A stretch of DNA of 64,000 nucleotides from a phage, in the NCBI GenBank assembly GCA_014435945.1, contig GCA_014435945.1_4088.1. One strand, given 5' to 3'. The notes under the pieces were generated by a model. It did no database searches. It had not been told where the DNA came from and worked only from the letters and a program-made list of their open reading frames with translations. This document shows, in pieces, positions 1 through 64,000 of this stretch. Every line of letters begins with the position of its first letter. The stretch's first letter is position 1. Made by a program: the position numbers and the translations under genes.

Positions 1-80
1 AAAAAAAAACAATTTGACTTAAGTTAAATCTTCCTATAATATTATTTATGTAATCAACAATCAACTAAGAGGGTTAACCA

Positions 81-689
81 GTGGTACGATTATGTAAAGA
101 AATCATCCAATCTATTATTATTATTTTCTTAATTAACTTTCCTGCAAGTGCAGGTGTTGAAAGAAAAAGTATCATTAGATATGATGAATCTAAACAGACA
201 GTTCAGTTCATTTCAACTTTAACTGAAAATTCTGTAAACCGTTTGATGGTTTTTAGAGAAACACACCCATTTGACACTATCATCATTACGTCACCGGGTG
301 GTGATTTTGATGCGGGAGTGGCACTAGGAAATTTTGTCAATGATAACAATTTAACAATTATTGTTGAAAGATATTGTAATTCTTCTTGCACTATCGCATT
401 CTTTAGTGCTAATATAGAAAACAGATACATGATGAAGGACTCAATTCTAGGTCTACATAATGTGTCAATCGAAAGTAAAGCACGAAATAGTGATGACACA
501 TACATAACAGTTCGCCAAATGACTATTTTTGCTGAACAGCTATCAACTAAGGTTGGTGTTCTATTTGCGTTATATGCAGCGAATGGTATTCCTCCAGAAT
601 TGTTAGTGGAGGTTAGTAAGGTTCGTGGTAATGAAGTTGTGAGACTTACACCAGATCAGTTGCTCGAATTAGGTAGTATCATTCATTAG
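81..689 (+). CDS. secreted ClpP/crotonase-fold protease-like protein
   Basis: GTG start 8 nt after AAGAGGG; hydrophobic N-terminal signal-like segment; TSPGGDFD motif reminiscent of ClpP-family peptidases. Confidence 0.35.
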   Translation: MVRLCKEIIQSIIIIFLINFPASAGVERKSIIRYDESKQTVQFISTLTENSVNRLMVFRETHPFDTIIITSPGGDFDAGVALGNFVNDNNLTIIVERYCNSSCTIAFFSANIENRYMMKDSILGLHNVSIESKARNSDDTYITVRQMTIFAEQLSTKVGVLFALYAANGIPPELLVEVSKVRGNEVVRLTPDQLLELGSIIH

Positions 690-781
690 TATTAGATACA
701 AAATAATAATATTATAATAAGAGGATGATAAAGTGGTACATCCTTTGTTATAAGTTCACATACACTAGGAGTGTATAAACT

Positions 782-1042
782 ATGACAAATTTACAAAACT
801 TAACATCTCTTGTTTTTTATGCAACAACTATTGTATATTGCATTACATTAGTTTTAACATGTTTCATCTATAAAGACTACAAACGTGGTTTTATGGATTC
901 CAGTACACACAAATTTGCATCCAAGTTCGAAGCAGGAATTTACTATGTTCTATCAATTTCTTATGGAGCATGTTTACTTACACTAGGGTTGCTGATATAC
1001 TGGTTGTATACGGCACTTTTTGCACAAGGAGTTATTTCATGA
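782..1042 (+). CDS. small membrane protein (hypothetical)
   Basis: ATG ORF with two long hydrophobic segments. Confidence 0.4.
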   Translation: MTNLQNLTSLVFYATTIVYCITLVLTCFIYKDYKRGFMDSSTHKFASKFEAGIYYVLSISYGACLLTLGLLIYWLYTALFAQGVIS

Positions 1043-1632
1043 CTTGTATTATCGCTCACACAAATGGCACATCTTCCTTCATCGCTGGTGATAAATTAGG
1101 AAGCAATGGTTTCACTAAAGCAGTTCAAACTGAGCCTAAAGTGTTTGAGAAAGAGTTCATTAAACTCAATGAGGATGGTCTTACTCGCACTAAAGAAGTA
1201 ATGGCGTTAGGGTATACTACATCGTTCCGCATGGGTCAGTTGTTGAATTACAACCTAACTCTACCAGAACAAGTTGCAGGGGAAACCTTTTCACAGTATC
1301 TAGTACTGAAAGTTATTCCTATCATTCGTCAAATGTTTAAAGATGAATGGGGTGCTCGTGATGCATCACAAGATGTTGGTGGTGGTCAGTTCATTATTCT
1401 TCATAATCATACGATTTATGAAGTTCAAGAAGACTTTTCAGTACTGCAACCTAAAACACAAATTACTGCTGTCGGAAGTGGGACTTATCATGCAATTGCA
1501 TCCATGTCAGCGTATATTGAAGTTCAAGAAGAAACCAATGTTCAGTTACATGAACGTGTTGAGTCTATTTTCAAAATTGTTAGTGATAATGTAACAAGTG
1601 TTAGTCCAGAGTTTGATATTTTGAAATACTGA
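1039..1632 (+). CDS. HslV/proteasome-beta-like Ntn-hydrolase peptidase
   Basis: ATG 8 nt after AAGGAG; N-terminus MTCIIAHTNG..FIAGD parallels HslV MTTIVSVRRNG..VIAGD (Thr at position 2); internal AVGSG motif. Confidence 0.45.
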   Translation: MTCIIAHTNGTSSFIAGDKLGSNGFTKAVQTEPKVFEKEFIKLNEDGLTRTKEVMALGYTTSFRMGQLLNYNLTLPEQVAGETFSQYLVLKVIPIIRQMFKDEWGARDASQDVGGGQFIILHNHTIYEVQEDFSVLQPKTQITAVGSGTYHAIASMSAYIEVQEETNVQLHERVESIFKIVSDNVTSVSPEFDILKY

Positions 1633-1663
1633 GAATAATAATTATAAAGAGAGAGTGTATCTG

Positions 1664-1855
1664 ATGGCATACATAATTTACGAGTGGATTTTTTGTTTCA
1701 TAGTTGTGTTTATTTGTGTGGTGTTATACAATCACACTAAATGTTTATACCGAGAATTCAGGAATGGTAATAAACATGGACACAATAAGTGGATGTATGT
1801 CTATCATATTGCTATCATTGTATTTTTAGTATTAAACTTGATACTTTTTATATAA
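1664..1855 (+). CDS. small membrane protein (hypothetical)
   Basis: ATG after AAAGAGAGAG; hydrophobic helices; ORF track gave GTG at 1655. Confidence 0.35.
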   Translation: MAYIIYEWIFCFIVVFICVVLYNHTKCLYREFRNGNKHGHNKWMYVYHIAIIVFLVLNLILFI

Positions 1856-1864
1856 GGAGTAAAT

Positions 1865-2617
1865 GTGATATCAGATAAATTTATACAAAATGCTGGGAAC
1901 AAAAGATTACTTATAATTTCAGGGGCAGGTCTTTCAGTTGAGAGCGGGATGGAACCATTCCGCTTTGATGATGGGTTGTGGGACAATTTCAAAATTAATG
2001 ATGTTTGTAACATTGCACGACTTAGTTCTAAGTATCATGTAGTTCATTCATTTTATAATACATTGCGTGTAAAATTAGGTGAATGTCATCCTAATGAAAT
2101 GCATTACTTTATTAAATCATTAGAAGATTTGTATGGTGATTGTTTTTTACACATGACTTCTAATATGGATGATCTATATACTAGAATTGGTGGAACCGAA
2201 CTCAAACTACACGGAAATTTATGTGAAGTAATTGAGAACTTTTCTATTAATACTGATGATTACAATGTCATTAATTGTGGTTATGAACCATATATTCCTA
2301 AAGCTGATGTTTTTGCAAAACCAAATGTAGTGATGATTGGTGAGTATCATCGCTACGTTGATGGGGTACGTCTCCCCATTTATGAAGAACGAAATGAAGT
2401 GTTGAAAAGTCTCACAGAAAATGATACAGTTGTAGTTATTGGAAGTAGTGATACAGTACTGGTATGGTCCAGACTAGCTGGTGCACTTCCATGCTATAGT
2501 GTAAATGTTAACATCCGAAAAAATGATAATGATTTTCTTTTTAATGAGAAGGTCATCAAACCTGCGACGAAAGCAATTCCACAGGTTGAAACTATAATTA
2601 AGGAACGAATGCGATGA
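1865..2617 (+). CDS. Sir2-family NAD-dependent deacylase/ADP-ribosyltransferase-like protein
   Basis: Sirtuin motifs GAGLSVESG, HPNEMH, NMDDL..LHG, VVMIGE, VIGSSDTV; GTG start 6 nt after AAGGAG. Confidence 0.7.
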   Translation: MISDKFIQNAGNKRLLIISGAGLSVESGMEPFRFDDGLWDNFKINDVCNIARLSSKYHVVHSFYNTLRVKLGECHPNEMHYFIKSLEDLYGDCFLHMTSNMDDLYTRIGGTELKLHGNLCEVIENFSINTDDYNVINCGYEPYIPKADVFAKPNVVMIGEYHRYVDGVRLPIYEERNEVLKSLTENDTVVVIGSSDTVLVWSRLAGALPCYSVNVNIRKNDNDFLFNEKVIKPATKAIPQVETIIKERMR

Positions 2618-3165
2618 GTAAAGCGGAAGTACCACTGGGGCAAATGGGGAAACGTGCAAATTTTGTATTCTGTTTCTTTTATGCAAAAGAATGTACCCCA
2701 TACGCTGGTTATGAACTAAATGATATCCCAGTGGTTAACTTAGTACTCCTACAAGTGCGTTGGGATGGATTGTTGGGTGCATGTGGTGGAACAGTTGAAA
2801 GTACTGATAAGTCATTAGAAGATGCGTTACAGCGTGAAGTTCAAGAAGAAATGAACTATATCATTGACAAAAGTCGCCTGTCTCCATTAAAATCACTTGA
2901 ATTGTTTCCAGAGGGTCACTCACATAGCTATAGTTATGAAATGACTTATGCTGAACTTAAAAAACTTCGTGATAATTATGCATATGGCAAACATGCTAGT
3001 GCAGAGGTGGCTGGTGTAAATTTATGTCACATCTCTCGTTATTCGAAGGGACAAAATCGAGAAGCAGGATATAATAATCTTATGACACAGAACTTCATCG
3101 GAACTGCGAAACAAGAATTAGAGTATCTTGTACAAAAAGAAAACTTACTAATCAGCTATCTATAG
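2614..3165 (+). CDS. Nudix hydrolase
   Basis: Nudix box GGTVESTDKSLEDALQREVQEEMNY (one-residue insertion relative to consensus); start overlaps upstream stop (ATGA). Confidence 0.6.
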   Translation: MSKAEVPLGQMGKRANFVFCFFYAKECTPYAGYELNDIPVVNLVLLQVRWDGLLGACGGTVESTDKSLEDALQREVQEEMNYIIDKSRLSPLKSLELFPEGHSHSYSYEMTYAELKKLRDNYAYGKHASAEVAGVNLCHISRYSKGQNREAGYNNLMTQNFIGTAKQELEYLVQKENLLISYL

Positions 3166-3174
3166 GAGTTTAAA

Positions 3175-3495
3175 ATGTCGTACTCAATGTTCTTGGATGA
3201 TATTCGTGATTATCAAAAATATTATCCTGACCAAGAGATGGTATTGTGTCGTGACTACGAAAGTGCATGTGAATACGTAATCAAAAATGGAATTCCAGCA
3301 TTTGTCTCATTTGACCATGACTTGGGTGACTTGAGTACAGATGAGAAAACGGGATACACTTTTGCCAAATTTCTAATTGATTATATGTTTGAGCATAATA
3401 TTAAAGAACCATTTAAATACTATGTACATAGTAGTAATCCAGTAGGGAAAGTTAATATTGAAACTTACTTAACTAATGGATTTAATGCACTATGA
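3175..3495 (+). CDS. hypothetical protein (possible receiver-like fold)
   Basis: ATG after GGAG; LDDIRD ... FDHDLG pattern loosely reminiscent of a receiver domain; no firm assignment. Confidence 0.45.
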   Translation: MSYSMFLDDIRDYQKYYPDQEMVLCRDYESACEYVIKNGIPAFVSFDHDLGDLSTDEKTGYTFAKFLIDYMFEHNIKEPFKYYVHSSNPVGKVNIETYLTNGFNAL

Positions 3496-3794
3496 TTTCA
3501 ACACATATCAAGAGTCTTATTTGCACAACACTGTTAGGTATAGGTGTTCTATGGTTCAGTTCATATCATGAGAACACTAAACGTTACAATATTCATTACA
3601 ATACAGCGACTGTAACAGGATTAGGTCAATGTAATGAAAATAAATGCTCATTTACTTATAAAACCAGTACTGGTGAAGTTCGTAATGGGTTATCAAGAGA
3701 TCCAGTATCAATTGGTCAACTAGTTTACCAGGAATGCTGGGAGGAAAAGGCTCGTGGTTCAAGATGTTATGTTGAATACGAACCGAGCATGTAA
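3492..3794 (+). CDS. hypothetical protein with N-terminal hydrophobic segment
   Basis: Start overlaps upstream stop; N-terminal TM/signal-like stretch; several Cys. Confidence 0.45.
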   Translation: MISTHIKSLICTTLLGIGVLWFSSYHENTKRYNIHYNTATVTGLGQCNENKCSFTYKTSTGEVRNGLSRDPVSIGQLVYQECWEEKARGSRCYVEYEPSM

Positions 3795-3855
3795 TATTCC
3801 GAGTCACTAACCATTAGTCGAGTACAAGGATGTACTCATAACTCAAGGATGTTTT

Positions 3856-5295
3856 ATGAAAAAATATACAATTGACACAAACGTACTACTATCTGATCCA
3901 AATGCTACCATTGCTTTTGATGGAGCAGCTATCATTCTACCGTTCACAGTACTTGAAGAATTGGATTCAATCAAAAGTCGTAATGTGGATGTTTCCCGTG
4001 ATGCTCGTGTTGCAATCCGTAACATTGAAGCTATCCTTTCTGATGCATCACATGAAGAAATTAGTAGTACTGGTGTTAATATTGCTGATGTTCATACTAA
4101 TATGAGTCCTGAAAGCAAATTGTTTGTTATTACAAGCGAAGAAGCTGAAGCACTAATTCGTACTGCTGGTAACGAAGAGAAAGTTCAAACTCTTCTAAAA
4201 AGCACAGTACCAGATGATAAAATCATTTTAGTAGCATTAGCAACTGATTCAGTACTGGTTACCCGTGATATCAATATGCGTATCAAGGCTCTAAGCTACG
4301 GGGTGGAAGTTCAAGATTACCGTCATGATATCGTGATTGGTGATAGTGATTTGATTCACATTGGTCAACATCACCTTGACCTACATTTCTGGGATGTGTA
4401 TAGTAATCTGACTGATGTATCTATTCAGTCTGAACAAGTTGGTCGTCGTTTGTACCACTACATTCCAAAAAGCTTGATTGAACATATCATGCCACAAAAT
4501 ATTTGCATCGGTGATTACCTATATGATAATGCTGATGTTCTATTTGTGTACGAAGGTCAATCTGCAATTGAAGAAGATGATGGTACTTTAACACCAGAAG
4601 ATATTCTTGTATTCCAAGATATTGGACAATCCGTTGCTCTACGTGCTAAAGTGTGGGATATTAAGGCTAAGAATATTCAACAAGCACTAGCAATCAACAG
4701 TATCCTAGATCCTGATGTTCATCTAACAGTACTGTTAGGTTCAGCAGGTACTGGTAAAACACTAATCACCATTGCAACTGCACTAGAGTTAGTTCTAGAG
4801 AAGAAAAAATACGACCGTATCATCTTCTCCAAAACACAAGATTCCCAATTCGAAGACATTGGTTTCTTGCCTGGTTCTGAAGCAGAGAAAGTGATTCCTT
4901 TCTGTGGTGCGGCAATCGATGCGTTGGAATTCCTACACAAAGATGATGCTAACCCACAAGGCAGTATCGAAGAAATCATGAAACGCAATGTTATCCAATT
5001 CAAAGCACTAAACTTCGTTCGTGGTCGTTCTTTCACAAATACTATCCTAGTAGTTGATGAATTCCAGAACATCACACCTGCTCAGGCAAAAACAATCTTG
5101 ACTCGTGCAGGGATGAACTGTAAAGTGGTTATTATGGGCAACTTGAGCCAGATTGACTCTAAATTCATTAGTCCAGTAAACAGCGGCCTAACTTATGTTA
5201 CCGAGAAGTTCAAGAACTGGGACGGCTGTCGTGTAATCGAACTAGAAGGTGTCGTTCGTTCACCACTAGCAGAATTTGCAGAAGAAAATATGTAA
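3856..5295 (+). CDS. phoH: PhoH-like ATPase with N-terminal PIN domain
   Basis: N-terminal PIN-like IDTNVLL; C-terminal Walker A LLGSAGTGKT and Walker B ILVVDEFQN typical of PhoH. Confidence 0.85.
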   Translation: MKKYTIDTNVLLSDPNATIAFDGAAIILPFTVLEELDSIKSRNVDVSRDARVAIRNIEAILSDASHEEISSTGVNIADVHTNMSPESKLFVITSEEAEALIRTAGNEEKVQTLLKSTVPDDKIILVALATDSVLVTRDINMRIKALSYGVEVQDYRHDIVIGDSDLIHIGQHHLDLHFWDVYSNLTDVSIQSEQVGRRLYHYIPKSLIEHIMPQNICIGDYLYDNADVLFVYEGQSAIEEDDGTLTPEDILVFQDIGQSVALRAKVWDIKAKNIQQALAINSILDPDVHLTVLLGSAGTGKTLITIATALELVLEKKKYDRIIFSKTQDSQFEDIGFLPGSEAEKVIPFCGAAIDALEFLHKDDANPQGSIEEIMKRNVIQFKALNFVRGRSFTNTILVVDEFQNITPAQAKTILTRAGMNCKVVIMGNLSQIDSKFISPVNSGLTYVTEKFKNWDGCRVIELEGVVRSPLAEFAEENM

Positions 5296-5361
5296 TAATG
5301 TGTGGGACATTCGTCCCATACATGATATAATAATATTGTTAACAACAAAGGAGAAATACTC

Positions 5362-5559
5362 ATGGCAAAGCAACCTAAGAAAAAAGAACCAGTAGCAAAA
5401 GTTAAGAAAGTTAAAGTTATTCAATCTAAAGAACAACGTAATTACGAACTACGTAAAGCAGAAACCCTATCAGGTCTTCAAGCTCTACGTAAACAAGGTG
5501 TTCTAACTCGTGCTCAATACCGTGAGATAGTAGCACAAAAAGGTTATTGGTCCATTTGA
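5362..5559 (+). CDS. small basic protein (hypothetical)
   Basis: ATG after AAAGGAG; Lys/Arg-rich 65-aa ORF followed by a terminator. Confidence 0.45.
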   Translation: MAKQPKKKEPVAKVKKVKVIQSKEQRNYELRKAETLSGLQALRKQGVLTRAQYREIVAQKGYWSI

Positions 5560-5653
5560 AGCAATAAACTGGAGTTCATGATAAATACTTTCATAAGAAT
5601 AATAATACTTTTTATTAATTTAAAAAGAACTCCATGTGTTATTTCAGTTTTTC

Positions 5654-5681
5654 ATCCCTGTCTTTTGGCAGGGATTTTTTC
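5654..5681 (+). terminator. intrinsic terminator
   Basis: ATCCCTG-tcttttgg-CAGGGAT hairpin followed by TTTTTT. Confidence 0.7.
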
Positions 5682-5775
5682 TTTCTAGATATTGACAAAA
5701 GGATTAAACCATGAGAACATGTAGTAAAGGAAGAATGACATTCCATTAGGTTAGTTTAACTTAAAGGAGAAATAT

Positions 5776-6333
5776 ATGTTTTTTGACCAAACATTTACGT
5801 TGTACCATGATTCAGGTAAAGTTGAGATTATTGATAATCTGTTAGAGTACATTGCGGAACATGACGGTATAGACCGTTTCCACAGTAAGATGAAATTCGA
5901 TTTAGCTGAATTCAACAAAAAGAATCGTGAAACATTTTGGAAGAACCGTTTCTATTACGAAATGTATCCAGAAAAGTTCGTAGGTTATTATCTTTGTACT
6001 GAAAAAGGATTACTTGTATCTCCTGATTTACTTATGGGTGAATACATGATACTCTATAATGAGTACTGGGAACATAAGCGTAATGCTCGTGACACTGAAT
6101 GGCGACACAAGCGTTCGTATATGTACAAACATAACCACTCCAGATACAAACGTCCTAAGACCCAACAAGAGCGTCGTATGGCTTGTGCAGTACTGAAGGA
6201 TGAGGGGGAACCTGAAATACGTGGAAGACGTAAGATGCGTTCATTGCCATCGTATTGGGATGATATCAGAACAAGACACAGTACTGGCTGGAAATACAGT
6301 ACAAAACGTAAACATCAATACAAAGGGAGCTAA
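5776..6333 (+). CDS. hypothetical protein
   Basis: ATG after AAAGGAG; 185-aa ORF with basic C-terminus. Confidence 0.5.
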   Translation: MFFDQTFTLYHDSGKVEIIDNLLEYIAEHDGIDRFHSKMKFDLAEFNKKNRETFWKNRFYYEMYPEKFVGYYLCTEKGLLVSPDLLMGEYMILYNEYWEHKRNARDTEWRHKRSYMYKHNHSRYKRPKTQQERRMACAVLKDEGEPEIRGRRKMRSLPSYWDDIRTRHSTGWKYSTKRKHQYKGS

Positions 6334-6360
6334 TGCTCCCTAATTTTATAGGTGAACTTT

Positions 6361-6690
6361 ATGAACAAAATTGACGTTACTGTAGTGATTGGTTATATTG
6401 AAATTGAACCGTGTGGCATTGATACCTTTATTGACACTCTTAATAAGTATCGTGCTGAATATGACGGTCACATTAGTCTTTCACCAGACAGTGGTTACGG
6501 CGGTTTTCATGGATACAATGTAATTTGGACCAGAGAAGAAACTGACGAAGAATATAATACACGAATTGAAGCTGAATCTAAAAGACGTGAAGAAATTGAA
6601 CGTCAAGAAATGAAACACTTAATGAACAAGAAATCATTAAGTACCGAAGAGAAATCTAAACTTTTAAAATACATCAAGGATTACATGTAA
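6361..6690 (+). CDS. hypothetical protein
   Basis: ATG chosen in frame with the ORF-track GTG at 6352; charged C-terminal helix. Confidence 0.45.
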   Translation: MNKIDVTVVIGYIEIEPCGIDTFIDTLNKYRAEYDGHISLSPDSGYGGFHGYNVIWTREETDEEYNTRIEAESKRREEIERQEMKHLMNKKSLSTEEKSKLLKYIKDYM

Positions 6691-7337
6691 TGAAAAATGT
6701 ATCACAAGAAAAGATTCTGTACCTTGCAAAGTACAATGGTGGATTTAATATTACCAGTTGTGAATATCATGGTAACATGGCTAAAATGATTGACGAGCTA
6801 CTAGAAGGTAAAATGCTCCGTTGGGAGACAAATGACCTTTGGTACGAATATGCGGGTCAACAATGGGAAAGTGACTACGATAATGCAATTCATACGTATA
6901 CAATTACTAAAAGTGGTGAAGTACGTTTGGCTATCATGCGTTGTGCTTACACTTACAAAAATTTCAAAGATGAAGAAAAGCATATTCGCCGAAATGAAGA
7001 GTTAGTACACCTAATGGGTGAAGCTGGCATTACAATGCATGACTTGTTCAATGATCCAAGATGGACTGGAAAACTGTCCAAAGCAGAATACAAAGCATTA
7101 CGATACATCCAAGAACCAGAAATCAACAAACCTAAAGAATGTATTGATGATGGTGAACTAAGCCTCAAAAATGTATTTGAAAGTACCAGTACTGAAAGTA
7201 TTACAGACATTTCTGTACAGATGGCACTAAAAGCAATGGAACTTTTCAAGACACAATATGAAGGACACAGTGCTGAAGAAGTAGAGCGTGAGTTCATTAC
7301 GCGAGTACAAATTGCATTACATAAATCAAAAAAGTAG
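6690..7337 (+). CDS. hypothetical protein
   Basis: ATG overlapping upstream stop; 215-aa ORF. Confidence 0.5.
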   Translation: MKNVSQEKILYLAKYNGGFNITSCEYHGNMAKMIDELLEGKMLRWETNDLWYEYAGQQWESDYDNAIHTYTITKSGEVRLAIMRCAYTYKNFKDEEKHIRRNEELVHLMGEAGITMHDLFNDPRWTGKLSKAEYKALRYIQEPEINKPKECIDDGELSLKNVFESTSTESITDISVQMALKAMELFKTQYEGHSAEEVEREFITRVQIALHKSKK

Positions 7338-7343
7338 GTTCAT

Positions 7344-7523
7344 ATGAAAATTTTACTTGTACTAATCGCCGTTCTTATGGTATTATCTTGTTCAGTTAGT
7401 AATGGTTCATACATTTACGTATCAGTATTTGAAGAAGCACCAACGAACTGTGTATTAACTCACACTGGTATTGTGTTAGTTAATGGTAAACCATCAATCG
7501 AGTACTTATGTATAGGTGATTAA
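7344..7523 (+). CDS. small putative lipoprotein
   Basis: 59-aa ORF (below ORF-track cutoff); signal peptide with lipobox-like VLSC. Confidence 0.35.
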   Translation: MKILLVLIAVLMVLSCSVSNGSYIYVSVFEEAPTNCVLTHTGIVLVNGKPSIEYLCIGD

Positions 7524-7526
7524 ATT

Positions 7527-7760
7527 ATGAAATTTATTTCTATTGCAATTGTTTCAGCACTCATGATGTTAGTAACAGGCTGTGCACCTAAAGTTCAGGA
7601 GGCTGATGCAGAGTTCATTCGCCAGAATTTGACTAAACTTAACTACGATGGCACATTGTATGCTTGCCATGAGATGCGTCATGGGCAAGATCTTAATCTC
7701 ATGTGCAGGAAGATTGTGAATCGCAAACGTCTTAATACTGTTCCGAAGGATGCACAATGA
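7527..7760 (+). CDS. small putative lipoprotein
   Basis: Signal peptide with lipobox LVTGC. Confidence 0.45.
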   Translation: MKFISIAIVSALMMLVTGCAPKVQEADAEFIRQNLTKLNYDGTLYACHEMRHGQDLNLMCRKIVNRKRLNTVPKDAQ

Positions 7761-7927
7761 AAGAAGTAATTGGTTACAAATGTAAAAATTGTGGCAAAGA
7801 TAAGGGTAAGCATTCAGTACAAGGGATGGCTTGTCCAAATCCAGGACGTGGTAATTTCAGAGGGTTCAGTACTGAAAAGTCTTACGAACCGGATCATACC
7901 AAACCTGTAATGGGTTATAAATTATGA
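7757..7927 (+). CDS. small zinc-ribbon-like protein (hypothetical)
   Basis: 56-aa ORF, start overlapping upstream stop; CKNCG ... CPNPG cysteine pairs. Confidence 0.3.
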   Translation: MKEVIGYKCKNCGKDKGKHSVQGMACPNPGRGNFRGFSTEKSYEPDHTKPVMGYKL

Positions 7928-8283
7928 GTGATTATGTGGCATTTCTTCATCGCTTTGGTGAAGCTCAAGAAAAACACATTATCCGTATGCCAGCTTATGG
8001 TGAAGAAGACTGGTACAAAAGTACTATCAGTGTAGGTGCATTTCGTGACCGTGAAGCTGAATTCTTTCTGGGTAAGCAACATGAACGAGAGGTACTTTGC
8101 TCACTTTGGCGTTTAGATGAATGGGATAGTGAAAATTCCAGAACGGCTGAATCAATGATGGCTATTGTTGGTATTGCGAACTATCAGCACCCATATGATC
8201 TATTACCTACATTTGAACATGCTTCTTTGTTTGACTTTTACAAAGCAGTAGGGTATGATTATAAAAAGAAACGTTACATTTAA
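7924..8283 (+). CDS. hypothetical protein
   Basis: ATG overlapping upstream stop; 119-aa ORF. Confidence 0.5.
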   Translation: MSDYVAFLHRFGEAQEKHIIRMPAYGEEDWYKSTISVGAFRDREAEFFLGKQHEREVLCSLWRLDEWDSENSRTAESMMAIVGIANYQHPYDLLPTFEHASLFDFYKAVGYDYKKKRYI

Positions 8284-8328
8284 TATCAGTACTGTTATAG
8301 TGGCAGTACTTTTTAATTGGAGATTACT

Positions 8329-8943
8329 ATGACTACATCTGAAAAGTACTGGTGGATTTTGGGCCATCCTAAATTCATCAACGGAGATATGGTTCCCCCA
8401 AGGATTGATATCGAACCACATGATGTGTGTCCAATCACAAACCGCATTGAATCATTTAAAGCTCTGAATACAAAGACACAATTTTGGGTAGAATTCATCT
8501 CACCTATGTACGTTGAGCAAGATGATGAATGGGTACAAGCACATGATTATGAGTTAGATTGCGGTGGTGATACTTATGATGAGGCAATTGATGAACTATA
8601 CAAAAATGTGCTAAACACTTATGGTGATTACACCCAACAAGAAGCAGACGATACGTTTAATAAGATCCATGCAGTCATTTCTACATCATCAATTTACAAT
8701 ACAGCAAAAACAGTTTGGGAAGAACGTCACGGGTGGAGTTCATCTGTAATTGATGCAGAAGCCAAAGAAACAATTCTCGAAGACATAAAAAATATAAAAA
8801 GTACAATAGAAGCCTTGCGTGAATTTATAAAGTCTTGTACAATAGAACAACAGAAAGAGGCAAAGATGCATTTGGAGAGTGAAGAATGTAAACTTTGGGT
8901 TCTAGAGAAATCATTTGAAAAGGGTATAGACTTAGACTTATGA
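8329..8943 (+). CDS. hypothetical protein
   Basis: ATG 6 nt after GGAG (ORF track gave TTG at 8317). Confidence 0.5.
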   Translation: MTTSEKYWWILGHPKFINGDMVPPRIDIEPHDVCPITNRIESFKALNTKTQFWVEFISPMYVEQDDEWVQAHDYELDCGGDTYDEAIDELYKNVLNTYGDYTQQEADDTFNKIHAVISTSSIYNTAKTVWEERHGWSSSVIDAEAKETILEDIKNIKSTIEALREFIKSCTIEQQKEAKMHLESEECKLWVLEKSFEKGIDLDL

Positions 8944-9308
8944 ATCGTAAACTTGAGAAACTAATTGAAGAATTACGACGGATGCCACCCATCGAGCAAG
9001 TGGGGAGCTACAAACGTTATCGTGTGATTGCTCGTGCACTAGATAAGAAAGGTCGTGTATTGGCAACACGTACTAATTCTTACACACATACTCACCCAGT
9101 ACAGAAAGGTTTTGCAATCCGTGCTGGGCGTCCACAAGGTGAATTTCTTCATGCTGAAATCTCATGTTTGCTGGCTTCTCGTGCTGAAGTTCATACTTTG
9201 TTGATTGCACGGGTAAGTAAAGATGGTATTCCAGTCCCTGCCAAGCCTTGTGAGATTTGTACGTTGGCAATTCTGGAATATGGGGTCAAAGAAATTATTC
9301 ATACATGA
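8940..9308 (+). CDS. CMP/dCMP-type zinc deaminase-fold protein
   Basis: Zinc-binding motifs HAE (LHAEISC) and PCxxC (PCEICTLAI). Confidence 0.55.
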   Translation: MNRKLEKLIEELRRMPPIEQVGSYKRYRVIARALDKKGRVLATRTNSYTHTHPVQKGFAIRAGRPQGEFLHAEISCLLASRAEVHTLLIARVSKDGIPVPAKPCEICTLAILEYGVKEIIHT

Positions 9309-9526
9309 AGAAAATCGAACGCTACCAAAACCATACAGTTGTGACTGAAGATGATATATTTTATTATTATATTTTCAGACCCACACACTGTTTACAAATA
9401 ACGACATATGAGAATGGTAAATTCAAAGATGTCAACTTCCATATAACAGATTTAGCAAAATATTCCAGTACTGAATACTTTAGTAATTTAGTGTTTGTGT
9501 ACTGTATACCACATCATAACATTTAA
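9305..9526 (+). CDS. hypothetical protein
   Basis: In-frame ATG overlapping upstream stop; 73 aa. Confidence 0.35.
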   Translation: MKKIERYQNHTVVTEDDIFYYYIFRPTHCLQITTYENGKFKDVNFHITDLAKYSSTEYFSNLVFVYCIPHHNI

Positions 9527-9536
9527 GGAGTCAACT

Positions 9537-9896
9537 GTGGCTAAAACTATTTCTTTAAAAAATGAAAATGTAGGACAACGCAAAGATGGGTTCTTTGGAT
9601 TCTCATGGACAACATTGTTCTTTGGTCCGTTCCCTGCATTGTTTCGTGGTGACTTTATTACGTTCATCGGTGCATTTGTAATTTACTTCATCCTCAACGC
9701 AGTGTCTTTTTGGATTGTGGGTACAATTGCAATGGTCGTGTGGGCATTTCTTTATAATAAGTACTACACTGTGAATCTCATCAAGAATGGGTATAAATTC
9801 AATGGTACACATGAAGAAAATGCTGAAGCTGCAATGGCGTTACAAATTGATCTAAACAAAAACAATACTGTAGATAAAAACAAAGAACCAGAATAA
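9537..9896 (+). CDS. DUF2628-like membrane protein
   Basis: GTG 7 nt after AAGGAG; FGFSWTTLFFGPFPALFRGDF motif and two TM helices, as recalled for DUF2628. Confidence 0.45.
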   Translation: MAKTISLKNENVGQRKDGFFGFSWTTLFFGPFPALFRGDFITFIGAFVIYFILNAVSFWIVGTIAMVVWAFLYNKYYTVNLIKNGYKFNGTHEENAEAAMALQIDLNKNNTVDKNKEPE

Positions 9897-10115
9897 ATGG
9901 ATCAGTATGAGATAACTTACGATTATTATGGTAAGGCTTATATGAAGTGTGGTCGTTTTGTTGAACTATCAAATAGAGAAGCAATCGACCCACAAACCAT
10001 TATATCCATCCATAACTCGTACTATAAAAAAATTACCATAGCTAATTTTGCAACATACGTAGATAATCCTATATTTCCGTATATCATTCATTTCTATTGT
10101 AGAGCTATAAAATAA
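9897..10115 (+). CDS. hypothetical protein
   Basis: 72-aa ORF immediately after upstream stop. Confidence 0.35.
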   Translation: MDQYEITYDYYGKAYMKCGRFVELSNREAIDPQTIISIHNSYYKKITIANFATYVDNPIFPYIIHFYCRAIK

Positions 10116-10125
10116 GGTAAAAAAA

Positions 10126-10536
10126 ATGTTAGCCGATGATTTTATGTCTCTAAGTATCAAGATATTTGATATATTAGGTGATGAAATAGATTTCCATCTA
10201 AATGATAAAACTATACCACACGAAGATGGTGGGTATTTTTTCGCATTTGGTAATAAGTTCAATGTTGATTTTTCAATTCCGGTTCCTGATGGAAGTGATT
10301 ATGCAGCATCAACATATTTTGAATTTCAGTTCAGTGGTCATACCGAGCGTTTACTAACATATAGACGTAAAGGAAATTTCAGTAGACCAGAGATTATATT
10401 AATGGATTTTGAAAAACGCATAGAACTTGCAAAGAATAATCCATTCATCAGTACTTATGCGTTAAACCAATTCATTGATCTATTTGATGGATATCCAGAC
10501 AGAATACGAGGGTCGTTACGTATAAATGCAGAATGA
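10126..10536 (+). CDS. hypothetical protein
   Basis: 136-aa ORF. Confidence 0.45.
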   Translation: MLADDFMSLSIKIFDILGDEIDFHLNDKTIPHEDGGYFFAFGNKFNVDFSIPVPDGSDYAASTYFEFQFSGHTERLLTYRRKGNFSRPEIILMDFEKRIELAKNNPFISTYALNQFIDLFDGYPDRIRGSLRINAE

Positions 10537-10711
10537 AATCTTTAAAAAAGAATACGATGGTGAAAGTCTATATGATATTCAGCGAGACGTACATGAAGCA
10601 TTCGATTCAAGATTTAACCCATTAGCTGGACAAATCCCACAAGATGAGTTTGGTTTCCAAGAAGGCACATTTACAGTGACTATTACATGGAGTCCAGATG
10701 AGACTAGCTAA
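10526..10711 (+). CDS. hypothetical protein
   Basis: 61-aa ORF overlapping upstream stop. Confidence 0.3.
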   Translation: MQNEIFKKEYDGESLYDIQRDVHEAFDSRFNPLAGQIPQDEFGFQEGTFTVTITWSPDETS

Positions 10712-10771
10712 ACTTGTAATCGGATGCAGTGCAATTGCTGCATATATGTTTTTTGCCGCTCCAACCAATGT

Positions 10772-10810
10772 AGTACTGCTAATTTGGGCAGTTTTTATAT
10801 TAGCAGTACT
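10772..10810. repeat. 12-bp perfect inverted repeat, each arm containing AGTACT
   Basis: AGTACTGCTAAT (10772-10783) and ATTAGCAGTACT (10799-10810) are exact reverse complements with a 15-nt spacer. Confidence 0.8.
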
Positions 10811-10813
10811 TTA

Positions 10814-10836
10814 AAGCACCCTAGTGGTGCTTTTTC
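10814..10836 (+). terminator. intrinsic terminator
   Basis: AAGCACC-ctagt-GGTGCTT hairpin followed by T-run. Confidence 0.65.
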
Positions 10837-10973
10837 TATTTGTACAAATATAAAGCAATGTGACCTTTCCTTGATATAGGTCAAGAGAAATACCCTGTTC
10901 TGACGCTATAATGGTGTCTGGTGATGTTAAATAACTTCACCCCCAGATGATTTCAAAATACAAGGAAAGTAAA

Positions 10974-12779
10974 ATGCAATTAGATAAATTATATACTGAC
11001 GTAACAAATTTCCTAAATCAGAGCAATACTGATCTTACAAATGAAAATGCAAACAAAGATGCGAAATGCGTCAATACACACAGGGATTTACTTGCTGGTA
11101 TCCTATCTAAGCATTATTCACAAGATGTTATTCCAAAGGAGCTAATGCAGTGGCATAATGATGGTTATGGTCACATTCATGATTTAGACTACTATATCAG
11201 CCCATTAACTAACTGTTGCTTGGTTAACTACCCAGATATGCTAAAAAATGGATTTACCATTGGTTGTGCCAAAATTGAAGAACCAAAGAGTTTTAGTGTA
11301 GCATGTACAGTACTGACACAAATTGTACAAGCTGTTGCTAGTTCCCAGTACGGTGGTCAATCGTTGGCTCATATCGACGTTGGTCTTGAACCTTACGTCC
11401 AAAAGTCGTGGGATAAGCTATTAGCGAAGCAAAAGGCATATAATCTCAGTACTGAATACATTGAGGAAGAATTACGAAAAGAAGTCTATGATGGGTGTCA
11501 AACCTTACTTTACCAGACAAATTCAATGATTAGTACAAACGGACAAGCAGCATTCATTTCTCTTAGTTTAGGACTGAATACTTCAAAATTTGGAAAATTA
11601 ATCACTGAACAGTACTTAAAAGTACATGAGAATGGTTTAGGCAAAGATAAGATTACTCCAGTGTTTCCTAAAGTAATTTTCTTTTTACAGGACGGAATCA
11701 ACATGAATAGCGATGATTGCAACTATGACATGAAACAGTTGGCAATGCGTTGTGCATCGAAGAGAATCTATCCAGACTTCGTTTCTGTACCGTTAAATCA
11801 CAAAGTGACAGGAAGTAGTAGCACAGCAGTAACTCCGATGGGTTGCCGTTCATTTTTAGGAAAATGGGAAGATTCCAATGGTAATGAGCAATACAACGGT
11901 CGTTTCAACTTAGGCGTGGTTTCCATCAATTTACCACTAATTGCTCTTGAAAGTGCATCAGATGGAGATTTTTTTGATAAAATAGACGAGCATATGAATA
12001 TTGCATATCGTGCTCAGATGAACCGTGTAGAGCGTTTAAAAGGCACAAAAGCGAAGCAGAATCCAATTTTGTTCATGGAAGGTGCACTTTCACGTTTAGG
12101 GGCTGAAGAAACGATTGACAAGCTATTTTATAACGGATATGCTAGTATTAGTATTGGTTACGTTGGTTTAGTTGAATGTTCAGAAATTCTGACTGGTTCT
12201 ATCAGTAAGGAGTTCTGCATGTCAGTTCTGAATTATATGAAAGTTAAATGCGATGAGTTCAAAAAAGAGAGTAACATAGCTTTTAGTCTATATGGAACCC
12301 CAGCAGAGTCACTTTGCTACAAATTTGCACGTTGCATCGAATCTAAGTATCCTTCAGTACTAAAACGTGATTACATCACAAATTCCTTCCACCAACCAGT
12401 ATGGGTAGCAAGTTCACCATTTGATAAGTGGAGTTACGAAGAGGGTTTTGCTTACCTCAGTAATGGTGGAAACATCAGTTATGTTGAATCACCCAACCTA
12501 AGTAACAATATTCAAGCACTTGAGACTTTAGTCAATTACGCTTACACAAAGATCCCATATTTTGGTATCAACCAGCCAATTGACCAGTGTTACGAGTGTG
12601 GGTATAAAGGTGAGTTCAGTGTGGATAAACACGGTTTTCATTGTCCAGTATGTGATAATCGCAATGAGAAGACAATCTCAGTGATTCGTCGTGTTTCTGG
12701 ATATTTGGGGAACCCATCGTCTCGTGGATTCAACAAAGGCAAACAACAAGAATGTTGTGAGCGTATACAACACAAATAA
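10974..12779 (+). CDS. nrdD: anaerobic ribonucleoside-triphosphate reductase (class III)
   Basis: C-terminal glycine-radical motif RRVSGYLG and CxxC..CxxC zinc ribbon; ATG after AAGGAAAG (ORF track started at 10947). Confidence 0.9.
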   Translation: MQLDKLYTDVTNFLNQSNTDLTNENANKDAKCVNTHRDLLAGILSKHYSQDVIPKELMQWHNDGYGHIHDLDYYISPLTNCCLVNYPDMLKNGFTIGCAKIEEPKSFSVACTVLTQIVQAVASSQYGGQSLAHIDVGLEPYVQKSWDKLLAKQKAYNLSTEYIEEELRKEVYDGCQTLLYQTNSMISTNGQAAFISLSLGLNTSKFGKLITEQYLKVHENGLGKDKITPVFPKVIFFLQDGINMNSDDCNYDMKQLAMRCASKRIYPDFVSVPLNHKVTGSSSTAVTPMGCRSFLGKWEDSNGNEQYNGRFNLGVVSINLPLIALESASDGDFFDKIDEHMNIAYRAQMNRVERLKGTKAKQNPILFMEGALSRLGAEETIDKLFYNGYASISIGYVGLVECSEILTGSISKEFCMSVLNYMKVKCDEFKKESNIAFSLYGTPAESLCYKFARCIESKYPSVLKRDYITNSFHQPVWVASSPFDKWSYEEGFAYLSNGGNISYVESPNLSNNIQALETLVNYAYTKIPYFGINQPIDQCYECGYKGEFSVDKHGFHCPVCDNRNEKTISVIRRVSGYLGNPSSRGFNKGKQQECCERIQHK

Positions 12780-12787
12780 GGTACATT

Positions 12788-13114
12788 ATGGATTTAAAGC
12801 CAATTGTGGTTAACAAATATAAAGAACCGTATGATGTGTATATCGGGCGTGGGTCTAAATGGGGAAACCCATTTACCCATATCAGTGATAAACAGACCAA
12901 AGCCGAGTTCATTGTTGCTACAAGGGAAGAATCAATCGAAAAGTTCAGAGAATACATTATTGAGCGTATTTCTAATGGAGAAGTTAAGATTGATGATTTA
13001 CTTGAGTTAGCAGGGAAACGTCTTGGCTGTTTCTGTAAACCGAAATCATGTCATGGTGATGTTCTCGTTGAGATAGTGAGTGCAATATTAGATGAATTAC
13101 CAGACGATAATTAA
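12788..13114 (+). CDS. DUF4326-like protein
   Basis: YIGRGSKWGNPF and CFCKPKSCHGDVL motifs, recalled from memory as DUF4326 signatures; sits between nrdD and nrdG. Confidence 0.45.
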   Translation: MDLKPIVVNKYKEPYDVYIGRGSKWGNPFTHISDKQTKAEFIVATREESIEKFREYIIERISNGEVKIDDLLELAGKRLGCFCKPKSCHGDVLVEIVSAILDELPDDN

Positions 13115-13562
13115 AGACGACCTTATTAATGGGGAGGGAGTAAGATGCTCCCTTTTTGTTAGTGGGTGCAGTCATGGGTGTGCCGGATGCTTCAACGAAG
13201 AAGCATGGGATTATAGAAGTGGACAAGAGTTCAGTACTGATACAATTGATATAATTTTAGCTGAACTCAGTAAGCCTTACGTTAGTGGATTATCCCTCCT
13301 TGGTGGAGATCCTCTAATGAAAAAGAACATAGAAACAATTTTAGAACTATGTAAGATTGTAAAAGAGACTTATCCCAATAAAACTATTTGGTGCTGGAGT
13401 GGATATACTTTAGAAGAGATTATGAATAATCATGCTAAAGACATTCTTCAGTACTTAGATGTATTAGTTGATGGTAAATTTGTTTCAGAAGAAAAGAATT
13501 TAACATTACCATTTCGTGGTTCAAATAACCAACGAATTTTATATAAAAATAAAGACTTTTAA
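13092..13562 (+). CDS. nrdG: anaerobic ribonucleotide reductase activating protein (radical SAM)
   Basis: Cys cluster CSLFVSGCSHGCAGCFN; immediately downstream of nrdD; start overlaps upstream gene. Confidence 0.85.
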   Translation: MNYQTIIKDDLINGEGVRCSLFVSGCSHGCAGCFNEEAWDYRSGQEFSTDTIDIILAELSKPYVSGLSLLGGDPLMKKNIETILELCKIVKETYPNKTIWCWSGYTLEEIMNNHAKDILQYLDVLVDGKFVSEEKNLTLPFRGSNNQRILYKNKDF

Positions 13563-13567
13563 ACACA

Positions 13568-13590
13568 AGCACCCAATGGGTGCTTTTTTA
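13568..13590 (+). terminator. intrinsic terminator
   Basis: AGCACCC-aat-GGGTGCT hairpin followed by TTTTTT; same stem family as the 10814 terminator. Confidence 0.7.
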
Positions 13591-13597
13591 TTACATT

Positions 13598-13605
13598 CAT
13601 AAATA
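13598..13605 (+). promoter_or_regulatory. possible T4-type late promoter-like element
   Basis: CATAAATA (7/8 to TATAAATA) 34 nt upstream of the first fiber gene. Confidence 0.25.
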
Positions 13606-13638
13606 CAGTAACTAATATCTAAATTACAAGGGATATGT

Positions 13639-16335
13639 ATGTCAAAGAAAATATATGGTGGCTTAGACGTCACTCATAATGTGACAGTTAAAGGGAAAAG
13701 AACAGTACAGGGCATCAATGATCAAGTATTTGATGCTAATGGTAATATGGAAATTGATACATATTCCAAAGAAGAATTACTTGATGTAATTAGTTTACTT
13801 CCAATCTCGCATTATGGTACACATAACTATCTACCTGCTGGGGTATCTGGTGATTTTAATGGTGCATCAGAAAACCAATCCCAACGTAGAAACAAAATAC
13901 TTTTAGAAAACGATGGCACATTAGTACTATTACGTAGTGGTACAAACGGTAGTGTTGAAGGTTTGTTTTATTCTTACCTAGCGAACGCATTATCCGTTAC
14001 CGATATGAGCCGTACTGTTAATACAAGCCGTCAGTATAAGCCTGGCTATTTTGGGGCAAACCGTGTTGCTATTGGTTTATACAATACCGATTCAAAAATA
14101 CTGTTAGGTCGTTACAATGACACATCTACCAATACTAATGGGTTGTTTATATCAGTAACGAATGGTACATTGGATGATACACAACATAGTGGTCTTTTTG
14201 TGAACCAAGCTGATATTTCACCTGAAGGTGGGATTGAGTATGCTATGATGGCAGAAGACGGTTCAGTTTATGTATTCAACGTCCTTAATGAAAATAACAA
14301 ACTACAGATTGTTGTTGTTCGTGTTGTATTGAATATTGCAAACGGTACTTATACTGCTACCCGAATCACGGGGTGGACAACAAAAACTTTTTATAATACT
14401 ACATATACTGCTCAGAATAATATGATCATTACTGACCATGTTAACTCAACTAATATTGCTGATAAGCCCTATGTCTATGTACCACAAAATTTGGCTGGTA
14501 TGGGGATTTATATGACATCTATCGATTTATATGTTGCTCAGGAGCCAGGAACGCAGAACTTCCGATTCAGAATGAATGGTGACGCATGGTTCACTATGGC
14601 AAACTACAATACCCGACCACAGCATAGTTATAGTTTCAATTTTAACATGAGTACTAAACAATGTAACTTGGATAATGGGAACGATATTGGTACATTTGCT
14701 GCACCATTTGTTGTTACAAACACAGGTTCGGCATTGGTTGCTACTGGTAATGTTCTCAACAACGATCCGTTATATGACCATAGCGGTGCAAGAAACATTT
14801 ACAGTTCATATTATTATTTGAATACAGGTGAAGTATTCTGTACTGCATGTCCAAACTTAGCAGAACCATTACTTATGCAGAAAGCTAAATTTACTGCACA
14901 ATCAATATATAGCATGATTAATGTACGTGCGAACATTTCAACTGATTTCAGAAATGGCATAGTTCGTCCTTCATTTGGTTCAGCAGTTGGTTCTTTTATT
15001 AACGGCGTAGAATTGCTTCCAGGGAACAGTACTAAACAGTATTCTCGTTCAACTGGTTCTGGTGCATTCCGTCCATCTTATGCAGTTCATAAAAGTACTC
15101 CTAACTTTACGTTTAATTCTTTATCACGTGGAACCATACAAGGTTATGAGCCAACAACAGAACGTGCTAATGTGACAGATAACACGAACAACAGAGTTTT
15201 TATTAGTTCCATTAGTGGTAATAATGTTACTACAAATGGTGGGATATTCATGGTAGGTCAGAGATATTCCCAATCACTATCATATGATAAAAATATGAAC
15301 GGAACTGGTATCATTAGTGTTACTCAATCTGTACTTGATAATTTCAGAAATGCTGAATACGCTAAAGTACTAAGCGACTGGAACTTATCTTCTGCTGCTT
15401 ATAAAGATATGACATTGTTTGTTCCACAACAAACTGATATACCTGCATTCGTAATGCTAAGTACAGTTACAAATACATATCAGAACTATATTAGAATTGC
15501 TGAAGTGAATGTGAATACACGTTCAGGTAATATCACTACAATTACCTTCAAGCGTTTAGTACTAGAAAACGTTTACGGAAGTAACTTTACACCAAATGGT
15601 AATGGTAGTTTTGCATCGTCTTCTGTTGGTTTAACAATATATGATGGTGGTTCTTTCTACTTCATAGGTGGTTCTGACCCATTATCTCACCCAACTATAG
15701 GTAATACAAGTACACATCAATTTAGAGCATATGTAACAAAAGCTACTGCACAATTTGATAGTTTTATTATCAGTGGTTCACATGCAAGTTATGAGCAAGG
15801 TATTCAACCAGCAGCTTTACCTGGTATTGGTTTTGGTTATTTCCAAGCAATAGACTATGTAAACAAAATGACTTTCCAAAAATGTGGTACTACAATTGCT
15901 GATTATAATAACTGGACTGCTCAAGGTGCACCGATTAACGTAGTTTCACAAGACGTTGCTCAAGGTTTTATTGTGTACTTCACAGAAGAAACTCCAGTAA
16001 TTCTTTCTGGTAAAGCATTTACATTACCGATTACTAGTATAAACTTAACTACAGTTAAGGCTAATCCAGCAAACACATTATTTCATGTATATGTTAAAAT
16101 GGAACAAGGTAATGCAAAATATGTAATAACAACTGATGTTATTTCAGAGACTGGTACTACAGCATATAATATTTTCTGGATAGGTACTATACAAACAAAC
16201 TCACTACAAATATCAAATGTTAACATACAAAAACGTTCAAGATTGGATATTTTCGGTGCGTCTCTTGAAGCTGCTGGTTCTTCATTCCCAGTTAGTTATG
16301 GTCTACCGTCACAAACAGGAACAATCAATTGGTAA
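13639..16335 (+). CDS. tail fiber / receptor-binding protein, paralog 1
   Basis: 898-aa S/T/N/G-rich protein; shares N-terminal LPISHYG module and C-terminal GSSFPVSYGLPSQTGTINW module with 16348 and 16952. Confidence 0.55.
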   Translation: MSKKIYGGLDVTHNVTVKGKRTVQGINDQVFDANGNMEIDTYSKEELLDVISLLPISHYGTHNYLPAGVSGDFNGASENQSQRRNKILLENDGTLVLLRSGTNGSVEGLFYSYLANALSVTDMSRTVNTSRQYKPGYFGANRVAIGLYNTDSKILLGRYNDTSTNTNGLFISVTNGTLDDTQHSGLFVNQADISPEGGIEYAMMAEDGSVYVFNVLNENNKLQIVVVRVVLNIANGTYTATRITGWTTKTFYNTTYTAQNNMIITDHVNSTNIADKPYVYVPQNLAGMGIYMTSIDLYVAQEPGTQNFRFRMNGDAWFTMANYNTRPQHSYSFNFNMSTKQCNLDNGNDIGTFAAPFVVTNTGSALVATGNVLNNDPLYDHSGARNIYSSYYYLNTGEVFCTACPNLAEPLLMQKAKFTAQSIYSMINVRANISTDFRNGIVRPSFGSAVGSFINGVELLPGNSTKQYSRSTGSGAFRPSYAVHKSTPNFTFNSLSRGTIQGYEPTTERANVTDNTNNRVFISSISGNNVTTNGGIFMVGQRYSQSLSYDKNMNGTGIISVTQSVLDNFRNAEYAKVLSDWNLSSAAYKDMTLFVPQQTDIPAFVMLSTVTNTYQNYIRIAEVNVNTRSGNITTITFKRLVLENVYGSNFTPNGNGSFASSSVGLTIYDGGSFYFIGGSDPLSHPTIGNTSTHQFRAYVTKATAQFDSFIISGSHASYEQGIQPAALPGIGFGYFQAIDYVNKMTFQKCGTTIADYNNWTAQGAPINVVSQDVAQGFIVYFTEETPVILSGKAFTLPITSINLTTVKANPANTLFHVYVKMEQGNAKYVITTDVISETGTTAYNIFWIGTIQTNSLQISNVNIQKRSRLDIFGASLEAAGSSFPVSYGLPSQTGTINW

Positions 16336-16347
16336 AGGATTAATCTT

Positions 16348-16935
16348 ATGGCATATATTATAAGATCCGATATCGAAGCTATGTCACAAATCGTAGTCCA
16401 GAATAAAAACACTGGACTATCTATTAGTGATATTAATGACGTATCGTATCGAACAGACGCAAATGGGGAATGTACATTCCCCCTCTTAACAAAAGATGAA
16501 GTTGATTCTATTGTTAACGGTTTACCATTATCACAATATGGTGAACTTTATGATGTATCTAGTTTGTCAATTACATCAAGCGGTTATTCATTACGTTTTA
16601 ACCGAGAGATACCTGCATTCATCGGTGGCTATCTTTATAATTACCCTGTTGTTGCAGTGACAGCACCAACAGTTGTATCAGGAACACAAACACAATATGT
16701 ATACGCTACTTTAGTACTGGGTGAGCCAATTTATAGAATCTCAACTTCACAATTACAAGAATCACAGATTATAATGTTCATCGGGACTATTACCGTTGGA
16801 ACTTCTGGTATTACTGCTATCAACATTGAACGCGTATCACGATTCAATACATACAGACCAAGTACAACACAAAAAGGTTCATCTTTCCCAGTCAGTACTG
16901 GAAATCCAACACAAACTGGTACATTAGGCTGGTAA
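16348..16935 (+). CDS. mini fiber paralog (N- and C-terminal fiber modules only)
   Basis: 195 aa; LPLSQYG N-terminal module and RFNTYRPSTTQKGSSFPVSTGNPTQTGTLGW C-terminus matching flanking fibers. Confidence 0.4.
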   Translation: MAYIIRSDIEAMSQIVVQNKNTGLSISDINDVSYRTDANGECTFPLLTKDEVDSIVNGLPLSQYGELYDVSSLSITSSGYSLRFNREIPAFIGGYLYNYPVVAVTAPTVVSGTQTQYVYATLVLGEPIYRISTSQLQESQIIMFIGTITVGTSGITAINIERVSRFNTYRPSTTQKGSSFPVSTGNPTQTGTLGW

Positions 16936-16951
16936 TTAAAGGAAAAAGAAT

Positions 16952-19681
16952 ATGTCATCCAAACGCATCATTGGTAGTGCTGCTATACTTGGAAATTTAG
17001 CAATTGGTGGAAAGTACGCTATGCGTACTTTTAATGGTACAGCACCAGACGCAAATACAGGTATTGTTAACTATCCAATTTATAAAAGATCAGAAGTTCA
17101 AAAAATACTTGATATGTTACCAATCTCCCGTATAGGGGAAATGGATTATCTACCATTAAACGTTAATGGTTCATACGAAGGGGCAACGTCGCTTTCAGAT
17201 GTATACCGTATGCAACCAACAATAGTCGAAGATGATGGTACTGGTGTGGTATTACGTGCTGGTACAAATGGTAGTACTGAAGGATATTACTATGCATTCA
17301 TTCGTGATTTGCGTAATATTGATGCACTAACACAAAGTAGTGTTATCAGTACTACATCAAAATATCATCCTAGAATTCTTCCAAGTACTGAAAATGTTAA
17401 ACAGTTTATCGGAACGAATGGTTATGAATTACTAGTTAGCCTATCTAGTGCAAGTAATTATATTTTCACTTTAACAAATGGTACATTTAACGAAGTTGCA
17501 CATATTCACGCTTCTATCGCTGCTACATCATTTGGTACAGATAAACCATTGTATGCACATATCGTTAATGATAAAGTATTTGTGTGGTGCAAAGACACTA
17601 CTATAGCAAACTATGGTTTGGCTTTAACATTATATACTGTTAATACAAGTAGTATTAAAGATGGTACTATGAGTACTTTTGCTAAGGTTACTGGTTTTTC
17701 TGGTCAAACCTTAAGAAGTGTTAACTACACAAGTGCTAATAATTTGAAAATTTATGAAAGATTATATTCAGTTGGAACTAGTAGTGATTCATTATTTGAA
17801 TGCACTTCACCAGTTACACGAGTTGAATATTCAGATTATACAGATTATAATATACAAGCAAACGTAAGTCCAGATTTATCAAAGATTAGAATTACATTAT
17901 TCCCAACTAACCGTTTAGTATCAAATCTATATATTAGTACTGTTTATGCTAGTGGTTTTAGTTTTGTTTATACTATCAACTCTAAATCATTATCAATTGA
18001 TGGAAGTAGTAGAGCACCAATAGCAGCGGAATATAATGATGTTGATGGATTCACATTAACAAACCCATTTGCCATTGAGATGAACAACTTCATGGGTACA
18101 CAGTTAGGTGTTCCGCAATTAGGTAACGTTGGTTCTATATGCCAAACCTATGACGGTTTAGTATTCAGTACTCGTGCTCGTTGGAGTTCTTCTGAAACCT
18201 ATGGTATTCAGGTTTATAACGTAACAGGAACACCATATGATAGTTGGGTTGCCAGTACTCGCAAAGCGAACAATTCTAAATTTGTAAACGTTGCCCCAAC
18301 ATATGGTAGTGCAGTAGGTGAAAACCTTTTAGGAACACGTTTTATTGATAAACGTAAAGTACTGTTAGCATGTTCTGGAACATATGAAGATGAGTCATAT
18401 GGTTATAACAATACAGTATTTTCTGAAATTGGCACTGATCCAACCTTCCAGTTCAATTCAGTACAAAACAATACAACACTTAATGGTTTTGCACCACAAG
18501 CCAACCGAACTCGCCTCGGCGACAACTACAAATATACAGGTATGATTTCATTAATTGATACTGACGGTTCAGTTAAATGTTATGGGACATCATTCATTGA
18601 AGGTGTATACAAAACAAGTGGTGGTTTGTTTAACCCAGATACTTTAGAATTTGATGGTTCTTATACAATTGGTGATAATGTTCTGGAAACATTAAAACAA
18701 GAAATACTTGCTAATATTGGAATAGTAGGAGCATTTACTGGTAAAATTGCTTTATATTATGTACCAGATAGTTCTTTCTCAAAATCTATTGCGGTGGTTT
18801 CTGCATATAACTTAGGAAATAACCAAGGTTATGCAATATATTCTGAAGTTGATGTCACTGTTTCAGGAACCAATATTAGTTCTGCGTCTATGGTGAGTTC
18901 TAGATACGAAACACTTAATTCTGTAACAGGTATTGTAACCGAAGCCTATATGAAACGCTGTACTGGTCTAACTGTTGCTAAGTATTCTGGTTTTGGTTAT
19001 ATTGGTGTTGATGCAGTTCATCAGTTTTCACAACCTGGTAATGCTCAATTCAAATTGATGATTGCTAAAACAGTGAATGGTTTGATTACATCTAACCGAT
19101 TTATGTCATCCAGCTACATAGATAATGGCAATGCATTCCAGCACGGAGTTATACCAGGTGTTGGATTTGGATACTATCATCTTCAAGATTCAGATTATCA
19201 AACTAAAGCAGTGTTTAGTCTCTTTGGGACAACATCAGCACAGATGGATGGGTTGATTGATGGTTCAGGAACTGTACAAGATAAAATCGTAGTAGTTTCA
19301 CAAGATGTTGCTGAAGGTTTCACTGTGTACTTCACCCGTGAAGTTCCGGTATTCCTTGGTGGTATGTTTGATAGATTAGCGATTCAAACCATAGAATTAA
19401 GTACTATTAAAACTAACCCAGCTAACAGTACTTTTTATCTTTACATTCAAATGAACCGTAACACAAGAAAAGCGGCATACGTTATCAGTACAACTCTTCT
19501 TGATGAGACATTGACAAACGTATATGTTGGTGATATTGTTACTGGAAGTACGAGTATTACGTCAATTGATACTGAAAAGGTAACCCGATTCTTGACATAC
19601 AGACCTAGTACGACCAAGCGTGGTTCTGCTATCCCAGCAAGTACTGGTGTTCCTTCAAGCTCTGGTACACGTTGGCATTAA
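16952..19681 (+). CDS. tail fiber / receptor-binding protein, paralog 2
   Basis: 909 aa; LPISRIG N-terminal module; C-terminus RFLTYRPSTTKRGSAIPASTGVPSSSGTRWH. Confidence 0.55.
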   Translation: MSSKRIIGSAAILGNLAIGGKYAMRTFNGTAPDANTGIVNYPIYKRSEVQKILDMLPISRIGEMDYLPLNVNGSYEGATSLSDVYRMQPTIVEDDGTGVVLRAGTNGSTEGYYYAFIRDLRNIDALTQSSVISTTSKYHPRILPSTENVKQFIGTNGYELLVSLSSASNYIFTLTNGTFNEVAHIHASIAATSFGTDKPLYAHIVNDKVFVWCKDTTIANYGLALTLYTVNTSSIKDGTMSTFAKVTGFSGQTLRSVNYTSANNLKIYERLYSVGTSSDSLFECTSPVTRVEYSDYTDYNIQANVSPDLSKIRITLFPTNRLVSNLYISTVYASGFSFVYTINSKSLSIDGSSRAPIAAEYNDVDGFTLTNPFAIEMNNFMGTQLGVPQLGNVGSICQTYDGLVFSTRARWSSSETYGIQVYNVTGTPYDSWVASTRKANNSKFVNVAPTYGSAVGENLLGTRFIDKRKVLLACSGTYEDESYGYNNTVFSEIGTDPTFQFNSVQNNTTLNGFAPQANRTRLGDNYKYTGMISLIDTDGSVKCYGTSFIEGVYKTSGGLFNPDTLEFDGSYTIGDNVLETLKQEILANIGIVGAFTGKIALYYVPDSSFSKSIAVVSAYNLGNNQGYAIYSEVDVTVSGTNISSASMVSSRYETLNSVTGIVTEAYMKRCTGLTVAKYSGFGYIGVDAVHQFSQPGNAQFKLMIAKTVNGLITSNRFMSSSYIDNGNAFQHGVIPGVGFGYYHLQDSDYQTKAVFSLFGTTSAQMDGLIDGSGTVQDKIVVVSQDVAEGFTVYFTREVPVFLGGMFDRLAIQTIELSTIKTNPANSTFYLYIQMNRNTRKAAYVISTTLLDETLTNVYVGDIVTGSTSITSIDTEKVTRFLTYRPSTTKRGSAIPASTGVPSSSGTRWH

Positions 19682-19689
19682 AAATTTTA

Positions 19690-19717
19690 AGCTCGTCTAT
19701 TGACGGGCTTTTCTTTT
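19690..19717 (+). terminator. intrinsic terminator
   Basis: AGCTCGTC-tatt-GACGGGCT hairpin (one G-U pair) followed by T-rich run. Confidence 0.55.
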
Positions 19718-19728
19718 ATGTGTATAAT
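19700..19728 (+). promoter_or_regulatory. sigma70-type promoter
   Basis: TTGACG, 17-nt spacer, TATAAT; 24 nt upstream of the 19752 ORF. Confidence 0.6.
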
Positions 19729-19751
19729 GCTAGAAAATACAGGAGGAAATT

Positions 19752-20318
19752 ATGGTCAAATCTTTACTACCACCACCAAAGCGTCACAAAATCCAAGAAA
19801 TGAAAGACCAACGTACATTAAAGATGTACAACAATTTAGTTAAGTTACTGTGTAAAAGTCCATCGCTCAAAGCAGAGTTTAAAACTGATGATGACCGCAA
19901 AGCACTAATTGAGATGAAGTATATGCTCAGTAAAATGTCCTTTTACAAATTTGTAAAAGAATACGCATCTGACCCATTTAGTCCTCGTTGGAGAACCAAA
20001 CCAAGAGAGTTTTTTTTCGGTGGTTCATATACTGATATCATTCAAGATACTGTGATAGGCGTAGAGTTCGAGATTGATTATGAGCCGAATGGTGTGGAAA
20101 ACTTGCTGATTGAGAAACGTTTACCAAGTGAAGAAGAAATTTATGTTTATGCAAGAAAACTTTCAACTTACAGTTCAAGAATTACTCTAGGCAAGTTAGA
20201 TTCATTTATTATTTTCTATATACGTGTTGGTGTAGATAAAATGGTAACTAAACTCAATGAACTTTCATTACAACAAAAACAGATTAATGCATACAAAGAC
20301 ATTACTGATTTATACTAA
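19752..20318 (+). CDS. hypothetical protein, tandem paralog A
   Basis: Shares TDDDRKALIEMKYMLSK-type motif with the next two ORFs; ATG after CAGGAGG. Confidence 0.5.
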   Translation: MVKSLLPPPKRHKIQEMKDQRTLKMYNNLVKLLCKSPSLKAEFKTDDDRKALIEMKYMLSKMSFYKFVKEYASDPFSPRWRTKPREFFFGGSYTDIIQDTVIGVEFEIDYEPNGVENLLIEKRLPSEEEIYVYARKLSTYSSRITLGKLDSFIIFYIRVGVDKMVTKLNELSLQQKQINAYKDITDLY

Positions 20319-20324
20319 TGAGGA

Positions 20325-20846
20325 ATGAATATGTTTTTTGGCCCAGTTGGAAAACAAAACAGTACTTTAATTTGGCATGAAATTATCTTTAAAATTATAT
20401 CAAAAAGTTTCACACTTAAAGATATCATCAATACAGATCAAGATCGTCGTGTTCTGTTAGAAGCAAAATATAAATTGAGCAAACACCCTTTGCTACCATT
20501 AATCATTGATTACGTTAATGATTATGAATCCAGTCGTTGGAAGTTTGAAGAAGGCGGTTTATTTCGTGGAAAAACATTCTACGGTGCGGAACGATATGTA
20601 TTCAGTGATGCAACAAATGGCGTTAAGTTTGCTATTAGAAACTTTAACTCCAAAGAAAATGATTATCTTGAAAGTGGAGTGAAAGTATATATCGATAATA
20701 ATAGCAATGTTCTAACATATGACGAATCACTAATTATGTTACAAATAATGCGTGGCGTTGAAGGTGTAAGACACAATCTTACTAATTTGAAAATTCAGCA
20801 AAATGATATACATAATAGACAGAAAATTAAGGGTTTATATAAATGA
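20325..20846 (+). CDS. hypothetical protein, tandem paralog B
   Basis: Motif TDQDRRVLLEAKYKLSK; similar length. Confidence 0.5.
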   Translation: MNMFFGPVGKQNSTLIWHEIIFKIISKSFTLKDIINTDQDRRVLLEAKYKLSKHPLLPLIIDYVNDYESSRWKFEEGGLFRGKTFYGAERYVFSDATNGVKFAIRNFNSKENDYLESGVKVYIDNNSNVLTYDESLIMLQIMRGVEGVRHNLTNLKIQQNDIHNRQKIKGLYK

Positions 20847-21352
20847 TTTCATTTTTCAAAAAGAAAGAAAAAGTTGATGAAACTGGATTAGAATCGTTTC
20901 TATGGACTCTTATCATCAAAAAAAGTCCATTGATAAAAGAATATGCCATCAATGATACTAATAGAAAAACTATCATTGAATACAAATACGAATTATCAAA
21001 ATGTGATCCGATTGTTTACCACTTTGTAAAGTACTGTTCTAAAAATTTATCGGATATCACCATTGATTATGAGTCAGTACCAATGAGTTTTCCTTATGGA
21101 GATTGGGTAAATACTTATGATATTTTTGATGGGTCTAACGGATTCAATTTTTATTTCACATCAAATAAAGCATATGTTCGAATCAAAACAGATATAGGTT
21201 GGGCATTACATAGCTCAAATAAAGAAGATTATAATTTATTAGCTGATGTATACAGAAGTGTTAAGAATTCAAAGGATATTGATGAAAGAATTAAAAAGCA
21301 AAATCGCATTTCTTTATCTTTAGAAACATATAAGTCAAAGTACGGTGGTTAA
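20843..21352 (+). CDS. hypothetical protein, tandem paralog C
   Basis: Motif NDTNRKTIIEYKYELSK; start overlaps upstream stop. Confidence 0.5.
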   Translation: MISFFKKKEKVDETGLESFLWTLIIKKSPLIKEYAINDTNRKTIIEYKYELSKCDPIVYHFVKYCSKNLSDITIDYESVPMSFPYGDWVNTYDIFDGSNGFNFYFTSNKAYVRIKTDIGWALHSSNKEDYNLLADVYRSVKNSKDIDERIKKQNRISLSLETYKSKYGG

Positions 21353-21354
21353 TT

Positions 21355-21756
21355 ATGACTACAATCGATGATATCTACAGTACTATACGCAATATGAGTA
21401 CAGATAGAAAAGTCTTTGGTGACAAAGAAAAGTCCAAATGTTATGGCATCGATTCTTTTGATATTATTTCATACGAATATAATAACAATGGGACAAGTTC
21501 ACTAAACATTGTGTGTCCACGAGATCCAGAAAATAATTTCATGTACGTTGAAATTAACAATGATGGTATGTTCTTTACTAAAGTATATAAAGGTGGGAAA
21601 GAATACGAACCCATCGAAGTAATGAATGAAGAGAAATTCTTCCAAGAAGATACCATCATCAATCTTGGATTTAGTTACAATGACTATCAAGTACTGGATC
21701 ATGATTTTAAACGATACTATAATGGTTTTCTAAAGGAGTTAACGATTTACTTATGA
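21355..21756 (+). CDS. hypothetical protein
   Basis: 133-aa ORF. Confidence 0.45.
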   Translation: MTTIDDIYSTIRNMSTDRKVFGDKEKSKCYGIDSFDIISYEYNNNGTSSLNIVCPRDPENNFMYVEINNDGMFFTKVYKGGKEYEPIEVMNEEKFFQEDTIINLGFSYNDYQVLDHDFKRYYNGFLKELTIYL

Positions 21757-22991
21757 AAAACAATTTTCTAGAACAAACTATTGTGAAACACTTAGCTGGT
21801 TCACAGGCGTATGGCACAAGCACACCAGAAAGTGATACAGATTATCGTGGTATCTTCCTTGCAAACAAAGAATATATCCTAACTCCTTTTTTTAATGTTA
21901 AGGAAGTTTCAGATACTTCTGAAGAAGATACTAAATTTTATGAAATCAATCAGTACTTAAGTCTGTATACTGAAGCTAACCCAAACATTCTTGAATCACT
22001 ATGGGTTAAACCGGAACACATCGTAGAAAGTACTGAAATCTATGACTATCTACGCTCATTCAATCAGCAATTATTGAGTTCAAAGATTGCACATTCATAC
22101 AGTGGTTATGCATACAATCAGGTTAAGCGTATGTCTAATCACCACGGCTGGCTCGATAAGGAACGAATTGCTGAACGTAAACTAAATGAAATTTTAGAAG
22201 AACATCCAGTTGACGAAGTACTTTCATGGATGTATGATACATTCCCGCAGTATTTGGTAGACCGTTTGAATAAATCCAATCTTCACCCATTCAATGCTAC
22301 AAAAATTGATTTTGAAAAATACATGCGTGATACTTCATTACAATTAGTTTCAACACAAGCATTGAAACAATATCATTTTGTACGTTTAGTACATAATTAT
22401 AGTACTGACAAAGTATTAGATCGTGATTTCAATTTATTGAATTACAATTCAGGGTATGAACTAATCCATTACGGTGAAAACATCTTTGGGGTAATTATCA
22501 ACCCGAATGAAAGTACAGTGAATGCTGATGGTTCACTACGTTACTTCAACAAAGAACGTACTACAGAAGAATTGAAAGTTCGTCCTGAACTCATTGTAAA
22601 ATTCAATGAAAAGGAATACAAAGAAAATAGTGAGAACCGTAAGAGTTATCACAAATGGAAGCAGAATCGTAATGCCAAACGTGCTATTCTTGAATCACAC
22701 CACGGTTATGACTGCAAACATGCTATGCATACAATCAGGCTGCTGAATACAGCACAGGAAGCACTTGAAACTGGTATCATCCAAGTTCACCGACCGGATG
22801 CTGCTATGTTGATGGACATTCGTAACGGGAAGTGGTTGTATCAAGAAGTTATGGATTATTTCAACGAAAAGGTTGACTACATCCGAAATGTGGCGTATCA
22901 TAAGACCCATCTACCGAAGCGACCAAACATAAAGTTGGCTACGAAGGTACTATTAGATATCCGTGAAATGCAATGGTACAGTAAAAAATAA
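21753..22991 (+). CDS. Pol-beta-superfamily nucleotidyltransferase (possibly PF10127-like)
   Basis: N-terminal GSQAYGTSTPESDTDYRGIF (GS ... [DE]xD NTase motif). Confidence 0.45.
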   Translation: MKNNFLEQTIVKHLAGSQAYGTSTPESDTDYRGIFLANKEYILTPFFNVKEVSDTSEEDTKFYEINQYLSLYTEANPNILESLWVKPEHIVESTEIYDYLRSFNQQLLSSKIAHSYSGYAYNQVKRMSNHHGWLDKERIAERKLNEILEEHPVDEVLSWMYDTFPQYLVDRLNKSNLHPFNATKIDFEKYMRDTSLQLVSTQALKQYHFVRLVHNYSTDKVLDRDFNLLNYNSGYELIHYGENIFGVIINPNESTVNADGSLRYFNKERTTEELKVRPELIVKFNEKEYKENSENRKSYHKWKQNRNAKRAILESHHGYDCKHAMHTIRLLNTAQEALETGIIQVHRPDAAMLMDIRNGKWLYQEVMDYFNEKVDYIRNVAYHKTHLPKRPNIKLATKVLLDIREMQWYSKK

Positions 22992-23001
22992 GAGGATTGT
23001 T

Positions 23002-23418
23002 ATGCTAAACGAACAAATCAAAGACGCACTACGTGTACTGAATCGCGAAGTTAACCGCATCCAGAAAAGTACTGATCGTTATAAACTAATGCATGAACTT
23101 AGACTTTCGTTGGAAGCTATCAATAATGGCGAATGGTATCTTGAACCAGAATATCGCACTCGTGAATTAACTGACGTTGAAAAAGCAATTGTCAAATTCA
23201 TTACAAGTCGCGACAAAAATGCATCCGAAAAAGATGTATCAATGAACTTCCATCTTACTAAATGTGAAGTCGTGGAAAAATTTAAATTCGATTGGCTTGA
23301 CTGGATTGAAATGATCATGGAACTTGAAGAAGAATTCAAAGTTGAAGTTGATTTGGAATACGAGAATGAAAACACTAAACTGTATAAACTCGTAGATCAT
23401 ATTCAAAAAATGTTGTAA
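23002..23418 (+). CDS. acyl-carrier-protein-like domain protein (attachment Ser replaced)
   Basis: C-terminal FDWLDWIEMIMELEEEF aligns with ACP DSLDTVELVMALEEEF, Trp in place of the phosphopantetheine Ser; ATG after AAGAGGA. Confidence 0.45.
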   Translation: MLNEQIKDALRVLNREVNRIQKSTDRYKLMHELRLSLEAINNGEWYLEPEYRTRELTDVEKAIVKFITSRDKNASEKDVSMNFHLTKCEVVEKFKFDWLDWIEMIMELEEEFKVEVDLEYENENTKLYKLVDHIQKML

Positions 23419-23471
23419 ACATATAATATAGTACACTCTAAATAATATTACCAACTATAGGAGATGTTATT

Positions 23472-23846
23472 ATGAGTGTACTAGAAATTATTGTTTCAAA
23501 AGTTTTAATACCATATTGGAAACCAATTTTGGTAGTAGGAGTAATGGCAGGTTGTGTTTACGGTGGATGGTCAGCAAATACTTATTATACTGGTTATAAA
23601 GAAAGTATTGACCAAAAAATAGAAAAGAAAGTTGATTCTGCACTCGCTAAGATGCAGCAAGAAAATGCAAAAAACTATATAGAAACCAAAAAGATAATGC
23701 AAGATAATGCTAAAGTTATCGAGACACAAGTGCCTATTATAGTAGAAAGAGAAGTTTACAAAAACGTATGTCTAGATGAAGATGGCGTTAAACTTCTGAA
23801 TGAACTTAAACAGAATTCCCTTGCAGCGAGGAATAAATTCAAATGA
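23472..23846 (+). CDS. putative i-spanin (inner-membrane spanin component)
   Basis: N-terminal TM helix followed by charged coiled-coil-like region; adjacent to lipoprotein gene. Confidence 0.45.
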   Translation: MSVLEIIVSKVLIPYWKPILVVGVMAGCVYGGWSANTYYTGYKESIDQKIEKKVDSALAKMQQENAKNYIETKKIMQDNAKVIETQVPIIVEREVYKNVCLDEDGVKLLNELKQNSLAARNKFK

Positions 23847-24157
23847 AATACGCTTTAGTATTTGCAATTTCTTTTCTATTAATTAGTGGTTGTGCTGAAG
23901 AAATTAAGTATCAACCTAAACCAATTGTAGAACAAGAAATCTTACTTGAACGTTGTGACGAAAATACACCACTACCAAGTAAAATCATGGTCGATAAAAA
24001 CGGGTTCAGAGGATATGATGGTGCTGAAATTCTTGCAGTACTTGCAAAATGGGATGCAATGTACAATGACTGTGCACTAAAACATGATGCATTAATTAAA
24101 ACTATTCGTGATTTACAAAATCAAGATGTTAAGGTTAAAATTAAATCCGAGGATTAA
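23843..24157 (+). CDS. putative o-spanin (outer-membrane lipoprotein)
   Basis: Signal peptide with lipobox LISGC; start overlaps upstream stop. Confidence 0.5.
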   Translation: MKYALVFAISFLLISGCAEEIKYQPKPIVEQEILLERCDENTPLPSKIMVDKNGFRGYDGAEILAVLAKWDAMYNDCALKHDALIKTIRDLQNQDVKVKIKSED

Positions 24158-24159
24158 AA

Positions 24160-24771
24160 ATGTCAAAATATCAGGTCTACTATGTTGCCAAACTATCACT
24201 TCTTGATGAGTTAAATCAAAGAAGTACGCAGATGAAACGCTATACATATAACGGTGTTACTTTCCGATACTTCCCACAAAAAGTACTTACATTCGTTAAG
24301 AATCGTAAATGCGTTGCGTGTGGTATTGAAGCCACTGAAGTTCGCATTGAGCGTTCACATAGCACTGATCCGGTATATGGTAAACCTCACTTAAATGTCT
24401 ATGCAGTTTGTGGTCTATATGAAGTACTGATGACAGTAGATCATAACCAATTAGCATCTAAGGGTGGACCTGATTTAGAGTCAAATTACAACACCATGTG
24501 TTCACGTTGTAACAGTCTTCGTTCTAATAAAACTGAATCAGTAGGTGAATTCCTGGAAAAAGTTAAGGGTAGAAATCTACTGGAAGAGCATATGAATGAT
24601 TTTTTCAATAAAGATAAGAAGAAATCTAAAACTCCTACTCCAGAAGAATTGGAAGAACGCCGTTTACGTACAGAACTATGGGAAACCGACCATATATGGC
24701 ATGTTCGTGATTTTGGACGACATATGAAAGCTCTAAAAAAAGAACAAAAGAAATTGAATAATCACAATTAA
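24160..24771 (+). CDS. HNH endonuclease (free-standing homing-type)
   Basis: Zinc-finger CVACG ... HNH core TVDHNQLASKGGPDLESNYNTMCSRCNSLRSN. Confidence 0.55.
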   Translation: MSKYQVYYVAKLSLLDELNQRSTQMKRYTYNGVTFRYFPQKVLTFVKNRKCVACGIEATEVRIERSHSTDPVYGKPHLNVYAVCGLYEVLMTVDHNQLASKGGPDLESNYNTMCSRCNSLRSNKTESVGEFLEKVKGRNLLEEHMNDFFNKDKKKSKTPTPEELEERRLRTELWETDHIWHVRDFGRHMKALKKEQKKLNNHN

Positions 24772-24780
24772 TATGTTATG

Positions 24781-24815
24781 ATAGGGACTTGAGAAATCGA
24801 GTCCCTATTTTTTTT
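24781..24815 (+). terminator. intrinsic terminator
   Basis: ATAGGGACT-10 nt loop-AGTCCCTAT hairpin followed by T7; GGAG and ATG follow directly. Confidence 0.75.
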
Positions 24816-24826
24816 GGAGAAAATAA

Positions 24827-25183
24827 ATGAAATCTAAAATCTTTTTACCACAGTTAATGTGGCATCTGGCAGAGTTAGATGAAGATGATGAATATACTGA
24901 CTATGGTACATGGGATGACAGTACTGAATCATTCAATCCCGATGTTAAGTACAAAATCATTAGTAATGAAAGTAAAGGGCATAGACGATGGACAGAAGAA
25001 TTTGATCTAGTTTTTCTTGACATGAACACGAACAAATATTATCATTGTACGTATGAACGAGGTTTAACAGAAGATAGACCAGCAGAACCATTCAGAAATG
25101 AAACTGATGGTGTTAAGTGCTATGAAGTTTCTGTTACCAGAGAAGAAATTATCACTTATCGAACTTTGTGGAAATATTTGTAA
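24827..25183 (+). CDS. hypothetical protein
   Basis: ATG 7 nt after GGAG; 118 aa. Confidence 0.5.
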   Translation: MKSKIFLPQLMWHLAELDEDDEYTDYGTWDDSTESFNPDVKYKIISNESKGHRRWTEEFDLVFLDMNTNKYYHCTYERGLTEDRPAEPFRNETDGVKCYEVSVTREEIITYRTLWKYL

Positions 25184-25581
25184 TGCTAAAAGAATTAGAT
25201 TTTTCAAACTTAGAAATCATCAGTGCTGTTAAAAATATCTCTGACTTTGGAGATGAGAAGTCAGTACTGGTAACTGTTACATTCGTCAAAGAACAGGATA
25301 GCTATAGCCATTTAGATGGTATTGAAGAACTAATTCACAAGACTAATCTACAAAACGATGGTAAACTCATTAAGCTTCAGGCTTCCTATACGCAAAAATC
25401 GTCATTTTTTGTAGACCTAAATAATGTAGTCAAGGTGGTATACAATCACCCTGAACACAAATACAGGAACACGACAAGAAACGAGAATGATGCTATAGAC
25501 TCCAATATCAAAGAGGATGTCGAATTCATCAACACAATTTTTGACCGTTGTTCCAAGGATTTGAAAAAGGTATACATGTAA
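25183..25581 (+). CDS. hypothetical protein
   Basis: ATG overlapping upstream stop (TAATG); ORF track gave GTG at 25168. Confidence 0.45.
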   Translation: MLKELDFSNLEIISAVKNISDFGDEKSVLVTVTFVKEQDSYSHLDGIEELIHKTNLQNDGKLIKLQASYTQKSSFFVDLNNVVKVVYNHPEHKYRNTTRNENDAIDSNIKEDVEFINTIFDRCSKDLKKVYM

Positions 25582-25601
25582 CGGGACATAACACATCCTA
25601 G

Positions 25602-25610
25602 TGATATAAT
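25602..25610 (+). promoter_or_regulatory. extended -10 promoter element (TGATATAAT)
   Basis: TGnTATAAT; same 9-mer recurs at 36899, 40505, 52848 and 55908. Confidence 0.45.
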
Positions 25611-25887
25611 GTATATTGTAAAATGACAACGGACATTGAAAAATGGATAATGAGAACCTACTTCTCTTGAAAATGTAAAGGATAGATGAGCTTTACCGTT
25701 GTAGCGAACAGCAAAAGAAACCTGTTAGAGTACTGGCAATCAAACAAACACGAGATAAGACCACGAATCACGGCGACACGGCTGTATAAAGAACTCCAAT
25801 AAGCACACAGAGAGTTCCTAGATAGATGTATAAGGTTCGCACCTTACGAATTTGCTAAGGGAGTTCAAGGATTGTGGACGCGATTTT

Positions 25888-25916
25888 ACAAGAAAGTTGC
25901 GTCCAAAATTTGAGAA
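25888..25916 (+). repeat. direct repeat copy 1 (core CGTCCAAAATTTGAGAA)
   Basis: ACAAGAAAGTTGCGTCCAAAATTTGAGAA; 17-nt core identical to copy at 26053. Confidence 0.7.
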
Positions 25917-26040
25917 CAGGTACTACTTTGATCGAATAGAGTTTAGTACTGAGTGCTGTTGATGAAAAGACCAGCGACCGTTGCATATGACTGCGATAGA
26001 GAGAAACCGAGCAACCCGCTTTCGCTCTCTAAATTTTGGT

Positions 26041-26069
26041 ACAGGAAAGATCCGTCCAAAATTTGAGAA
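26041..26069 (+). repeat. direct repeat copy 2 (core CGTCCAAAATTTGAGAA)
   Basis: ACAGGAAAGATCCGTCCAAAATTTGAGAA; core identical to copy 1. Confidence 0.7.
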
Positions 26070-26108
26070 ATTCGCAATTCGATAATATCCGATGCCATCA
26101 TCGTCAAG

Positions 26109-26131
26109 AGAGACTTAATTGTCTCTTTTTT
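26109..26131 (+). terminator. intrinsic terminator (short stem)
   Basis: AGAGAC-ttaatt-GTCTCT followed by TTTTT. Confidence 0.45.
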
Positions 26132-26137
26132 ATTACC

Positions 26138-26161
26138 TTCATTCCCCTGCGGGGGGATGAA
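26138..26161 (+). other. stable GC-rich hairpin with UGCG loop
   Basis: TTCATTCCCC-tgcg-GGGGGATGAA (10 bp with G-U pairs); no following T-run. Confidence 0.5.
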
Positions 26162-26271
26162 ATAGTCCTCAACAAATCCCGTCAAGCTTTTAAAGTACAT
26201 TATCATTTTCAGAAGGAACTAGTTTACGAAGTAAACGTAGTGACTTCTTGAGTTACGAGAGAACGAAGTGA

Positions 26272-26700
26272 ATGAGTAACACAACGAAAATATCCAATAC
26301 ATCTGAATTAACACAAATGTTATTCAAAGAATATTTTGAGTATCAAATCAAAAGCGATCATAATTTGGTTCAGACCTATTTGAAGAGAATCAAAGATCCA
26401 TTAAGTTTAAACAAAGGAACTGAATTTTATAACAGTATTTTAGATTTTATTAATTTAGTTCATACAAACAGACCTATTGTAGTTTTCTTCTTTGATAAAT
26501 CAATTCCTGTAGAAGTTCCTGATAATGTATTTTTTGTTACAGAAACTGATTTAAGTAATCAAAGTACTGTAAGTAGATTAAGGAATTGCTTACTTATAAT
26601 TTGTGATTCTTCATTATATAACAATAGAGTACTATGGAATAGAAGTAAGAGAAATGCAGTTTCAGAAATGAATCCTGAAGTTACCTTTATTATTAACTAA
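26272..26700 (+). CDS. hypothetical protein
   Basis: 142-aa ORF, very AT-rich. Confidence 0.45.
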   Translation: MSNTTKISNTSELTQMLFKEYFEYQIKSDHNLVQTYLKRIKDPLSLNKGTEFYNSILDFINLVHTNRPIVVFFFDKSIPVEVPDNVFFVTETDLSNQSTVSRLRNCLLIICDSSLYNNRVLWNRSKRNAVSEMNPEVTFIIN

Positions 26701-26730
26701 ATACCATAGAATAACTCTAAGGAGAGATTT

Positions 26731-27171
26731 ATGGAAAATATTAATGATTTGCGACATGTAATGGACTTTATTGGAGATACTGAAGAAGATAGTTCTTATG
26801 ATGAAGTACTACTTACATTTATTGAGAATAGTTTATTTTTAAGTGCTGCTGCTCACAACTGGCATTTACAGAGCCATTTCTACACTAAGCACCTACAATT
26901 GGATGAACTATACAAAGAGTTACCTGAGTACGTTGATGCATTTGTAGAGGGTATTATGAACACTCGCGGTGCATTGCAGGTAGGTACTGGTAACAGTTAT
27001 CGTTTTACCCCTATCGAGGATTGTGTACCAATTCTTGAAGAATATGTTAGTCAATGTAAAGCCATTCATGCTATGCTTGAAGAGGCTGAAGACTATGGCA
27101 GTACTAACACGCTAGAAGACATTATGAGTTTTTGTGAAGGAATGCTTTACAAACTCAAAGTTTTACAATAA
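26731..27171 (+). CDS. hypothetical protein (possible Dps/ferritin-like fold)
   Basis: AHNWHLQ ... HLQLDELY ... EEAEDYGSTNTLEDIM loosely recalls Dps helices; weak. Confidence 0.35.
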   Translation: MENINDLRHVMDFIGDTEEDSSYDEVLLTFIENSLFLSAAAHNWHLQSHFYTKHLQLDELYKELPEYVDAFVEGIMNTRGALQVGTGNSYRFTPIEDCVPILEEYVSQCKAIHAMLEEAEDYGSTNTLEDIMSFCEGMLYKLKVLQ

Positions 27172-27178
27172 AATATAT

Positions 27179-27208
27179 GGAGAGTCATTGTGACTCTCCT
27201 TTTCTTTT
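27179..27208 (+). terminator. intrinsic terminator
   Basis: GGAGAGTCA-ttg-TGACTCTCC followed by TTTTCTTTT then GGAG. Confidence 0.75.
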
Positions 27209-27219
27209 GGAGAATATAT

Positions 27220-27573
27220 ATGAGTGATTACCGCGTAACATCTGGACTAATGGCCCGTCTTATTGAAGCAGTTCCTGAAGATGATTATGAAGCTATTTCA
27301 GATCGTCTTTTTGACGCAGATTCTAAACTCCATATTACATATGATGGTGCATTGATTTTCAGTACTGATATTGATATGTCTAGTTATGAATTTGAGATTT
27401 CTTTTGGTAACAAACTAACTACTGAAGAATTCGCTCAAAAATGTGAGCGTGAAGGGTTGTGTATTGATATTAGTTCAGTTCAGCCATATACATCACTGTG
27501 GTATGATGGTGCTGATAGTCCAATGTCTACTACATCTTTACAGGATTTTCTAAATGCAAATCAAAAAGATTAA
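27220..27573 (+). CDS. hypothetical protein
   Basis: ATG 7 nt after GGAG; the ORF-track GTG at 27190 lies inside the terminator hairpin. Confidence 0.5.
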   Translation: MSDYRVTSGLMARLIEAVPEDDYEAISDRLFDADSKLHITYDGALIFSTDIDMSSYEFEISFGNKLTTEEFAQKCEREGLCIDISSVQPYTSLWYDGADSPMSTTSLQDFLNANQKD

Positions 27574-27946
27574 ATTCCACCAGCATTGTTCTATACATGA
27601 ATGTGATGATTGTGGTATGAACATGAGTGACATTTATACAGTTTCCTGTAAAGGATTCAAATTCACTCACGGTGAACCTGCATATTGTTATGGCACAGAA
27701 GAAGGTGATATCGAAGTAGTACTGAAAGAATTGTTCCAGTACTTGCAAAGTGCAGGTCATGATGTTACAATGCCCACATATTACGAAGATGATTATGACT
27801 CACATGTAGAAGAAAATACATATTATAATCAATTCGTTCATGGTAATGGCTTTATCACATACCTTCATGAGAATGGTATTGAGGTAAAAACTAAGTACAC
27901 TAGTGATGATTACGAAAGTGATGACTCTATGGAGATTGAAGATTGA
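27554..27946 (+). CDS. hypothetical Cys-rich protein
   Basis: 130-aa ORF; CxxxxCxxC cluster near N-terminus; acidic C-terminus. Confidence 0.45.
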   Translation: MQIKKIKFHQHCSIHECDDCGMNMSDIYTVSCKGFKFTHGEPAYCYGTEEGDIEVVLKELFQYLQSAGHDVTMPTYYEDDYDSHVEENTYYNQFVHGNGFITYLHENGIEVKTKYTSDDYESDDSMEIED

Positions 27947-28530
27947 AAGCAAAAGACCTAGCAGCACTGTTGATGCAGAACCCTGAAATGGAAGTGTATC
28001 ATGAGCACATGCATATTGATGATATGTGTGAATCGTACTATTCACCAGAAAATGTGTCTGGGATTGAAATCACACCAAGTGGTGTATTCATCAGTACTGA
28101 ACGTATTGATTACAATTCCCAGCAAGAAATCAAAACTCCACATAATAAACCTCGCATTGGTGCTATTGACCTAGTATTTCATCAGGACCGTTTGGTGGAA
28201 TATGATGAAGACGATGGTACTACCCGAACTGATGTTGAGAATGTTGTTTTTCCTTTTTATAACGCCTATGATGACCCAACAACAGGTGAAGATTTCTTCC
28301 GTGAGTTATCAGAGGATGGTTATGTTTATGGTGAAAATGGAACTATTTTTGTACTGGACCCTAATTATGAGCCAGATCACAACACTTGGCAATTCTATAC
28401 ACCTCAAGATGTAATGGAAGTTAAAGTACTTACAGATCTTGACGATAATTGGAACCCAGTATATACTTCAATGACATTTGAAGAAGCAAAAAACCATTTC
28501 GTTTCTAAACTAAACATTACAAAAGAATAA
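27943..28530 (+). CDS. hypothetical protein
   Basis: TTG start 8 nt after GGAG (in-frame ATG 30 nt downstream possible); acidic. Confidence 0.45.
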   Translation: MKAKDLAALLMQNPEMEVYHEHMHIDDMCESYYSPENVSGIEITPSGVFISTERIDYNSQQEIKTPHNKPRIGAIDLVFHQDRLVEYDEDDGTTRTDVENVVFPFYNAYDDPTTGEDFFRELSEDGYVYGENGTIFVLDPNYEPDHNTWQFYTPQDVMEVKVLTDLDDNWNPVYTSMTFEEAKNHFVSKLNITKE

Positions 28531-28543
28531 GGATTTGAAATTT

Positions 28544-28825
28544 ATGAAAATTGTCGCAAGTGCATGGATGAAACTTACTGATGGTACTACTGCTTTTGAA
28601 GAGTATGGCTTTGTTGAAAGTGTAGAAGAATTAAAGCGTTTCAAAAGTGAAAATGATGATGATGTATTTGACATTGTATTCACCTATCACCATATTCCAA
28701 ATGATACAGATTATGAACATTATTATTACAATCAAGATCTGTTGGAAAATCTAGTGTGCGACAATCAACATGAAATTGATGAAAACACTGCTCTACTAAT
28801 GCTGAGTACCGTATCTCCGGTATAA
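28544..28825 (+). CDS. hypothetical protein
   Basis: ATG after AAGGA; acidic 93 aa. Confidence 0.45.
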   Translation: MKIVASAWMKLTDGTTAFEEYGFVESVEELKRFKSENDDDVFDIVFTYHHIPNDTDYEHYYYNQDLLENLVCDNQHEIDENTALLMLSTVSPV

Positions 28826-28833
28826 GGAGTTAT

Positions 28834-29313
28834 ATGTATAACCTTACAATTATCCGCGAACCAAATGAATATGACGGTAATACAACCTATGGTGAAGTTT
28901 TGGTATTTCAAAGTACTGAACAAAGTGGTATTGAACATAAATTAAAAGATTATTTACGTGATCATTTATATCTGCACCGTACTGATGCAAATTGTAATTA
29001 TGGTGATATAATGTTTATTGTAACGCACAATGGTGCGGTAATTGAACATATGAACATGACAAATGTAATGGATTTTTATAATTACACTGATACTTCTTTT
29101 CCATTGGATAACTATTTCAGTACTGTTTTTGATGCGTTACGTAAGAACGTTGCTAAAAATGATAGATTCTGTACTAATTTTAGATTATTAGAAACAAATA
29201 CAAGAAAGAATCTTTCTAAGAAGTATGATGAAGAACATAAGAAAAATCAGGAAATTCAACGTTTACATGAGTTAATGAAGAAATATCCCAACGAGGTCAA
29301 ATATGGCTCTTAG
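28834..29313 (+). CDS. hypothetical protein
   Basis: ATG after AAGGAG; 159 aa. Confidence 0.5.
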   Translation: MYNLTIIREPNEYDGNTTYGEVLVFQSTEQSGIEHKLKDYLRDHLYLHRTDANCNYGDIMFIVTHNGAVIEHMNMTNVMDFYNYTDTSFPLDNYFSTVFDALRKNVAKNDRFCTNFRLLETNTRKNLSKKYDEEHKKNQEIQRLHELMKKYPNEVKYGS

Positions 29314-29641
29314 AGGACAAACTCAATATAAGTGTATTGAAGAAATCAGAAAGAAAGATGGAACACTTTTTGACAGGAAATTAAAACAAGAATATAAAGA
29401 CCTAAGAGATGTTATCCGAAATGAAAGTTTCGGTGGGAAGCGTAGACAGAAGATTTATGAATTTCTGAAGAATGGTGTAGAAATTCAAGTCAATGGTCTT
29501 CATTGTGTACAAACCAAAAACGATCCAGATATTTTACGTCTTTTAAAAGAGGGTAAAATAGAAATGTTCAATATCCCAATTTCATCCTATGGTAATAGAT
29601 TAAAATGTAAGCACACGTACTTAAGGATTAAAAATGGGTAA
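29303..29641 (+). CDS. hypothetical protein
   Basis: 112-aa basic ORF overlapping neighbours. Confidence 0.45.
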   Translation: MALRGQTQYKCIEEIRKKDGTLFDRKLKQEYKDLRDVIRNESFGGKRRQKIYEFLKNGVEIQVNGLHCVQTKNDPDILRLLKEGKIEMFNIPISSYGNRLKCKHTYLRIKNG

Positions 29642-30218
29642 ATTAGTATATTACTATGGTAGTATGTCTAGTGGTAAAAGTACTCATCTTTTACAAAAAG
29701 CATATAACCATAAGAAAAATGGAATGAAGGTAATTTACTTAACCAGTGCACTTGATGATCGTTATGGAACAGGAAAGATTACTTCAAGAATTGGCATCGA
29801 AGCTGTGGCTGAAGTAATTCCAAAAAATGACATTAGTGTTCTTCTTAAAGTTAAAGAAACACTCAAAAATGACGTTGACATTAACAGTATCTATGTTGAT
29901 GAATGTCAATTTTTAAACAGAGAACAGATTGACCATTTAGCTGATATAGCAGATAATTATGGTGTTGATGTTTCCTGTTATGGAATCCGAACAGATTTTG
30001 AATCCAATCTATTTGAAGGTTCACAAAGACTGTTCGAAATAGCTGATGACATACATGAACTTAAGAACGTGTGTGAGAATCAGAAGTGTGGCAAAGAAGC
30101 CACTATGAATGCCCGTATAGTTGAAAGTACTGATAAAGTCTTTATTGGTGGTGATGAATCATACAAGAGTCTATGCAGAACTTGCTATATGGATTATATG
30201 AGGAATAAAAATGGTTGA
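29634..30218 (+). CDS. tdk: thymidine kinase
   Basis: P-loop YYGSMSSGKST, DECQFL, C-terminal zinc motif CxxxxC ... CxxC. Confidence 0.9.
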   Translation: MGKLVYYYGSMSSGKSTHLLQKAYNHKKNGMKVIYLTSALDDRYGTGKITSRIGIEAVAEVIPKNDISVLLKVKETLKNDVDINSIYVDECQFLNREQIDHLADIADNYGVDVSCYGIRTDFESNLFEGSQRLFEIADDIHELKNVCENQKCGKEATMNARIVESTDKVFIGGDESYKSLCRTCYMDYMRNKNG

Positions 30219-30435
30219 TTCATTTATGAAACGCGTTTTGAATGATGTACTATCTGGATTTAAAAAAGCGACTAGTCTTATTTTTAGTTCAGTAGTGATG
30301 GTTATTACCGTAATGGCATTTGCACTTGTACTGCATTTTGTACCATTCTGGTTAGTATTCATTGTACTCATTGTTCTTCTAGGTACGCATGTTTATTATG
30401 TTTACTGTGAAGCTTTGGATGATGATAACGTTTAA
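30211..30435 (+). CDS. small membrane protein (hypothetical)
   Basis: Two hydrophobic helices. Confidence 0.4.
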   Translation: MVDSFMKRVLNDVLSGFKKATSLIFSSVVMVITVMAFALVLHFVPFWLVFIVLIVLLGTHVYYVYCEALDDDNV

Positions 30436-30443
30436 AAGTGTTT

Positions 30444-30467
30444 GACCTCACTATGTGGGGTCTTTTT
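30444..30467 (+). terminator. intrinsic terminator
   Basis: GACCTCAC-tat-GTGGGGTC (one G-U) followed by TTTTT. Confidence 0.55.
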
Positions 30468-30478
30468 AAGGTATCTAT

Positions 30479-30922
30479 ATGCATAACGAAACTGAAGTCT
30501 TCAAACGTTTCATTGATATTTGTTTACACACGAATTTGGTATATTTGGGTCCAGGAGCAAACTTCAGAACTTTATCTTCAATTTTAGGATACACTGAACC
30601 ATCATGCTTATATTGCGATGGGAACATGATCCATCTAACTGATGGTGATTTTAATGTTCAGTACATTTCTCAATGTGATATGTATGTATTCAATACACCA
30701 GAATATAATATTATTATTGAAGAACGTACTAAAGATAATTACCCAACCCAATATGTAAGTTGGGATAGAACAGATTGCGTATATGCCACTGGCCCAGTAC
30801 AGAAACCTATGAACTATCCTACTATTCATTTGAATGTTATCCATGATGAATTGAAAGATTACTGTAACAGTATTTCAGATTCGGAAACAAAATACTTTCC
30901 TATTATATTTTTTAAGGTTTGA
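30479..30922 (+). CDS. hypothetical protein
   Basis: 147-aa ORF. Confidence 0.5.
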   Translation: MHNETEVFKRFIDICLHTNLVYLGPGANFRTLSSILGYTEPSCLYCDGNMIHLTDGDFNVQYISQCDMYVFNTPEYNIIIEERTKDNYPTQYVSWDRTDCVYATGPVQKPMNYPTIHLNVIHDELKDYCNSISDSETKYFPIIFFKV

Positions 30923-31314
30923 TTATGAGATGGCGTAAACGACATGTAACAAGATTTAATAAAATAATCAAAAAGTATTTCTCGCATAAGTTAGATCCAA
31001 TCATACTTCAACTAAGAAGTAGTATGTTTGATAGACGTTTCCCACAGTGTTTAGAATCGTACAGTCGTAAACGTTACAAGAATGAATACCTGGTATATCG
31101 TTATGATTTATCAGAATTCTTTTTGAATACTCGTGTATCTGTACCCATCAGACTGTACTCAAGGGTAAAACGAAGTAGGGTCCAAGATATCACTTATGGT
31201 TATCTTATGCTTGAGATTAATGAACTCAATGAAAAAACAGGTAGAAATTTCAGTACTTTATGTCTGGAAAACAATGATATCATAAAAAGAATTATAGAAG
31301 ATTTGGGCAAGTAG
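30919..31314 (+). CDS. hypothetical basic protein
   Basis: 131 aa, Arg/Lys-rich. Confidence 0.45.
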   Translation: MIMRWRKRHVTRFNKIIKKYFSHKLDPIILQLRSSMFDRRFPQCLESYSRKRYKNEYLVYRYDLSEFFLNTRVSVPIRLYSRVKRSRVQDITYGYLMLEINELNEKTGRNFSTLCLENNDIIKRIIEDLGK

Positions 31315-31343
31315 GATTTTTTATGCTATAATTGGAGATGAGT

Positions 31344-31688
31344 ATGAAATACATCGACAAAGGTACAGTTGAAACACAGTACTGGAATATTCATATTGCT
31401 GGTGATATCCAAACAGCAAGAGAGTACACACGAAAGTTTGCATTCAAGCTTGGATTTTGTGTACAATTGATTCCGTGTGAATACATCTACACGGGTGGTC
31501 TTGAAAGTGGAATGTGTGCTCGTATTATTCAGTACCCACGCTTCCCAAAAGAAGAAATATATCTCAACCGAGATGTATTAAACTATGCTAAGGGTTTAGC
31601 TGAAGAGTTGTGTCAAAAGAGTTTTACTATTGAACGAAATAATGATACAATCTATTATGAAAGTACCGACCCTTTACACAAGAAATGA
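31344..31688 (+). CDS. hypothetical protein
   Basis: ATG 6 nt after GGAG (ORF track gave TTG at 31332). Confidence 0.45.
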   Translation: MKYIDKGTVETQYWNIHIAGDIQTAREYTRKFAFKLGFCVQLIPCEYIYTGGLESGMCARIIQYPRFPKEEIYLNRDVLNYAKGLAEELCQKSFTIERNNDTIYYESTDPLHKK

Positions 31689-31699
31689 AAGGAAAATAT

Positions 31700-31831
31700 A
31701 TGAATGGACTAAAAAAGTTTGGTAAAGATTTTCTAAAGTGCATCCGATACACATATGATGCAAATCCAGAAATGACTGCCATCGTGGGTGTGTTTATTAC
31801 ACTCGTTGTATTAAGCTTTATTGTGGTGTAA
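31700..31831 (+). CDS. small membrane protein (hypothetical)
   Basis: 43-aa ORF below track cutoff; ATG after AAAGGAAAA; C-terminal TM helix. Confidence 0.3.
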   Translation: MNGLKKFGKDFLKCIRYTYDANPEMTAIVGVFITLVVLSFIVV

Positions 31832-31834
31832 CAT

Positions 31835-32038
31835 ATGATTGAAATTAATGCTGATATATATTGTAGTGCATCACCCAATTACTTCATTTATGCACTAAGT
31901 ACATTTGGTGAAACTGAAGGTGAAACTTTTGTTTTAGTAGATAATACTACATGGTACAAAACAAGTAATAAAATTCCGAAAGATGTTTTGGAAACTTATG
32001 TTCGTATTGAAAATAAAAACATATATGTAAATTTATAG
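31835..32038 (+). CDS. hypothetical protein
   Basis: 67-aa ORF. Confidence 0.35.
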   Translation: MIEINADIYCSASPNYFIYALSTFGETEGETFVLVDNTTWYKTSNKIPKDVLETYVRIENKNIYVNL

Positions 32039-32045
32039 GTAAAAT

Positions 32046-32456
32046 ATGATTGAAATGGAAGGAACTCTGGTGTATGATCCAGATCGTGGCACTATGAAAA
32101 AGAAGAAGGACTTCTGGTTAGTACTGCAACTTCCATTACAGTTGGTTCGATACTACCAGTACTTCATCAGAACTGACTTACATATTGATATCAAAGACCC
32201 ACAATGGGGAGCACATGTCAGTATCGTTCGTGGTGAAGTGCCACCAAATCCAGAGTACTGGAAAAAGTACGATGGTATGAAAGTTAAGATTAAGTTCGAA
32301 CCTTTCATCGAAGAAGTAAAAGACAATAAGAAACCTGGGTCATTCTTTATCATAGAGTTTGAAGATGATTTCATTGCACAAATTCGTGATGAACTTGGTT
32401 TAGCATCTAAATATTTCAAATATCACATCACCATTGGTAGAACATACTACGATTAA
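32046..32456 (+). CDS. 2H-phosphoesterase-superfamily protein (LigT-like)
   Basis: Two H-x-[ST]-x motifs about 90 residues apart: GAHVSIVRGE and KYHITIGR. Confidence 0.5.
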   Translation: MIEMEGTLVYDPDRGTMKKKKDFWLVLQLPLQLVRYYQYFIRTDLHIDIKDPQWGAHVSIVRGEVPPNPEYWKKYDGMKVKIKFEPFIEEVKDNKKPGSFFIIEFEDDFIAQIRDELGLASKYFKYHITIGRTYYD

Positions 32457-32623
32457 TGTGGTTATTTGGTAAATAGGTCTTGATATAACTAAAAAGTATG
32501 CTATACTACTTAAATGTTCCAAAGAACAACTGAGTACTGTAGAAAGTCCAATGAGGCTTTTGCAAATGGCCTCTTTGCCCTCTTTGTGATTGCTCATTGT
32601 TAACAACCAACAAAGGAGGCGTT

Positions 32624-33550
32624 TTGAAAAAAGCGAAAAAAGCACTGAAAACTAAAATTGCCGTAGGCGTATTAGTTTCATCAGCCCTATTCGCTGCTAT
32701 TGGATTTTATGGTTTTTCTCAAAGTGATCATGTACCATCATTAGACGAAAGTCAGGTGCATAATTTAAAACCACAGTTTACTCAAATTCAAAAGCAGGAA
32801 CTACCAAAGGTATCAGTACCAAAAGCAGTTCCAAGCAGCGAGAAACATTATACGGTTCAACCTGGTGATAGTTATTATTCTATTGCACAGAAATTTAAAC
32901 CTAAAAATGTACAGATTGAAGATTATGTCATTTTGTTGAAGAACATCAACTTAAATGCAACTCTTCATACTTCTCAGGGTATCTTTATCCCAACAAAAGA
33001 GGATTTGAAGCACGTATTGTTACCAGATGTGACTGTACTGTTTGATTATAAAGATCCAGAAATTGTCAATCACATCAAAGAAGCTGAAGGTTCTATTGAA
33101 TTTCAGTCCAAGAACAAACGACGTTTACTTGGTGGGAAAGTTGGAGTTCCATATCGAAATTCTAAATTTTATCCGTATCGTGATATAAAAGGTAACTTCA
33201 CTATTGGGTACGGACATTATCTTGGAAAGAAAGAATCAGATGCAAGTAAGTATCGTAATGGTATTACGAAGTCACAAGCACATAAACTTTTATTGTCTGA
33301 CATGGAACGAACTAATAATGATTTAGTTTTATTATTGAAGAAAAGAAATGCAACAAACCTTACGGCTGAACAACAACGAATTTTATTTGAGATGGCATTT
33401 ACATTAGGAGTTGATAAGTTAAATACTTTCAATAAATTATGGAAAAGCGTTGATAATCAAAATAATAACAAGTTCAAAAAAGAAATTAAGAATTCTCTAT
33501 GGTATCGTCAAGTAGGAAACCGTGCAGAATTGTTAGTTAGTAATTTGTAA
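32624..33550 (+). CDS. endolysin: N-terminal membrane anchor + LysM + T4-type (GH24) lysozyme domain
   Basis: TTG 5 nt after AAAGGAGG; TM segment; LysM YTVQPGDSYYSIAQKF; lysozyme motifs EAEGS, FTIGYGH, WYRQVGNRAELL. Confidence 0.75.
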   Translation: MKKAKKALKTKIAVGVLVSSALFAAIGFYGFSQSDHVPSLDESQVHNLKPQFTQIQKQELPKVSVPKAVPSSEKHYTVQPGDSYYSIAQKFKPKNVQIEDYVILLKNINLNATLHTSQGIFIPTKEDLKHVLLPDVTVLFDYKDPEIVNHIKEAEGSIEFQSKNKRRLLGGKVGVPYRNSKFYPYRDIKGNFTIGYGHYLGKKESDASKYRNGITKSQAHKLLLSDMERTNNDLVLLLKKRNATNLTAEQQRILFEMAFTLGVDKLNTFNKLWKSVDNQNNNKFKKEIKNSLWYRQVGNRAELLVSNL

Positions 33551-33558
33551 TTTACAAT

Positions 33559-33589
33559 AAAGGATGATATGTATCATCCTTTATTTTTA
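33559..33589 (+). terminator. intrinsic terminator
   Basis: AAAGGATGAT-atgt-ATCATCCTTT followed by ATTTTT. Confidence 0.7.
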
Positions 33590-33599
33590 AGGTAAAAAT

Positions 33600-34232
33600 A
33601 TGATATATAATGTTGGTATAAATGATGTACCAGGTGATTCTAAATCGGATAGTGATGGTTATTATATATATGTGAAATGGAAAAGTATGATTAAACGATG
33701 CTACTCAGTTGAATATCAAAAAATACATCATTCATATATTGGAACAACTGTATGTAATGAATGGCTTACATATTCAAATTTTAAAGATTGGTATCTAAAT
33801 AATTACATAGACGGGTATGTTTTAGATAAAGACTTGATATCGGGTGATTTACAAGTATACTCACCAGTGACATGTTCATTTGTACCACAAGAATTAAATT
33901 GTTCTATTCTTGAAAGTAATAGTGCTAAAACAAAACTACCATTGGGTGTGTCATATCAACAGAAAACTAAAAATATGATAAATGAACGTTCGAAACCATA
34001 TGATTCATATATAAAAATGTATGGTAAGTTGTATCGTCTTGGTAGTTATGAATGTCCTGAACTTGCACATAAAGAATGGCAAATCGCCAAGAAAAAATAT
34101 CTCGAAGAACTCATTGACAGATATAAAAATTCTGTTAAAATGGAAGTCATAGAAGGTATTCAGAAACGAATTGATATATTACATAATGATATAGTCAATA
34201 ACGGTGTTACAATCACAATCAATAAGATATAA
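33600..34232 (+). CDS. putative homing-endonuclease-associated DNA-binding protein
   Basis: WKSMIKRCYS ... YIGTTVCNEWLTYSNFKDW pattern recalled from phage proteins annotated HNH/AP2; tentative. Confidence 0.35.
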   Translation: MIYNVGINDVPGDSKSDSDGYYIYVKWKSMIKRCYSVEYQKIHHSYIGTTVCNEWLTYSNFKDWYLNNYIDGYVLDKDLISGDLQVYSPVTCSFVPQELNCSILESNSAKTKLPLGVSYQQKTKNMINERSKPYDSYIKMYGKLYRLGSYECPELAHKEWQIAKKKYLEELIDRYKNSVKMEVIEGIQKRIDILHNDIVNNGVTITINKI

Positions 34233-34244
34233 GGTAGGTAAATT

Positions 34245-34577
34245 ATGCTAGATTTAGTTATCCAAGGTAATGTTGATATTACTCCAGCAATCAATTACGC
34301 GATTCATGCAGAAGCAAATGCACTAACGAAGTTTAGTGATTCTTCAGTACTTTATATCGGTGTTCATGTGAAGAAAGAGCATAAGTCTCAATACTCTGTG
34401 ACTCTAACATCAGGTAGTAAATCAGTTACTGCCGATGCAGCAGATTTATACAAGGCGATTGCTGATTCATTTGAAAAAATGGAAACTGTATTCAGTAAAG
34501 ACAAAAGCATTAAATTGCACCGCCGAAACCATCCAGAACATCCAGTTCAAGAAGACTTGACTGACAACGAAGAGTAA
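34245..34577 (+). CDS. hypothetical protein
   Basis: 110-aa ORF. Confidence 0.5.
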   Translation: MLDLVIQGNVDITPAINYAIHAEANALTKFSDSSVLYIGVHVKKEHKSQYSVTLTSGSKSVTADAADLYKAIADSFEKMETVFSKDKSIKLHRRNHPEHPVQEDLTDNEE

Positions 34578-34588
34578 TATATAATAAA

Positions 34589-34620
34589 GGGACAGAGATA
34601 ATTCTGTCCCTTTTCTTTTT
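34589..34620 (+). terminator. intrinsic terminator
   Basis: GGGACAGA-gataat-TCTGTCCC followed by TTTTCTTTTT then GGAG. Confidence 0.75.
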
Positions 34621-34630
34621 GGAGTACATT

Positions 34631-34810
34631 ATGAATGCAGTACTGATATTTTTAATGTGTGTGGTATTTGGTGCTTTTGGTCTATTCGTAATTTTAGATA
34701 CTGAACCTAGTACTGAAGTAGGTACAACCATTACACTTAAACCTGGTGTTAAAATTAATGATACCTATTGCTACAATCCAAACATAAACCGTTATGAGAT
34801 TTGTTTATGA
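34631..34810 (+). CDS. small membrane protein (hypothetical)
   Basis: ATG 7 nt after GGAG; N-terminal TM helix. Confidence 0.4.
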   Translation: MNAVLIFLMCVVFGAFGLFVILDTEPSTEVGTTITLKPGVKINDTYCYNPNINRYEICL

Positions 34811-35214
34811 AAACATTCAATATTGTTCATATAATTGAACCGATTGCAGAACATATTAAAAACATAAGTAAGAACGATTCAGGTTTTTTCTTCAATTTAG
34901 ACAAACTTCATCGCTATACCAATGTATCTAGTTTTAATCGTGCTAAGAGACTTTATATCCGTATACACAACCTATGGTACAGTGACGATACGTTGATGAT
35001 AGATATTACTGTTGATGAAGACATAACATTAAGATACATTGACGATTTTAAATCAGATGATATTCGTTCTGGCTCATTACCAATTGATGCTTCATATGAA
35101 GAATATATGCAATATCAGTTCATTGATGACACATTTGGATTTGACTTTGATCTATATAATAGTATAATGAACGTATACCATATATACGAAAGGAATTTGA
35201 ATGGACATTCGTAA
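34801..35214 (+). CDS. hypothetical protein, tandem paralog 1
   Basis: C-terminus YMQYQFIDDTFGFDFDLYNSIMNVYHIYERNL resembles the next ORF. Confidence 0.45.
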   Translation: MFMKTFNIVHIIEPIAEHIKNISKNDSGFFFNLDKLHRYTNVSSFNRAKRLYIRIHNLWYSDDTLMIDITVDEDITLRYIDDFKSDDIRSGSLPIDASYEEYMQYQFIDDTFGFDFDLYNSIMNVYHIYERNLNGHS

Positions 35215-35623
35215 AATACCAAATTTCCACAGTACATTAATGTACTTTTCTGAACAAGAAATCAGTACTGAAAGACGTGGTTTAGTTACATATAATCAAC
35301 ATCGTGTTATGTACACTAATAATTTTCAGGGTACTGTACGAATAAAATTTCGTAATGCGTTAGAAGAGAATGATGAATTGTTAATTTTACTAAGAAAAAG
35401 TAAGATTGAATTGACATACGCAACTCACCATATTGAAAGTGAGTTGATGTGGCACACCCTATCAAAAAAAGAAGGTTCATTGCCAGTTGTTGATAATGGT
35501 CCTGAAACACTTGATCAGTACATGTTCATTGATGATACATTTAGTATTGACTATCCATCATTTCAGTGTATACTAGATATACATGCAAAATATTACGACC
35601 GTCTACGTGATAGATTAATTTAA
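35201..35623 (+). CDS. hypothetical protein, tandem paralog 2
   Basis: C-terminus LDQYMFIDDTFSIDYPSFQCILDIHAKYYDRL. Confidence 0.45.
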   Translation: MDIRKIPNFHSTLMYFSEQEISTERRGLVTYNQHRVMYTNNFQGTVRIKFRNALEENDELLILLRKSKIELTYATHHIESELMWHTLSKKEGSLPVVDNGPETLDQYMFIDDTFSIDYPSFQCILDIHAKYYDRLRDRLI

Positions 35624-35758
35624 TTGGAGGCATTGTGATTACAGTATTAGAAGAAGATTGGGGTGTTTCCGAGCAAGGAACAGATGAATATGAATATCCA
35701 GAATATCAGCCAAAAGGCTTCTGGGAACGTCTACGTGATTGGTTGATGGGGGAATGAT

Positions 35759-36874
35759 ATGAAAAAGTATTTGGTTGGTGGCTACGTTCGTGACCGTTTA
35801 ATGGGCATCCGTGCAAAAGACAAAGATTATGTTATTGTTGGTGCTACCGAATCCGATATTAAGTACTTGCAAAGTATTGGATACAAGCAAGTAGGTAAGG
35901 ATTTCCCTGTATATCTAAGTCCAGAAGGTAATGAACACGCATTAGCCCGTACTGAGCGTAAAACTGGTACTGGATATGGTGGCTTCGAAGTGAATACAAA
36001 AGGTGTGACACTAGAACAAGATCTATATCGTCGTGATCTCACAATCAATAGTATTGCATATGATCCAGTACTCCAGATTCACATCGACCCTTATGGCGGG
36101 AAAGCTGATATCAAGAACAAAGTACTTCGTCATGTATCAGAACACTTTAAAGAAGATCCATTGCGTGTTCTACGTTTGGCCCGTTTCGCTACGCGTTACT
36201 CCGACTTTACAATCCATGATGATACTATGACAATGTGTAAAGATATGGTTAGTACTGGTGAACTAGACCATCTAGTCCCAGAACGTGTATTTGTTGAATT
36301 CGAAAAAGCACTTTCTGAAGAAAACCCTTCCAAGTTTATCAAAACTCTGGTACAATTTGGTTATTACGAAAAGGCATTTACTACAGTTCCAGTTACCAAG
36401 AAACGTCTGGAATTAATTGATGCTATCGCTGCAAATTGTACAGAAGAATATAAACCATATTTCTTATGGACAGTACTTCTTGAAAATGAAGAAGTAAATA
36501 ATGATTCAGTACTTAACGGTTCCATTAAGGTTCCAGTTAAGTACGTGAAGTTTAGTAATTACATCAAGCGTTTCCGTGAAGATATTAAAACCTTCCGTAA
36601 GAAGACCCCAGTTGAAATGGGGCAAATCTTACTGGATATGAATATCAAAAACAATGGTGGTGAAGATTTCCTTTACAAAGTACTGGAAAACTTCATTTTG
36701 AACAAAGAAATTGATTCTGAACTTGAAGATTTGATTATTAAAGTTTATGATCGTTATACTGATGTTGAATTACCTGATATTCAGCAGTTAGTGAAAGATG
36801 GTGAACTCCAAACATCGGAGATTCGTGATTTTGTTGCTGAATTGCGTATTGAAGCAATCAAGCAAATGTTCTAA
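35759..36874 (+). CDS. cca: tRNA nucleotidyltransferase (CCA-adding enzyme)
   Basis: Head-domain motifs GGYVRDRLMG, DxD, RRDLTINSIAYD, ERKTGTGYGGF. Confidence 0.85.
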   Translation: MKKYLVGGYVRDRLMGIRAKDKDYVIVGATESDIKYLQSIGYKQVGKDFPVYLSPEGNEHALARTERKTGTGYGGFEVNTKGVTLEQDLYRRDLTINSIAYDPVLQIHIDPYGGKADIKNKVLRHVSEHFKEDPLRVLRLARFATRYSDFTIHDDTMTMCKDMVSTGELDHLVPERVFVEFEKALSEENPSKFIKTLVQFGYYEKAFTTVPVTKKRLELIDAIAANCTEEYKPYFLWTVLLENEEVNNDSVLNGSIKVPVKYVKFSNYIKRFREDIKTFRKKTPVEMGQILLDMNIKNNGGEDFLYKVLENFILNKEIDSELEDLIIKVYDRYTDVELPDIQQLVKDGELQTSEIRDFVAELRIEAIKQMF

Positions 36875-36898
36875 AAGCTGGGACAAGTTAACATCTTC

Positions 36899-36907
36899 TG
36901 ATATAAT
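36899..36907 (+). promoter_or_regulatory. extended -10 promoter element (TGATATAAT)
   Basis: TGATATAAT 43 nt upstream of the Nudix ATG. Confidence 0.4.
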
Positions 36908-36949
36908 TACTAGTATCTGAACATCACTTGATGATAAAGAGATAAGATT

Positions 36950-37394
36950 ATGCGTTATAGCTGTGGTATAATATTTTATCGTGATGGTCAGATACTTATC
37001 GGGCATACAACACGGACAGAATCACTGGGACTTACCTAAAGGTAAAACTGAAGGTACAGAAACATTTAAAGAGGCTGCTGTACGTGAATGCTACGAAGAG
37101 ACAGGATATGAAATCGATGAAGATGATCTTCTGTTTCTTGGTGATGTATCGTATAGAAAGGGGAAACGTTTAGTTTTATTTTTCTATACAGCCAAAGATA
37201 AGCCTATACCAGAAGAGTTGGTGTGTAAAAGTACTTACACAAACAGATATGGTAGAAGTCACCCAGAATTGGATAAGTTCATGTACATTGATGTACTAGA
37301 TTGTCAAAAGTATTTGACTGAACGAATGTGTAACAGTATAATAAAGGCTGTTACAATGTTTCAACGAAATAAAGGGAAAAGAAATGAAAGTTAA
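36950..37394 (+). pseudogene. Nudix hydrolase with apparent +1 frameshift near codon 25
   Basis: Frame A (ATG 36950) encodes Nudix-like N-terminus GIIFYRDGQILIGHTTR then stops at 37037; frame B (+1) encodes LPKGKTEGTETFKEAAVRECYEETGY (perfect Nudix box) to 37394. Confidence 0.55.
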
Positions 37395-37632
37395 AATTTA
37401 TGGTCGCACTACTGGTTGTAAATTCTGCGACACTGCTAAAGCAGTATGTGAAAATAACAAATTTGATATGGAGTTTATCGATATTGTTACCGCTGGTATT
37501 GATGGTGCTAAACTATCTGAACTATGTGGTGAGCCAGTACGACAGGTTCCACAAATTTTCGTAAACGATGTTTACGTTCCAGGTGGCTGTACTGGTTTCG
37601 TTGAAGGTCTTAAAGAAGGTCGCTGGAATTAA
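37384..37632 (+). CDS. glutaredoxin/thioredoxin-like protein (NrdC-like)
   Basis: 82 aa; active-site CKFC near N-terminus; size and pattern as T4 NrdC/NrdH-type redoxins. Confidence 0.7.
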   Translation: MKVKIYGRTTGCKFCDTAKAVCENNKFDMEFIDIVTAGIDGAKLSELCGEPVRQVPQIFVNDVYVPGGCTGFVEGLKEGRWN

Positions 37633-37874
37633 TGAATATTGATAAAGTATCATCTCGTGCAAAACATTTAGCTGACACATTGGGTGTTGAATTTAAAATG
37701 CCTGATATGGAAGCTGCAAAAGTTAAAGCACAACGTAAAATTCACAAAATGAAAGAATACACTACTAAGAAAGAACAGTACGATAAAGCGGTTGCTTATA
37801 TTATTGAAGCTTTCAGTAAAGATGATATTTTGGCATTCATCGCTTCAGTAGAGGTTTCGAGCAACCCTAAATAA
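37632..37874 (+). CDS. hypothetical protein
   Basis: 80-aa ORF overlapping upstream stop. Confidence 0.4.
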   Translation: MNIDKVSSRAKHLADTLGVEFKMPDMEAAKVKAQRKIHKMKEYTTKKEQYDKAVAYIIEAFSKDDILAFIASVEVSSNPK

Positions 37875-37919
37875 TAATGAAGAACACAAGTTCTTCGTAA
37901 CAATTTGGGAGATACTATT

Positions 37920-38162
37920 ATGCTCAGTTTTCGTGAACAATTAGCAAAAGGCCAATTCGCTGCTAAAGCTCAAACATCCATTCCTAAAAAGTCTGCTTTC
38001 TTAGGGACGATTACAGAAGATGGTTATTGTGATTATAATGCACCAGAAGATTCATGGTACATTACGAAAGACACAAAACGTGGTAATAGACTTCACAAAA
38101 GTACCATTGCTCGCAAACAACGAAAAGAATTGAAAAAAATTCGATTCGGTGAAGAAGAATAA
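37920..38162 (+). CDS. hypothetical basic protein
   Basis: ATG after GGGAGA (ORF track gave TTG at 37905). Confidence 0.4.
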   Translation: MLSFREQLAKGQFAAKAQTSIPKKSAFLGTITEDGYCDYNAPEDSWYITKDTKRGNRLHKSTIARKQRKELKKIRFGEEE

Positions 38163-38173
38163 AATATAAATTA

Positions 38174-38203
38174 AGGACTCTGATTACAGAGTCCTTTCTT
38201 TTC
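38174..38203 (+). terminator. intrinsic terminator
   Basis: AGGACTCTG-atta-CAGAGTCCT followed by TTCTTTTC then GGAG. Confidence 0.75.
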
Positions 38204-38213
38204 GGAGAATATA

Positions 38214-38690
38214 ATGATACATGAACACCTAGGTAATTTGTTTGAATTGTTCAACTCTGTTACTGATGATCAAACCGCGTTGCATATAATCGCTCATGGT
38301 TGTAATGCACAGGGTAAGATGGGTTCGGGTTTTGCAAAAGAACTAAGAAATCGTTACCCGATGGCATATGATGATTATAAAGCATATGAAAAGGAAATGG
38401 GATTTCTAAGAACAGGACAAATTTCATATTCTTCTATAAGTGATGATTTGCTTATCGCAAACTGCATTACCCAACAGTACTATGGTAATGACGGTTCTAA
38501 GTATGTAAGTTATGATGCAATCGATGATGTTTTCAAACAACTAAATTACTTATGTAACGTTGAACGCACTGTTCATGTACACTTCCCGAAAATTGGAGCC
38601 GATTTAGGCGGTGGTAACTGGAACGTTATCAAAGAAATCATTGACCACAGACTGGTTAATGCAGAAAAACACTTATACATTCTAAAATAA
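38214..38690 (+). CDS. macro-domain protein (ADP-ribose binding/processing)
   Basis: ALHIIAHGCNAQGKMGSGFA resembles the macro-domain motif [IV]xHxxNCQGxMGAGIA. Confidence 0.55.
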   Translation: MIHEHLGNLFELFNSVTDDQTALHIIAHGCNAQGKMGSGFAKELRNRYPMAYDDYKAYEKEMGFLRTGQISYSSISDDLLIANCITQQYYGNDGSKYVSYDAIDDVFKQLNYLCNVERTVHVHFPKIGADLGGGNWNVIKEIIDHRLVNAEKHLYILK

Positions 38691-38709
38691 ACAAAAGGAC
38701 TTGACAAAA

Positions 38710-39018
38710 ATGACTATGACCGTTAAACTACTAAACATCAACAGCGTTGGCCCAGTACTAGCAATTCTACAAAATGATGCACCAGAAGCAGTAGTAGTTA
38801 ACTACCCAGCCCAGCTAGGTACTGACGAACAAGGTGAAATCATTCTACGTGATTACCTAGAATTCATTAGTTCTGAAAAAGGCGTTATTTTTTATAAATC
38901 CAACATCATTAGCATCAGCGATGCAAACCCTGCACTAGTTGAAGCTTATGTTGAAGCAATCAAGGCTATCGAAGAAAAACCAGCACTGATTGTTCCTGAT
39001 AACAAAATCATTCTATAA
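38710..39018 (+). CDS. hypothetical protein
   Basis: ATG after AAAAGGA (ORF track gave TTG at 38701). Confidence 0.45.
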   Translation: MTMTVKLLNINSVGPVLAILQNDAPEAVVVNYPAQLGTDEQGEIILRDYLEFISSEKGVIFYKSNIISISDANPALVEAYVEAIKAIEEKPALIVPDNKIIL

Positions 39019-39030
39019 TAGAGGTATCTA

Positions 39031-39408
39031 ATGGCTGCTCAAAACGTTAAAGTTAAAACTATCCAAGCTATCGTAGTACTGAAAGATTCTACTCCATCAC
39101 CAAAAGAACTGGTTATGGCTGGTATGACAATGCTACATCAGTACAATCCAGAATCACCTAACTATGTACTGGAATACGAAGCGAAGCAGTTTAAAGAACA
39201 TTGGCAGTCATGGATTAAAGATAATGAAATGGAACAGGTTGTTTATGCTGCTGATGACATTTTCGAATTAGAACAAATCGAATATCTAGCAGGACAACAA
39301 TCTGTACCATTGAGTATCTTCGGTAATGGAGAAGAAGTTTTAGTACTGGGACCATTTACCGCTGATGCCATCATGCATTTACTAAGTAATTGTAAAAAAG
39401 TTGGCTAA
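39031..39408 (+). CDS. hypothetical protein
   Basis: ATG after AGAGG; 125 aa. Confidence 0.5.
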   Translation: MAAQNVKVKTIQAIVVLKDSTPSPKELVMAGMTMLHQYNPESPNYVLEYEAKQFKEHWQSWIKDNEMEQVVYAADDIFELEQIEYLAGQQSVPLSIFGNGEEVLVLGPFTADAIMHLLSNCKKVG

Positions 39409-39619
39409 AAAACAAATATTATCAGGTTACCGTAATAACACGTTGCACTACAATGACTTAAAGTACTGGGTTGACCCACACAACAATAAGTCATTGTTGC
39501 TGTACAGAGATAAATTTCGAGATTTGTACGGTATATATGACACCCAGTTAATATACTTAGTTGATACCGAACATTTTGCTCCTATGGTATACTTGTATTG
39601 CTTGTATAATTCCAAATAA
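39401..39619 (+). CDS. hypothetical protein
   Basis: 72-aa ORF overlapping upstream stop. Confidence 0.35.
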   Translation: MAKKQILSGYRNNTLHYNDLKYWVDPHNNKSLLLYRDKFRDLYGIYDTQLIYLVDTEHFAPMVYLYCLYNSK

Positions 39620-39669
39620 CTATTAGCACCTCTAAATAATGTATATAAACATTAATGAGGTGCTTTTTT

Positions 39670-40461
39670 ATGTCTTACGATTATATGGGTGGAAACCCAG
39701 ATGCTCCAAACTTTGATCATCGTGAAAAACTGAAAGATGTTATCACTCAAATGTTAGGTGCTGGTGCAGTTGAAGTTGAAATTACTGATGGTCAATTGGA
39801 AATTGCAATTGATAATGCGGTATCAAACTACCGAGCATGGAGTTCTGCTTCAAAAGAAGAAGCATTCTTGAACATGAAATTCTATGATTCACAATCTGTA
39901 TACATGCTTCCTACTGAAGTTGAAATTGTCAAACAGATTTATCGTTATGGTAACGGTTATCTAAGTTCTGGTAGTGGTAACTCAGTAGACCCTTTTTCAC
40001 TCGCATTTACCAACACTTACCTTTTAACGTCTGCACGTAACGCTGGTGGTTATGACTTAACTACTTATGATTTTAGTTTTCAGTTCCAAGAATTAGTTGG
40101 GCGTATGTTTGGTAGAGAAATCATCTTCCAGTTCAACCCAATGACCAAAAAACTAATAATTGACCGTGATATTCGTGGTACTGAAGAAGTGCTATTACAT
40201 GTATATCATAATATACCTGAACCATTGCTATTCCAACGTCAACAAAGCTATCCTTGGCTACGTGACTGGGCATTGTCTGAAGCTATGATTATGTTGGGTC
40301 GCAACCGTGCTAAATTTGCTACATTACCTGGACCACAGGGTACATTCTCTATGGATGGTGATACATTACGTAATGAAGGTGCACAACTTCAAGAACAGCT
40401 TAAAGAACAGTTGAAGAGATACAAAGATGGTGGTGATCCACTTGGAATGATTATCGGATAA
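39670..40461 (+). CDS. hypothetical protein (possibly virion-associated)
   Basis: ATG 9 nt after GAGG; 263 aa; lies upstream of the tail module. Confidence 0.45.
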   Translation: MSYDYMGGNPDAPNFDHREKLKDVITQMLGAGAVEVEITDGQLEIAIDNAVSNYRAWSSASKEEAFLNMKFYDSQSVYMLPTEVEIVKQIYRYGNGYLSSGSGNSVDPFSLAFTNTYLLTSARNAGGYDLTTYDFSFQFQELVGRMFGREIIFQFNPMTKKLIIDRDIRGTEEVLLHVYHNIPEPLLFQRQQSYPWLRDWALSEAMIMLGRNRAKFATLPGPQGTFSMDGDTLRNEGAQLQEQLKEQLKRYKDGGDPLGMIIG

Positions 40462-40471
40462 AACAAAAAAA

Positions 40472-40497
40472 AGACTCCTATATGGGGTCTTTTTTTA
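40472..40497 (+). terminator. intrinsic terminator
   Basis: AGACTCC-tatat-GGGGTCT (one G-U) followed by T7; resembles the 30444 terminator. Confidence 0.6.
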
Positions 40498-40504
40498 TAT
40501 GTTG

Positions 40505-40513
40505 TGATATAAT
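40505..40513 (+). promoter_or_regulatory. extended -10 promoter element (TGATATAAT)
   Basis: TGATATAAT immediately after the terminator, 28 nt upstream of the 40541 ORF. Confidence 0.4.
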
Positions 40514-40540
40514 GATAATATTAATCTAAAGGAACCTGAC

Positions 40541-40819
40541 ATGAATAACAACATAGATGCAGTGTATGCAATGTATAACAAATATACTTGTGGAGCACCT
40601 ACATTGGATTATGAATCAACCGAAAAGAACTGGAAATTTATAAAAGAATCAATCGTAGATGTTTTCGGTAGAGATCGAATAAACGCGTGGGCGAGTATAT
40701 GTCGTGATGATAATGGAGAAACATTCTACATCACTTATGTTACTATATATTATGGGAGTGAGTTTATAGTTGGATTACTTGAATGTTTAGTAGGAAAGGA
40801 TTTAGTAGTACTTATATAA
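40541..40819 (+). CDS. hypothetical protein
   Basis: ATG after AAAGGAAC; 92 aa. Confidence 0.45.
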   Translation: MNNNIDAVYAMYNKYTCGAPTLDYESTEKNWKFIKESIVDVFGRDRINAWASICRDDNGETFYITYVTIYYGSEFIVGLLECLVGKDLVVLI

Positions 40820-40837
40820 TATACATGGAGAAGTATT

Positions 40838-41464
40838 ATGGAAAGACAAATAATTGCAATTAACGGTACTATCGGTAGTGGCAAAGATACTTTTGGTGAA
40901 ACTTTTATCAATAATGGTTACACAAGAATGTCATTTGCAACTAATCTTAAAGATTCAGTTGCTGCTATCTTTGGATGGGATCGTGAAATGCTTGAGGGTT
41001 CGACTAAGGAAAGTCGTAAACTCCGTGAAGAGCCAGACCAGTACTGGTGTGAGAAGTTGGGTCGTGATGATGTTTCCCCTCGTTGGGTATTACAGAATTA
41101 CGGTACTAATATTTTGCGTAAGTACTTTCATAATGATATTTGGGTCCATAGTTTAGAGAAGTCAATGCAATCTGTTGAAGGGAATATTATCATTACTGAC
41201 TGCCGATTTCCAAATGAACTAAAAATGATTCGTTCATTAAATGGTATTGTGATTGAAGTTCAGCGTACCCTCCCACACTGGTATGGTTTAGCAGCATCTT
41301 TTAATAAAGGTGATATTAGCATGAAACCAATTGAGTTAGAATCAGTTCATGAATCTGAATGGGCGTGGATTGGTATCAATAATCCTGATATCATTGTACA
41401 AAATAATAGCACAATTGAAGCGTTGCACCAACAAGCATTGAGCGTTATTTATGCCAATAAGTGA
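40838..41464 (+). CDS. deoxynucleoside monophosphate kinase (T4 gp1-like)
   Basis: P-loop INGTIGSGKDT; ITDCRFPNE..IVIEVQR region parallels T4 dNMP kinase IVPDTRQDHE..VIHVVR. Confidence 0.6.
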   Translation: MERQIIAINGTIGSGKDTFGETFINNGYTRMSFATNLKDSVAAIFGWDREMLEGSTKESRKLREEPDQYWCEKLGRDDVSPRWVLQNYGTNILRKYFHNDIWVHSLEKSMQSVEGNIIITDCRFPNELKMIRSLNGIVIEVQRTLPHWYGLAASFNKGDISMKPIELESVHESEWAWIGINNPDIIVQNNSTIEALHQQALSVIYANK

Positions 41465-41500
41465 AATTAAAACAATTAGGACTTGACATTCAAATCCTTC

Positions 41501-41508
41501 AATAAATA
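41501..41508 (+). promoter_or_regulatory. possible T4-type late promoter-like element
   Basis: AATAAATA (7/8 to TATAAATA) 51 nt upstream of the tail sheath gene. Confidence 0.25.
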
Positions 41509-41558
41509 AGACTATACGAATATAATTCGAATAACCAATTATTTTTGGAGGATTTAAT

Positions 41559-44222
41559 ATGGCAGGAGATCTACTCTCACCTGGCGTTTCCATTTCAGTA
41601 ACTGATGAAAGTATGAGTACTGCTGCTGCTCCTGGCACAGTACCACTATTTGTAATCGCTACTGCTGAAGACAAACTTGTTCCTGGTAGCAGTGCAATCG
41701 CTGCTGGAACCACTAAAGCAAACGCTGGTAAACTACAGCTACTAACATCACAGAAAAGCTCACTAGATACATTTGGCTCACCAATTTTCCAAATGAACAA
41801 TGGTTCAGTTGTTCAAGGTGACGAACTAAACGAATATGGTCTACATGCTGTATATTCTTATCTAGGCATCACCAACCGTGCATATGTTATTCGTGCTGAT
41901 ATCGATTTAGCTCAACTATCACCAAGTGCAACTGCACCAACTGGTCCAGTACCAAATGGTACTCTATGGTTTGATGCTGCTCAATCACAAATTGAAGCTT
42001 ATGTTGCTAAGAAAGACAGCCCAAGCAGTTTCTATGACTGGCAATTAAAGCCTGTTACAATCGTAAGTTCTGAAGAAGTTGACGATGTAAGCCTAGTTGG
42101 TCTAAACGTTGATGATCTCGTTCTACGTTACAAACCAAGTAATGGTCAAATGCTTATGTACAAACGTGCAGCATCTGGTCTAGTACAGGTTGAAACTTAC
42201 CTATCACCAATCAACAAAGTTCCAGTTGGTTCAACTGTTGAACAAGGTAACGTATGGATTCGTGATGGTTATACTCAAAATGGTTCAAACTATTTTGGTA
42301 CTCGTTTTGTTCTAAAACGTTATGCATCTCTAACTCAAGTTTGGAATATCGTTCCAGCATATACTGGTAATTCTTTCCAAGAAGTTGAAGCTAAGAGTGG
42401 TGTACTAAACAACAGTTATATTGCTTGCCGTTTTGATGATGATAGTAAGAGTTTCTCTTTCTATATTCAAAGTGCAAAACTATCAGCAATTAGTGCTCCA
42501 GCAGTACCACTAGGTGAAACTGTTATTGAGCAAGCTGGTGAAAATAGTTATTTGACTTTCGCTTACCTAAACAAATCTGTTAAAGTACTTGCAGTACCAC
42601 AAGGTGGCGTAATTAATACTCAAACTATCATCGATAATCTAAATGTTAGTGCTGATCTTATCAATGATGGATTCAAATTCAAACGTGAATCTAATGGCGG
42701 TTTGGTAGTTACAAACACCAAAGGTTATAGCTTTAAAGTTACCCAAAGCGGTGATGATATTTTTGCAGCGAATGAACTAGCTAAACTAACTGTAGATAGT
42801 AACAACTATTCTCTAGTTAACGTTAATAACTTACGTGTTAGCTCTTCTGTTCCACGTAGTATTGCTAAAGACGGTACTATTTGGTATGATTTCGGTAATT
42901 CCGATAACCTAACTGTTACCATGTACATTGCAGATGTTGCAAATGACGAATGGGATCTAGTACAAGAAGATAACAAATATGTTCAAGTTGATGAACCTGC
43001 GGCAGACCGTCTAATTTGGGTACGCCCTCTATCTCAAGGAATTGATGGTTATGATTTCTATCGTAACGTTGATGGTGAGTGGGTTAAACTAGACAATACT
43101 GACCAAAGTACTCTAAACGGTATGATTTTCGCTGACTTTAACTTCCCTGAACAAGTTGCTTCTGCTGCTCTTTATCAGAATGGTATGCTTGCAATTGACC
43201 TCGGTAATACCGAAGGTGTTGTTAAGAAAATGGTTAATGGTCAATGGCAAGTTGTTAGTGGTGTTAGTCTTGATGGTGCAGGTCTATTCGGTCGTGCAGC
43301 ACAACGCAAACTAATCGTTGAAGCACTAGCTGCTGTAATCATCGGTAATGATGATATCCGTTCTGAATTCATCAACTTTAACCTAATCTGTGTTCCTGGT
43401 TATGTAGAAACTCTAGATGAATGTATTACCCTAAACACTGATCGTAAAGAAACAGCGTTTATCGTAACTGATGTACCTGCTCGTTTGAACCCAACCGGAA
43501 ACGGTAGTGCAGTTCAAGAATGGGCTACCAACGCAAACAACGCACCAAGTAATGGTTCAGTAGGCCGTACTTCTGCATATGATTATGCTGCTCAGTACAT
43601 GGGCTGGTGTTTAAGTACTAACGTTGATGGTGAAGAAGTTGCAGTGCCAGGCAGTACTGTTGCAATGCGTACCTATGCGTACAGTGATAGTGTTAGTTAT
43701 GTGTGGTATCCACCTGCTGGTACTACTCGTGGTGTTGTAACCAACGCTGCAAGTACTGGTTTCATTAATAGTGAAGGTGAATATCAACCAGTAGTATACA
43801 ACCAAGGTCAACGTGACGTGATGTATACCAACAACATTAACCCAATTGCAATGCGTCCTAACCGTGGCTTGCTAGTATATGGTGATAAAACACTATCTGC
43901 TAACCAAACCTCTGCACTAAGCCGTGTTAACGTTGCTCGTTTGGTTGTTTACATTCGTCGTCAACTAGAAATCATCTCTGAACCATTCCTATTCCGTTTG
44001 AATACTCCAAGTACTCGTCAGGAATTCAGTGGTGTAGTGAATAGCTTCCTAGCTGAAATCGTTCAACAACAAGGTCTATATAACTTCGCAGTAGTTTGTG
44101 ACGAAAGTAACAACACTTCTGAACGTATTGACCGTAACGAACTTTGGATGGATATTGCAATCCAACCTACCAAGTCTATCAACTTCATTTACGTACCTAT
44201 TCGTATTGAAAAGACTCAATAA
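41559..44222 (+). CDS. tail sheath protein
   Basis: 887 aa; conserved sheath C-terminal domain (GLLVYGDKTLS ... RVNVARLVVYIRRQLE ... FAVVCDESNNT ... WMDIAIQP). Confidence 0.85.
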   Translation: MAGDLLSPGVSISVTDESMSTAAAPGTVPLFVIATAEDKLVPGSSAIAAGTTKANAGKLQLLTSQKSSLDTFGSPIFQMNNGSVVQGDELNEYGLHAVYSYLGITNRAYVIRADIDLAQLSPSATAPTGPVPNGTLWFDAAQSQIEAYVAKKDSPSSFYDWQLKPVTIVSSEEVDDVSLVGLNVDDLVLRYKPSNGQMLMYKRAASGLVQVETYLSPINKVPVGSTVEQGNVWIRDGYTQNGSNYFGTRFVLKRYASLTQVWNIVPAYTGNSFQEVEAKSGVLNNSYIACRFDDDSKSFSFYIQSAKLSAISAPAVPLGETVIEQAGENSYLTFAYLNKSVKVLAVPQGGVINTQTIIDNLNVSADLINDGFKFKRESNGGLVVTNTKGYSFKVTQSGDDIFAANELAKLTVDSNNYSLVNVNNLRVSSSVPRSIAKDGTIWYDFGNSDNLTVTMYIADVANDEWDLVQEDNKYVQVDEPAADRLIWVRPLSQGIDGYDFYRNVDGEWVKLDNTDQSTLNGMIFADFNFPEQVASAALYQNGMLAIDLGNTEGVVKKMVNGQWQVVSGVSLDGAGLFGRAAQRKLIVEALAAVIIGNDDIRSEFINFNLICVPGYVETLDECITLNTDRKETAFIVTDVPARLNPTGNGSAVQEWATNANNAPSNGSVGRTSAYDYAAQYMGWCLSTNVDGEEVAVPGSTVAMRTYAYSDSVSYVWYPPAGTTRGVVTNAASTGFINSEGEYQPVVYNQGQRDVMYTNNINPIAMRPNRGLLVYGDKTLSANQTSALSRVNVARLVVYIRRQLEIISEPFLFRLNTPSTRQEFSGVVNSFLAEIVQQQGLYNFAVVCDESNNTSERIDRNELWMDIAIQPTKSINFIYVPIRIEKTQ

Positions 44223-44229
44223 AACACTA

Positions 44230-44255
44230 AGGGAACCTTTTGGTTCCCTTTTTTA
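44230..44255 (+). terminator. intrinsic terminator
   Basis: AGGGAACC-tttt-GGTTCCCT followed by TTTTTT. Confidence 0.75.
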
Positions 44256-44305
44256 TTGTTTAAAATTAAATACGTTATGTTATTAATTCAACGATCAGGA
44301 ATAAT

Positions 44306-44452
44306 ATGGAAGAAATACTTAAAAAAACATTACAAGATGTAAGTAAAACTGTAGCAACACAGGACGATGCCGTAAAAATCCTTAAAGCTTTTATACAAAA
44401 TTTGGAACATTGTCGGTATAATTCGAGAATACAATGTTTACACAAATGGTAA
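44306..44452 (+). CDS. small hypothetical ORF
   Basis: 48-aa ORF, ATG 6 nt after AGGA; below ORF-track cutoff. Confidence 0.25.
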   Translation: MEEILKKTLQDVSKTVATQDDAVKILKAFIQNLEHCRYNSRIQCLHKW

Positions 44453-44609
44453 ATGGTCGGTTGGTGTAAACTATACAGATCATAAACAAGAAAAAAAGTA
44501 CTTGTATTGTGTGAATATAGATTGGTTTCCTGTTGATGAGATACTTCAATAAAAGTGTAAGTAATAGATAAATAATATAAAGATGTCATTCCATAACAGG
44601 AGAATATAA

Positions 44610-45296
44610 ATGGCTACAATGCTTGATCGATATGGCGTTCCGCTCGCTGGCGGTGGTCGTATCTCTATGAAACAACCTAAAGCAAAATATAAATTCCGTG
44701 TTGTTTTCTTTGGCTTCGGTGCTAACGACGATGGCAATATGATTACCCTAGATACCAACACCGTTGGTGCTGTATCTGTATCACATGAAAACGTCACTGT
44801 GCATAGTTATAACAGTTCTGCTCACTATAAAGGTAAGTATACTTGGGATACTATTGATGTGGCTTTCCGTGATTCAGTTGGTAATGCTTCTGCTAAAGCT
44901 CTTTATAACCAAATGCGTAAAGAATTTAACTATTACAGTCAAGAATCTCGTATGACTGATTCCCAGTTCAAATTTGAAATGTGGATTCAAGAACTAGATG
45001 GTTCTAATAGTGAAAACACTTCTAACCTTTTTGAAGGTACTTTGAGTACTTGGGTATGTCAAGGCTGCTTTATTGAATCTAGTAACTTTGGTGACTGGGA
45101 TTATTCCTCAAGTGAAGCACAAGTTATTTCTATGACAATTCAACCAGACGGCTGTGCAAAACTCGGTCCTAATGGTGAAGCGTTCGGTGATGAAATTACT
45201 GGTTTCGGTAACCCATCCACTGCTACCTCTATTAGTGGTGCACAAACCAACATTAGTAGTACTACTCTACCAGATAGTAACTTCTACGAAAATTAA
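44610..45296 (+). CDS. putative tail tube protein, paralog 1
   Basis: Directly downstream of sheath; N-terminus DRYGVPLAGGGRISMKQPKAKYKFRVVFFGFG shared with next ORF; fold not verified. Confidence 0.45.
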   Translation: MATMLDRYGVPLAGGGRISMKQPKAKYKFRVVFFGFGANDDGNMITLDTNTVGAVSVSHENVTVHSYNSSAHYKGKYTWDTIDVAFRDSVGNASAKALYNQMRKEFNYYSQESRMTDSQFKFEMWIQELDGSNSENTSNLFEGTLSTWVCQGCFIESSNFGDWDYSSSEAQVISMTIQPDGCAKLGPNGEAFGDEITGFGNPSTATSISGAQTNISSTTLPDSNFYEN

Positions 45297-45312
45297 TTTT
45301 TCTTTTAAACGT

Positions 45313-45341
45313 AAGCCTCGAACTAGTTCGGGGCTTTTTTT
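45313..45341 (+). terminator. intrinsic terminator
   Basis: AAGCCTCGAAC ... GTTCGGGGCTT hairpin followed by T7. Confidence 0.65.
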
Positions 45342-45385
45342 ATGCTAAATAAAGTATAATACCTTATAAAATAAAAGAGGTTGCT

Positions 45386-46162
45386 ATGGCAAATAACATG
45401 ATTAATAAATATGGCGTTCCTCTACCATCAGGACGTAACCGTTCAATGTTACAACCGAAAGCAAAATACAAATTTCGTGTTATTGTATATAATTTCGGTA
45501 CTGATATAGATGAGCGTGATCACATTGCATTAGATGTTGATAAAGTTGATAGACCTACTGTTACTTTCAGTACTCATAAACTATATCAATTTACAACAAA
45601 TACATCTTACATTGGTAGTCACGATTGGGACCCAATTACTTTAACTATCCGTGATTCAGTTGGTAATGCATCAGCAAAAGCCTTGTCACGACAATTACAG
45701 AAACAATTAGATTTTCAACGAAGAATTACTTCCAGAACTGACCATGATTATGGTTCATATAAGTTCGGAATTGTCATTCAGATGTTGAATGGTCGCAACT
45801 CTGATGATACACTAGAAGACTTGGGAAGAAACACATTAGTTAATGCAACAACTGCCGCTACCAACAATACTGGATTAGTCAACGCTGTTGATCAGTTCAT
45901 TGGTGGTTCATCATACAATAGTGCTGGCGTTATGGAGTACTTTGTACTAACAGGATGTGTTATACAAAATATATCATATGATTCACTTGACTATAGTTCA
46001 AGTTCTCCTGTTGAAATGGTTATTACAATAAAACCTGATAATTGTATCCAATTCGATAATATCGAAGAAATGTACAGTACTAGAATAAATTCACTTTTAC
46101 CTGAAAACGTAAACCAAGGATTAGATATCATTGACCGTGTTTTCGGTAGCATTGGATTATAA
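45386..46162 (+). CDS. putative tail tube protein, paralog 2
   Basis: N-terminus NKYGVPLPSGRNRSMLQPKAKYKFRVIVYNFG paralogous to 44610; ATG after AAAGAGG. Confidence 0.45.
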   Translation: MANNMINKYGVPLPSGRNRSMLQPKAKYKFRVIVYNFGTDIDERDHIALDVDKVDRPTVTFSTHKLYQFTTNTSYIGSHDWDPITLTIRDSVGNASAKALSRQLQKQLDFQRRITSRTDHDYGSYKFGIVIQMLNGRNSDDTLEDLGRNTLVNATTAATNNTGLVNAVDQFIGGSSYNSAGVMEYFVLTGCVIQNISYDSLDYSSSSPVEMVITIKPDNCIQFDNIEEMYSTRINSLLPENVNQGLDIIDRVFGSIGL

Positions 46163-46173
46163 GGAGATAACCC

Positions 46174-47268
46174 ATGAGTGATTTTTTTGATTCATTTGTC
46201 AGTACTGGGACTAGTATAGTTAATGGTGTTATTGATAATATCAACATCATTAGAGAACCAGCTTTTGAGAATTATAACGCTGCACAACGTGTGTTTGGTA
46301 CAGCAGGTGAAATGGGTTTTTCATTCTATAATTTACCAAAATTTAAGAACAGTTTTATTATCGAATTCGTACTAACCCCGTTCGCAAAGAATTTTATTAA
46401 AACTCAACTCCCAGATACACATACTGATTTTGATGTTAATAATGTATCGTGCTTTGTAAAAGATGTAACACTTCCTAGTTTTTCTTTTAGTGTTGAAACC
46501 GTAAACCAATACAACAAAAAACGTTTAGTTACTGGTGATATTGTTTATAAACCCAGTAATGTTGTTTTCTATGATACTGTTGATGGTGCTGGATATCTCC
46601 TAATGGACGCATATCGTAAGTTCTACTATGGTGACTTCTTTGACAAGAACCCACAATCTTACCGAAATGACGTACTCAGTACACCAGAAAATTTCAATGG
46701 TTTAGGTGGAAACTGGGGTCGTTCTGTAATGAACAATGGTAACTACGACAACCAGTACTTTTTCAAATCAATTAATATCTATGAAATTGATAATGAAACC
46801 TATACAGTTCATAACATGATAAATGTATTCATCGAAGATATACAATTAGAAACTAAATCTATGGAAAGTGAAGGTGACCCAGCACTATTATCTTTGACTA
46901 TGCGTTATGAAGCGTGTAACAACTTTGGTCCTGAAGGGTACTTGAGTATTGGTGTCCCTACAATGGAAATTGCACAACTCATCACCGATACTGAAGGTCT
47001 TGGTGTGAGTGGATTCTTTAAGTACTTTGGTGAACTTGATGACAAAACTAAAGGAATTTCGACAGTTGGTAAAATTATCCGAGCAGGAACATCAGTTAGT
47101 GATATAATCAGTAGTGCTGGTGATATCCTTCGTGGTGACATTACTCCTGATACCATCCGAAACATAGGTTCCGCAGTGACAAGAGGTGCAAATGCTATTG
47201 GTTTAGGAAGCATCGTTTCTTCTGCAAGCTCAAAATTCGGATTAGGTAATATATTAGGAGATTTTTAA
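46174..47268 (+). CDS. hypothetical virion protein
   Basis: 364 aa, ATG after AAGGAGA; Gly/Ser-rich C-terminus; within tail module. Confidence 0.5.
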   Translation: MSDFFDSFVSTGTSIVNGVIDNINIIREPAFENYNAAQRVFGTAGEMGFSFYNLPKFKNSFIIEFVLTPFAKNFIKTQLPDTHTDFDVNNVSCFVKDVTLPSFSFSVETVNQYNKKRLVTGDIVYKPSNVVFYDTVDGAGYLLMDAYRKFYYGDFFDKNPQSYRNDVLSTPENFNGLGGNWGRSVMNNGNYDNQYFFKSINIYEIDNETYTVHNMINVFIEDIQLETKSMESEGDPALLSLTMRYEACNNFGPEGYLSIGVPTMEIAQLITDTEGLGVSGFFKYFGELDDKTKGISTVGKIIRAGTSVSDIISSAGDILRGDITPDTIRNIGSAVTRGANAIGLGSIVSSASSKFGLGNILGDF

Positions 47269-48285
<1,017 letters not shown>

Positions 48286-48312
48286 CTTAAACGACCTTAT
48301 GGAGTTATTAAA

Positions 48313-48846
48313 ATGAATAGATTACAACAAATCCTAACGGATAAAAAACCAGTTTTTGAATACCGAGTCAAGTTTGCAGTTGAACCTACCAATGAGCAAC
48401 TACGTAAAGTATCACAACGCCTAATGGATCGTTATGATGCATTTGATATTGGTGCACTAAAGAAAACTATTTTCATGGAAAGACCACTAGATTTTTATGA
48501 ATTAGATTGTGGTGAAATTTGGATGTTTGATTTCAAATGCCACCGTGGTGTTCAATCAAACGTACTAATGTATGAAATTGGCAACCTACTAAGTATGACT
48601 GAAGCTCTAATCCGTGTACGTAGTAAAGATGAACCACGTCAACAAGAAATGACCGAACTCGAAGATGATATTGACTTTGACGATTACGAACCAGTAATTG
48701 GTGTTGATTTTGGTAAACCAGAAGACAGCCACGATTTAGCTGGTGAAGAACGTGCTGTAACCGCAGTTAAAGATGCGATTGAAGCAGTAAAAAGTGACAA
48801 TAAATACTCTCAATATATGAGTGCTGGTTTTGGTAAAAAGGATTGA
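48313..48846 (+). CDS. hypothetical protein
   Basis: 177 aa; acidic C-terminal half. Confidence 0.5.
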   Translation: MNRLQQILTDKKPVFEYRVKFAVEPTNEQLRKVSQRLMDRYDAFDIGALKKTIFMERPLDFYELDCGEIWMFDFKCHRGVQSNVLMYEIGNLLSMTEALIRVRSKDEPRQQEMTELEDDIDFDDYEPVIGVDFGKPEDSHDLAGEERAVTAVKDAIEAVKSDNKYSQYMSAGFGKKD

Positions 48847-48849
48847 GAC

Positions 48850-49395
48850 ATGAGTATACTTAATGAAATGTTAGATTATAATGATGAAGAGCTAAATGAA
48901 GCTCGTCCATATAGTCGTTCACAAAGTGCAGTAGATAGTGCAAAAGGAAAAGTAAAAGGCTTTTTCGGTAGTGGTCAAGTAGAACAAGGTGCACAAGAAG
49001 TTGGTGCAGAAGCAAACCGTCTTTGGGCTGAATTTAAACGCTATGTTGGACGCAAATACGGTAAAGCACAGCCATCAGTACCATATGCTGATGTTGCACA
49101 ATTCTTCAAAGGAAATAACCTTGATATAAAACATTTGGGCAATAACAGTCGTCGTACTTTTACTCCTAAAGATGTTGGTTCTGCTCTATTGGCAGCAGCA
49201 CGTGACTTGATGAATGATTATCGTGATGATGATAAAGGTGAAGAACAACAACGTCCTGCACCACAAGCTCAACCTGACAATGCTCCACAATCAGCACCAC
49301 AGGAACAGCCAAAAGCACAAGGTTCTAGTATCCCTGATGCTCTACAAAAATTAAGTCCAGAGCAGCGTGAACAACTTTTGCGTATGCTTTCTTAA
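48850..49395 (+). CDS. hypothetical protein
   Basis: 181 aa; Q/P-rich low-complexity C-terminus. Confidence 0.5.
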   Translation: MSILNEMLDYNDEELNEARPYSRSQSAVDSAKGKVKGFFGSGQVEQGAQEVGAEANRLWAEFKRYVGRKYGKAQPSVPYADVAQFFKGNNLDIKHLGNNSRRTFTPKDVGSALLAAARDLMNDYRDDDKGEEQQRPAPQAQPDNAPQSAPQEQPKAQGSSIPDALQKLSPEQREQLLRMLS

Positions 49396-49408
49396 GGAGA
49401 ATCAACAC

Positions 49409-50920
49409 ATGGATAATTTTTTCAGTACTGAAACTACCACAGTACCTAATGGATATGTATATACTTCTCACACTGGTGGCAAATATGTATTTCTTGAAGG
49501 TTTCTGGTTTAACGACAATAATATGTTAATGGTAGACCCTAAAAAATACCCATCCATGTACGCAAGTGCTCGACAACAGATTGTTGAGCACAATCTATCT
49601 TCTAGTGAATATAAAATTGGTAACAAATATATTCTTGAAGGTAAAGAGTGTACATTTCTTGGTGAAAATCGTTTCAATTCTAAAGATGGAATTCTACTAA
49701 CTGAAAGTGAAATTATCACTGAACTAATGGCAGATGACCACCGTGTATATAATGTTTCAAAAGAAACTCTACAAAAAGAATGGAACTCCCTAAAATTCTA
49801 TATCCTTCCACCATATGCTGATGATATTTCTATTCCAGCAGGTATGGAAGTTAGTGGATTTAAATTCATCCCTAAAAATCACCGTTTTGTTGATGCAAAA
49901 TCTGGACGTCCAGTTGATCCAGCAATGACCCGTAAACTTTCCGATGAAGGTATGCGTATTGCTCGCCAATTAGCACCAAAAAACAAACTAATTCCAATTA
50001 AATCTACTTTAGTACAAGGCAATACTCGTTCCGAATGGAATGGTAAAGAATTTTGTGATAATGATGGTAATGTTGTAATTCCAGAACAAAATGCACATGT
50101 AATCTTTAATGCATATCAGCAATTTGTTAAGGCTAACCCTGGTGATTTTCCTTCACTAACTGGTGAACATGAATCAGGTGAACAACGTTTTGGTTCAGGT
50201 GAAAAGCCAGAACAACCTAAACAACCAGTAAAACAGCCAGTATTCGCAACAAAAGAATCCATTAATGAAGCAGATGAAGAGATTGAAGAAACTGAATCTG
50301 TTGTGGTTCCAAATGGTTACCGCATTACTTCAAATAAAGGTAAAACATACATTAAACAAAAAGATGCATGGTTTGATGTAGAAACTAAAAAACAACTAAA
50401 TGTTAGTGCTGCAAAAAGTGTTGAACGTGCTGCTCAACGTGATATAATTCGCCATAACAGTTCTGGTGCAATGAAAATCGGAACTAAAGTAAAATCTAAG
50501 AAAGGCACAGAGTATTCTTATATCGGTGGTAACCGCTTTATTAGTGCTGATGGTAAATTGATTCCAAAATCAACTGCTGATAACATTCTTGCTCGTTATG
50601 ATGCAGAACGTGCTGATAAGAAAGAAGAAGAACCTGAAGAGAAAGTAGATGCTGAAGTATCAAGTACTGATGTAGTTGAGCCAAAAGCTGAACCTACTAA
50701 AGAACCAGAACCTGTTGCAGAGCCAGAACCTGAAGTTCCTGCTGCTGGGGATGAAGTTCAATCATTAGCTTCACGAATTAAAGAATCACCTTACGCTAAG
50801 AAAATTACAGTACTCTTAACGCGTGGTGATGAGGTTTCTCTAATTGCTGCTGACATTTTACTATCTGGTAAAAAGGATGAAACAGTGCAAATTTTAAAAT
50901 CATTAAATAAGAATGATTGA
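49409..50920 (+). CDS. hypothetical protein with internal ~90-aa duplication
   Basis: ATG after AAGGAGA; VPNGYVYTSHTGGKY ... and VVPNGYRITSNKGKTY ... repeat units; acidic C-terminal region. Confidence 0.55.
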   Translation: MDNFFSTETTTVPNGYVYTSHTGGKYVFLEGFWFNDNNMLMVDPKKYPSMYASARQQIVEHNLSSSEYKIGNKYILEGKECTFLGENRFNSKDGILLTESEIITELMADDHRVYNVSKETLQKEWNSLKFYILPPYADDISIPAGMEVSGFKFIPKNHRFVDAKSGRPVDPAMTRKLSDEGMRIARQLAPKNKLIPIKSTLVQGNTRSEWNGKEFCDNDGNVVIPEQNAHVIFNAYQQFVKANPGDFPSLTGEHESGEQRFGSGEKPEQPKQPVKQPVFATKESINEADEEIEETESVVVPNGYRITSNKGKTYIKQKDAWFDVETKKQLNVSAAKSVERAAQRDIIRHNSSGAMKIGTKVKSKKGTEYSYIGGNRFISADGKLIPKSTADNILARYDAERADKKEEEPEEKVDAEVSSTDVVEPKAEPTKEPEPVAEPEPEVPAAGDEVQSLASRIKESPYAKKITVLLTRGDEVSLIAADILLSGKKDETVQILKSLNKND

Positions 50921-50942
50921 TAACTAAAAGGATTTATTTAAA

Positions 50943-51935
50943 ATGGCTAAAAAAATTAATGAAGCACAAGTTAAAATCGATATCGCAGGTCTAGAATCTG
51001 AAGATCTAGAAACACTATCTCGTATGCTTGCATTAGCTGGTCAAGCAGAGCGTCAAGCTTCTCCTGTTGCTGCTCCAGTTCCTTCTATGGGGTCTATGAC
51101 CCCTTCTCTACCACCAATCGCTCCACTCGACATGGATTCCATTGGTGCGGGTGCTGAAGAAGAAGTTGGTGGTACAATGGATGGTGCGATTGATGCACCA
51201 GTTGAAGACCCATTGGAAGTAGCTGCTGACTCACTATCTGCTGAAGCTGGTGATTTTGGTGGTGATTCTGAAGAAGTAAGTATGGATGCAGAGTTCGAAG
51301 AGCCTGGTGTTGCAGATGAAGAAGAGTTTTCTTTAGATCTTTCCGGTCAACCTCAACTAGAATCAGTTGAAGAAGAGGAAGAAGAAGAAGAAATCATCGA
51401 AGAAGAATTCGATTTCAGTCGTATGCTATCTCTAGCTGGTCTTCAAGACGAACCAGAAGATGAATATTCAGTAGAAGGTAACCCAGATACTGAAGTTAAA
51501 GTTGAAGAAAACACTTTCCTACCAGACCTAACCATCTCTGAAGATGAAGAACAAGGTGACAGTACTGATTTTGGTCCTTACAACACTGAAGCTGATGCTG
51601 TTCGTGACGGTCAAGCTAAAACTAATGGTGTAGAAGGTGACCACTTTGTTGTTATTACCAAGGGTAACAAGTTCTACTGGAGACGTGTCGTTGATGAAGA
51701 TGTTGACAATCGTCCTGAACCAGAGTACTATGACAATGACGGTAACGAGAACCGTGTTCACAAATTTGAACCTAAGTTTCCAGGTACTGCTCTAGGTGAC
51801 AACCCACTCAATGTTAATGAGAGTGATGAGTCAGTGGAAGGTAACGAAGAACTAGAAGATGAAAGCGATGAAGAAGTCGAAGACATTTTCGAAAGTCTCC
51901 AGAAGAAATATCAACAATTTCTAGGGGACAAATAA
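50943..51935 (+). CDS. highly acidic protein (hypothetical)
   Basis: 330 aa, long Glu/Asp runs (EEEEEEEEIIEEE). Confidence 0.5.
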   Translation: MAKKINEAQVKIDIAGLESEDLETLSRMLALAGQAERQASPVAAPVPSMGSMTPSLPPIAPLDMDSIGAGAEEEVGGTMDGAIDAPVEDPLEVAADSLSAEAGDFGGDSEEVSMDAEFEEPGVADEEEFSLDLSGQPQLESVEEEEEEEEIIEEEFDFSRMLSLAGLQDEPEDEYSVEGNPDTEVKVEENTFLPDLTISEDEEQGDSTDFGPYNTEADAVRDGQAKTNGVEGDHFVVITKGNKFYWRRVVDEDVDNRPEPEYYDNDGNENRVHKFEPKFPGTALGDNPLNVNESDESVEGNEELEDESDEEVEDIFESLQKKYQQFLGDK

Positions 51936-51936
51936 G

Positions 51937-52329
51937 ATGGGATATAATTATCGTGAATTGGTTGAAGCATTAGATGAAATCACTTCTAGTGAAGAATCTA
52001 CTGAAGAAGAAAGTTTTGCAGTTGAGACTCCTTCTGATGCTGTTGCCACCGATTTACTTAAAGATATCACCGAATGCCTTATCCACATTGTGGATAAGGT
52101 TAAATCAGGTGAAGATCAAAAAGAAATCGTAGAAAAGCTTCAAAAAGCGTGTGACATTTTATCGGATGTTCGATATAATGATGAAAGTACTGAAGAAGTT
52201 GATGAATCCACTGATTGCTGCTTCGGAACCAAAGATATGGGTCCGAAAATTGGTAAAGATGGTGTCCAAGACTATAAAGTTAAAGATGCTCCTTCATATG
52301 CAGCAAGACAGGGTTTCGTGGGGATGTAA
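51937..52329 (+). CDS. hypothetical acidic protein
   Basis: 130 aa. Confidence 0.45.
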   Translation: MGYNYRELVEALDEITSSEESTEEESFAVETPSDAVATDLLKDITECLIHIVDKVKSGEDQKEIVEKLQKACDILSDVRYNDESTEEVDESTDCCFGTKDMGPKIGKDGVQDYKVKDAPSYAARQGFVGM

Positions 52330-52332
52330 TTT

Positions 52333-52710
52333 ATGATTCCTGAACCACACAACAGTACTGAATTTCAAAACGATGTACTTTTAAAAGTTAGAGAAGTACA
52401 TGGATCAGACGCTGAATTAACAGACCGTATGCTTCTGATGTCAATTTTTGAAAATTTCAGAACTGGCGGTGGTTTAAGACTTAGCAAGTTTGGATATACA
52501 ATTTGTAAAGAAAACATTCTTTATGAATTTACAAAAATCCCCTTGCAAAGAGAGTTCAAAAGTTCTATAATCTTTACATCGCTTGATAGGATATGTACTT
52601 CACCCTACTATGTAGAAGGGCAGTACATATACCTCTCGGACGCAATGATAGTTACAGAGTTAACATTGTGTGGTGATGATTTTAGAATGTTATTTTCGAT
52701 GCACATGTAG
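52333..52710 (+). CDS. hypothetical protein
   Basis: 125 aa. Confidence 0.45.
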   Translation: MIPEPHNSTEFQNDVLLKVREVHGSDAELTDRMLLMSIFENFRTGGGLRLSKFGYTICKENILYEFTKIPLQREFKSSIIFTSLDRICTSPYYVEGQYIYLSDAMIVTELTLCGDDFRMLFSMHM

Positions 52711-52736
52711 CTTCGAAAATAAAGAAAAAAAAGATG

Positions 52737-52764
52737 TTGACAACGCCGAATGATGTGTTATAAT
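52737..52764 (+). promoter_or_regulatory. sigma70-type promoter P1 (tandem copy 1)
   Basis: TTGACA, 16-nt spacer, TGtTATAAT (extended -10); ~40-nt unit repeated at 52829. Confidence 0.6.
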
Positions 52765-52828
52765 GACCACCACGAAGCAAGTTTTCAAAATCACAAGATG
52801 TGAGATTGAAAAAGAAATAAAAAAGTTG

Positions 52829-52856
52829 TTGACAAGCCTGAACGATGTGATATAAT
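52829..52856 (+). promoter_or_regulatory. sigma70-type promoter P2 (tandem copy 2)
   Basis: TTGACA, 16-nt spacer, TGaTATAAT; near-identical to P1. Confidence 0.6.
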
Positions 52857-52919
52857 GACCACATCAAGACGGCAAAGAGAAATGCCTTTTTAAATACACG
52901 GATGATTCATGAAGTAACA

Positions 52920-52960
52920 AAGGAACTGATAAGTTAAAAATTCTTTTAACACAGTTCCTT
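52920..52960 (+). other. long nested hairpin followed by T-rich tract (attenuator/terminator-like)
   Basis: AAGGAACTG ... CAGTTCCTT outer stem enclosing GTTAAAA-attc-TTTTAAC; followed by TACTTTTG. Confidence 0.5.
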
Positions 52961-52987
52961 TACTTTTGCCCACGGATTGGCTATAAT
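52959..52987 (+). promoter_or_regulatory. possible third promoter (weak -35)
   Basis: TTTACT, 17-nt spacer, TATAAT; 41 nt upstream of the MoxR ATG. Confidence 0.35.
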
Positions 52988-53027
52988 AGAAACCTAAACG
53001 ATTTTATCCAACAAAAGGAAAATATAC

Positions 53028-54356
53028 ATGTCTACTCAAAACAACGATATCCTGAACGTAAAACTGACTCCTAAGAAAGCTAAAGAAGCAATGGCACTGG
53101 CTGACATGATTCAAGATAGCCTGATGATTTGGGGTAGCCCTGGTATCGGTAAATCTGCCATCGCACGTCAATACGCTGATGAGAACTACCCACTGCGTAA
53201 AGATAACGTGGCAAAAATTGAGTTCATGAAACAACAAATCGAAGCTGATACTGAAAATGCTGATCAACTTCGCCGTGAACTGGCAGCGTTTGAAGCCAAA
53301 CTAATCGACCAAGACACTAACTTTATCGATTTCCGTTTGTCTCAGATTGAACCAAGTGACCTTCGCGGTATCCCAGTTCCAGAGAAAGTGTTCCTTGATA
53401 TGGATGGTAAGCAACTGATTGAATCTGAACTGGCTAGTGCACAAGATTACATCGCTGAAACAGCAGTTGTGTGGGCAGCACCTAAAGTACTGAAACTGTC
53501 TCCAGATTGGAAAGGTGTTATTCTGTTTGACGAAATCAACTCTGCAATGCCGATTGTACAGGCAGCGTCTTATCAGCTAATCCTCGACCGTTGTGTTGGT
53601 GAGATGAAGCTACCTAAGACTGCACTGATTCTCGCAGCAGGTAACCGTGAAACTGATGGCGGTGTAACGTTCTCTCTAGCTACACCACTGCGTGACCGTA
53701 TGACCCACATCGAAATGATTCCTTATCATCAAGATTGGATTAACGATTATGCGATTGGTAAGCGTTTGAACCCAGCAACTGTAGCGTTCATCAACAACAC
53801 TGGTGCTAAACACTTCAACACCCTTAGCCCACAAGATCCTTCTCACTGTGGTGGTACTTCTCCACGTTCATGGGAAGCAGTAGCACGCTACGAAGATCTG
53901 AAGAAAGTTAAGAACATTGATAAAGAAGTGTTCCGTGCGATGATTGCAGGTCGTGTTGGTGAAGGCGTAGCAACTGAATACATCGAGTATGTTGATAACG
54001 TAGCTAAACTACCAGATACCATGTCCATCCTACAGGGTGAGATTAAAGAGATTGATGCTTCGCTTGATATTTCCGCGAACTACTTCATCACTCTGAATCT
54101 GGTTTACAAAATTATCGACCTCTACAATGAGAAGCAAGAACAACGTCTACCAGTGGAAGATTGGGGTAAGCTGTGCAACAACTTCATCACCTTCCTAGAC
54201 CATAACTTCTCTGCAACTCAAGCAGAACTGGCAGTACTGGCGATTCGTACCATCACGCTTCATAAAGTAGCGATTACGATTAAAGATGTACCAGCGTTTA
54301 AAGACTTCGTTATGAAGTACTCTGACCTAGTACGTAAAGCACGCTCTCTTGGTTAA
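53028..54356 (+). CDS. MoxR-like AAA+ ATPase
   Basis: Walker A WGSPGIGKS, Walker B ILFDEIN; size and pattern of MoxR/CbbQ-type ATPases. Confidence 0.8.
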   Translation: MSTQNNDILNVKLTPKKAKEAMALADMIQDSLMIWGSPGIGKSAIARQYADENYPLRKDNVAKIEFMKQQIEADTENADQLRRELAAFEAKLIDQDTNFIDFRLSQIEPSDLRGIPVPEKVFLDMDGKQLIESELASAQDYIAETAVVWAAPKVLKLSPDWKGVILFDEINSAMPIVQAASYQLILDRCVGEMKLPKTALILAAGNRETDGGVTFSLATPLRDRMTHIEMIPYHQDWINDYAIGKRLNPATVAFINNTGAKHFNTLSPQDPSHCGGTSPRSWEAVARYEDLKKVKNIDKEVFRAMIAGRVGEGVATEYIEYVDNVAKLPDTMSILQGEIKEIDASLDISANYFITLNLVYKIIDLYNEKQEQRLPVEDWGKLCNNFITFLDHNFSATQAELAVLAIRTITLHKVAITIKDVPAFKDFVMKYSDLVRKARSLG

Positions 54357-54380
54357 TAATTAAAAAGAGTGTTGACAAGG

Positions 54381-54406
54381 AGGATACCACATGGTATCCT
54401 TCTTTT
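54381..54406 (+). terminator. intrinsic terminator
   Basis: AGGATACC-acat-GGTATCCT followed by TCTTTT. Confidence 0.6.
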
Positions 54407-54431
54407 ATCTTAACTAAACGAGGAAATACAA

Positions 54432-55841
54432 ATGTCAGATAAACGTTTCAGTGATGTTACTCCGGCTCTCCAGAAAGAATGTCAAGATCGTCTGATCTTA
54501 GCTCGAACATCTTTAATGCTAACATTCCCATTCTTTGGTGTACTGGCTTCTCGTCTGCGTCCAGTTGCAAACAACACATGGTGTCGTACTTTGGCTGTAG
54601 ATGGTAAGCATTTATTCTACAACGTAGAATTCATCATGGGTATTCAGGACCAATCCAAAAAGTCAGCATACGAAGAAGCAATTCGTGAGAAACATCCTGA
54701 AGTAACTGAAGAACAACTTAAAGAAATGACAGAAGGTTTGACTGATGAAAACCTGATTGCAGTTATTTGTCATGAAATTCTTCACTGTGCATATGACCAC
54801 TTCTTGCGTCGTGGTATGCGTGACCCGCAGCGTTATAACCGTGCTGCTGACTATGCAATTAACCAGATTCTTGTTCGTGATAAAATTGGTAAAATCCAAA
54901 GCCAATGGCTGTACGATAAAAAGTACGATGGTATGACTGCTGAAGAGATTTATAACATTCTCGAAGAAGAAGATAAACAGGATCAAGACGGGGAAGGTGA
55001 AGGAAATCCACAGGCTGGTAGTGGTGAGGGTGAAGGTAAATCACGCGGTACTTTTGGTGATATCAAAGATGGTAAAGGCAAAGGTACAACAATCGACCAG
55101 CATGACGTTCCACAAGAAGGTCAAGAAGGTGGTTCAAGTGATAAACAAAAACGTGATTATATGGATGATTTCAAAACAGCAATGATGAATGCTGCTCGTG
55201 CAGGTGGTACTCCTGCTGAAATCGCACGTATGATTAACAACTTCAAAGAACCTAAGATTGACTGGCGTTCCAAACTTCACCGCACACTGCGTAGCTGGTT
55301 GAAGTCTGATGCAACTTATCAAAATCCTAATCGTCGTTCATGGGGTGCTGGTTTTGGTAGTTCTGGTTCATTCTACGGGAATCCAATCTTCCCTGGTATG
55401 AAACCAGATGATGATATTGATATTGCAATTGCACTAGATGCATCCGGTTCTATCTCTGAAGATATGCTCCGTGATTTCATCAGTGAAGTACTGGGTATCA
55501 CTAAGCAGTTTAAACAATTTAAAATCCGTATCATGACGTTCGATACTGAAGTTTATACTGTTAAAGATTACAAAACTGGTGAAGAGAGTAAGATTCTCGA
55601 ATATCCAGTGAAAGGTGGTGGTGGTACTGACTTTGAAGCAGTATGGGTTCATATGAAGCATGACAACTATAAGCCTAAACAGCTTATTATGTTTACCGAT
55701 GGTGAGCCGTGGCAGTCATGGGGTGATCCTGATTACTGTAAGACACTGTTTGTTATCCACAGTAATCCTAACAAACAAGCACCATTTGGCGAAACTGTAC
55801 ACTACGAATATGAAGCTGACAAAAAGCGTCAACGTAGCTAA
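54432..55841 (+). CDS. von Willebrand factor A domain protein with N-terminal metallopeptidase-like domain
   Basis: HEILHCAYDH (HExxH) in N-terminal half; C-terminal MIDAS motif DIAIALDASGS; Gly/Glu-rich linker. Confidence 0.7.
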   Translation: MSDKRFSDVTPALQKECQDRLILARTSLMLTFPFFGVLASRLRPVANNTWCRTLAVDGKHLFYNVEFIMGIQDQSKKSAYEEAIREKHPEVTEEQLKEMTEGLTDENLIAVICHEILHCAYDHFLRRGMRDPQRYNRAADYAINQILVRDKIGKIQSQWLYDKKYDGMTAEEIYNILEEEDKQDQDGEGEGNPQAGSGEGEGKSRGTFGDIKDGKGKGTTIDQHDVPQEGQEGGSSDKQKRDYMDDFKTAMMNAARAGGTPAEIARMINNFKEPKIDWRSKLHRTLRSWLKSDATYQNPNRRSWGAGFGSSGSFYGNPIFPGMKPDDDIDIAIALDASGSISEDMLRDFISEVLGITKQFKQFKIRIMTFDTEVYTVKDYKTGEESKILEYPVKGGGGTDFEAVWVHMKHDNYKPKQLIMFTDGEPWQSWGDPDYCKTLFVIHSNPNKQAPFGETVHYEYEADKKRQRS

Positions 55842-55853
55842 GTACTAAATAAT

Positions 55854-55885
55854 GAGAACGGAAAATTCCGTTCTCTACTTTTTTC
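55854..55885 (+). terminator. intrinsic terminator
   Basis: GAGAACGG-aaaatt-CCGTTCTC followed by TACTTTTTTC. Confidence 0.75.
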
Positions 55886-55907
55886 AGCGGGACAGCTTGG
55901 AAAAAGG

Positions 55908-55916
55908 TGATATAAT
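55908..55916 (+). promoter_or_regulatory. extended -10 promoter element (TGATATAAT)
   Basis: TGATATAAT 35 nt upstream of the 55951 ATG. Confidence 0.4.
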
Positions 55917-55950
55917 TATATTTGTAACAACATACATGGAGAGTATTAAA

Positions 55951-56181
55951 ATGGAACAAGAACCAGAAAAAATTCAACTAACCCTAATCGACCTAATCAA
56001 CGCTGCTAAAATCATGGAAGCTGCTGTTGCTCGTAATTCATTTAAAGTCGAAGAACTTGTTGATGTTGCTCCAGTCGTATCTAAGTTTGTTGAGTTTGCT
56101 AACTCTGCACTCGAAGATATCAAAGCACAAGAAGAAGCTGATGCTGCACAAGCTGCTGCTGAACAAAATAAAGGAGAATAA
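55951..56181 (+). CDS. hypothetical acidic protein
   Basis: ATG after GGAGAG; 76 aa (ORF track started upstream at 55852). Confidence 0.45.
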   Translation: MEQEPEKIQLTLIDLINAAKIMEAAVARNSFKVEELVDVAPVVSKFVEFANSALEDIKAQEEADAAQAAAEQNKGE

Positions 56182-56183
56182 TA

Positions 56184-56837
56184 ATGGCTATTCGTCACGT
56201 TGGTGTAGTACGTAATACGGGTTCACGAGTATTTGTGGTATGGCGTTCACTCCCTGATGATCCAGAACATTGTCTCATTGTTTATCGCGACTCACTTCCT
56301 GAAGCATATGCTCAATCTGTTGCAGATTTAGTAATGAATCAAGGTCAATCGAATGTAGATTTGTGGGAAGTTATGCATAAGATTGGTCATCTAGACGGTC
56401 GCAAAATGCTAGATGTTCTTCATAATCTACAACATTTGCGTCGTGCACGTACTTGTGATATTGATATGCATGTTGGTGGAAACAGTAAGATTTCTCTTGA
56501 TGTTCTAAACACCGCAATCAATGATAATGATGCTAAAAAACATGAAGATGGTAAAGTTAAAGAATACAACCCATTCAAGCCACAAGAAGTTGATACTTCT
56601 GTTGAAGAAGCTACCATTGTTGAGCAACTACTTAAAGATGCACAACGTTATGAGCAGTTGGCTAAAGAGCACTTTGAACGTGCTTACAACTTAGAACCAT
56701 CTCTACGTCCACAAGTTCAAGCAACACCTGTAGCACCTGATAGCAAAACTTTCTATATTGAAATCCCAGAAGGAATTTCACAAACCAAAGCAATTGAGAA
56801 AGTTAAACAGGCATTTGCTGAACGTAAAGCAAAATAA
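56184..56837 (+). CDS. hypothetical protein
   Basis: 217 aa. Confidence 0.5.
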   Translation: MAIRHVGVVRNTGSRVFVVWRSLPDDPEHCLIVYRDSLPEAYAQSVADLVMNQGQSNVDLWEVMHKIGHLDGRKMLDVLHNLQHLRRARTCDIDMHVGGNSKISLDVLNTAINDNDAKKHEDGKVKEYNPFKPQEVDTSVEEATIVEQLLKDAQRYEQLAKEHFERAYNLEPSLRPQVQATPVAPDSKTFYIEIPEGISQTKAIEKVKQAFAERKAK

Positions 56838-56842
56838 TATAA

Positions 56843-57436
56843 ATGAATAAAATAGAATTAGATGAAGCAATCAATGGTTTATCTAATGTATGTTTCAGTG
56901 GCGGGGCAGCAGGTGCTGACCGCCTTTTTTCTATCTATGCAAAAGACAATGGATTTGAAGTAATAAATTTTTCATTCAAGGGTCACCAAAGCAGTGTAGA
57001 TGAAAATACTATATTAGAAATTCCATCCAATATCCTTTGTGATAGTTCAATATTAAAACAATTAAACATTGCATGTTACTCTTTACGCCGTAAAGTTCCT
57101 AAGCCTGGTTCGTATGTATATAACTTACTTGCAAGGAATAGTTACCAGATACTTAATACTAAAAGAGTATATTGTATTGCAAATATTACATCACCCACGC
57201 AAGTTTCAGGTGGAACTGCATGGGCAGTACAGATGTATATGGATTCAGTTGACAATCCAGAAATATATTGTTATGATATGAACACTCGCTCTGTATTTTA
57301 TTATGATACAGTACTGAAAGAGTTTACTGAAACATTCTCAATACCAGCACCACACGGTAACTGGACTGGGATTGGTTCACGTAATGCTACACAAAAACAC
57401 ATGGAACACTTTATTACATTTTTCAAGGACGTATAA
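56843..57436 (+). CDS. hypothetical protein (possible DprA/LOG-like Rossmann fold)
   Basis: N-terminal CFSGGAAGADRLFSIYA resembles GxAxGxD of DprA/LOG-like proteins; tentative. Confidence 0.3.
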   Translation: MNKIELDEAINGLSNVCFSGGAAGADRLFSIYAKDNGFEVINFSFKGHQSSVDENTILEIPSNILCDSSILKQLNIACYSLRRKVPKPGSYVYNLLARNSYQILNTKRVYCIANITSPTQVSGGTAWAVQMYMDSVDNPEIYCYDMNTRSVFYYDTVLKEFTETFSIPAPHGNWTGIGSRNATQKHMEHFITFFKDV

Positions 57437-58365
57437 TGAAACAACTACAAGAACTATATCAAAGAATTCTGGATCAAGGTGTCGAAAGCGTTGATCGTAC
57501 TGGTGTTGGCACTATCAAGCTAATCGGACAACAAATGCGTTTTGACCTAAAAGAAGGTTTCCCAGCAGTAACTACTAAACGTTTAGCTTGGAAAGCAATG
57601 ACTTCAGAATTGTTATGGTTTATTGAAGGTTCTCACGATGAGCGTCGTCTGTGTGAAATTTTACACGGGACACGTGATGTAGAAAAGAAAACAATTTGGA
57701 CAGACAACTACCTTAATCAAGGTGTAAGCCTTGGGTATTCTGATGGTGAGCTTGGCCCAGTTTATGGTAAACAATGGCGTGAATGGGAAGATTATAAATT
57801 CAGTTCCAGTACTGAAGAAATTCAAGAACTAAAAGATAAAGGGTATAAAGTTATTGATTATACTGGTTCACATGGTGTTATTATGCGTCGTGTAACTGAC
57901 CAGCTAAAACAAGTTATTGAAGGTATCAATACTGATCCATACGGTCGTCGTCACATTCTAAGTGCATGGAACGTTGGTGAGCTTGATGCTATGACTTTGC
58001 CACCCTGTCATAGCTTTGTGCAGTTTTGTGTTGTACAGGGTAAACTAAGTTGTATTCTTCATCAACGTAGTGCTGATCTATTCCTTGGTGTACCATTTAA
58101 TATTAGTAGTTACTCACTACTAACTCATATGATTGCACAAATTACAGGGTTAGATGTTGGTGAATTTATTTGGAATGGTGGTGACTGCCATATCTATCAA
58201 AACCATATTGAACAAGTAAAAGAGCAACTCCAACGTGAACCACGTACATTACCAGAATTATGGCTAGATCCTACTATTACTGATATTGAAGATTTCACTA
58301 TGGATTCTTTCAAATTAGTTAATTACGATCCAATGCCAACAATCAAAGCACCAATGGCTGTATAA
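57436..58365 (+). CDS. thyA: thymidylate synthase (ThyA type)
   Basis: DRTGVGT, GPVYGKQWR, SAWNVGELD, catalytic LPPCH, HQRSADLFLGVPFNI; ~30-aa insertion relative to E. coli ThyA. Confidence 0.9.
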   Translation: MKQLQELYQRILDQGVESVDRTGVGTIKLIGQQMRFDLKEGFPAVTTKRLAWKAMTSELLWFIEGSHDERRLCEILHGTRDVEKKTIWTDNYLNQGVSLGYSDGELGPVYGKQWREWEDYKFSSSTEEIQELKDKGYKVIDYTGSHGVIMRRVTDQLKQVIEGINTDPYGRRHILSAWNVGELDAMTLPPCHSFVQFCVVQGKLSCILHQRSADLFLGVPFNISSYSLLTHMIAQITGLDVGEFIWNGGDCHIYQNHIEQVKEQLQREPRTLPELWLDPTITDIEDFTMDSFKLVNYDPMPTIKAPMAV

Positions 58366-58372
58366 AAGAAAA

Positions 58373-58396
58373 GGGAGACTTATGTCTCCCTTTTTT
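58373..58396. terminator. bidirectional intrinsic terminator between convergent modules
   Basis: GGGAGAC-ttat-GTCTCCC flanked by A-run upstream and T6 downstream. Confidence 0.75.
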
Positions 58397-58397
58397 A

Positions 58398-60362
58398 TTA
58401 TCTTAATGTAACCAGTGTACGTCCGGCAAATCTCACATCAGGAGTTGCAGGGATACTGAACACTACGCTTGTTCCATTGAATGTAACACTATCAACTTCA
58501 ACACGAGTGTAAACACCAGTACTTACGAGTTCTTGAATTTCAGCAGTTACTATGTTACTAGCAGTTACTGTTAATGTGTAATATGAGCCGTTTAAAACCC
58601 ACGCTGACGCAGTAAACGGGTCAGTACGTACAGAACCAGAACCAATTGGAACCCATTGTCCTTGGACCTTCTGCATCGATGTACGTTCGGTATTTGAGTA
58701 TGCAATCATACCATCAACACCAACTGAGTTATCAATTGTAGCCAGTACTGGTAATTGAATACCATATCGGTTGAAACGAGTACGAATAACACCGTTATCA
58801 TATATACTTACATCAGCATAACTTCCCATAGTGAAACGTAAGTCTGCACCAAGTAGTTTTATATCACTTTGGTTTGTAGTACTTTCTAATGTGAATACAC
58901 CATTCTCTAGTAAGTTTATGTTTTTGAATTTGTTATTAGTTCCATTGAAATTAGTATTTGCATTATAAGTACTAACACCATTAACTGTAATAGTGTCACC
59001 AGTAGTGTCGCCTAGTGTTGTATTACCTTTAACAACTAAATTCCCGCTGGCAGTGATGTTACCTGCGTTTAAATCACCAGTTAGTGATGTTGATCCATCT
59101 ACAATAATATTTCCATGAAAATGTGATTCACCATTTTTAAATTCAACTTGAACTTTATTCATTGAACTTAAAGAAATAATATTACTACTTGCACTTATCC
59201 CTACGTTTGTGTTTGATGCATTATCAAAACGTATTACTGGCGTAGCTGCTGGTGTAGCGGTAGTTTGGAATAATGTTAATGTTCCATTATTAATTCTAAC
59301 ACGCTCAGTTCCGGCTGTTGTAAAACCAATTGCGTCATCGGATGGATGAAATATACCAGTATTAGCATCGGACCACTTAGTTGGGTCATTACCTGGGTTA
59401 TTCGTTGGGTCAAACGGATTATTATTAAATGTCAATGCTGGTGCTGCTGCACTGCCATACACCACCCCAAAACGCCCAGAGCCGTCTGTTCCATCATTAT
59501 ACATGGAATCGCCAGTTCTACGTAAACACTCAATCACAACGTTATCTATGGATGTTTGAACGGTCCCTGCGTTTGTTCTAAATTGGCGATGATTTGCAAT
59601 CATTACAGTATTGTCATATAATACTGAAGCAGCGGAAATGCTTGTTCTTGACTGACGAAGACGTATATTCTTATCTTCAGTTATAATAATCCAATCACCA
59701 TCTGAAAGTGCAGTTTGGTTCATTGGAACACCAGATGCAAATGGTTTGGTCAAGTCAGTATCTGTTGCTAAATTTTCAAGGCCATCATGTCCAGTACTGG
59801 GAATAGATGCAGTAATAATTCTAGCAAAAGCGTATGTTACTAGTTTAGCACCAGATATATTTGGATTAGAGTCAACATAATATAAAATTTCAATCCAATT
59901 ACCTTGTCCAGTTGGATTTGTAGGTGTAAATGTAACAGGACTTGTTTGTGGATTATTTGCTTCATAATGTGCTTGTGCGGCATCCATTATACCACGAACG
60001 ACATAATAATCACCATTAAGCGATGGTGATGGTGCTGGTAGTGGAGTTTGTGCTAAAGGTGGATCGATATCATCTGGGATGGGATTATATGTACCAACAA
60101 ATTGTAAACCACTAGTTACTGAATCTGGTAATTGGGAAGTAAGAAGTTTACCGTTTGCATCTAGGTTTGCAAAACGTCGATATGCCATTGAACCATCTTC
60201 AAAGTCTAGTACACCTTCAAATGCTTTCCATCCTTTATTGTATCTAATCATCCCTGATCTAACCACATCAGCGGTTTCTTTAGTCGGTGCTTTAGGTAAT
60301 TCTAGAAATGCCTGACTATCTATAATTACACCACCATCACCTCTAATTCGATTTATACTCAT
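58398..60362 (-). CDS. tail fiber / receptor-binding protein
   Basis: 654 aa, Gly/Thr/Asn/Ser-rich with short beta-repeat character; convergent with + strand genes. Confidence 0.55.
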   Translation of the reverse strand: MSINRIRGDGGVIIDSQAFLELPKAPTKETADVVRSGMIRYNKGWKAFEGVLDFEDGSMAYRRFANLDANGKLLTSQLPDSVTSGLQFVGTYNPIPDDIDPPLAQTPLPAPSPSLNGDYYVVRGIMDAAQAHYEANNPQTSPVTFTPTNPTGQGNWIEILYYVDSNPNISGAKLVTYAFARIITASIPSTGHDGLENLATDTDLTKPFASGVPMNQTALSDGDWIIITEDKNIRLRQSRTSISAASVLYDNTVMIANHRQFRTNAGTVQTSIDNVVIECLRRTGDSMYNDGTDGSGRFGVVYGSAAAPALTFNNNPFDPTNNPGNDPTKWSDANTGIFHPSDDAIGFTTAGTERVRINNGTLTLFQTTATPAATPVIRFDNASNTNVGISASSNIISLSSMNKVQVEFKNGESHFHGNIIVDGSTSLTGDLNAGNITASGNLVVKGNTTLGDTTGDTITVNGVSTYNANTNFNGTNNKFKNINLLENGVFTLESTTNQSDIKLLGADLRFTMGSYADVSIYDNGVIRTRFNRYGIQLPVLATIDNSVGVDGMIAYSNTERTSMQKVQGQWVPIGSGSVRTDPFTASAWVLNGSYYTLTVTASNIVTAEIQELVSTGVYTRVEVDSVTFNGTSVVFSIPATPDVRFAGRTLVTLR

Positions 60363-60408
60363 TTAAATATTTCCTCAGAATAGATTATATATTAAGTATT
60401 TATTTTAG

Positions 60409-60439
60409 ATAAAAGAAAAGGCCAACCATAGTTGACCTT
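60409..60439 (-). terminator. intrinsic terminator (minus strand)
   Basis: On the minus strand AAGGTCAAC-uaug-GUUGGCCUU followed by UUUUCUUUU. Confidence 0.6.
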
Positions 60440-60452
60440 TAAAAAATATAAA

Positions 60453-61232
60453 TTAACGAGTACGCTCAGGAATATCAATACCTTCATATACCCATACAGC
60501 CGCCTGTTGTGCTTTATAAATTGCATCTTCATCAGCATCAGGAACTGCATCAATGTCAGCACATTGCTTATCACACTCTGCGAATAGTGATTCAACCATA
60601 GCAAATGCTTCCGTGTATAGTTGTGTCATGTCAGCAGCAGATAGTTTAACAATTGCATCATCAAGGAAAATAGAAACACTATCAGCACCTGAAGTTACTT
60701 GAGTGTAATAGTTAAGAAGCATTTGACGACCAGCTAGATCAGTACTATAACGATGACCGTTAAACATATAACCAGCATTAATACGGTCACTACGAGATGA
60801 TACGGTGCGTGCTTTCAGATCAGATTTAACTGATGCAATATCCATATCAACATAATTATAAGTTTTCAGTACTGTTAACTCTTTATATTCACCTTCTGCT
60901 TCTTCTAAGAATGTAATGACTGGTTGATTACTATCTAGTAGTTTAATATATTCCAAATTCTCATTAATTGCGTTCACGTTACCAACATTCTTATATTCCA
61001 ACCACCAGAACCCCTCTTCTTTACGAACAGCGTTATTAGGTTCAATTTCAGAACCATCTTTACTTGAAATACCATAAAGTGCACGAATATCGCTGTACAA
61101 ATAACGATATGTTTGTTCATCATCTGGAGTTGCTCCAGGGCGTTCTTTTAAACCCTTAACACCAACTGGGTTGGAGATGATGTTACCCAATTCATAATTT
61201 TCTTTAGAACTACCTTTTACATATGTAAACAT
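60453..61232 (-). CDS. hypothetical protein between fiber genes (possible fiber-associated)
   Basis: 259 aa; minus-strand ATG preceded by GAGGT; acidic C-terminus. Confidence 0.5.
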   Translation of the reverse strand: MFTYVKGSSKENYELGNIISNPVGVKGLKERPGATPDDEQTYRYLYSDIRALYGISSKDGSEIEPNNAVRKEEGFWWLEYKNVGNVNAINENLEYIKLLDSNQPVITFLEEAEGEYKELTVLKTYNYVDMDIASVKSDLKARTVSSRSDRINAGYMFNGHRYSTDLAGRQMLLNYYTQVTSGADSVSIFLDDAIVKLSAADMTQLYTEAFAMVESLFAECDKQCADIDAVPDADEDAIYKAQQAAVWVYEGIDIPERTR

Positions 61233-61255
61233 ATAACTACCTCACTTGTTAAGAT

Positions 61256-61289
61256 GGTGTCACCATTATTGATGACACCGTTTTTTTTT
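61256..61289 (+). other. hairpin followed by T9 on the + strand (terminator-like, antisense to fiber module)
   Basis: GGTGTCA-10 nt loop-TGACACC followed by TTTTTTTTT; the T-run is on the + strand although flanking genes are on the minus strand. Confidence 0.45.
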
Positions 61290-61299
61290 ATTTTAATTA

Positions 61300-64000
61300 T
61301 TAAGCAGTACGTTGTGCAATGAACAAATCAGTAACTGAACTTACACCATCATAAATTACTTGGTAAATGGTCACGCTACCAGCAGTTTTGTTTAGTTCAC
61401 CATCAACAACAGCATAAGTACCATCAGTTGTAAAGTTTCTGTTACCAGTTGTATCTTGTTTAACATAGATGTATACTGATGCAGCTTTACCACCACCAAT
61501 TAGGCCAGTAATTGGAGCCAACGTGGTATCTTGGTCTAGAGTGATGAAGTATACGTTACTTGTACCATCTGGAGTCCATGTTCCGGTTGGAGCAATTACT
61601 GATGATGTAACTTGAGTTGGGATTACATCATACTTTTTGGTAGTTACTGTTGTAGTAGTTAAGTTAGCATTAGTAGTGGTTAGTTCACCAGTTACTGTTA
61701 CTGCCTTATCAAACACAGCATTTTCTTTAAATGATGAAGTTGCATTAACGGTTAGAACGTCAGCCGCTGCGTCACCTAATGTTACGTTACCATTCGCAGT
61801 TAGTGCTCCTGTTACTGCTAGTGTTCCACCTACTGTTGCGTTACCAGTAACGGATGCACTTGCAAGTGTAGCCAAACCTGATGTTGTAATTGTAGAAACG
61901 GTTGTTGCACCGAATCCAGCAGTACCAGTTGCAGAGATATTACCACCTACTGTTAGGTTACCAGCAGTGATACCAACAGTACCAGTGATGTTTGCACCAC
62001 TTGACATAGTTACTGCACCACCAAATGAACCAGTAGTAGTAACTTCTAAAGTATTACCTTTAAGCAATCCAGTTGCAGTGATAGAAGTACCAGCAGTAAT
62101 TGAAGTGTTAGCAGTAATTGAAGTGCCAGCCGCTACGTTGTTAGTTGCAGTCAAAGACTTAACAGCTACATCGGAATCTGCTTGGTTCAATTGTGCATTT
62201 AGTACACCAGTAACAGTAAAGTCACCGTTGTTTACAACGTTACCATTAACGATTAGGTTGTTGTTTTGTGAACCGACTTCACCAATTGTTGCAGAACTTG
62301 AAATAATTGCCGCACCAGCAGTAATATTACCAGCAGAAGATAAAGAATCGGATGCTATTACTGCAAACGGTTCTAGTGTTTGTCCACCAACATCGATATC
62401 TGCGTTAATACCACCTTCAACACGTAGTTTACCAGCAATATAAGTGTCTGGCATAATCTGTACAGTTTCAGGCTGCTCACCTAATGGTGTACCAACTGTT
62501 AGAGTTGCACCAGTTTTAACAGAACCTAGTGTTGTTTGACCAACTACACCTAGTGTACCACCAACGGTTGCGTTGTTAGTTACTGCTAGACCAGTTCCTG
62601 AACCATTCAAGGTTGCAGATGGAGCAGTTACTGCACCAGAAGTTAGTGTTCCACCAATTGTTGCTAAACCAGTTACACCTAATGTTCCACCAAGGGTAGC
62701 ATTACCTGTCGCATTTAATGTTTCAGATAGAGTTAGTGTTTTAGCAGAGATATCTGCACCAGTTAGATCTAAGCTACCAGGAGTTAGTGTTCCAACTACA
62801 GTTACATCGTTACCAAATGTCGCAGCACCAGTAACGCCAAGAGTAGTACTGAAAGAGCCACTTGTTGCAGATACACCAGAAGTTACGATAGAACCAAGTG
62901 ATGCTTGACCAGTTACTCCTAATGTACCACCAATAGTTGCATTATTAGTTACTGCTAGTGCAGTACCAGTACCGCTTAGGGTTGCCGATGGAGCAGTTAC
63001 TTCACCAGTTACACCTAATGTTCCACCTACTGTTGTGTTACCACCAAAGGAAGCTGCACCATCAGAGTGAATAGTTTCAGATACTGACAAACTCTTAGCT
63101 GTAATGTCAGCAGTTGTTAGGTCTAAACCACCTGCTGGTGTGAATACACCTTCAACAGTTACATCGTTGTCAAATGTAGCTGCACCAGTAACATCCAATG
63201 TAGAACTAAATGTACCAGTACTACCCGATACAGCACCGGAAACCAATGAACCAACAGTTGTTACACCAGTAATATTCACAAGACCAGTTACAGTCAATGG
63301 ACCTGAAGATAATGAGCCAGTTACACCTAATGTTCCACCAACGGTCGCATTGTTAGTAACACCCAAACTACCAGCATTCACTGTGCCAGATGCAGTAACA
63401 TCAGTAGTACTAACACCACCACTTAGTGTGCTTAGGCCAGTTGCAGTGATGGTTGAAGCAGTTGCAAGACTATTAGCAGAAATATCTGCACCAGTTAGGT
63501 CAATACCACCTTGTGGAACCAATTCACCTTCAACTGTTAGTTTCTGAACAGTACTATCACCAGATACATTTAAGGATGCAGCACTTAGTGCAGCTACTGT
63601 ACTTTGACCAGTTACATTTAAAGTGGTGTTTACTGTAGTGTTGTTTAAAGTTGTATCACCGGATACTAATATAGCGTTGGTATTGATACCACCAGCATCA
63701 ACTTGAATACCACCAGTGCTTACAGTTACTTTCTTGCCGATATTTACGATATCAGTTAGGGTAGTTGCACCAGTTACTGAAGCAGTACCTGCGACTGAAA
63801 GGTTTCCAGATACGGATGGGCTACCAGTTACAACACCAGTTGTTAGTACTAGGTTACCACCAACGGTAGTATTACCAGAACTAGCAAGGGTAATTGCTGA
63901 AACATTGGAAGAACTTAAATCAATTGAACCATTAACAACTAGGTCACCACCAATTGTAGCACCTTCAGTAGTACTTAGGGATTTAGAACTAATATCGGTA
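61300..64000 (-). CDS. tail fiber protein with repetitive GT-rich units, 5' end beyond window
   Basis: ORF-track start (TTG at 63522) is internal: the same minus-strand frame has no stop from 63523 to 64000; repeated GGTLGVTG-type units. Confidence 0.6.
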   Translation of the reverse strand, partial: TDISSKSLSTTEGATIGGDLVVNGSIDLSSSNVSAITLASSGNTTVGGNLVLTTGVVTGSPSVSGNLSVAGTASVTGATTLTDIVNIGKKVTVSTGGIQVDAGGINTNAILVSGDTTLNNTTVNTTLNVTGQSTVAALSAASLNVSGDSTVQKLTVEGELVPQGGIDLTGADISANSLATASTITATGLSTLSGGVSTTDVTASGTVNAGSLGVTNNATVGGTLGVTGSLSSGPLTVTGLVNITGVTTVGSLVSGAVSGSTGTFSSTLDVTGAATFDNDVTVEGVFTPAGGLDLTTADITAKSLSVSETIHSDGAASFGGNTTVGGTLGVTGEVTAPSATLSGTGTALAVTNNATIGGTLGVTGQASLGSIVTSGVSATSGSFSTTLGVTGAATFGNDVTVVGTLTPGSLDLTGADISAKTLTLSETLNATGNATLGGTLGVTGLATIGGTLTSGAVTAPSATLNGSGTGLAVTNNATVGGTLGVVGQTTLGSVKTGATLTVGTPLGEQPETVQIMPDTYIAGKLRVEGGINADIDVGGQTLEPFAVIASDSLSSAGNITAGAAIISSSATIGEVGSQNNNLIVNGNVVNNGDFTVTGVLNAQLNQADSDVAVKSLTATNNVAAGTSITANTSITAGTSITATGLLKGNTLEVTTTGSFGGAVTMSSGANITGTVGITAGNLTVGGNISATGTAGFGATTVSTITTSGLATLASASVTGNATVGGTLAVTGALTANGNVTLGDAAADVLTVNATSSFKENAVFDKAVTVTGELTTTNANLTTTTVTTKKYDVIPTQVTSSVIAPTGTWTPDGTSNVYFITLDQDTTLAPITGLIGGGKAASVYIYVKQDTTGNRNFTTDGTYAVVDGELNKTAGSVTIYQVIYDGVSSVTDLFIAQRTA

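Follow-up and report, generated by a model that had tools for sequence, protein, structure and literature searches.

A conserved two-hairpin leader upstream of the N4 gp24/gp25-like gene pair in a jumbo coliphage

Introduction

What does a phage do with a MoxR-type ATPase and a VWA protein, and how is the production of the two controlled? The question is raised by a two-gene locus in a stretch of 64,000 nucleotides (the window) that belongs to a 121Q/RaK2-like jumbo coliphage and is 99.9% identical to phage Turkey3. An earlier note, made from the DNA letters, had described the locus as a terminator-bounded two-gene unit behind tandem duplicated promoters and a long hairpin, and had read this arrangement as strong early expression with attenuation, or as a source of small RNAs. 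The observation itself was confirmed in the analysis described here, and the interpretation was supported in part.

Identity of the gene pair

Both open reading frames were recovered exactly as delimited before (Table 1). The pair is not new: it is a known and widely conserved phage gene pair, homologous to gp24 and gp25 of phage N4, which are cited in the annotations of RaK2 and Muenster, while the phAPEC6 genes are annotated as 'MoxR ATPase' and 'N4 gp25-like'. In N4, gp24 and gp25 are middle transcripts and two of the 14 N4-like core genes (PMC4193335). Beyond N4-like phages the pair occurs in Rak2-like, rV5-like and PA5oct-like phages on many hosts; the VWA protein matches 651 phage records, and the ATPase gene precedes the VWA gene in all Rak2-like loci examined as well as in N4, FV3, a PA5oct-like phage and a megaphage contig. 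A tblastn comparison with gp25 gave E = 7e-19, with 25% identity over 94% of the query. The jumbo-phage ATPase exceeds N4 gp24 in length by about 90 aa and has a helical insert of about 45 aa after Walker A and a second insert; the VWA protein differs from gp25 by a longer acidic/Gly linker and by about 40 extra aa that follow the first beta region. Middle genes of N4 are transcribed by its own RNAP II, and the leader element is absent from N4.

A MoxR ATPase paired with a vWA protein whose N-terminal domain is a metallopeptidase was described in group 2.2 jumbo phages, with the accessions ASV44729.1 and ASV44728.2 (Iyer et al. 2021; PMC7824862). Matched by this description, it is most likely the same pair as in the window. 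The role in virion assembly and processing proposed there was derived from domain content alone, and the regulatory leader of the operon was not described (PMC7824862). The earlier note was right that a role in phages is not established, though the pair had already been described.

The first protein is a divergent MoxR-class AAA+ ATPase. The proposed Walker A and B motifs hold, as G36, G39, K42 and S43 together with D168 and E169 are invariant in an alignment of 21 sequences. The same applies to N206 in AAGNR, R224 in PLxxR and R280 in SPRSW, which by their positions are read as putative sensor 1, Arg finger and sensor 2. In profile searches the window ATPase stays below the gathering scores of Pfam AAA_3 and AAA_5, whereas homologs carry AAA_5, AAA_3 and bpMoxR, so Pfam membership is transitive; the profile of the ATPase family also matches the midasin AAA domain (E = 1.6e-6). 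With an AF2 model (pLDDT 84.8) as query, Foldseek gave NorQ (8e-7) and CbbQ2 as best matches (9qh8, 9qh4 and 9qhd, E ~1e-6; 6l1q).

The second protein passes the Pfam thresholds for DUF2201_N (E = 3e-36) and the DUF2201 VWA-like domain (E = 1e-21), which supports the family assignment made before. Its HExxH motif (H114, E115 and H118, plus H123) and MIDAS residues (D336-x-S338-G-S340, T399, D423) are invariant across 21 homologs. For the N-terminal domain there was no solved structure among the matches listed, so peptidase activity is only putative.

The structural matches of the ATPase point to NorQ–NorD and CbbQ–CbbO, which have the same two-gene architecture of an ATPase and a VWA-MIDAS protein. 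In NorQD, a finger of the VWA protein enters the AAA+ pore and the linker is remodelled (PMC13036017). The likeness has its limits: the phage ATPase shares only 12–15% sequence identity with NorQ/CbbQ, it has a helical C-terminal region of about 200 aa and inserts beyond the 255–270-residue NorQ/CbbQ chains, and nothing ties the phage pair to metal-cofactor insertion as by NorQ–NorD. Furthermore, we know of no N-terminal HExxH peptidase-like domain in NorD or CbbO.

Promoters and leader of the operon

Table 1 Features of the locus in the window (positions in the window; dG in kcal/mol)
Feature	Position	Strand	Remarks
Promoter unit P1	52717..52770	+	A-rich upstream tract; -35 TTGACA 52737-42; 16-nt spacer with TG; -10 TATAAT 52759-64; 12/12; direct-repeat copy 1
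Small hairpin 3' of P1	52782..52812	+	inverted repeat TTTTCAAAATCACA / TGTGAGATTGAAAA; dG -9.8, z = -2.4; weak; assessed in this phage
Promoter unit P2	52809..52862	+	A-rich upstream tract; -35 TTGACA 52829-34; TG-extended -10 TATAAT 52851-56; 12/12; direct-repeat copy 2
Predicted P2 transcript start	52863..52886	+	ATCAAGACG motif, then small hairpin GGCA..TGCC (52871-52886); start inferred
Conserved GGA	52900..52902	+	context A-y-GGA-w, between promoter and hairpin 1; 16/17 aligned leaders, GTA in L022
Hairpin 1 with ACTTTTG tract	52919..52968	+	promoter-proximal, terminator-like; arms 52919-28/52952-61, nested inner stem; dG -15.4, z = -4.7
Proposed third promoter	52959..52987	+	TTTACT-17-TATAAT; 10/12 consensus, no TG; overlaps hairpin 1 tail and hairpin 2
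Hairpin 2	52968..52981	+	short stem (CCA/TGG here); invariant GGA 52974-76 in loop; dG -3.2, z = -0.4 here
Shine-Dalgarno AAGGA of ATPase gene	53015..53019	+	read from sequence
MoxR-class AAA+ ATPase, N4 gp24 homolog	53028..54356	+	442 aa; phrog_1297 E = 3e-105
Terminator-like hairpin between genes	54377..54411	+	AAGGAGGATACC-ACAT-GGTATCCTTCTT and T-rich tail; 12 pairs; dG -17.5, z = -5.0 (54377-54404)
VWA protein, N4 gp25 homolog	54432..55841	+	469 aa; DUF2201_N (HExxH…H metallopeptidase-like), disordered acidic/Gly linker, VWA with complete MIDAS
Predicted intrinsic terminator closing operon	55854..55884	+	GAGAACGGAAAATTCCGTTCTC + TACTTTTTT; hairpin 55854-55875; dG -14.2, z = -5.2

Both proposed promoters are present; in each the spacer is 16 nt long and the -10 is TG-extended, and they are the only exact TTGACA-16-TGnTATAAT sites in the 64 kb. 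When one mismatch is allowed there are 3 sites against 0.12 expected, a number reached in none of 100 shuffles. The two units form a 54-nt direct repeat (81% identity) with copies 92 nt apart. The emphasis that had been put on this duplication was nevertheless misplaced, since P1 is confined to the sampled E. coli-phage lineages and lies in the least conserved part of the leader (74–80% identity; 74% between P1 and its counterpart in G17, where, as in 121Q, the -10 is TACAAT). P2 occupies the site at which other genera have their single promoter. It is followed by an 'acATCAAGACG' motif and 5' hairpin, a signature that in the early region of phage Turkey3 also follows about 20 consensus promoters; that P2 carries the mark of this early promoter family supports a reading of early expression. 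As to the third, weaker promoter, the 10/12 site exists, but it coincides with the conserved hairpin tail and hairpin 2, and its -10 (TATAAT or TATCAT) is kept in the E. coli, Klebsiella and Hallingskeid lineages only. PA5oct, a related jumbo phage, relies on host RNAP for transcription and has promoters of the type TTGAC/TATAATA (PMC7318152).

The nested hairpin with T-rich tail that had been noticed 3' of the promoters (hairpin 1) was confirmed, and none of 200 shuffles folds as well. Seventeen distinct leaders, representing at least six host genera, have promoter, hairpin 1, U-tract and hairpin 2 in the same order; in Xanthomonas phage XaC1 hairpin 1 is found and hairpin 2 is absent. Hairpin 1, for which the G17 record has an ARNold terminator call, has 95% of cells paired across the leaders, and RNAalifold gives 9 pairs, 3 of them with compensatory changes (e.g. 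GC in 9 sequences versus AU in 7). Hairpin 2 has a stem of 3–8 bp (mostly 4–6), with double changes in 3 of 5 pairs. For the leader structure as a whole, 92% of cells are paired compared to 21–53% in slid controls, there are double changes in 6 pairs, and the covariation score was reached by none of 500 shuffles, although related sequences can beat such shuffles without any structure. The leader core is 95–96% identical between lineages, versus 77% for third codon positions. By segment, conservation is 89% from P2 to hairpin 1 and 95% in the hairpin core, identity to G17 is 96% from hairpin 2 to the ATG, and conservation from hairpin 1 to the ATG equals that of first and second codon positions.

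A rival view of these data would be that hairpin 1 merely ends the upstream structural operon, that the promoters lie upstream of it by chance and are read through it, and that hairpin 2 with its GGA is incidental. Hairpin 1 does resemble the many ordinary hairpin plus T-tract terminators of this phage, hairpin 2 is thermodynamically negligible in the window, and the caveat on shuffled controls applies. However, promoter-then-terminator is the order in all lineages examined, the reverse being usual, and the covariation of hairpin 2, the poor pairing of the slid controls and a conservation up to the ATG that exceeds the need of a plain terminator make such an over-interpretation on our side rather unlikely.

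It is also conceivable, as the earlier note had suggested in part, that the leader is mainly a small-RNA gene, in which P2 and hairpin 1 with its U-tract would yield a trans-acting RNA of about 75–105 nt, the ATPase mRNA arising by read-through or from the third promoter. A complete unit of promoter, conserved stretch of about 40–60 nt with A-y-GGA-w, and terminator hairpin with U-tract is indeed present in 17/17 leaders, conservation of the P2-to-hairpin-1 segment and hairpin core is in line with it, and abundant ncRNAs were found by RNA-seq in the relative PA5oct (PMC7318152). Yet the high conservation does not stop at the terminator but extends over hairpin 2 as far as the start codon, as it would in a cis-acting leader, the full element occurs upstream of the ATPase gene only, and the third promoter is not conserved. 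As no target complementarity was identified and no Rfam family matches the leader element either, we consider a small-RNA gene quite improbable.

Another property that asks for an explanation is the GGA in the loop of hairpin 2, which is invariant in 17/17 leaders despite changing stems. Together with the A-y-GGA-w site upstream and, in some lineages, the Shine-Dalgarno sequence, it could serve as a platform for a GGA-recognising RNA-binding protein, either host CsrA/RsmA or a phage factor, that controls translation or termination. CsrA recognises GGA motifs that short hairpins expose in their loops, and leaders bound by CsrA/RsmA likewise have a second A-N-GGA site upstream. In the window, AUACACGGAUGA agrees at 10 of 12 positions with RUACARGGAUGU, which we take to be the CsrA SELEX consensus, and to our knowledge CsrA/RsmA is encoded by all hosts concerned. 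These are candidate sites, however, and differ from known CsrA/RsmA leaders in being only two or three in number and in lacking a conserved GGA in the Shine-Dalgarno sequence. Moreover, for a three-base motif, 4 copies in the 165-nt leader versus about 1.7 expected by our base-composition estimate is no clear enrichment, hairpin 2 is missing from XaC1, and the GGA could belong to the spacer of the lineage-specific third promoter. Recognition by such a protein is doubtful in our opinion.

The arrangement of a strong sigma-70 promoter followed within about 40–100 nt by a stable hairpin and U-tract, upstream of the genes concerned, is shared with lambda PR'-tR' and with leader attenuators. The phage leader deviates from these by its second, GGA-loop hairpin after the U-tract, and termination in it is only predicted. 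It may also be weak, since the U-tract is broken by other bases, reading ACUUUUG in the window and CUCUUUUG in other leaders. For the leader, neither an antiterminator nor a qut-like site, a leader peptide or an alternative antiterminator fold was found, and the mini-ORF in the window's leader is not conserved in those of relatives.

Of the proposed terminator-bounded unit, the terminator at the 3' end stands: 19/19 lineages have a strong hairpin after the VWA gene, and it is annotated in G17, Muenster and Munch. A strong hairpin between the two genes had gone unreported. Hairpins of differing sequence stand at this site in 14 of 19 lineages, and the annotations of phages Muenster and Munch list a terminator there; the window's hairpin is of a type shared with other intercistronic units in the window. 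The other five lineages have a 14–21 nt spacer without hairpin, which implies that control of stoichiometry at this site is not essential.

Genomic setting and possible role

In RaK2, Serratia BF, Hallingskeid and XaC1, the pair directly follows virion structural genes, with conserved synteny by annotation, and mass spectrometry of purified phAPEC6 virions identified the ortholog gp265c (6 peptides, 19% coverage). Both facts are more easily reconciled with a late role in morphogenesis than with early or middle action. It was proposed that the pair is a virion-assembly chaperone and protease, which folds or assembles structural proteins and processes them proteolytically, and a role in tail development was suggested for the MoxR/VWA pair p618/p892 of ATV (Acidianus two-tailed virus), a pair that has no peptidase domain (Iyer et al. 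2021; PMC7824862). Expression would then effectively be late, the promoter-proximal terminator awaiting a phage antitermination factor, as at lambda PR'-tR'. A strong constitutive promoter with a close terminator is the architecture of Q-type antitermination. However, an antiterminator was not found, and several observations favour an earlier role: gp24/gp25 of N4 are middle rather than late transcripts, the pair and the downstream nucleotide-metabolism block have promoters of one and the same class (early or extended -10), the N4 pair adjoins dCTP deaminase, and thymidylate synthase lies 1.6 kb from the pair in the window. Thymidylate synthase is also in the phAPEC6 virion list, so carry-over may explain the ATPase there; its VWA partner went undetected. 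Virion assembly is thus an alternative to be taken seriously, even if it is less than probable.

The early-type promoters would also suit an anti-defence or conflict module, made early against a host immune component or acting as a phage-borne conflict system, and the peptidase domain could cleave a host protein. MoxR-vWA pairs reportedly are the cores of some bacterial conflict systems, an association that the earlier note had mentioned. The pair had no match in PADLOC, though, and nothing in this analysis supports a defence or conflict function. Strict conservation as an N4-like core gene, extending to Rak2-like, rV5-like and PA5oct-like phages, and stable synteny form a housekeeping pattern rather than that of fast-turnover counter-defence, which makes this explanation very unlikely.

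The most likely reading, which we hold with moderate confidence, is that of a two-gene operon for a phage core machine, with host-type early/middle promoters and expression throttled both at the leader and between the genes. Strong early expression with attenuation is accordingly the best-supported part of the original interpretation, given the early-family signature of P2 and the conserved, covarying leader hairpin. The ATPase would be a hexameric AAA+ motor of the NorQ/CbbQ type, and its working partner a VWA-MIDAS adaptor to which a zinc-metallopeptidase-like domain is fused. If the analogy to NorQ–NorD and CbbQ–CbbO holds, the VWA protein may dock on the ATPase ring while its MIDAS site holds a target protein; ATP hydrolysis would then remodel the target or the linker of the adaptor, and the HExxH domain may cleave the target.

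Host sigma-70 RNA polymerase would drive this operon from early/middle-type promoters, doubled in this lineage. Hairpin 1, the U-tract and the GGA hairpin would act as an attenuator or regulated leader, allowing a fraction of transcripts to reach the ATPase gene, and a partial terminator between the genes would leave more ATPase than VWA partner, which would fit the stoichiometry of a hexamer and its adaptor. The two-hairpin leader is conserved and appears not to have been described before, and it probably limits the expression of this widespread phage gene pair.

Locus organization

The window derives from a 121Q/RaK2-like (Asteriusvirus-type) jumbo coliphage. Over 52300-56200 it shares 99.9% identity with Escherichia phage Turkey3 and approximately 87% with phages 121Q, PBECO4, G17 and phAPEC6. 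The earlier note described a two-gene unit in this region, with an ATPase gene followed by a gene for a DUF2201_N/VWA protein (the VWA gene) behind tandem promoters and a hairpin-containing leader. This observation was confirmed as a whole, with both ORFs exactly placed, and its interpretation was supported in part. The VWA gene starts 75 nt downstream of the ATPase gene, and the order of the two genes is kept at every locus examined.

Coordinates of the features of the ATPase/VWA locus
Feature	Position	Strand	Properties
P1 (upstream tandem promoter)	TTGACA 52737, TATAAT 52759		12/12, 16-nt spacer, TG-extended -10
P2 (downstream tandem promoter)	TTGACA 52829, TATAAT 52851		12/12, 16-nt spacer, TG-extended -10
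Hairpin 1	arms 52919-28 / 52952-61		nested inner stem; dG -15.4 kcal/mol, z = -4.7
Third promoter (proposed)	52959-52987		TTTACT-17-TATAAT
Hairpin 2	52968-52981		GGA loop
ATPase ORF	53028-54356	+	442 aa
Inter-gene terminator-like hairpin	54377-54404		dG -17.5 kcal/mol, z = -5.0
VWA ORF	54432-55841	+	469 aa
3' terminator	55854-75		strong, z = -5.2

The two genes had been regarded as a unit bounded by terminators. A strong terminator does follow the VWA gene, but an equally strong hairpin between the genes had been overlooked. We compared 19 distinct lineages, comprising phages of E. coli, Klebsiella, Salmonella, Erwinia, Serratia, Xanthomonas, Cronobacter and Yersinia as well as metagenomic relatives, both for this arrangement and for the region upstream of the ATPase gene. 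In 14 of the 19, a stable hairpin with a T-run, of unrelated sequence, separates the two genes, and the other five have a spacer of 14-21 nt and no hairpin; a strong hairpin after the VWA gene is present in all 19.

Stereotyped units, composed of a hairpin and a T-tract followed at once by GGAG and a start codon, lie between plus-strand genes of the window at 24772-24826, 27172-27219, 34578-34632 and 38163-38213; they suggest that transcripts are widely subject to partial termination, or to processing, between cistrons. The ribosome-binding region (55933-55952) of the gene that follows the VWA gene and starts at 55953 is a near-invariant palindrome, ATACATGGAGTGTAT, which reads ACATACATGGAGAGTATT in the window and is found at the corresponding place in all relatives examined, pointing to a conserved structure or operator acting on translation. 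Upstream of the pair, the genes at 50943-51935 and 49409-50920 encode extremely acidic, low-complexity products with long E/D runs, and their homologs in RaK2, 121Q and Serratia phage BF carry the label of virion structural protein.

The ATPase and its VWA partner

The Walker motifs on which the MoxR-type designation was based are well preserved. In an alignment of 21 homologs, Walker A (GSPGIGKS; G36, G39, K42, S43) and Walker B (ILFDE; D168, E169) are invariant, as are N206 (AAGNR), R224 (PLxxR) and R280 (SPRSW), which may be read from their alignment positions as sensor 1, Arg finger and sensor 2, respectively. The assignment to the MoxR family is right in a broad sense, as indicated by homologs, midasin and NorQ/CbbQ2, but the protein itself scores low in Pfam: AAA_3 reaches 17.9 bits, below its cut-off of 27, AAA_5 gives no match, and AAA scores 21.5 bits. 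The protein belongs to phrog_1297. In a search of 5.8 billion proteins its close relatives were without a Pfam call, and AAA_5, AAA_3 and bpMoxR domains appeared in homologs of 31-34% identity (E = 1e-52 to 1e-62). Since these domains occur in the aligned homologs (AAA_5 in 8, AAA_3 in 7 and bpMoxR in 5 of the 21), the ATPase of the window is connected to AAA_3 and AAA_5 only transitively.

Searches of the PDB with single sequences gave only noise, so that a profile was needed. With the 21-sequence profile, the sole significant match among solved structures was the AAA_5-type domain of midasin (E = 1.6e-6). An AlphaFold model of the ATPase (pLDDT 84.8) had its best Foldseek matches with NorQ in the 2026 NorQ-NorD complexes (E = 8e-7, target TM 0.60), and the Rubisco activase CbbQ2 (6l1q) was also among the top matches. 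On the basis of the homolog domains, the midasin profile match and the likeness of the model to NorQ and CbbQ2, we place the ATPase in the MoxR/AAA_5 clade of helix-2-insert AAA+ ATPases, of which it is a divergent MoxR branch with two lineage-specific inserts. The first, of about 45 aa and helical (coiled-coil-like), directly follows the Walker A helix (residues ~55-97; window 53190-53320), and the second comprises some 15-20 aa (residues ~120-140; window ~53385-53445). Both are shared by the jumbo-phage ATPases and missing from the shorter homologs (370-405 aa), which are the ones that score on AAA_5.

For the partner protein, the HExxH motif and the MIDAS-type VWA domain were both recovered. 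DUF2201_N (PF13203) passes its Pfam gathering score (125.8 bits vs 23.2, E = 3.2e-36) and DUF2201 is also above threshold (E = 1e-21). Across 21 homologs, down to 43% identity, H114, E115 and H118 of the HExxH motif are invariant, together with C119 and H123, and the MIDAS (D336-A-S338-G-S340, T399, D423) is complete and equally invariant in a domain that shows the Rossmann-like VWA fold. The N-terminal domain had no counterpart among the solved-structure matches listed, and its putative metallopeptidase character is deduced from the motif and from its membership of the Pfam family. The protein and its homologs are widely labelled 'HNH endonuclease' or 'homing endonuclease', including in PHROG 1314 and many GenBank records, and in phage Deifobo the endonuclease label sits on the ATPase as well. 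No HNH family was detected, and the label appears to be a propagated mis-annotation.

Distribution of the pair

The protein part of the finding is already known. The annotations of RaK2 and Muenster name the two genes as homologs of gp24 and gp25 of coliphage N4, the phAPEC6 record already labels the ATPase ortholog 'MoxR ATPase', and a MoxR ATPase with a metallopeptidase-fused vWA partner was described in group 2.2 jumbo phages, with a proposed role in virion assembly and processing (Iyer et al. 2021; PMC7824862). In tblastn searches, the VWA protein matched 651 phage records, ranging over RaK2-like, N4-like, rV5/FV3-like and PA5oct-like phages and including N4 itself (E = 7e-19). The gp24/gp25 pair is among just 14 core genes of N4-like phages, with function unknown, and is transcribed in the middle phase in N4 (Chan et al. 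2014; PMC4193335). A distant ATPase/DUF2201 pair was also found on a 481-kb ENA metagenome scaffold that encodes a T4 Gp23-like capsid protein, T4 RNA ligase, ClpP, a 5'-3' exonuclease and a tRNA synthetase; it is apparently a megaphage, which widens the range of the pair among large phages. A cellular context was sought via a distant homolog (P0120), but the large contig that carries it is itself a huge phage and therefore gives no information on a cellular function. The suggestion that the pair is a conflict-associated module found no support, the PADLOC defence models containing no family that matches either protein at E <= 0.01. NCBIfam gave no meaningful match.

Promoters upstream of the ATPase gene

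The near-identical tandem promoter units reported upstream of the ATPase gene were borne out. P1 and P2 are part of a 54-nt direct repeat whose copies, spaced 92 nt apart, are 81% identical, each with an A-rich tract upstream, and they are the only exact occurrences of TTGACA-N13-TGnTATAAT in the 64-kb window. When one mismatch was allowed, three were found where 0.12 were expected, a number reached in 0 of 100 shuffles. The repeats are 74-80% identical to those of G17, and among the lineages sampled the doubling is restricted to E. coli phages. Other genera have a single promoter, mostly GGGACA-N-TGTGATATAAT or merely an extended -10.

The first 21 kb of phage Turkey3 contain about 20 consensus sigma-70 promoters ahead of tiny ORFs, with a common signature (A-rich tract, TTGACA, TATAAT, acATCAAGACG and a small GC hairpin) that looks like that of the early-promoter family of the phage. 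Examples within positions 1-21000 of Turkey3 are found at 12243, 15929, 16200 and 19053; the fuller signature comprises an A-tract, TTGACA, a spacer bearing AGTACTG, TATAAT, ACATCAAG(A/G)(C/G)G and a GC-rich 5' hairpin. P2 bears the ATCAAGACG and hairpin signature of this family, and the TG-extended -10 of P1 and P2 is that of the GGGACA class, which also occurs ahead of the next gene at 55889-55916. Because of this combination, P1 and P2 can be regarded as hybrids of the two sigma-70-like promoter classes of the phage. The related jumbo phage PA5oct depends on host RNA polymerase (PMC7318152), and the data support the prediction that P1 and P2 would be strongly transcribed by the host polymerase in the early/middle phase.

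The second promoter-like class, GGGACA-N13/14-TGATATAAT, is set apart from the TTGACA early class. It is represented in the window at 5303-5331, 25582-25610, 36879-36907 and 55889-55916, with a GGGCAA variant at 31304-31332, is kept upstream of the gene that follows the VWA gene, and in the Munch-like lineages of Salmonella phages stands ahead of the ATPase itself; these may be middle promoters dependent on a phage factor. Just downstream of one of these sites lies a stretch of 361 nt (25582-25942) without an ORF of at least 70 aa, after which comes a minus-strand gene. The stretch might specify a non-coding RNA; Rfam gave no match over it.

A third, weaker promoter had been proposed close to the ATPase gene. 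It overlaps the tail of hairpin 1 and hairpin 2, and its -10 is kept in some lineages only. In phage EJP2 the leader (2212-2529) is rearranged, with an extended -10 promoter and hairpin 1 placed first, then an inserted early-type TTGACA-17-TATAAT with the ATCAAGACG signature, and then the GGA hairpin, from which we conclude that promoter modules move within the leader.

A conserved two-hairpin leader

The nested hairpin with a T-rich tail in the leader (hairpin 1) was reproduced by folding, and it fits the description of a terminator or attenuator, in that a stable stem-loop is directly followed by a U-rich tract. The tract is interrupted, reading ACUUUUG in the window and CUCUUUUG or UUCUUUUUUG in relatives. 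Hairpin 1 is positive by ARNold in G17, and it is akin to the units of hairpin, T-tract and Shine-Dalgarno (SD) sequence that are common between cistrons of this genome. That it is no more elaborate than a plain read-through terminator seems improbable to us, and we are equally sceptical of a short RNA that would end at hairpin 1.

The leader is conserved as an ordered set of elements. In 17 of 17 alignable leaders the order is promoter, A-y-GGA-w, hairpin 1, tract, hairpin 2, SD and ATG, with a C/U-rich tract ending in UUUUG and about 40 nt between hairpin 2 and the SD; in phage XaC1, hairpin 1 and the tract are present and hairpin 2 is missing. RNAalifold finds hairpin 1 unaided, with 9 pairs of which 3 show compensatory changes. 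When the two helices are taken jointly, 92% of cells are paired, vs 21-53% when the partners are slid, double changes occur in 6 pairs (26 cells), and the covariation score was reached by 0 of 500 shuffles. Between the window and G17, identity is 95-96% both from hairpin 1 to hairpin 2 and onward from there to the ATG. The leader core is thus as well conserved as the first two codon positions of the ATPase gene (95-97%), and far better than the third (77%).

A covariance model scored 61.5 bits for the element itself, and its matches elsewhere were partial and terminator-like (at most 38 bits), with no second full copy in the window, the 50-kb Turkey3 early region or the 12-kb PA5oct locus. In N4, FV3 and the PA5oct-like phage Deifobo, too, matches were only partial, and the element is missing ahead of their ATPase homologs, which makes it clade-specific and not tied to the protein family. 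Rfam 15 gave no match at gathering score anywhere in the window, and with relaxed cut-offs the leader yielded only sub-threshold noise (best 23 bits, where the gathering score is 60). We regard the conserved leader as a new representative, confined to one clade, of a familiar type of element. A more far-reaching proposal is that the two hairpins, the U-tract and A-y-GGA-w define a hitherto undescribed family of cis-regulatory RNAs, restricted to RaK2-like jumbo phages, which would respond to a factor acting in trans (host CsrA/RsmA or a phage antiterminator, for instance) and so time the MoxR-VWA-peptidase machine; we regard this as rather doubtful.

Control by a CsrA-type protein binding to GGA was considered by comparison with the CsrA consensus. 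The candidate sites are the GGA in the loop of the short hairpin 2 (17/17 leaders) and the upstream A-y-GGA-w site (16/17), but a GGA within the SD is found in some lineages only, and we give such a leader a low probability. A hairpin around the upstream GGA and a long-range GGAUGA-UUAUCC pairing from the single-sequence fold were both inconsistent across relatives on inspection.

Strong early expression with attenuation, as suggested previously, agrees with the early signature of P2 and the terminator-like hairpin 1. No conserved alternative antiterminator pairing, leader peptide or trans factor was seen for hairpin 1. Mini-ORFs of 11 codons (ATG-ATT-…-TAA) and 2 codons (ATG-AAG-TAA) at 52903-52920, overlapping hairpin 1, were rejected as a conserved leader peptide since other genera have no ATG there. 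The CUCUUUU tract might resemble a boxA/nut antitermination site; the E. coli lineage has UACUUUU. The PA5oct 'ncRNA003' was dismissed as the transcript of an equivalent leader, as it is located at 103 kb, beside YomR-like and structural genes and not at the pair.

Possible role and implications

The reading that we favour, by a modest degree, is that of an early/middle operon. A NorQ/CbbQ-like AAA+ motor and a MIDAS adaptor-peptidase would remodel, and perhaps cleave, a target; the promoter-proximal, attenuator-like leader would throttle the operon, and partial termination at the internal hairpin would favour the ATPase over the adaptor.

A late role in assembly, gated by antitermination, is rather unlikely in our view. 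As to the target, the evidence is divided. In favour of morphogenesis, the upstream neighbours of the pair are virion structural genes, and purified virions of phAPEC6 contained the ATPase ortholog gp265c, seen as 6 peptides with 19% coverage (PMC7247149 Table 1). Against it, or in favour of a metabolic role, thymidylate synthase was also present in these virions and the VWA partner (gp264c) was not detected, gp24 and gp25 of N4 are middle genes that adjoin dCTP deaminase, and the pair in the window is located 1.6 kb upstream of the thymidylate synthase gene. The phAPEC6 virions also yielded the 25-kDa product of a gene matching window 56184-56837 (PMC7247149). The presence of such proteins may reflect either packaging of non-structural proteins or carry-over.

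The jumbo-phage pair resembles the NorQ/NorD and CbbQ/CbbO remodelling machines and is predicted to be driven by early/middle-type host promoters with no late-type signal. The gain is modest, since the proteins were already described, promoter-proximal attenuators are familiar and the substrate is not revealed. The pair is among the few genes common to very different groups of virulent phages, namely N4-like podophages, in which it belongs to the core, rV5-like myophages and the jumbo phages of the PA5oct-like and RaK2-like groups, and the analysis supplies defined regulatory elements and a sharpened hypothesis for this widespread core module. If the leader is indeed an RNA family, it would give an experimental handle on a pair that matches more than 650 phage records, including N4. 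The likeness to NorQ/CbbQ, the early/middle-type promoters and the covarying leader together shift the balance of hypotheses towards an enzyme of remodelling or maturation that is produced ahead of, or in parallel with, DNA metabolism, and make a morphogenetic factor acting only late less likely.

Follow-up and report, generated by a model that had tools for sequence, protein, structure and literature searches.

Genes and features at the locus

The window analysed here is a 64,000-nucleotide stretch of phage DNA, and its last part carries three minus-strand genes that converge on thyA. Over 5.6 kb its identity was 99.8% to Escherichia phage Turkey3, a member of the genus Asteriusvirus (121Q/PBECO4 group), and 99.1% to phage BF17, and DNA identity of the region to 121Q and PBECO4 was about 81%. 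The features are listed below by position in the window; terminator scores (d) are of the d'Aubenton-Carafa type.

58367-58396, both strands: bidirectional intrinsic terminator between thyA (+) and the 654-aa gene (-), called on both strands
58398-60362, minus strand: gene of a conserved 654-aa virion protein (open reading frame; phrog_14293, E = 0; orthologue CBB_224 in virions)
60397-60403, minus strand: late-promoter-like word ATAAATA (within CTAAAATAAATAC), 34 nt before the start codon (ATG) of the 654-aa gene
60408-60440, minus strand: intrinsic terminator in the sense direction behind the DUF4376 gene, a hairpin at 60417-60440 and then UUUUCUUUUAUC (minus-strand d = +14)
60453-61232, minus strand: 259-aa DUF4376 gene, candidate tail-fibre chaperone or 'cap' (PF14301, phrog_17968, position)
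61256-61289, plus strand: stem-loop 61256-61279, G at 61280 and T9 at 61281-61289, strong and of the intrinsic-terminator type (fold, d score, phage UE-S1)
61300-64000, minus strand: 3' 2.7 kb of a giant tail-fibre gene, C-terminal 899 codons plus stop (frame, Turkey3/BF17, phrog_4549, PDB 9cuy_g)
61303-61650, minus strand: C-terminal domain of the fibre, residues 1791-1906 (identity between clades)
62075-62130, minus strand: tandem array of 18 nt x 3.1 encoding TSITAx x 3, protein AGTSITANTSITAGTSITATG (TRF score 77)
62490-63420, minus strand: about 2.5 copies of a super-repeat of about 125 aa carrying the NATVGGTLGVTG motif (DNA pairs, protein repeats)

All three minus-strand open reading frames are annotated in more than 30 relatives, and the module itself is already known and sequenced; its odd detail is the hairpin with T9 that points against the fibre genes. 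A preliminary description of this DNA had proposed a convergent minus-strand fibre module, and its reading as a convergent late tail-fibre module is supported. The same gene set and order, with the same convergence on thyA, was found in 121Q (genes 569-571), phAPEC6 (gp256), CBB (CBB_224-226) and fENko-Kae01 (ENKO_252c-255c). CBB and fENko-Kae01 thus retain the order thyA, 654-aa gene, DUF4376 gene and long fibre gene, and CBB virions contain orthologues of all three proteins, whereas RaK2 has neither the long fibre nor the DUF4376 gene. The three genes of the description stand. The end that it gave the module does not, as further minus-strand genes of the module, for another giant fibre paralogue and for a tailspike of the colanidase type, lie beyond them. 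The clade of the window has two giant fibre paralogues (1,906 and 1,638 aa), whereas 121Q has one.

The genes of this block had also been taken as the only minus-strand genes, and no further credible minus-strand open reading frame of at least 120 aa was found in the 64-kb window. A candidate at 41342-41800 was rejected because it overlaps two plus-strand genes, and the Turkey3 annotation holds one additional minus-strand frame, a 52-aa hypothetical, near window positions 25943-26101. The expected bidirectional terminator at the convergence with thyA was terminator-like on both strands (d = +46.7 on plus, +32.7 on minus). Its hairpin folds at -19.4 kcal/mol (+) and -16.6 kcal/mol (-) with z of about -5.5, and a terminator is annotated at this site in phage G17.

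The giant tail-fibre gene

The stop codon of the fibre gene lies at 61300-61302, and the frame is open for 899 sense codons up to 63999. A TTG start at 63522 is an artefact of the open reading frame listing, since the frame stays open to the end of the window. In the near-identical phages Turkey3 and BF17 the full gene has 5,721 nt and 1,906 aa, which is 1,007 codons more than in the window and places the start about 3.0 kb past its end, as had been anticipated for the last gene. Across the 899 aa, two amino acids differ from Turkey3. The protein matched phrog_4549 ('tail fiber protein', E = 1.5e-205), and its phAPEC6 orthologue gp256 (180 kDa) was detected in virions by mass spectrometry.

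A second match was PDB 9cuy_g, the putative tail fibre of the flagellotropic myophage phiTE (PDB 9CUY/9MJN chain g, 'putative tail fiber protein', 793 aa), where the repeat body aligned with E = 1.1e-29 and the C-terminal domain with E of about 4e-13. From the description in the phiTE paper, chain g appears to be the LTF and not the STF. The fibre here is 2.4 times as long and has three sets of super-repeats. Its C-terminal domain is the most conserved part of the protein (94-98% identity between clades, against 48-65% elsewhere), is 55% identical to that of the second fibre paralogue and 42-53% identical to those of fENko-Kae01 and CBB, and falls within the stretch aligned to the phiTE C-terminus (chain residues 583-792). 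As the phiTE fibres were modelled in their N-terminal parts only, this domain is without an experimental structure; the likeness is one of sequence homology. The giant gene encodes a long fibre of the phiTE tail-fibre type, with diverged super-repeats and a highly conserved C-terminal domain.

The super-repeats are 52-60% identical in protein (residues 1201-1511) and 75-80% in DNA, with repeat pairs at 62512-62639/62881-63008 (80%) and 63091-63161/63469-63539 (75%); the longest exact DNA repeat has 25 nt (at 62669 and 63317). Tandem Repeats Finder (TRF) returned tiny arrays only, the largest being that at 62075-62130. The GGTLGVTG-type motif occurs six times at irregular spacings of 32-244 aa. 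The repeats seen in the preliminary description are therefore real, but they are not tandem GGTLGVTG units, the period being that of super-repeats of 120-170 aa. Its suggestion of length variation by recombination holds in that isolates differ in repeat copy number, again with these super-repeats, and not GGTLGVTG, as the units.

The two accessory genes

The 259-aa protein, left anonymous in the preliminary description, was found to be of the DUF4376 fibre-chaperone type. It matched PF14301 at residues 136-237 (E = 6.7e-9; 36.6 bits, above the gathering cut-off of 25 bits) as well as phrog_17968. The DUF4376 region is the only confident part of its structural model, and a fold search with the model gave nothing significant. 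DUF4376 is a domain of experimentally characterised fibre chaperones or 'caps' whose genes directly follow a fibre gene (PMC7289586, PMC10579305), among them gp27 of Alteromonas phage V22 and gp9 of phage A5; in Campylobacter F341_034 and CJIE1 the chaperone role is putative. With gp27 and gp9 the 259-aa protein has in common a C-terminal DUF4376, a length in the range of about 180-260 aa and the position of its gene directly after the fibre gene, a likeness of domain, size and gene position and not of directly compared sequences. Its partner fibre is 4-5 times larger than those of the known DUF4376 chaperones. The orthologues CBB_225 (mass spectrometry, 68.5% coverage) and ENKO_254c (LC-MS/MS) are virion-associated, and the abundance of DUF4376 orthologues in purified CBB virions is more in keeping with a stably bound cap, as Mu Tfa is, than with a transient cap. 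By analogy, the 259-aa protein is a candidate tail-fibre chaperone or 'cap'.

The 654-aa protein had been described as the second of two large repeat-rich fibre genes. That label fits the giant fibre gene; the 654-aa gene is not repeat-rich and its product is only weakly fibre-like. Orthologues are 45-54% identical across RaK2-like jumbo phages, including RaK2, which has no long fibre, and in 118 homologues the two termini (N and C) are conserved whereas the middle varies. In virions, CBB_224 was detected with 22 peptides (47.8% coverage). Pfam, NCBIfam and PDB gave no sequence match, and the fold search returned weak, generic fibre-type matches only. The product is a virion protein that all RaK2-like phages have conserved.

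The long-tail-fibre cluster of T4 comprises gp34 (proximal), gp35, gp36, gp37 (distal) and the chaperone gp38. The GenBank label 'long tail fiber proximal subunit' derives from this cluster, which has in common with the region here that, on the late strand, smaller accessory genes stand behind a large fibre gene. No sequence match to gp34-gp38 was found in Pfam, NCBIfam or PDB, and the fold match between T4 gp34 and the 654-aa model was non-significant (E of about 0.24 or weaker).

The stem of the sense terminator at 60408-60440 covaries among relatives, its tail CCTTTTCTTTT is retained, and in G17 a terminator is annotated at the site by ARNOLD. ATAAATA, a proposed late promoter of RaK2-like phages (PMC5259590), is kept in the spacer before the 654-aa gene in every Asteriusvirus examined except PBECO4. 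The genes of the tail sheath and the baseplate tube also have the word 33-50 nt upstream, and it is rarer than expected window-wide (10 found, 29.9 +/- 5.1 expected). The 654-aa gene would accordingly form a separate unit behind a sense terminator and a late-promoter-like motif. Upstream of both giant fibre genes, too, there is a sense terminator together with a shared promoter-like motif.

The hairpin and T9 in the fibre/DUF4376 spacer

The Asteriusvirus spacer between the fibre and DUF4376 genes has about 65 nt and contains a hairpin, whereas that of CBB and fENko-Kae01 has just 13-26 nt, from which co-expression of the two genes appears to be the ancestral state. The coordinates reported earlier for the hairpin and T9 (61256-61289) were exact, and the orientation for plus-strand termination, antisense to the fibres, agrees with the d scores (+36 to +37 on the plus strand, about -40 in sense) and with the GenBank record of UE-S1, which annotates the orthologous site as a plus-strand terminator. 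In the sense (minus) RNA the element reads as A9 and then a hairpin of 10 bp that lacks a U-tract. The hairpin folds at -16.4 kcal/mol (+) and -17.7 kcal/mol (-), with z = -4.85 and -5.53, and none of 200 shuffles was as good. A simple terminator scan skipped it because of a C.A mismatch in the plus-strand stem.

The element shares with Rho-independent terminators a stable G+C-containing stem-loop directly before a T run, and its score is close to the window's best, within the top 5 of the 21 plus-strand sites. Unlike usual intrinsic terminators it ends no plus-strand gene; both of its neighbours are minus-strand genes running in the same direction, and it points one way only, the 'wrong' one, the textbook bidirectional case being the terminator at 58367-58396. 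It is the sole strong antisense-only site among 26 terminator-like sites in the window, and its T9 is the longest plus-strand T run in the whole 64 kb.

All GGTGTCA-type variants share this orientation. The sense score was about -38 to -42 in all six variant sequences and the plus-strand score +14 to +36 in five of them, the exception being the 121Q type (d = -1.8), where the plus tail is just TTTATTATT. Plus-strand terminator polarity thus holds in most Asteriusvirus genomes. JNE01 and Turkey5 have a different hairpin in the same spacer, a sense-strand terminator with d = +10 to +16, and for the A4 spacer hairpin neither polarity is clear. What is conserved genus-wide is a strong hairpin at this place, not a plus-strand terminator.

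Interpretation of the spacer element

We consider the region to be the promoter-distal end of a late minus-strand tail-fibre module of an Asteriusvirus jumbo coliphage, with a polar terminator in the spacer between the fibre and its candidate chaperone, and give this joint reading a probability of roughly 55%. No published transcript data were found for any Asteriusvirus, and no plus-strand RNA is known to need stopping here. On the plus strand, no gene, Rfam family or tRNA was found upstream of the element, and sigma-70-like promoter matches in the block were not above chance (19, with 26.9 +/- 5.2 expected).

It is possible, though we hold this more tentatively, that the hairpin acts solely in the sense (fibre) mRNA, as a stem-loop between the two cistrons, and that T9 merely mirrors, on the other strand, an A-rich leader of the sense RNA. 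The stem-loop might then protect the fibre part at its 3' end or, once the A-rich tract is cleaved, the chaperone part at its 5' end, or serve as a weak attenuator that sets the ratio of fibre to chaperone. Every Asteriusvirus examined keeps a strong spacer hairpin despite at least two sequence replacements (types GGTGTCA, CCAGTACTGG and GGTACAGG), and in JNE01/Turkey5 it is a sense-oriented terminator; distant relatives, however, have the short spacer and no hairpin. The slightly better fold of the sense RNA speaks against a plus-strand role. In the window, 121Q and UE-S1 types its stem is a perfect 10-11-bp helix that makes use of U.G pairs, and in three variant types such a U.G pair corresponds to a C.A mismatch in the plus RNA, yet this strand bias comes from 3-4 variants only and is opposite in Turkey5. 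A small 3' helix can also sequester the GAGG Shine-Dalgarno sequence. As for the A run, the phage sense strand is A-rich (52 runs of A>=6 against 29 of T>=6 in the plus block), and an A9 in the JNE01 and Turkey5 sense spacer is not adjacent to the hairpin, so that A-runs may have a sense-strand reason or come from slippage. Against this, the longest homopolymer run in the window is unlikely to lie beside a strong hairpin by chance, the 12 runs of A>=7 on the sense strand of the plus block all lack a strong hairpin after them, and the T-rich plus tail is held directly against the stem in all GGTGTCA-type variants.

An improbable alternative is that the AT-rich tract over the fibre stop is the promoter of a separate chaperone transcript, with the hairpin as its 5'-terminal stem-loop. 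The tract offers TGCACA-17-TAAAAT in the window (a minus-strand promoter-like site at 61318-61290 scores 9/12) and TTGCAC-18-TATAAT in the 121Q clade, and the 121Q, vB_Ec-M-J, UE-S1 and ph0011 variants have a perfect TATAAT 4-8 nt before the hairpin. But TATAAT is expected by chance in a TAATAA-rich spacer, the -35 spacing varies (21 nt in UE-S1), and promoter-like matches in the region are fewer than expected by chance. The spacer has neither the ATAAATA word nor the fibre-type motif, and distant relatives have the chaperone gene directly next to that of the fibre. We regard it as very unlikely that the element has no selected function on either strand and is a relic palindrome of the AT-rich spacer, with an A/T run that lengthens and shortens by replication slippage. 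Run length is indeed polymorphic among close isolates (A9, A8, A7, interrupted), and the JNE01 and Turkey5 hairpins are exact mutual inversions, which indicates that such palindromes are mutationally labile. The stem, however, is kept across clades about 80% identical in the flanking genes, and where its upper part changes the pairing is preserved. The z-scores of the fold lie near -5, and each Asteriusvirus spacer examined has a hairpin.

In the polar-terminator reading, RNA polymerase should read through from the fibre into the chaperone gene, as the sense direction has no U-tract, and the hairpin may also stabilise the fibre-chaperone mRNA. The fibre block ends at the bidirectional terminator that it shares with the convergent thyA operon. 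On the model of Alteromonas phages V22 and A5, the 259-aa protein would help to fold the fibre tip and may remain bound to it. In the plus direction, where the element is as strong as the window's best terminators, it would act as an insulator: antisense transcripts, whether leaking through from the convergent plus-strand operon or starting inside the two distal genes, would stop there and be halted before entering more than 10 kb of giant fibre genes.

Identity and gene content of the module

When the 5,603-nt region was compared by nucleotide search, 36 records matched, among them Escherichia phages Turkey3 (99.8 % identity) and BF17 (99.1 %). Eight more coliphages shared 96-98 % identity with the region, and the 121Q/PBECO4 group about 81 % at the DNA level. 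All of these matched phages are Asteriusvirus jumbo myophages. With near-identical DNA and a shared gene order beside thyA, the region belongs to the Asteriusvirus tail-fibre module, and this near-identity to annotated genomes allows the whole finding to be read against relatives. The genes concerned are the following.

57436-58365, plus strand: thyA, thymidylate synthase, converging on the fibre module
58398-60362, minus strand: ORF, 654-aa gene
60453-61232, minus strand: ORF, 259-aa DUF4376 gene
61300-61302 (stop codon), open to the window edge, minus strand: ORF, 3' part of the giant fibre gene (899 sense codons)

The three minus-strand ORFs agree with the preliminary description. It had also considered them the only genes on that strand, and indeed no other credible minus-strand gene of at least 120 aa was found in the window; the annotators of Turkey3 called one 52-aa ORF near 25943-26101. 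Dozens of deposited genomes already contain the module in annotated form, and virion proteomes have shown its proteins.

Purified virions from two relatives contained thymidylate synthase, as phAPEC6 gp259c (3 peptides) and fENko-Kae01 ENKO_251 (LC-MS/MS), which parallels old reports of this enzyme in the T4 baseplate. At 53028-55841 on the plus strand, a MoxR-type ATPase (442 aa) is followed by a 469-aa protein (N4 gp24/gp25-like according to the records of RaK2 and phAPEC6). The 469-aa protein carries clashing labels among relatives ('HNH endonuclease', 'Zn-dependent hydrolase' and 'putative membrane protein').

The giant fibre gene

The giant fibre gene of Turkey3 and BF17 has a length of 5,721 nt (1,906 aa), and the 899 fibre residues of the window differ from the Turkey3 C-terminus at 2 positions. 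The start codon therefore lies outside the window as had been proposed, some 3.0 kb beyond its end, and not at an overlooked ATG inside it. A 740-aa ORF with a TTG start was an artefact of ORF listing; the frame is open for 899 codons up to the window edge, and the cut-off ORF should be annotated as the 3' half of the 1,906-aa fibre gene.

The fibre matches phrog_4549 ('tail fiber protein') with an E-value of 1.5e-205 in 8 matched stretches. In the PDB sequence search its sole relative of solved structure came from the flagellotropic myophage phiTE, a 793-aa chain named 'putative tail fiber protein' (PDB 9CUY chain g, 9cuy_g). The E-value was 1.1e-29 with the full protein and 5.1e-15 with the part in the window. 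This match takes in the C-terminal domain as well as the repeat body. Homology to both a profile and a structurally located fibre places the protein in the tail-fibre family. Orthologues were found in virions by mass spectrometry (phAPEC6 gp256 (180 kDa), CBB_226 and the fENko-Kae01 fibre). The best-conserved part is the C-terminal 116 residues, with 94-98 % identity between clades whose fibres are 48-65 % identical elsewhere.

Two labels in use among relatives found no support in these searches. For the GenBank label 'long tail fiber proximal subunit' (T4 gp34-type), no Pfam or NCBIfam match was observed and the PDB sequence search gave the phiTE fibre only. For the 'YadA domain' label of PBECO4, the full-length fibre hit no Pfam family at E ≤ 0.01, and the YadA head, stalk and anchor domains were not found. 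The NCBIfam and PDB sequence searches returned nothing backing either label.

The clade of the window (Turkey3 and BF17) carries two tandem giant fibre paralogues of 1,906 and 1,638 aa with about 50 % identity (14903-25689 of record L001, past the window end), versus one giant fibre in 121Q and JP4. In vB_Ec-M-J (record L018, 6248-11168) the second paralogue is annotated as EcMJ_305 (1,049 aa) and EcMJ_304 (582 aa), which jointly match the single 1,638-aa ORF of Turkey3. A frameshift or nonsense mutation might have produced the two-ORF form, as might an error in sequencing or a true gene split.

Super-repeats and length variation

The fibre body had been described as imperfect tandem units of the GGTLGVTG type that could promote recombinational length variation. 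The motif does recur, with 6 copies in the window part of the fibre, but its spacing is irregular, and TRF reported trivial arrays only. The periodicity belongs instead to three sets of long tandem super-repeats, which were mapped by segment-wise BLAST and autocorrelation.

Super-repeat sets of the giant fibre (residues; units; identity among units)
Set 1: residues 121-454; 2 x 170 aa; 68-74 %
Set 2: residues 600-1090; 3 x about 150 aa; 49-62 %
Set 3: residues 1200-1510 (window ~62490-63420); ~2.5 x ~125 aa; protein 52-60 %, DNA 75-80 %

Length variation through repeats was borne out. Super-repeat copy number differs by isolate (there are three 170-aa units in JP4, and close 125-aa units likewise vary in number), and the orthologues range from 1,827 to 2,129 aa. 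What has to be revised is the size of the units, which at the 120-170-aa scale are far larger than claimed. The longest exact DNA repeat in the window part of the fibre is only 25 nt.

The near-identity of TH47 and vB_Ec-M-J to the window ends at query positions ~4120-4139 (window ~62520-62536), inside the 125-aa super-repeat region, and upstream of it their fibres are about 65 % identical to that of the window. This position marks a mosaic breakpoint that falls at a repeat.

The DUF4376 and 654-aa proteins

The 259-aa protein contains a DUF4376 domain (PF14301; residues 136-237, profile positions 3-104 of 106) with 36.6 bits against a Pfam gathering score of 25 and an E-value of 6.7e-9, and its homologues carry PF14301 as well. 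The gene lies immediately downstream of the fibre gene, with a spacer of 67 nt here and of 13-26 nt in the more distant RaK2-like phages CBB and fENko-Kae01. Proteins with a C-terminal DUF4376 encoded right after fibre genes have been studied directly (PMC7289586, PMC10579305): gp27 of Alteromonas phage V22 is an intermolecular fibre chaperone, gp9 of Alteromonas phage A5 is a chaperone that remains bound as a 'transient cap', and those of Campylobacter phages are presumed RBP chaperones. A role in fibre maturation or tip binding has been shown for V22 gp27 and A5 gp9; the 259-aa protein is likened to them by domain and position. Its AlphaFold model is confident for residues 130-250 only, the DUF4376 part, and Foldseek found no significant neighbour in the PDB (E ≥ 0.17), so it is from domain and gene position that we infer a candidate tail-fibre chaperone or cap. 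The virion association of its orthologues CBB_225 (68.5 % coverage) and ENKO_254c is consistent with a bound cap.

The 654-aa gene had been presented as a second repeat-rich fibre, and this label was rejected. Its product falls in phrog_14293, a family of unknown function, in the profile search. The AlphaFold model (pLDDT 70.8) gave weak, generic fibre-like Foldseek matches in BFVD and nothing below E = 0.08 in the PDB; hence no specific role was given to it. Orthologues are 45-54 % identical over all RaK2-like genera, RaK2 included, and the full-length homologues are conserved at both ends and variable in the middle. RaK2, which has neither the long fibre nor the DUF4376 gene, retains a homologue of the 654-aa protein, and this weakens the idea that the protein forms the long fibre's distal half. 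Its orthologue CBB_224 is abundant in virions, and we treat it as a conserved virion protein.

The spacer hairpin and its distribution

Between the fibre and DUF4376 genes, a hairpin followed by T9 had been reported as oriented for plus-strand termination, antisense to the fibres. The coordinates are exact (stem-loop 61256-61279, G 61280, T9 61281-61289) and the polarity was confirmed by a d'Aubenton-Carafa-type score d of +36 to +37 on the plus strand versus about -40 on the sense strand. As a plus-strand intrinsic terminator the site has a stem-loop of -13 kcal/mol followed by T9 (tail score 5.9); on the sense strand no U-tract follows (tail AUCUUAACAAG, tail score 1.1, d = -40). It ranks among the five best of 21 plus-strand terminator-like sites in the window and is the sole strong antisense-only one. 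T9 is the longest plus-strand T run in the 64 kb, and none of the 12 sense-strand runs of at least seven A elsewhere precedes a strong hairpin. No plus-strand gene or known RNA that could end at the hairpin was found in 58397-61255, so any plus-strand RNA there would be antisense. Rfam and tRNA scans of 57500-64000 returned nothing at the hairpin and sub-threshold matches only at the bidirectional terminator downstream of thyA.

A plus-strand terminator call is already present in one GenBank record, that of UE-S1, where the orthologous site is so annotated; the ARNOLD-based annotation of G17 lacks it. All spacers with this GGTGTCA-type hairpin (the window clade, the 121Q clade, UE-S1 and ph0011) have the plus polarity in common, and the tail weakens from T9 to TTTATTATT. 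JNE01 and Turkey5 have an unrelated spacer hairpin that is a proper sense terminator, the only ones with a sense U-tract. A4 has a third hairpin type whose polarity is not clear, and the spacers of CBB and fENko-Kae01 have no hairpin. An IMG/VR scan with the pattern GGTGTCA-N(4-14)-TGACACCATC gave 120 contigs, mostly unrelated, with no new spacer variant and 121Q alone matched.

The 29-nt spacer hairpin of Turkey5 (record L007, 1173-1256) is the exact reverse complement of that of JNE01 (record L006, 1173-1254) within otherwise collinear flanks (CCAGTACTGGTCACAATGATCAGTACTGG versus CCAGTACTGATCATTGTGACCAGTACTGG). As read from the two records, this is a palindrome/loop inversion between two isolates. 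A second, much weaker antisense-leaning hairpin, GGGAGCTAATGCTCCC at 6325-6340, encloses the stop codon of a plus-strand ORF (5776-6333); its T-tail is better on the minus strand (d = +8.7) than on the strand of the ORF.

Terminators, promoter-like motifs and probable transcription units

The bidirectional terminator proposed between thyA and the 654-aa gene (58367-58396) was recovered: a hairpin between an A-tract and a T-tract separates the convergent genes and is terminator-like on both strands (d = +46.7 on plus, +32.7 on minus). Between the 259-aa and 654-aa genes lies a sense-strand terminator, whose stem covaries in relatives with the U-tract kept, and after it CTAAAATAAATAC.

For RaK2-like phages, ATAAATA has been put forward as the late promoter (PMC5259590). 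It is much rarer than expected in the window (10 copies versus 29.9 ± 5.1), the word search giving, for example, 13599-13605 (+), 41502-41508 (+), 44568-44574 (+) and 60397-60403 (-). Four of the 10 copies precede structural genes by 33-50 nt (those for an 898-aa protein, the tail sheath, the baseplate-tube and the 654-aa protein). This pattern fits a genuine late-promoter core under counter-selection at other sites. The T4-type late promoter TATAAATA was ruled out here because the window has 0 copies (8.4 ± 2.9 expected). In Turkey3 each of the two giant fibre genes stands behind a sense terminator and the common motif AACTAAATATA[A/T]GTATATTAACAA; the fibre-upstream motif CTAAATATAWGTATATTAACAA is absent from the window. 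Taken together, the terminators and upstream motifs in the spacers point to two likely transcription units, fibre plus DUF4376 and the 654-aa gene, both probably late.

Possible roles of the spacer hairpin

The most economical reading of the T9 hairpin, to which we give roughly even odds, is a polar terminator. Because it has no sense-strand U-tract, read-through from fibre to chaperone, which the biology calls for, would be permitted, and plus-strand polymerases would be stopped at T9 before entering the giant fibre genes. Such polymerases might come from antisense starts or leak out of the convergent thyA operon, running past both 58367-58396 and the weak plus-strand face of 60417-40. A sigma-70-like antisense promoter (TTGCAA-17-TATAAT, 59594-59622, plus strand) was rejected as the source, promoter-like matches being overall below chance. 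The site is identical in 121Q, yet the coding sequence is about 90 % conserved there anyway, so its conservation is uninformative.

The main rival is that the hairpin acts in the sense RNA alone, as a stabiliser, processing site or attenuator. The fold is far beyond shuffles in both RNAs (z = -4.85 as plus, -5.53 as minus) and is slightly better as sense RNA owing to U.G pairs in three variants; the T run and the shared plus polarity speak for termination. A promoter with a 5' hairpin at the spacer is a minor alternative, and so is a hairpin without function, to which the z values lend little.

Beyond the polar terminator itself, we consider it rather unlikely, though worth stating, that the inverted terminator is a selected, genus-typical insulator, by which fibre and chaperone would be co-transcribed and 'anti-late' transcription from the convergent operon kept out of the giant fibre genes. 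Separately, and just as speculatively, the giant fibre may be the flagellum-binding fibre of Asteriusvirus, possibly the ~120-nm 'hairs' of CBB and phAPEC6. This idea comes from the virion-bound DUF4376 cap and from the hyper-conserved C-terminal domain, which flagellotropic phiTE and flagellum-dependent fENko-Kae01 also have in their fibres.

Significance for Asteriusvirus

The present analysis adds corrected functional labels, the super-repeat architecture with its copy-number variation, the pairing of a conserved fibre tip with a DUF4376 cap candidate, and a genus-wide view of the spacer hairpin. Its practical value is corrected annotation, in which the 'hypothetical' 259-aa gene becomes a DUF4376 chaperone/cap candidate; no point here would overturn established knowledge. 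If the one-way insulator were true, it would be a tidy example of how convergent transcription is kept out of very long late genes in a phage. For relatives, adsorption that depends on flagella has been reported, and the conserved fibre tip with its bound cap is a concrete and testable candidate for it.
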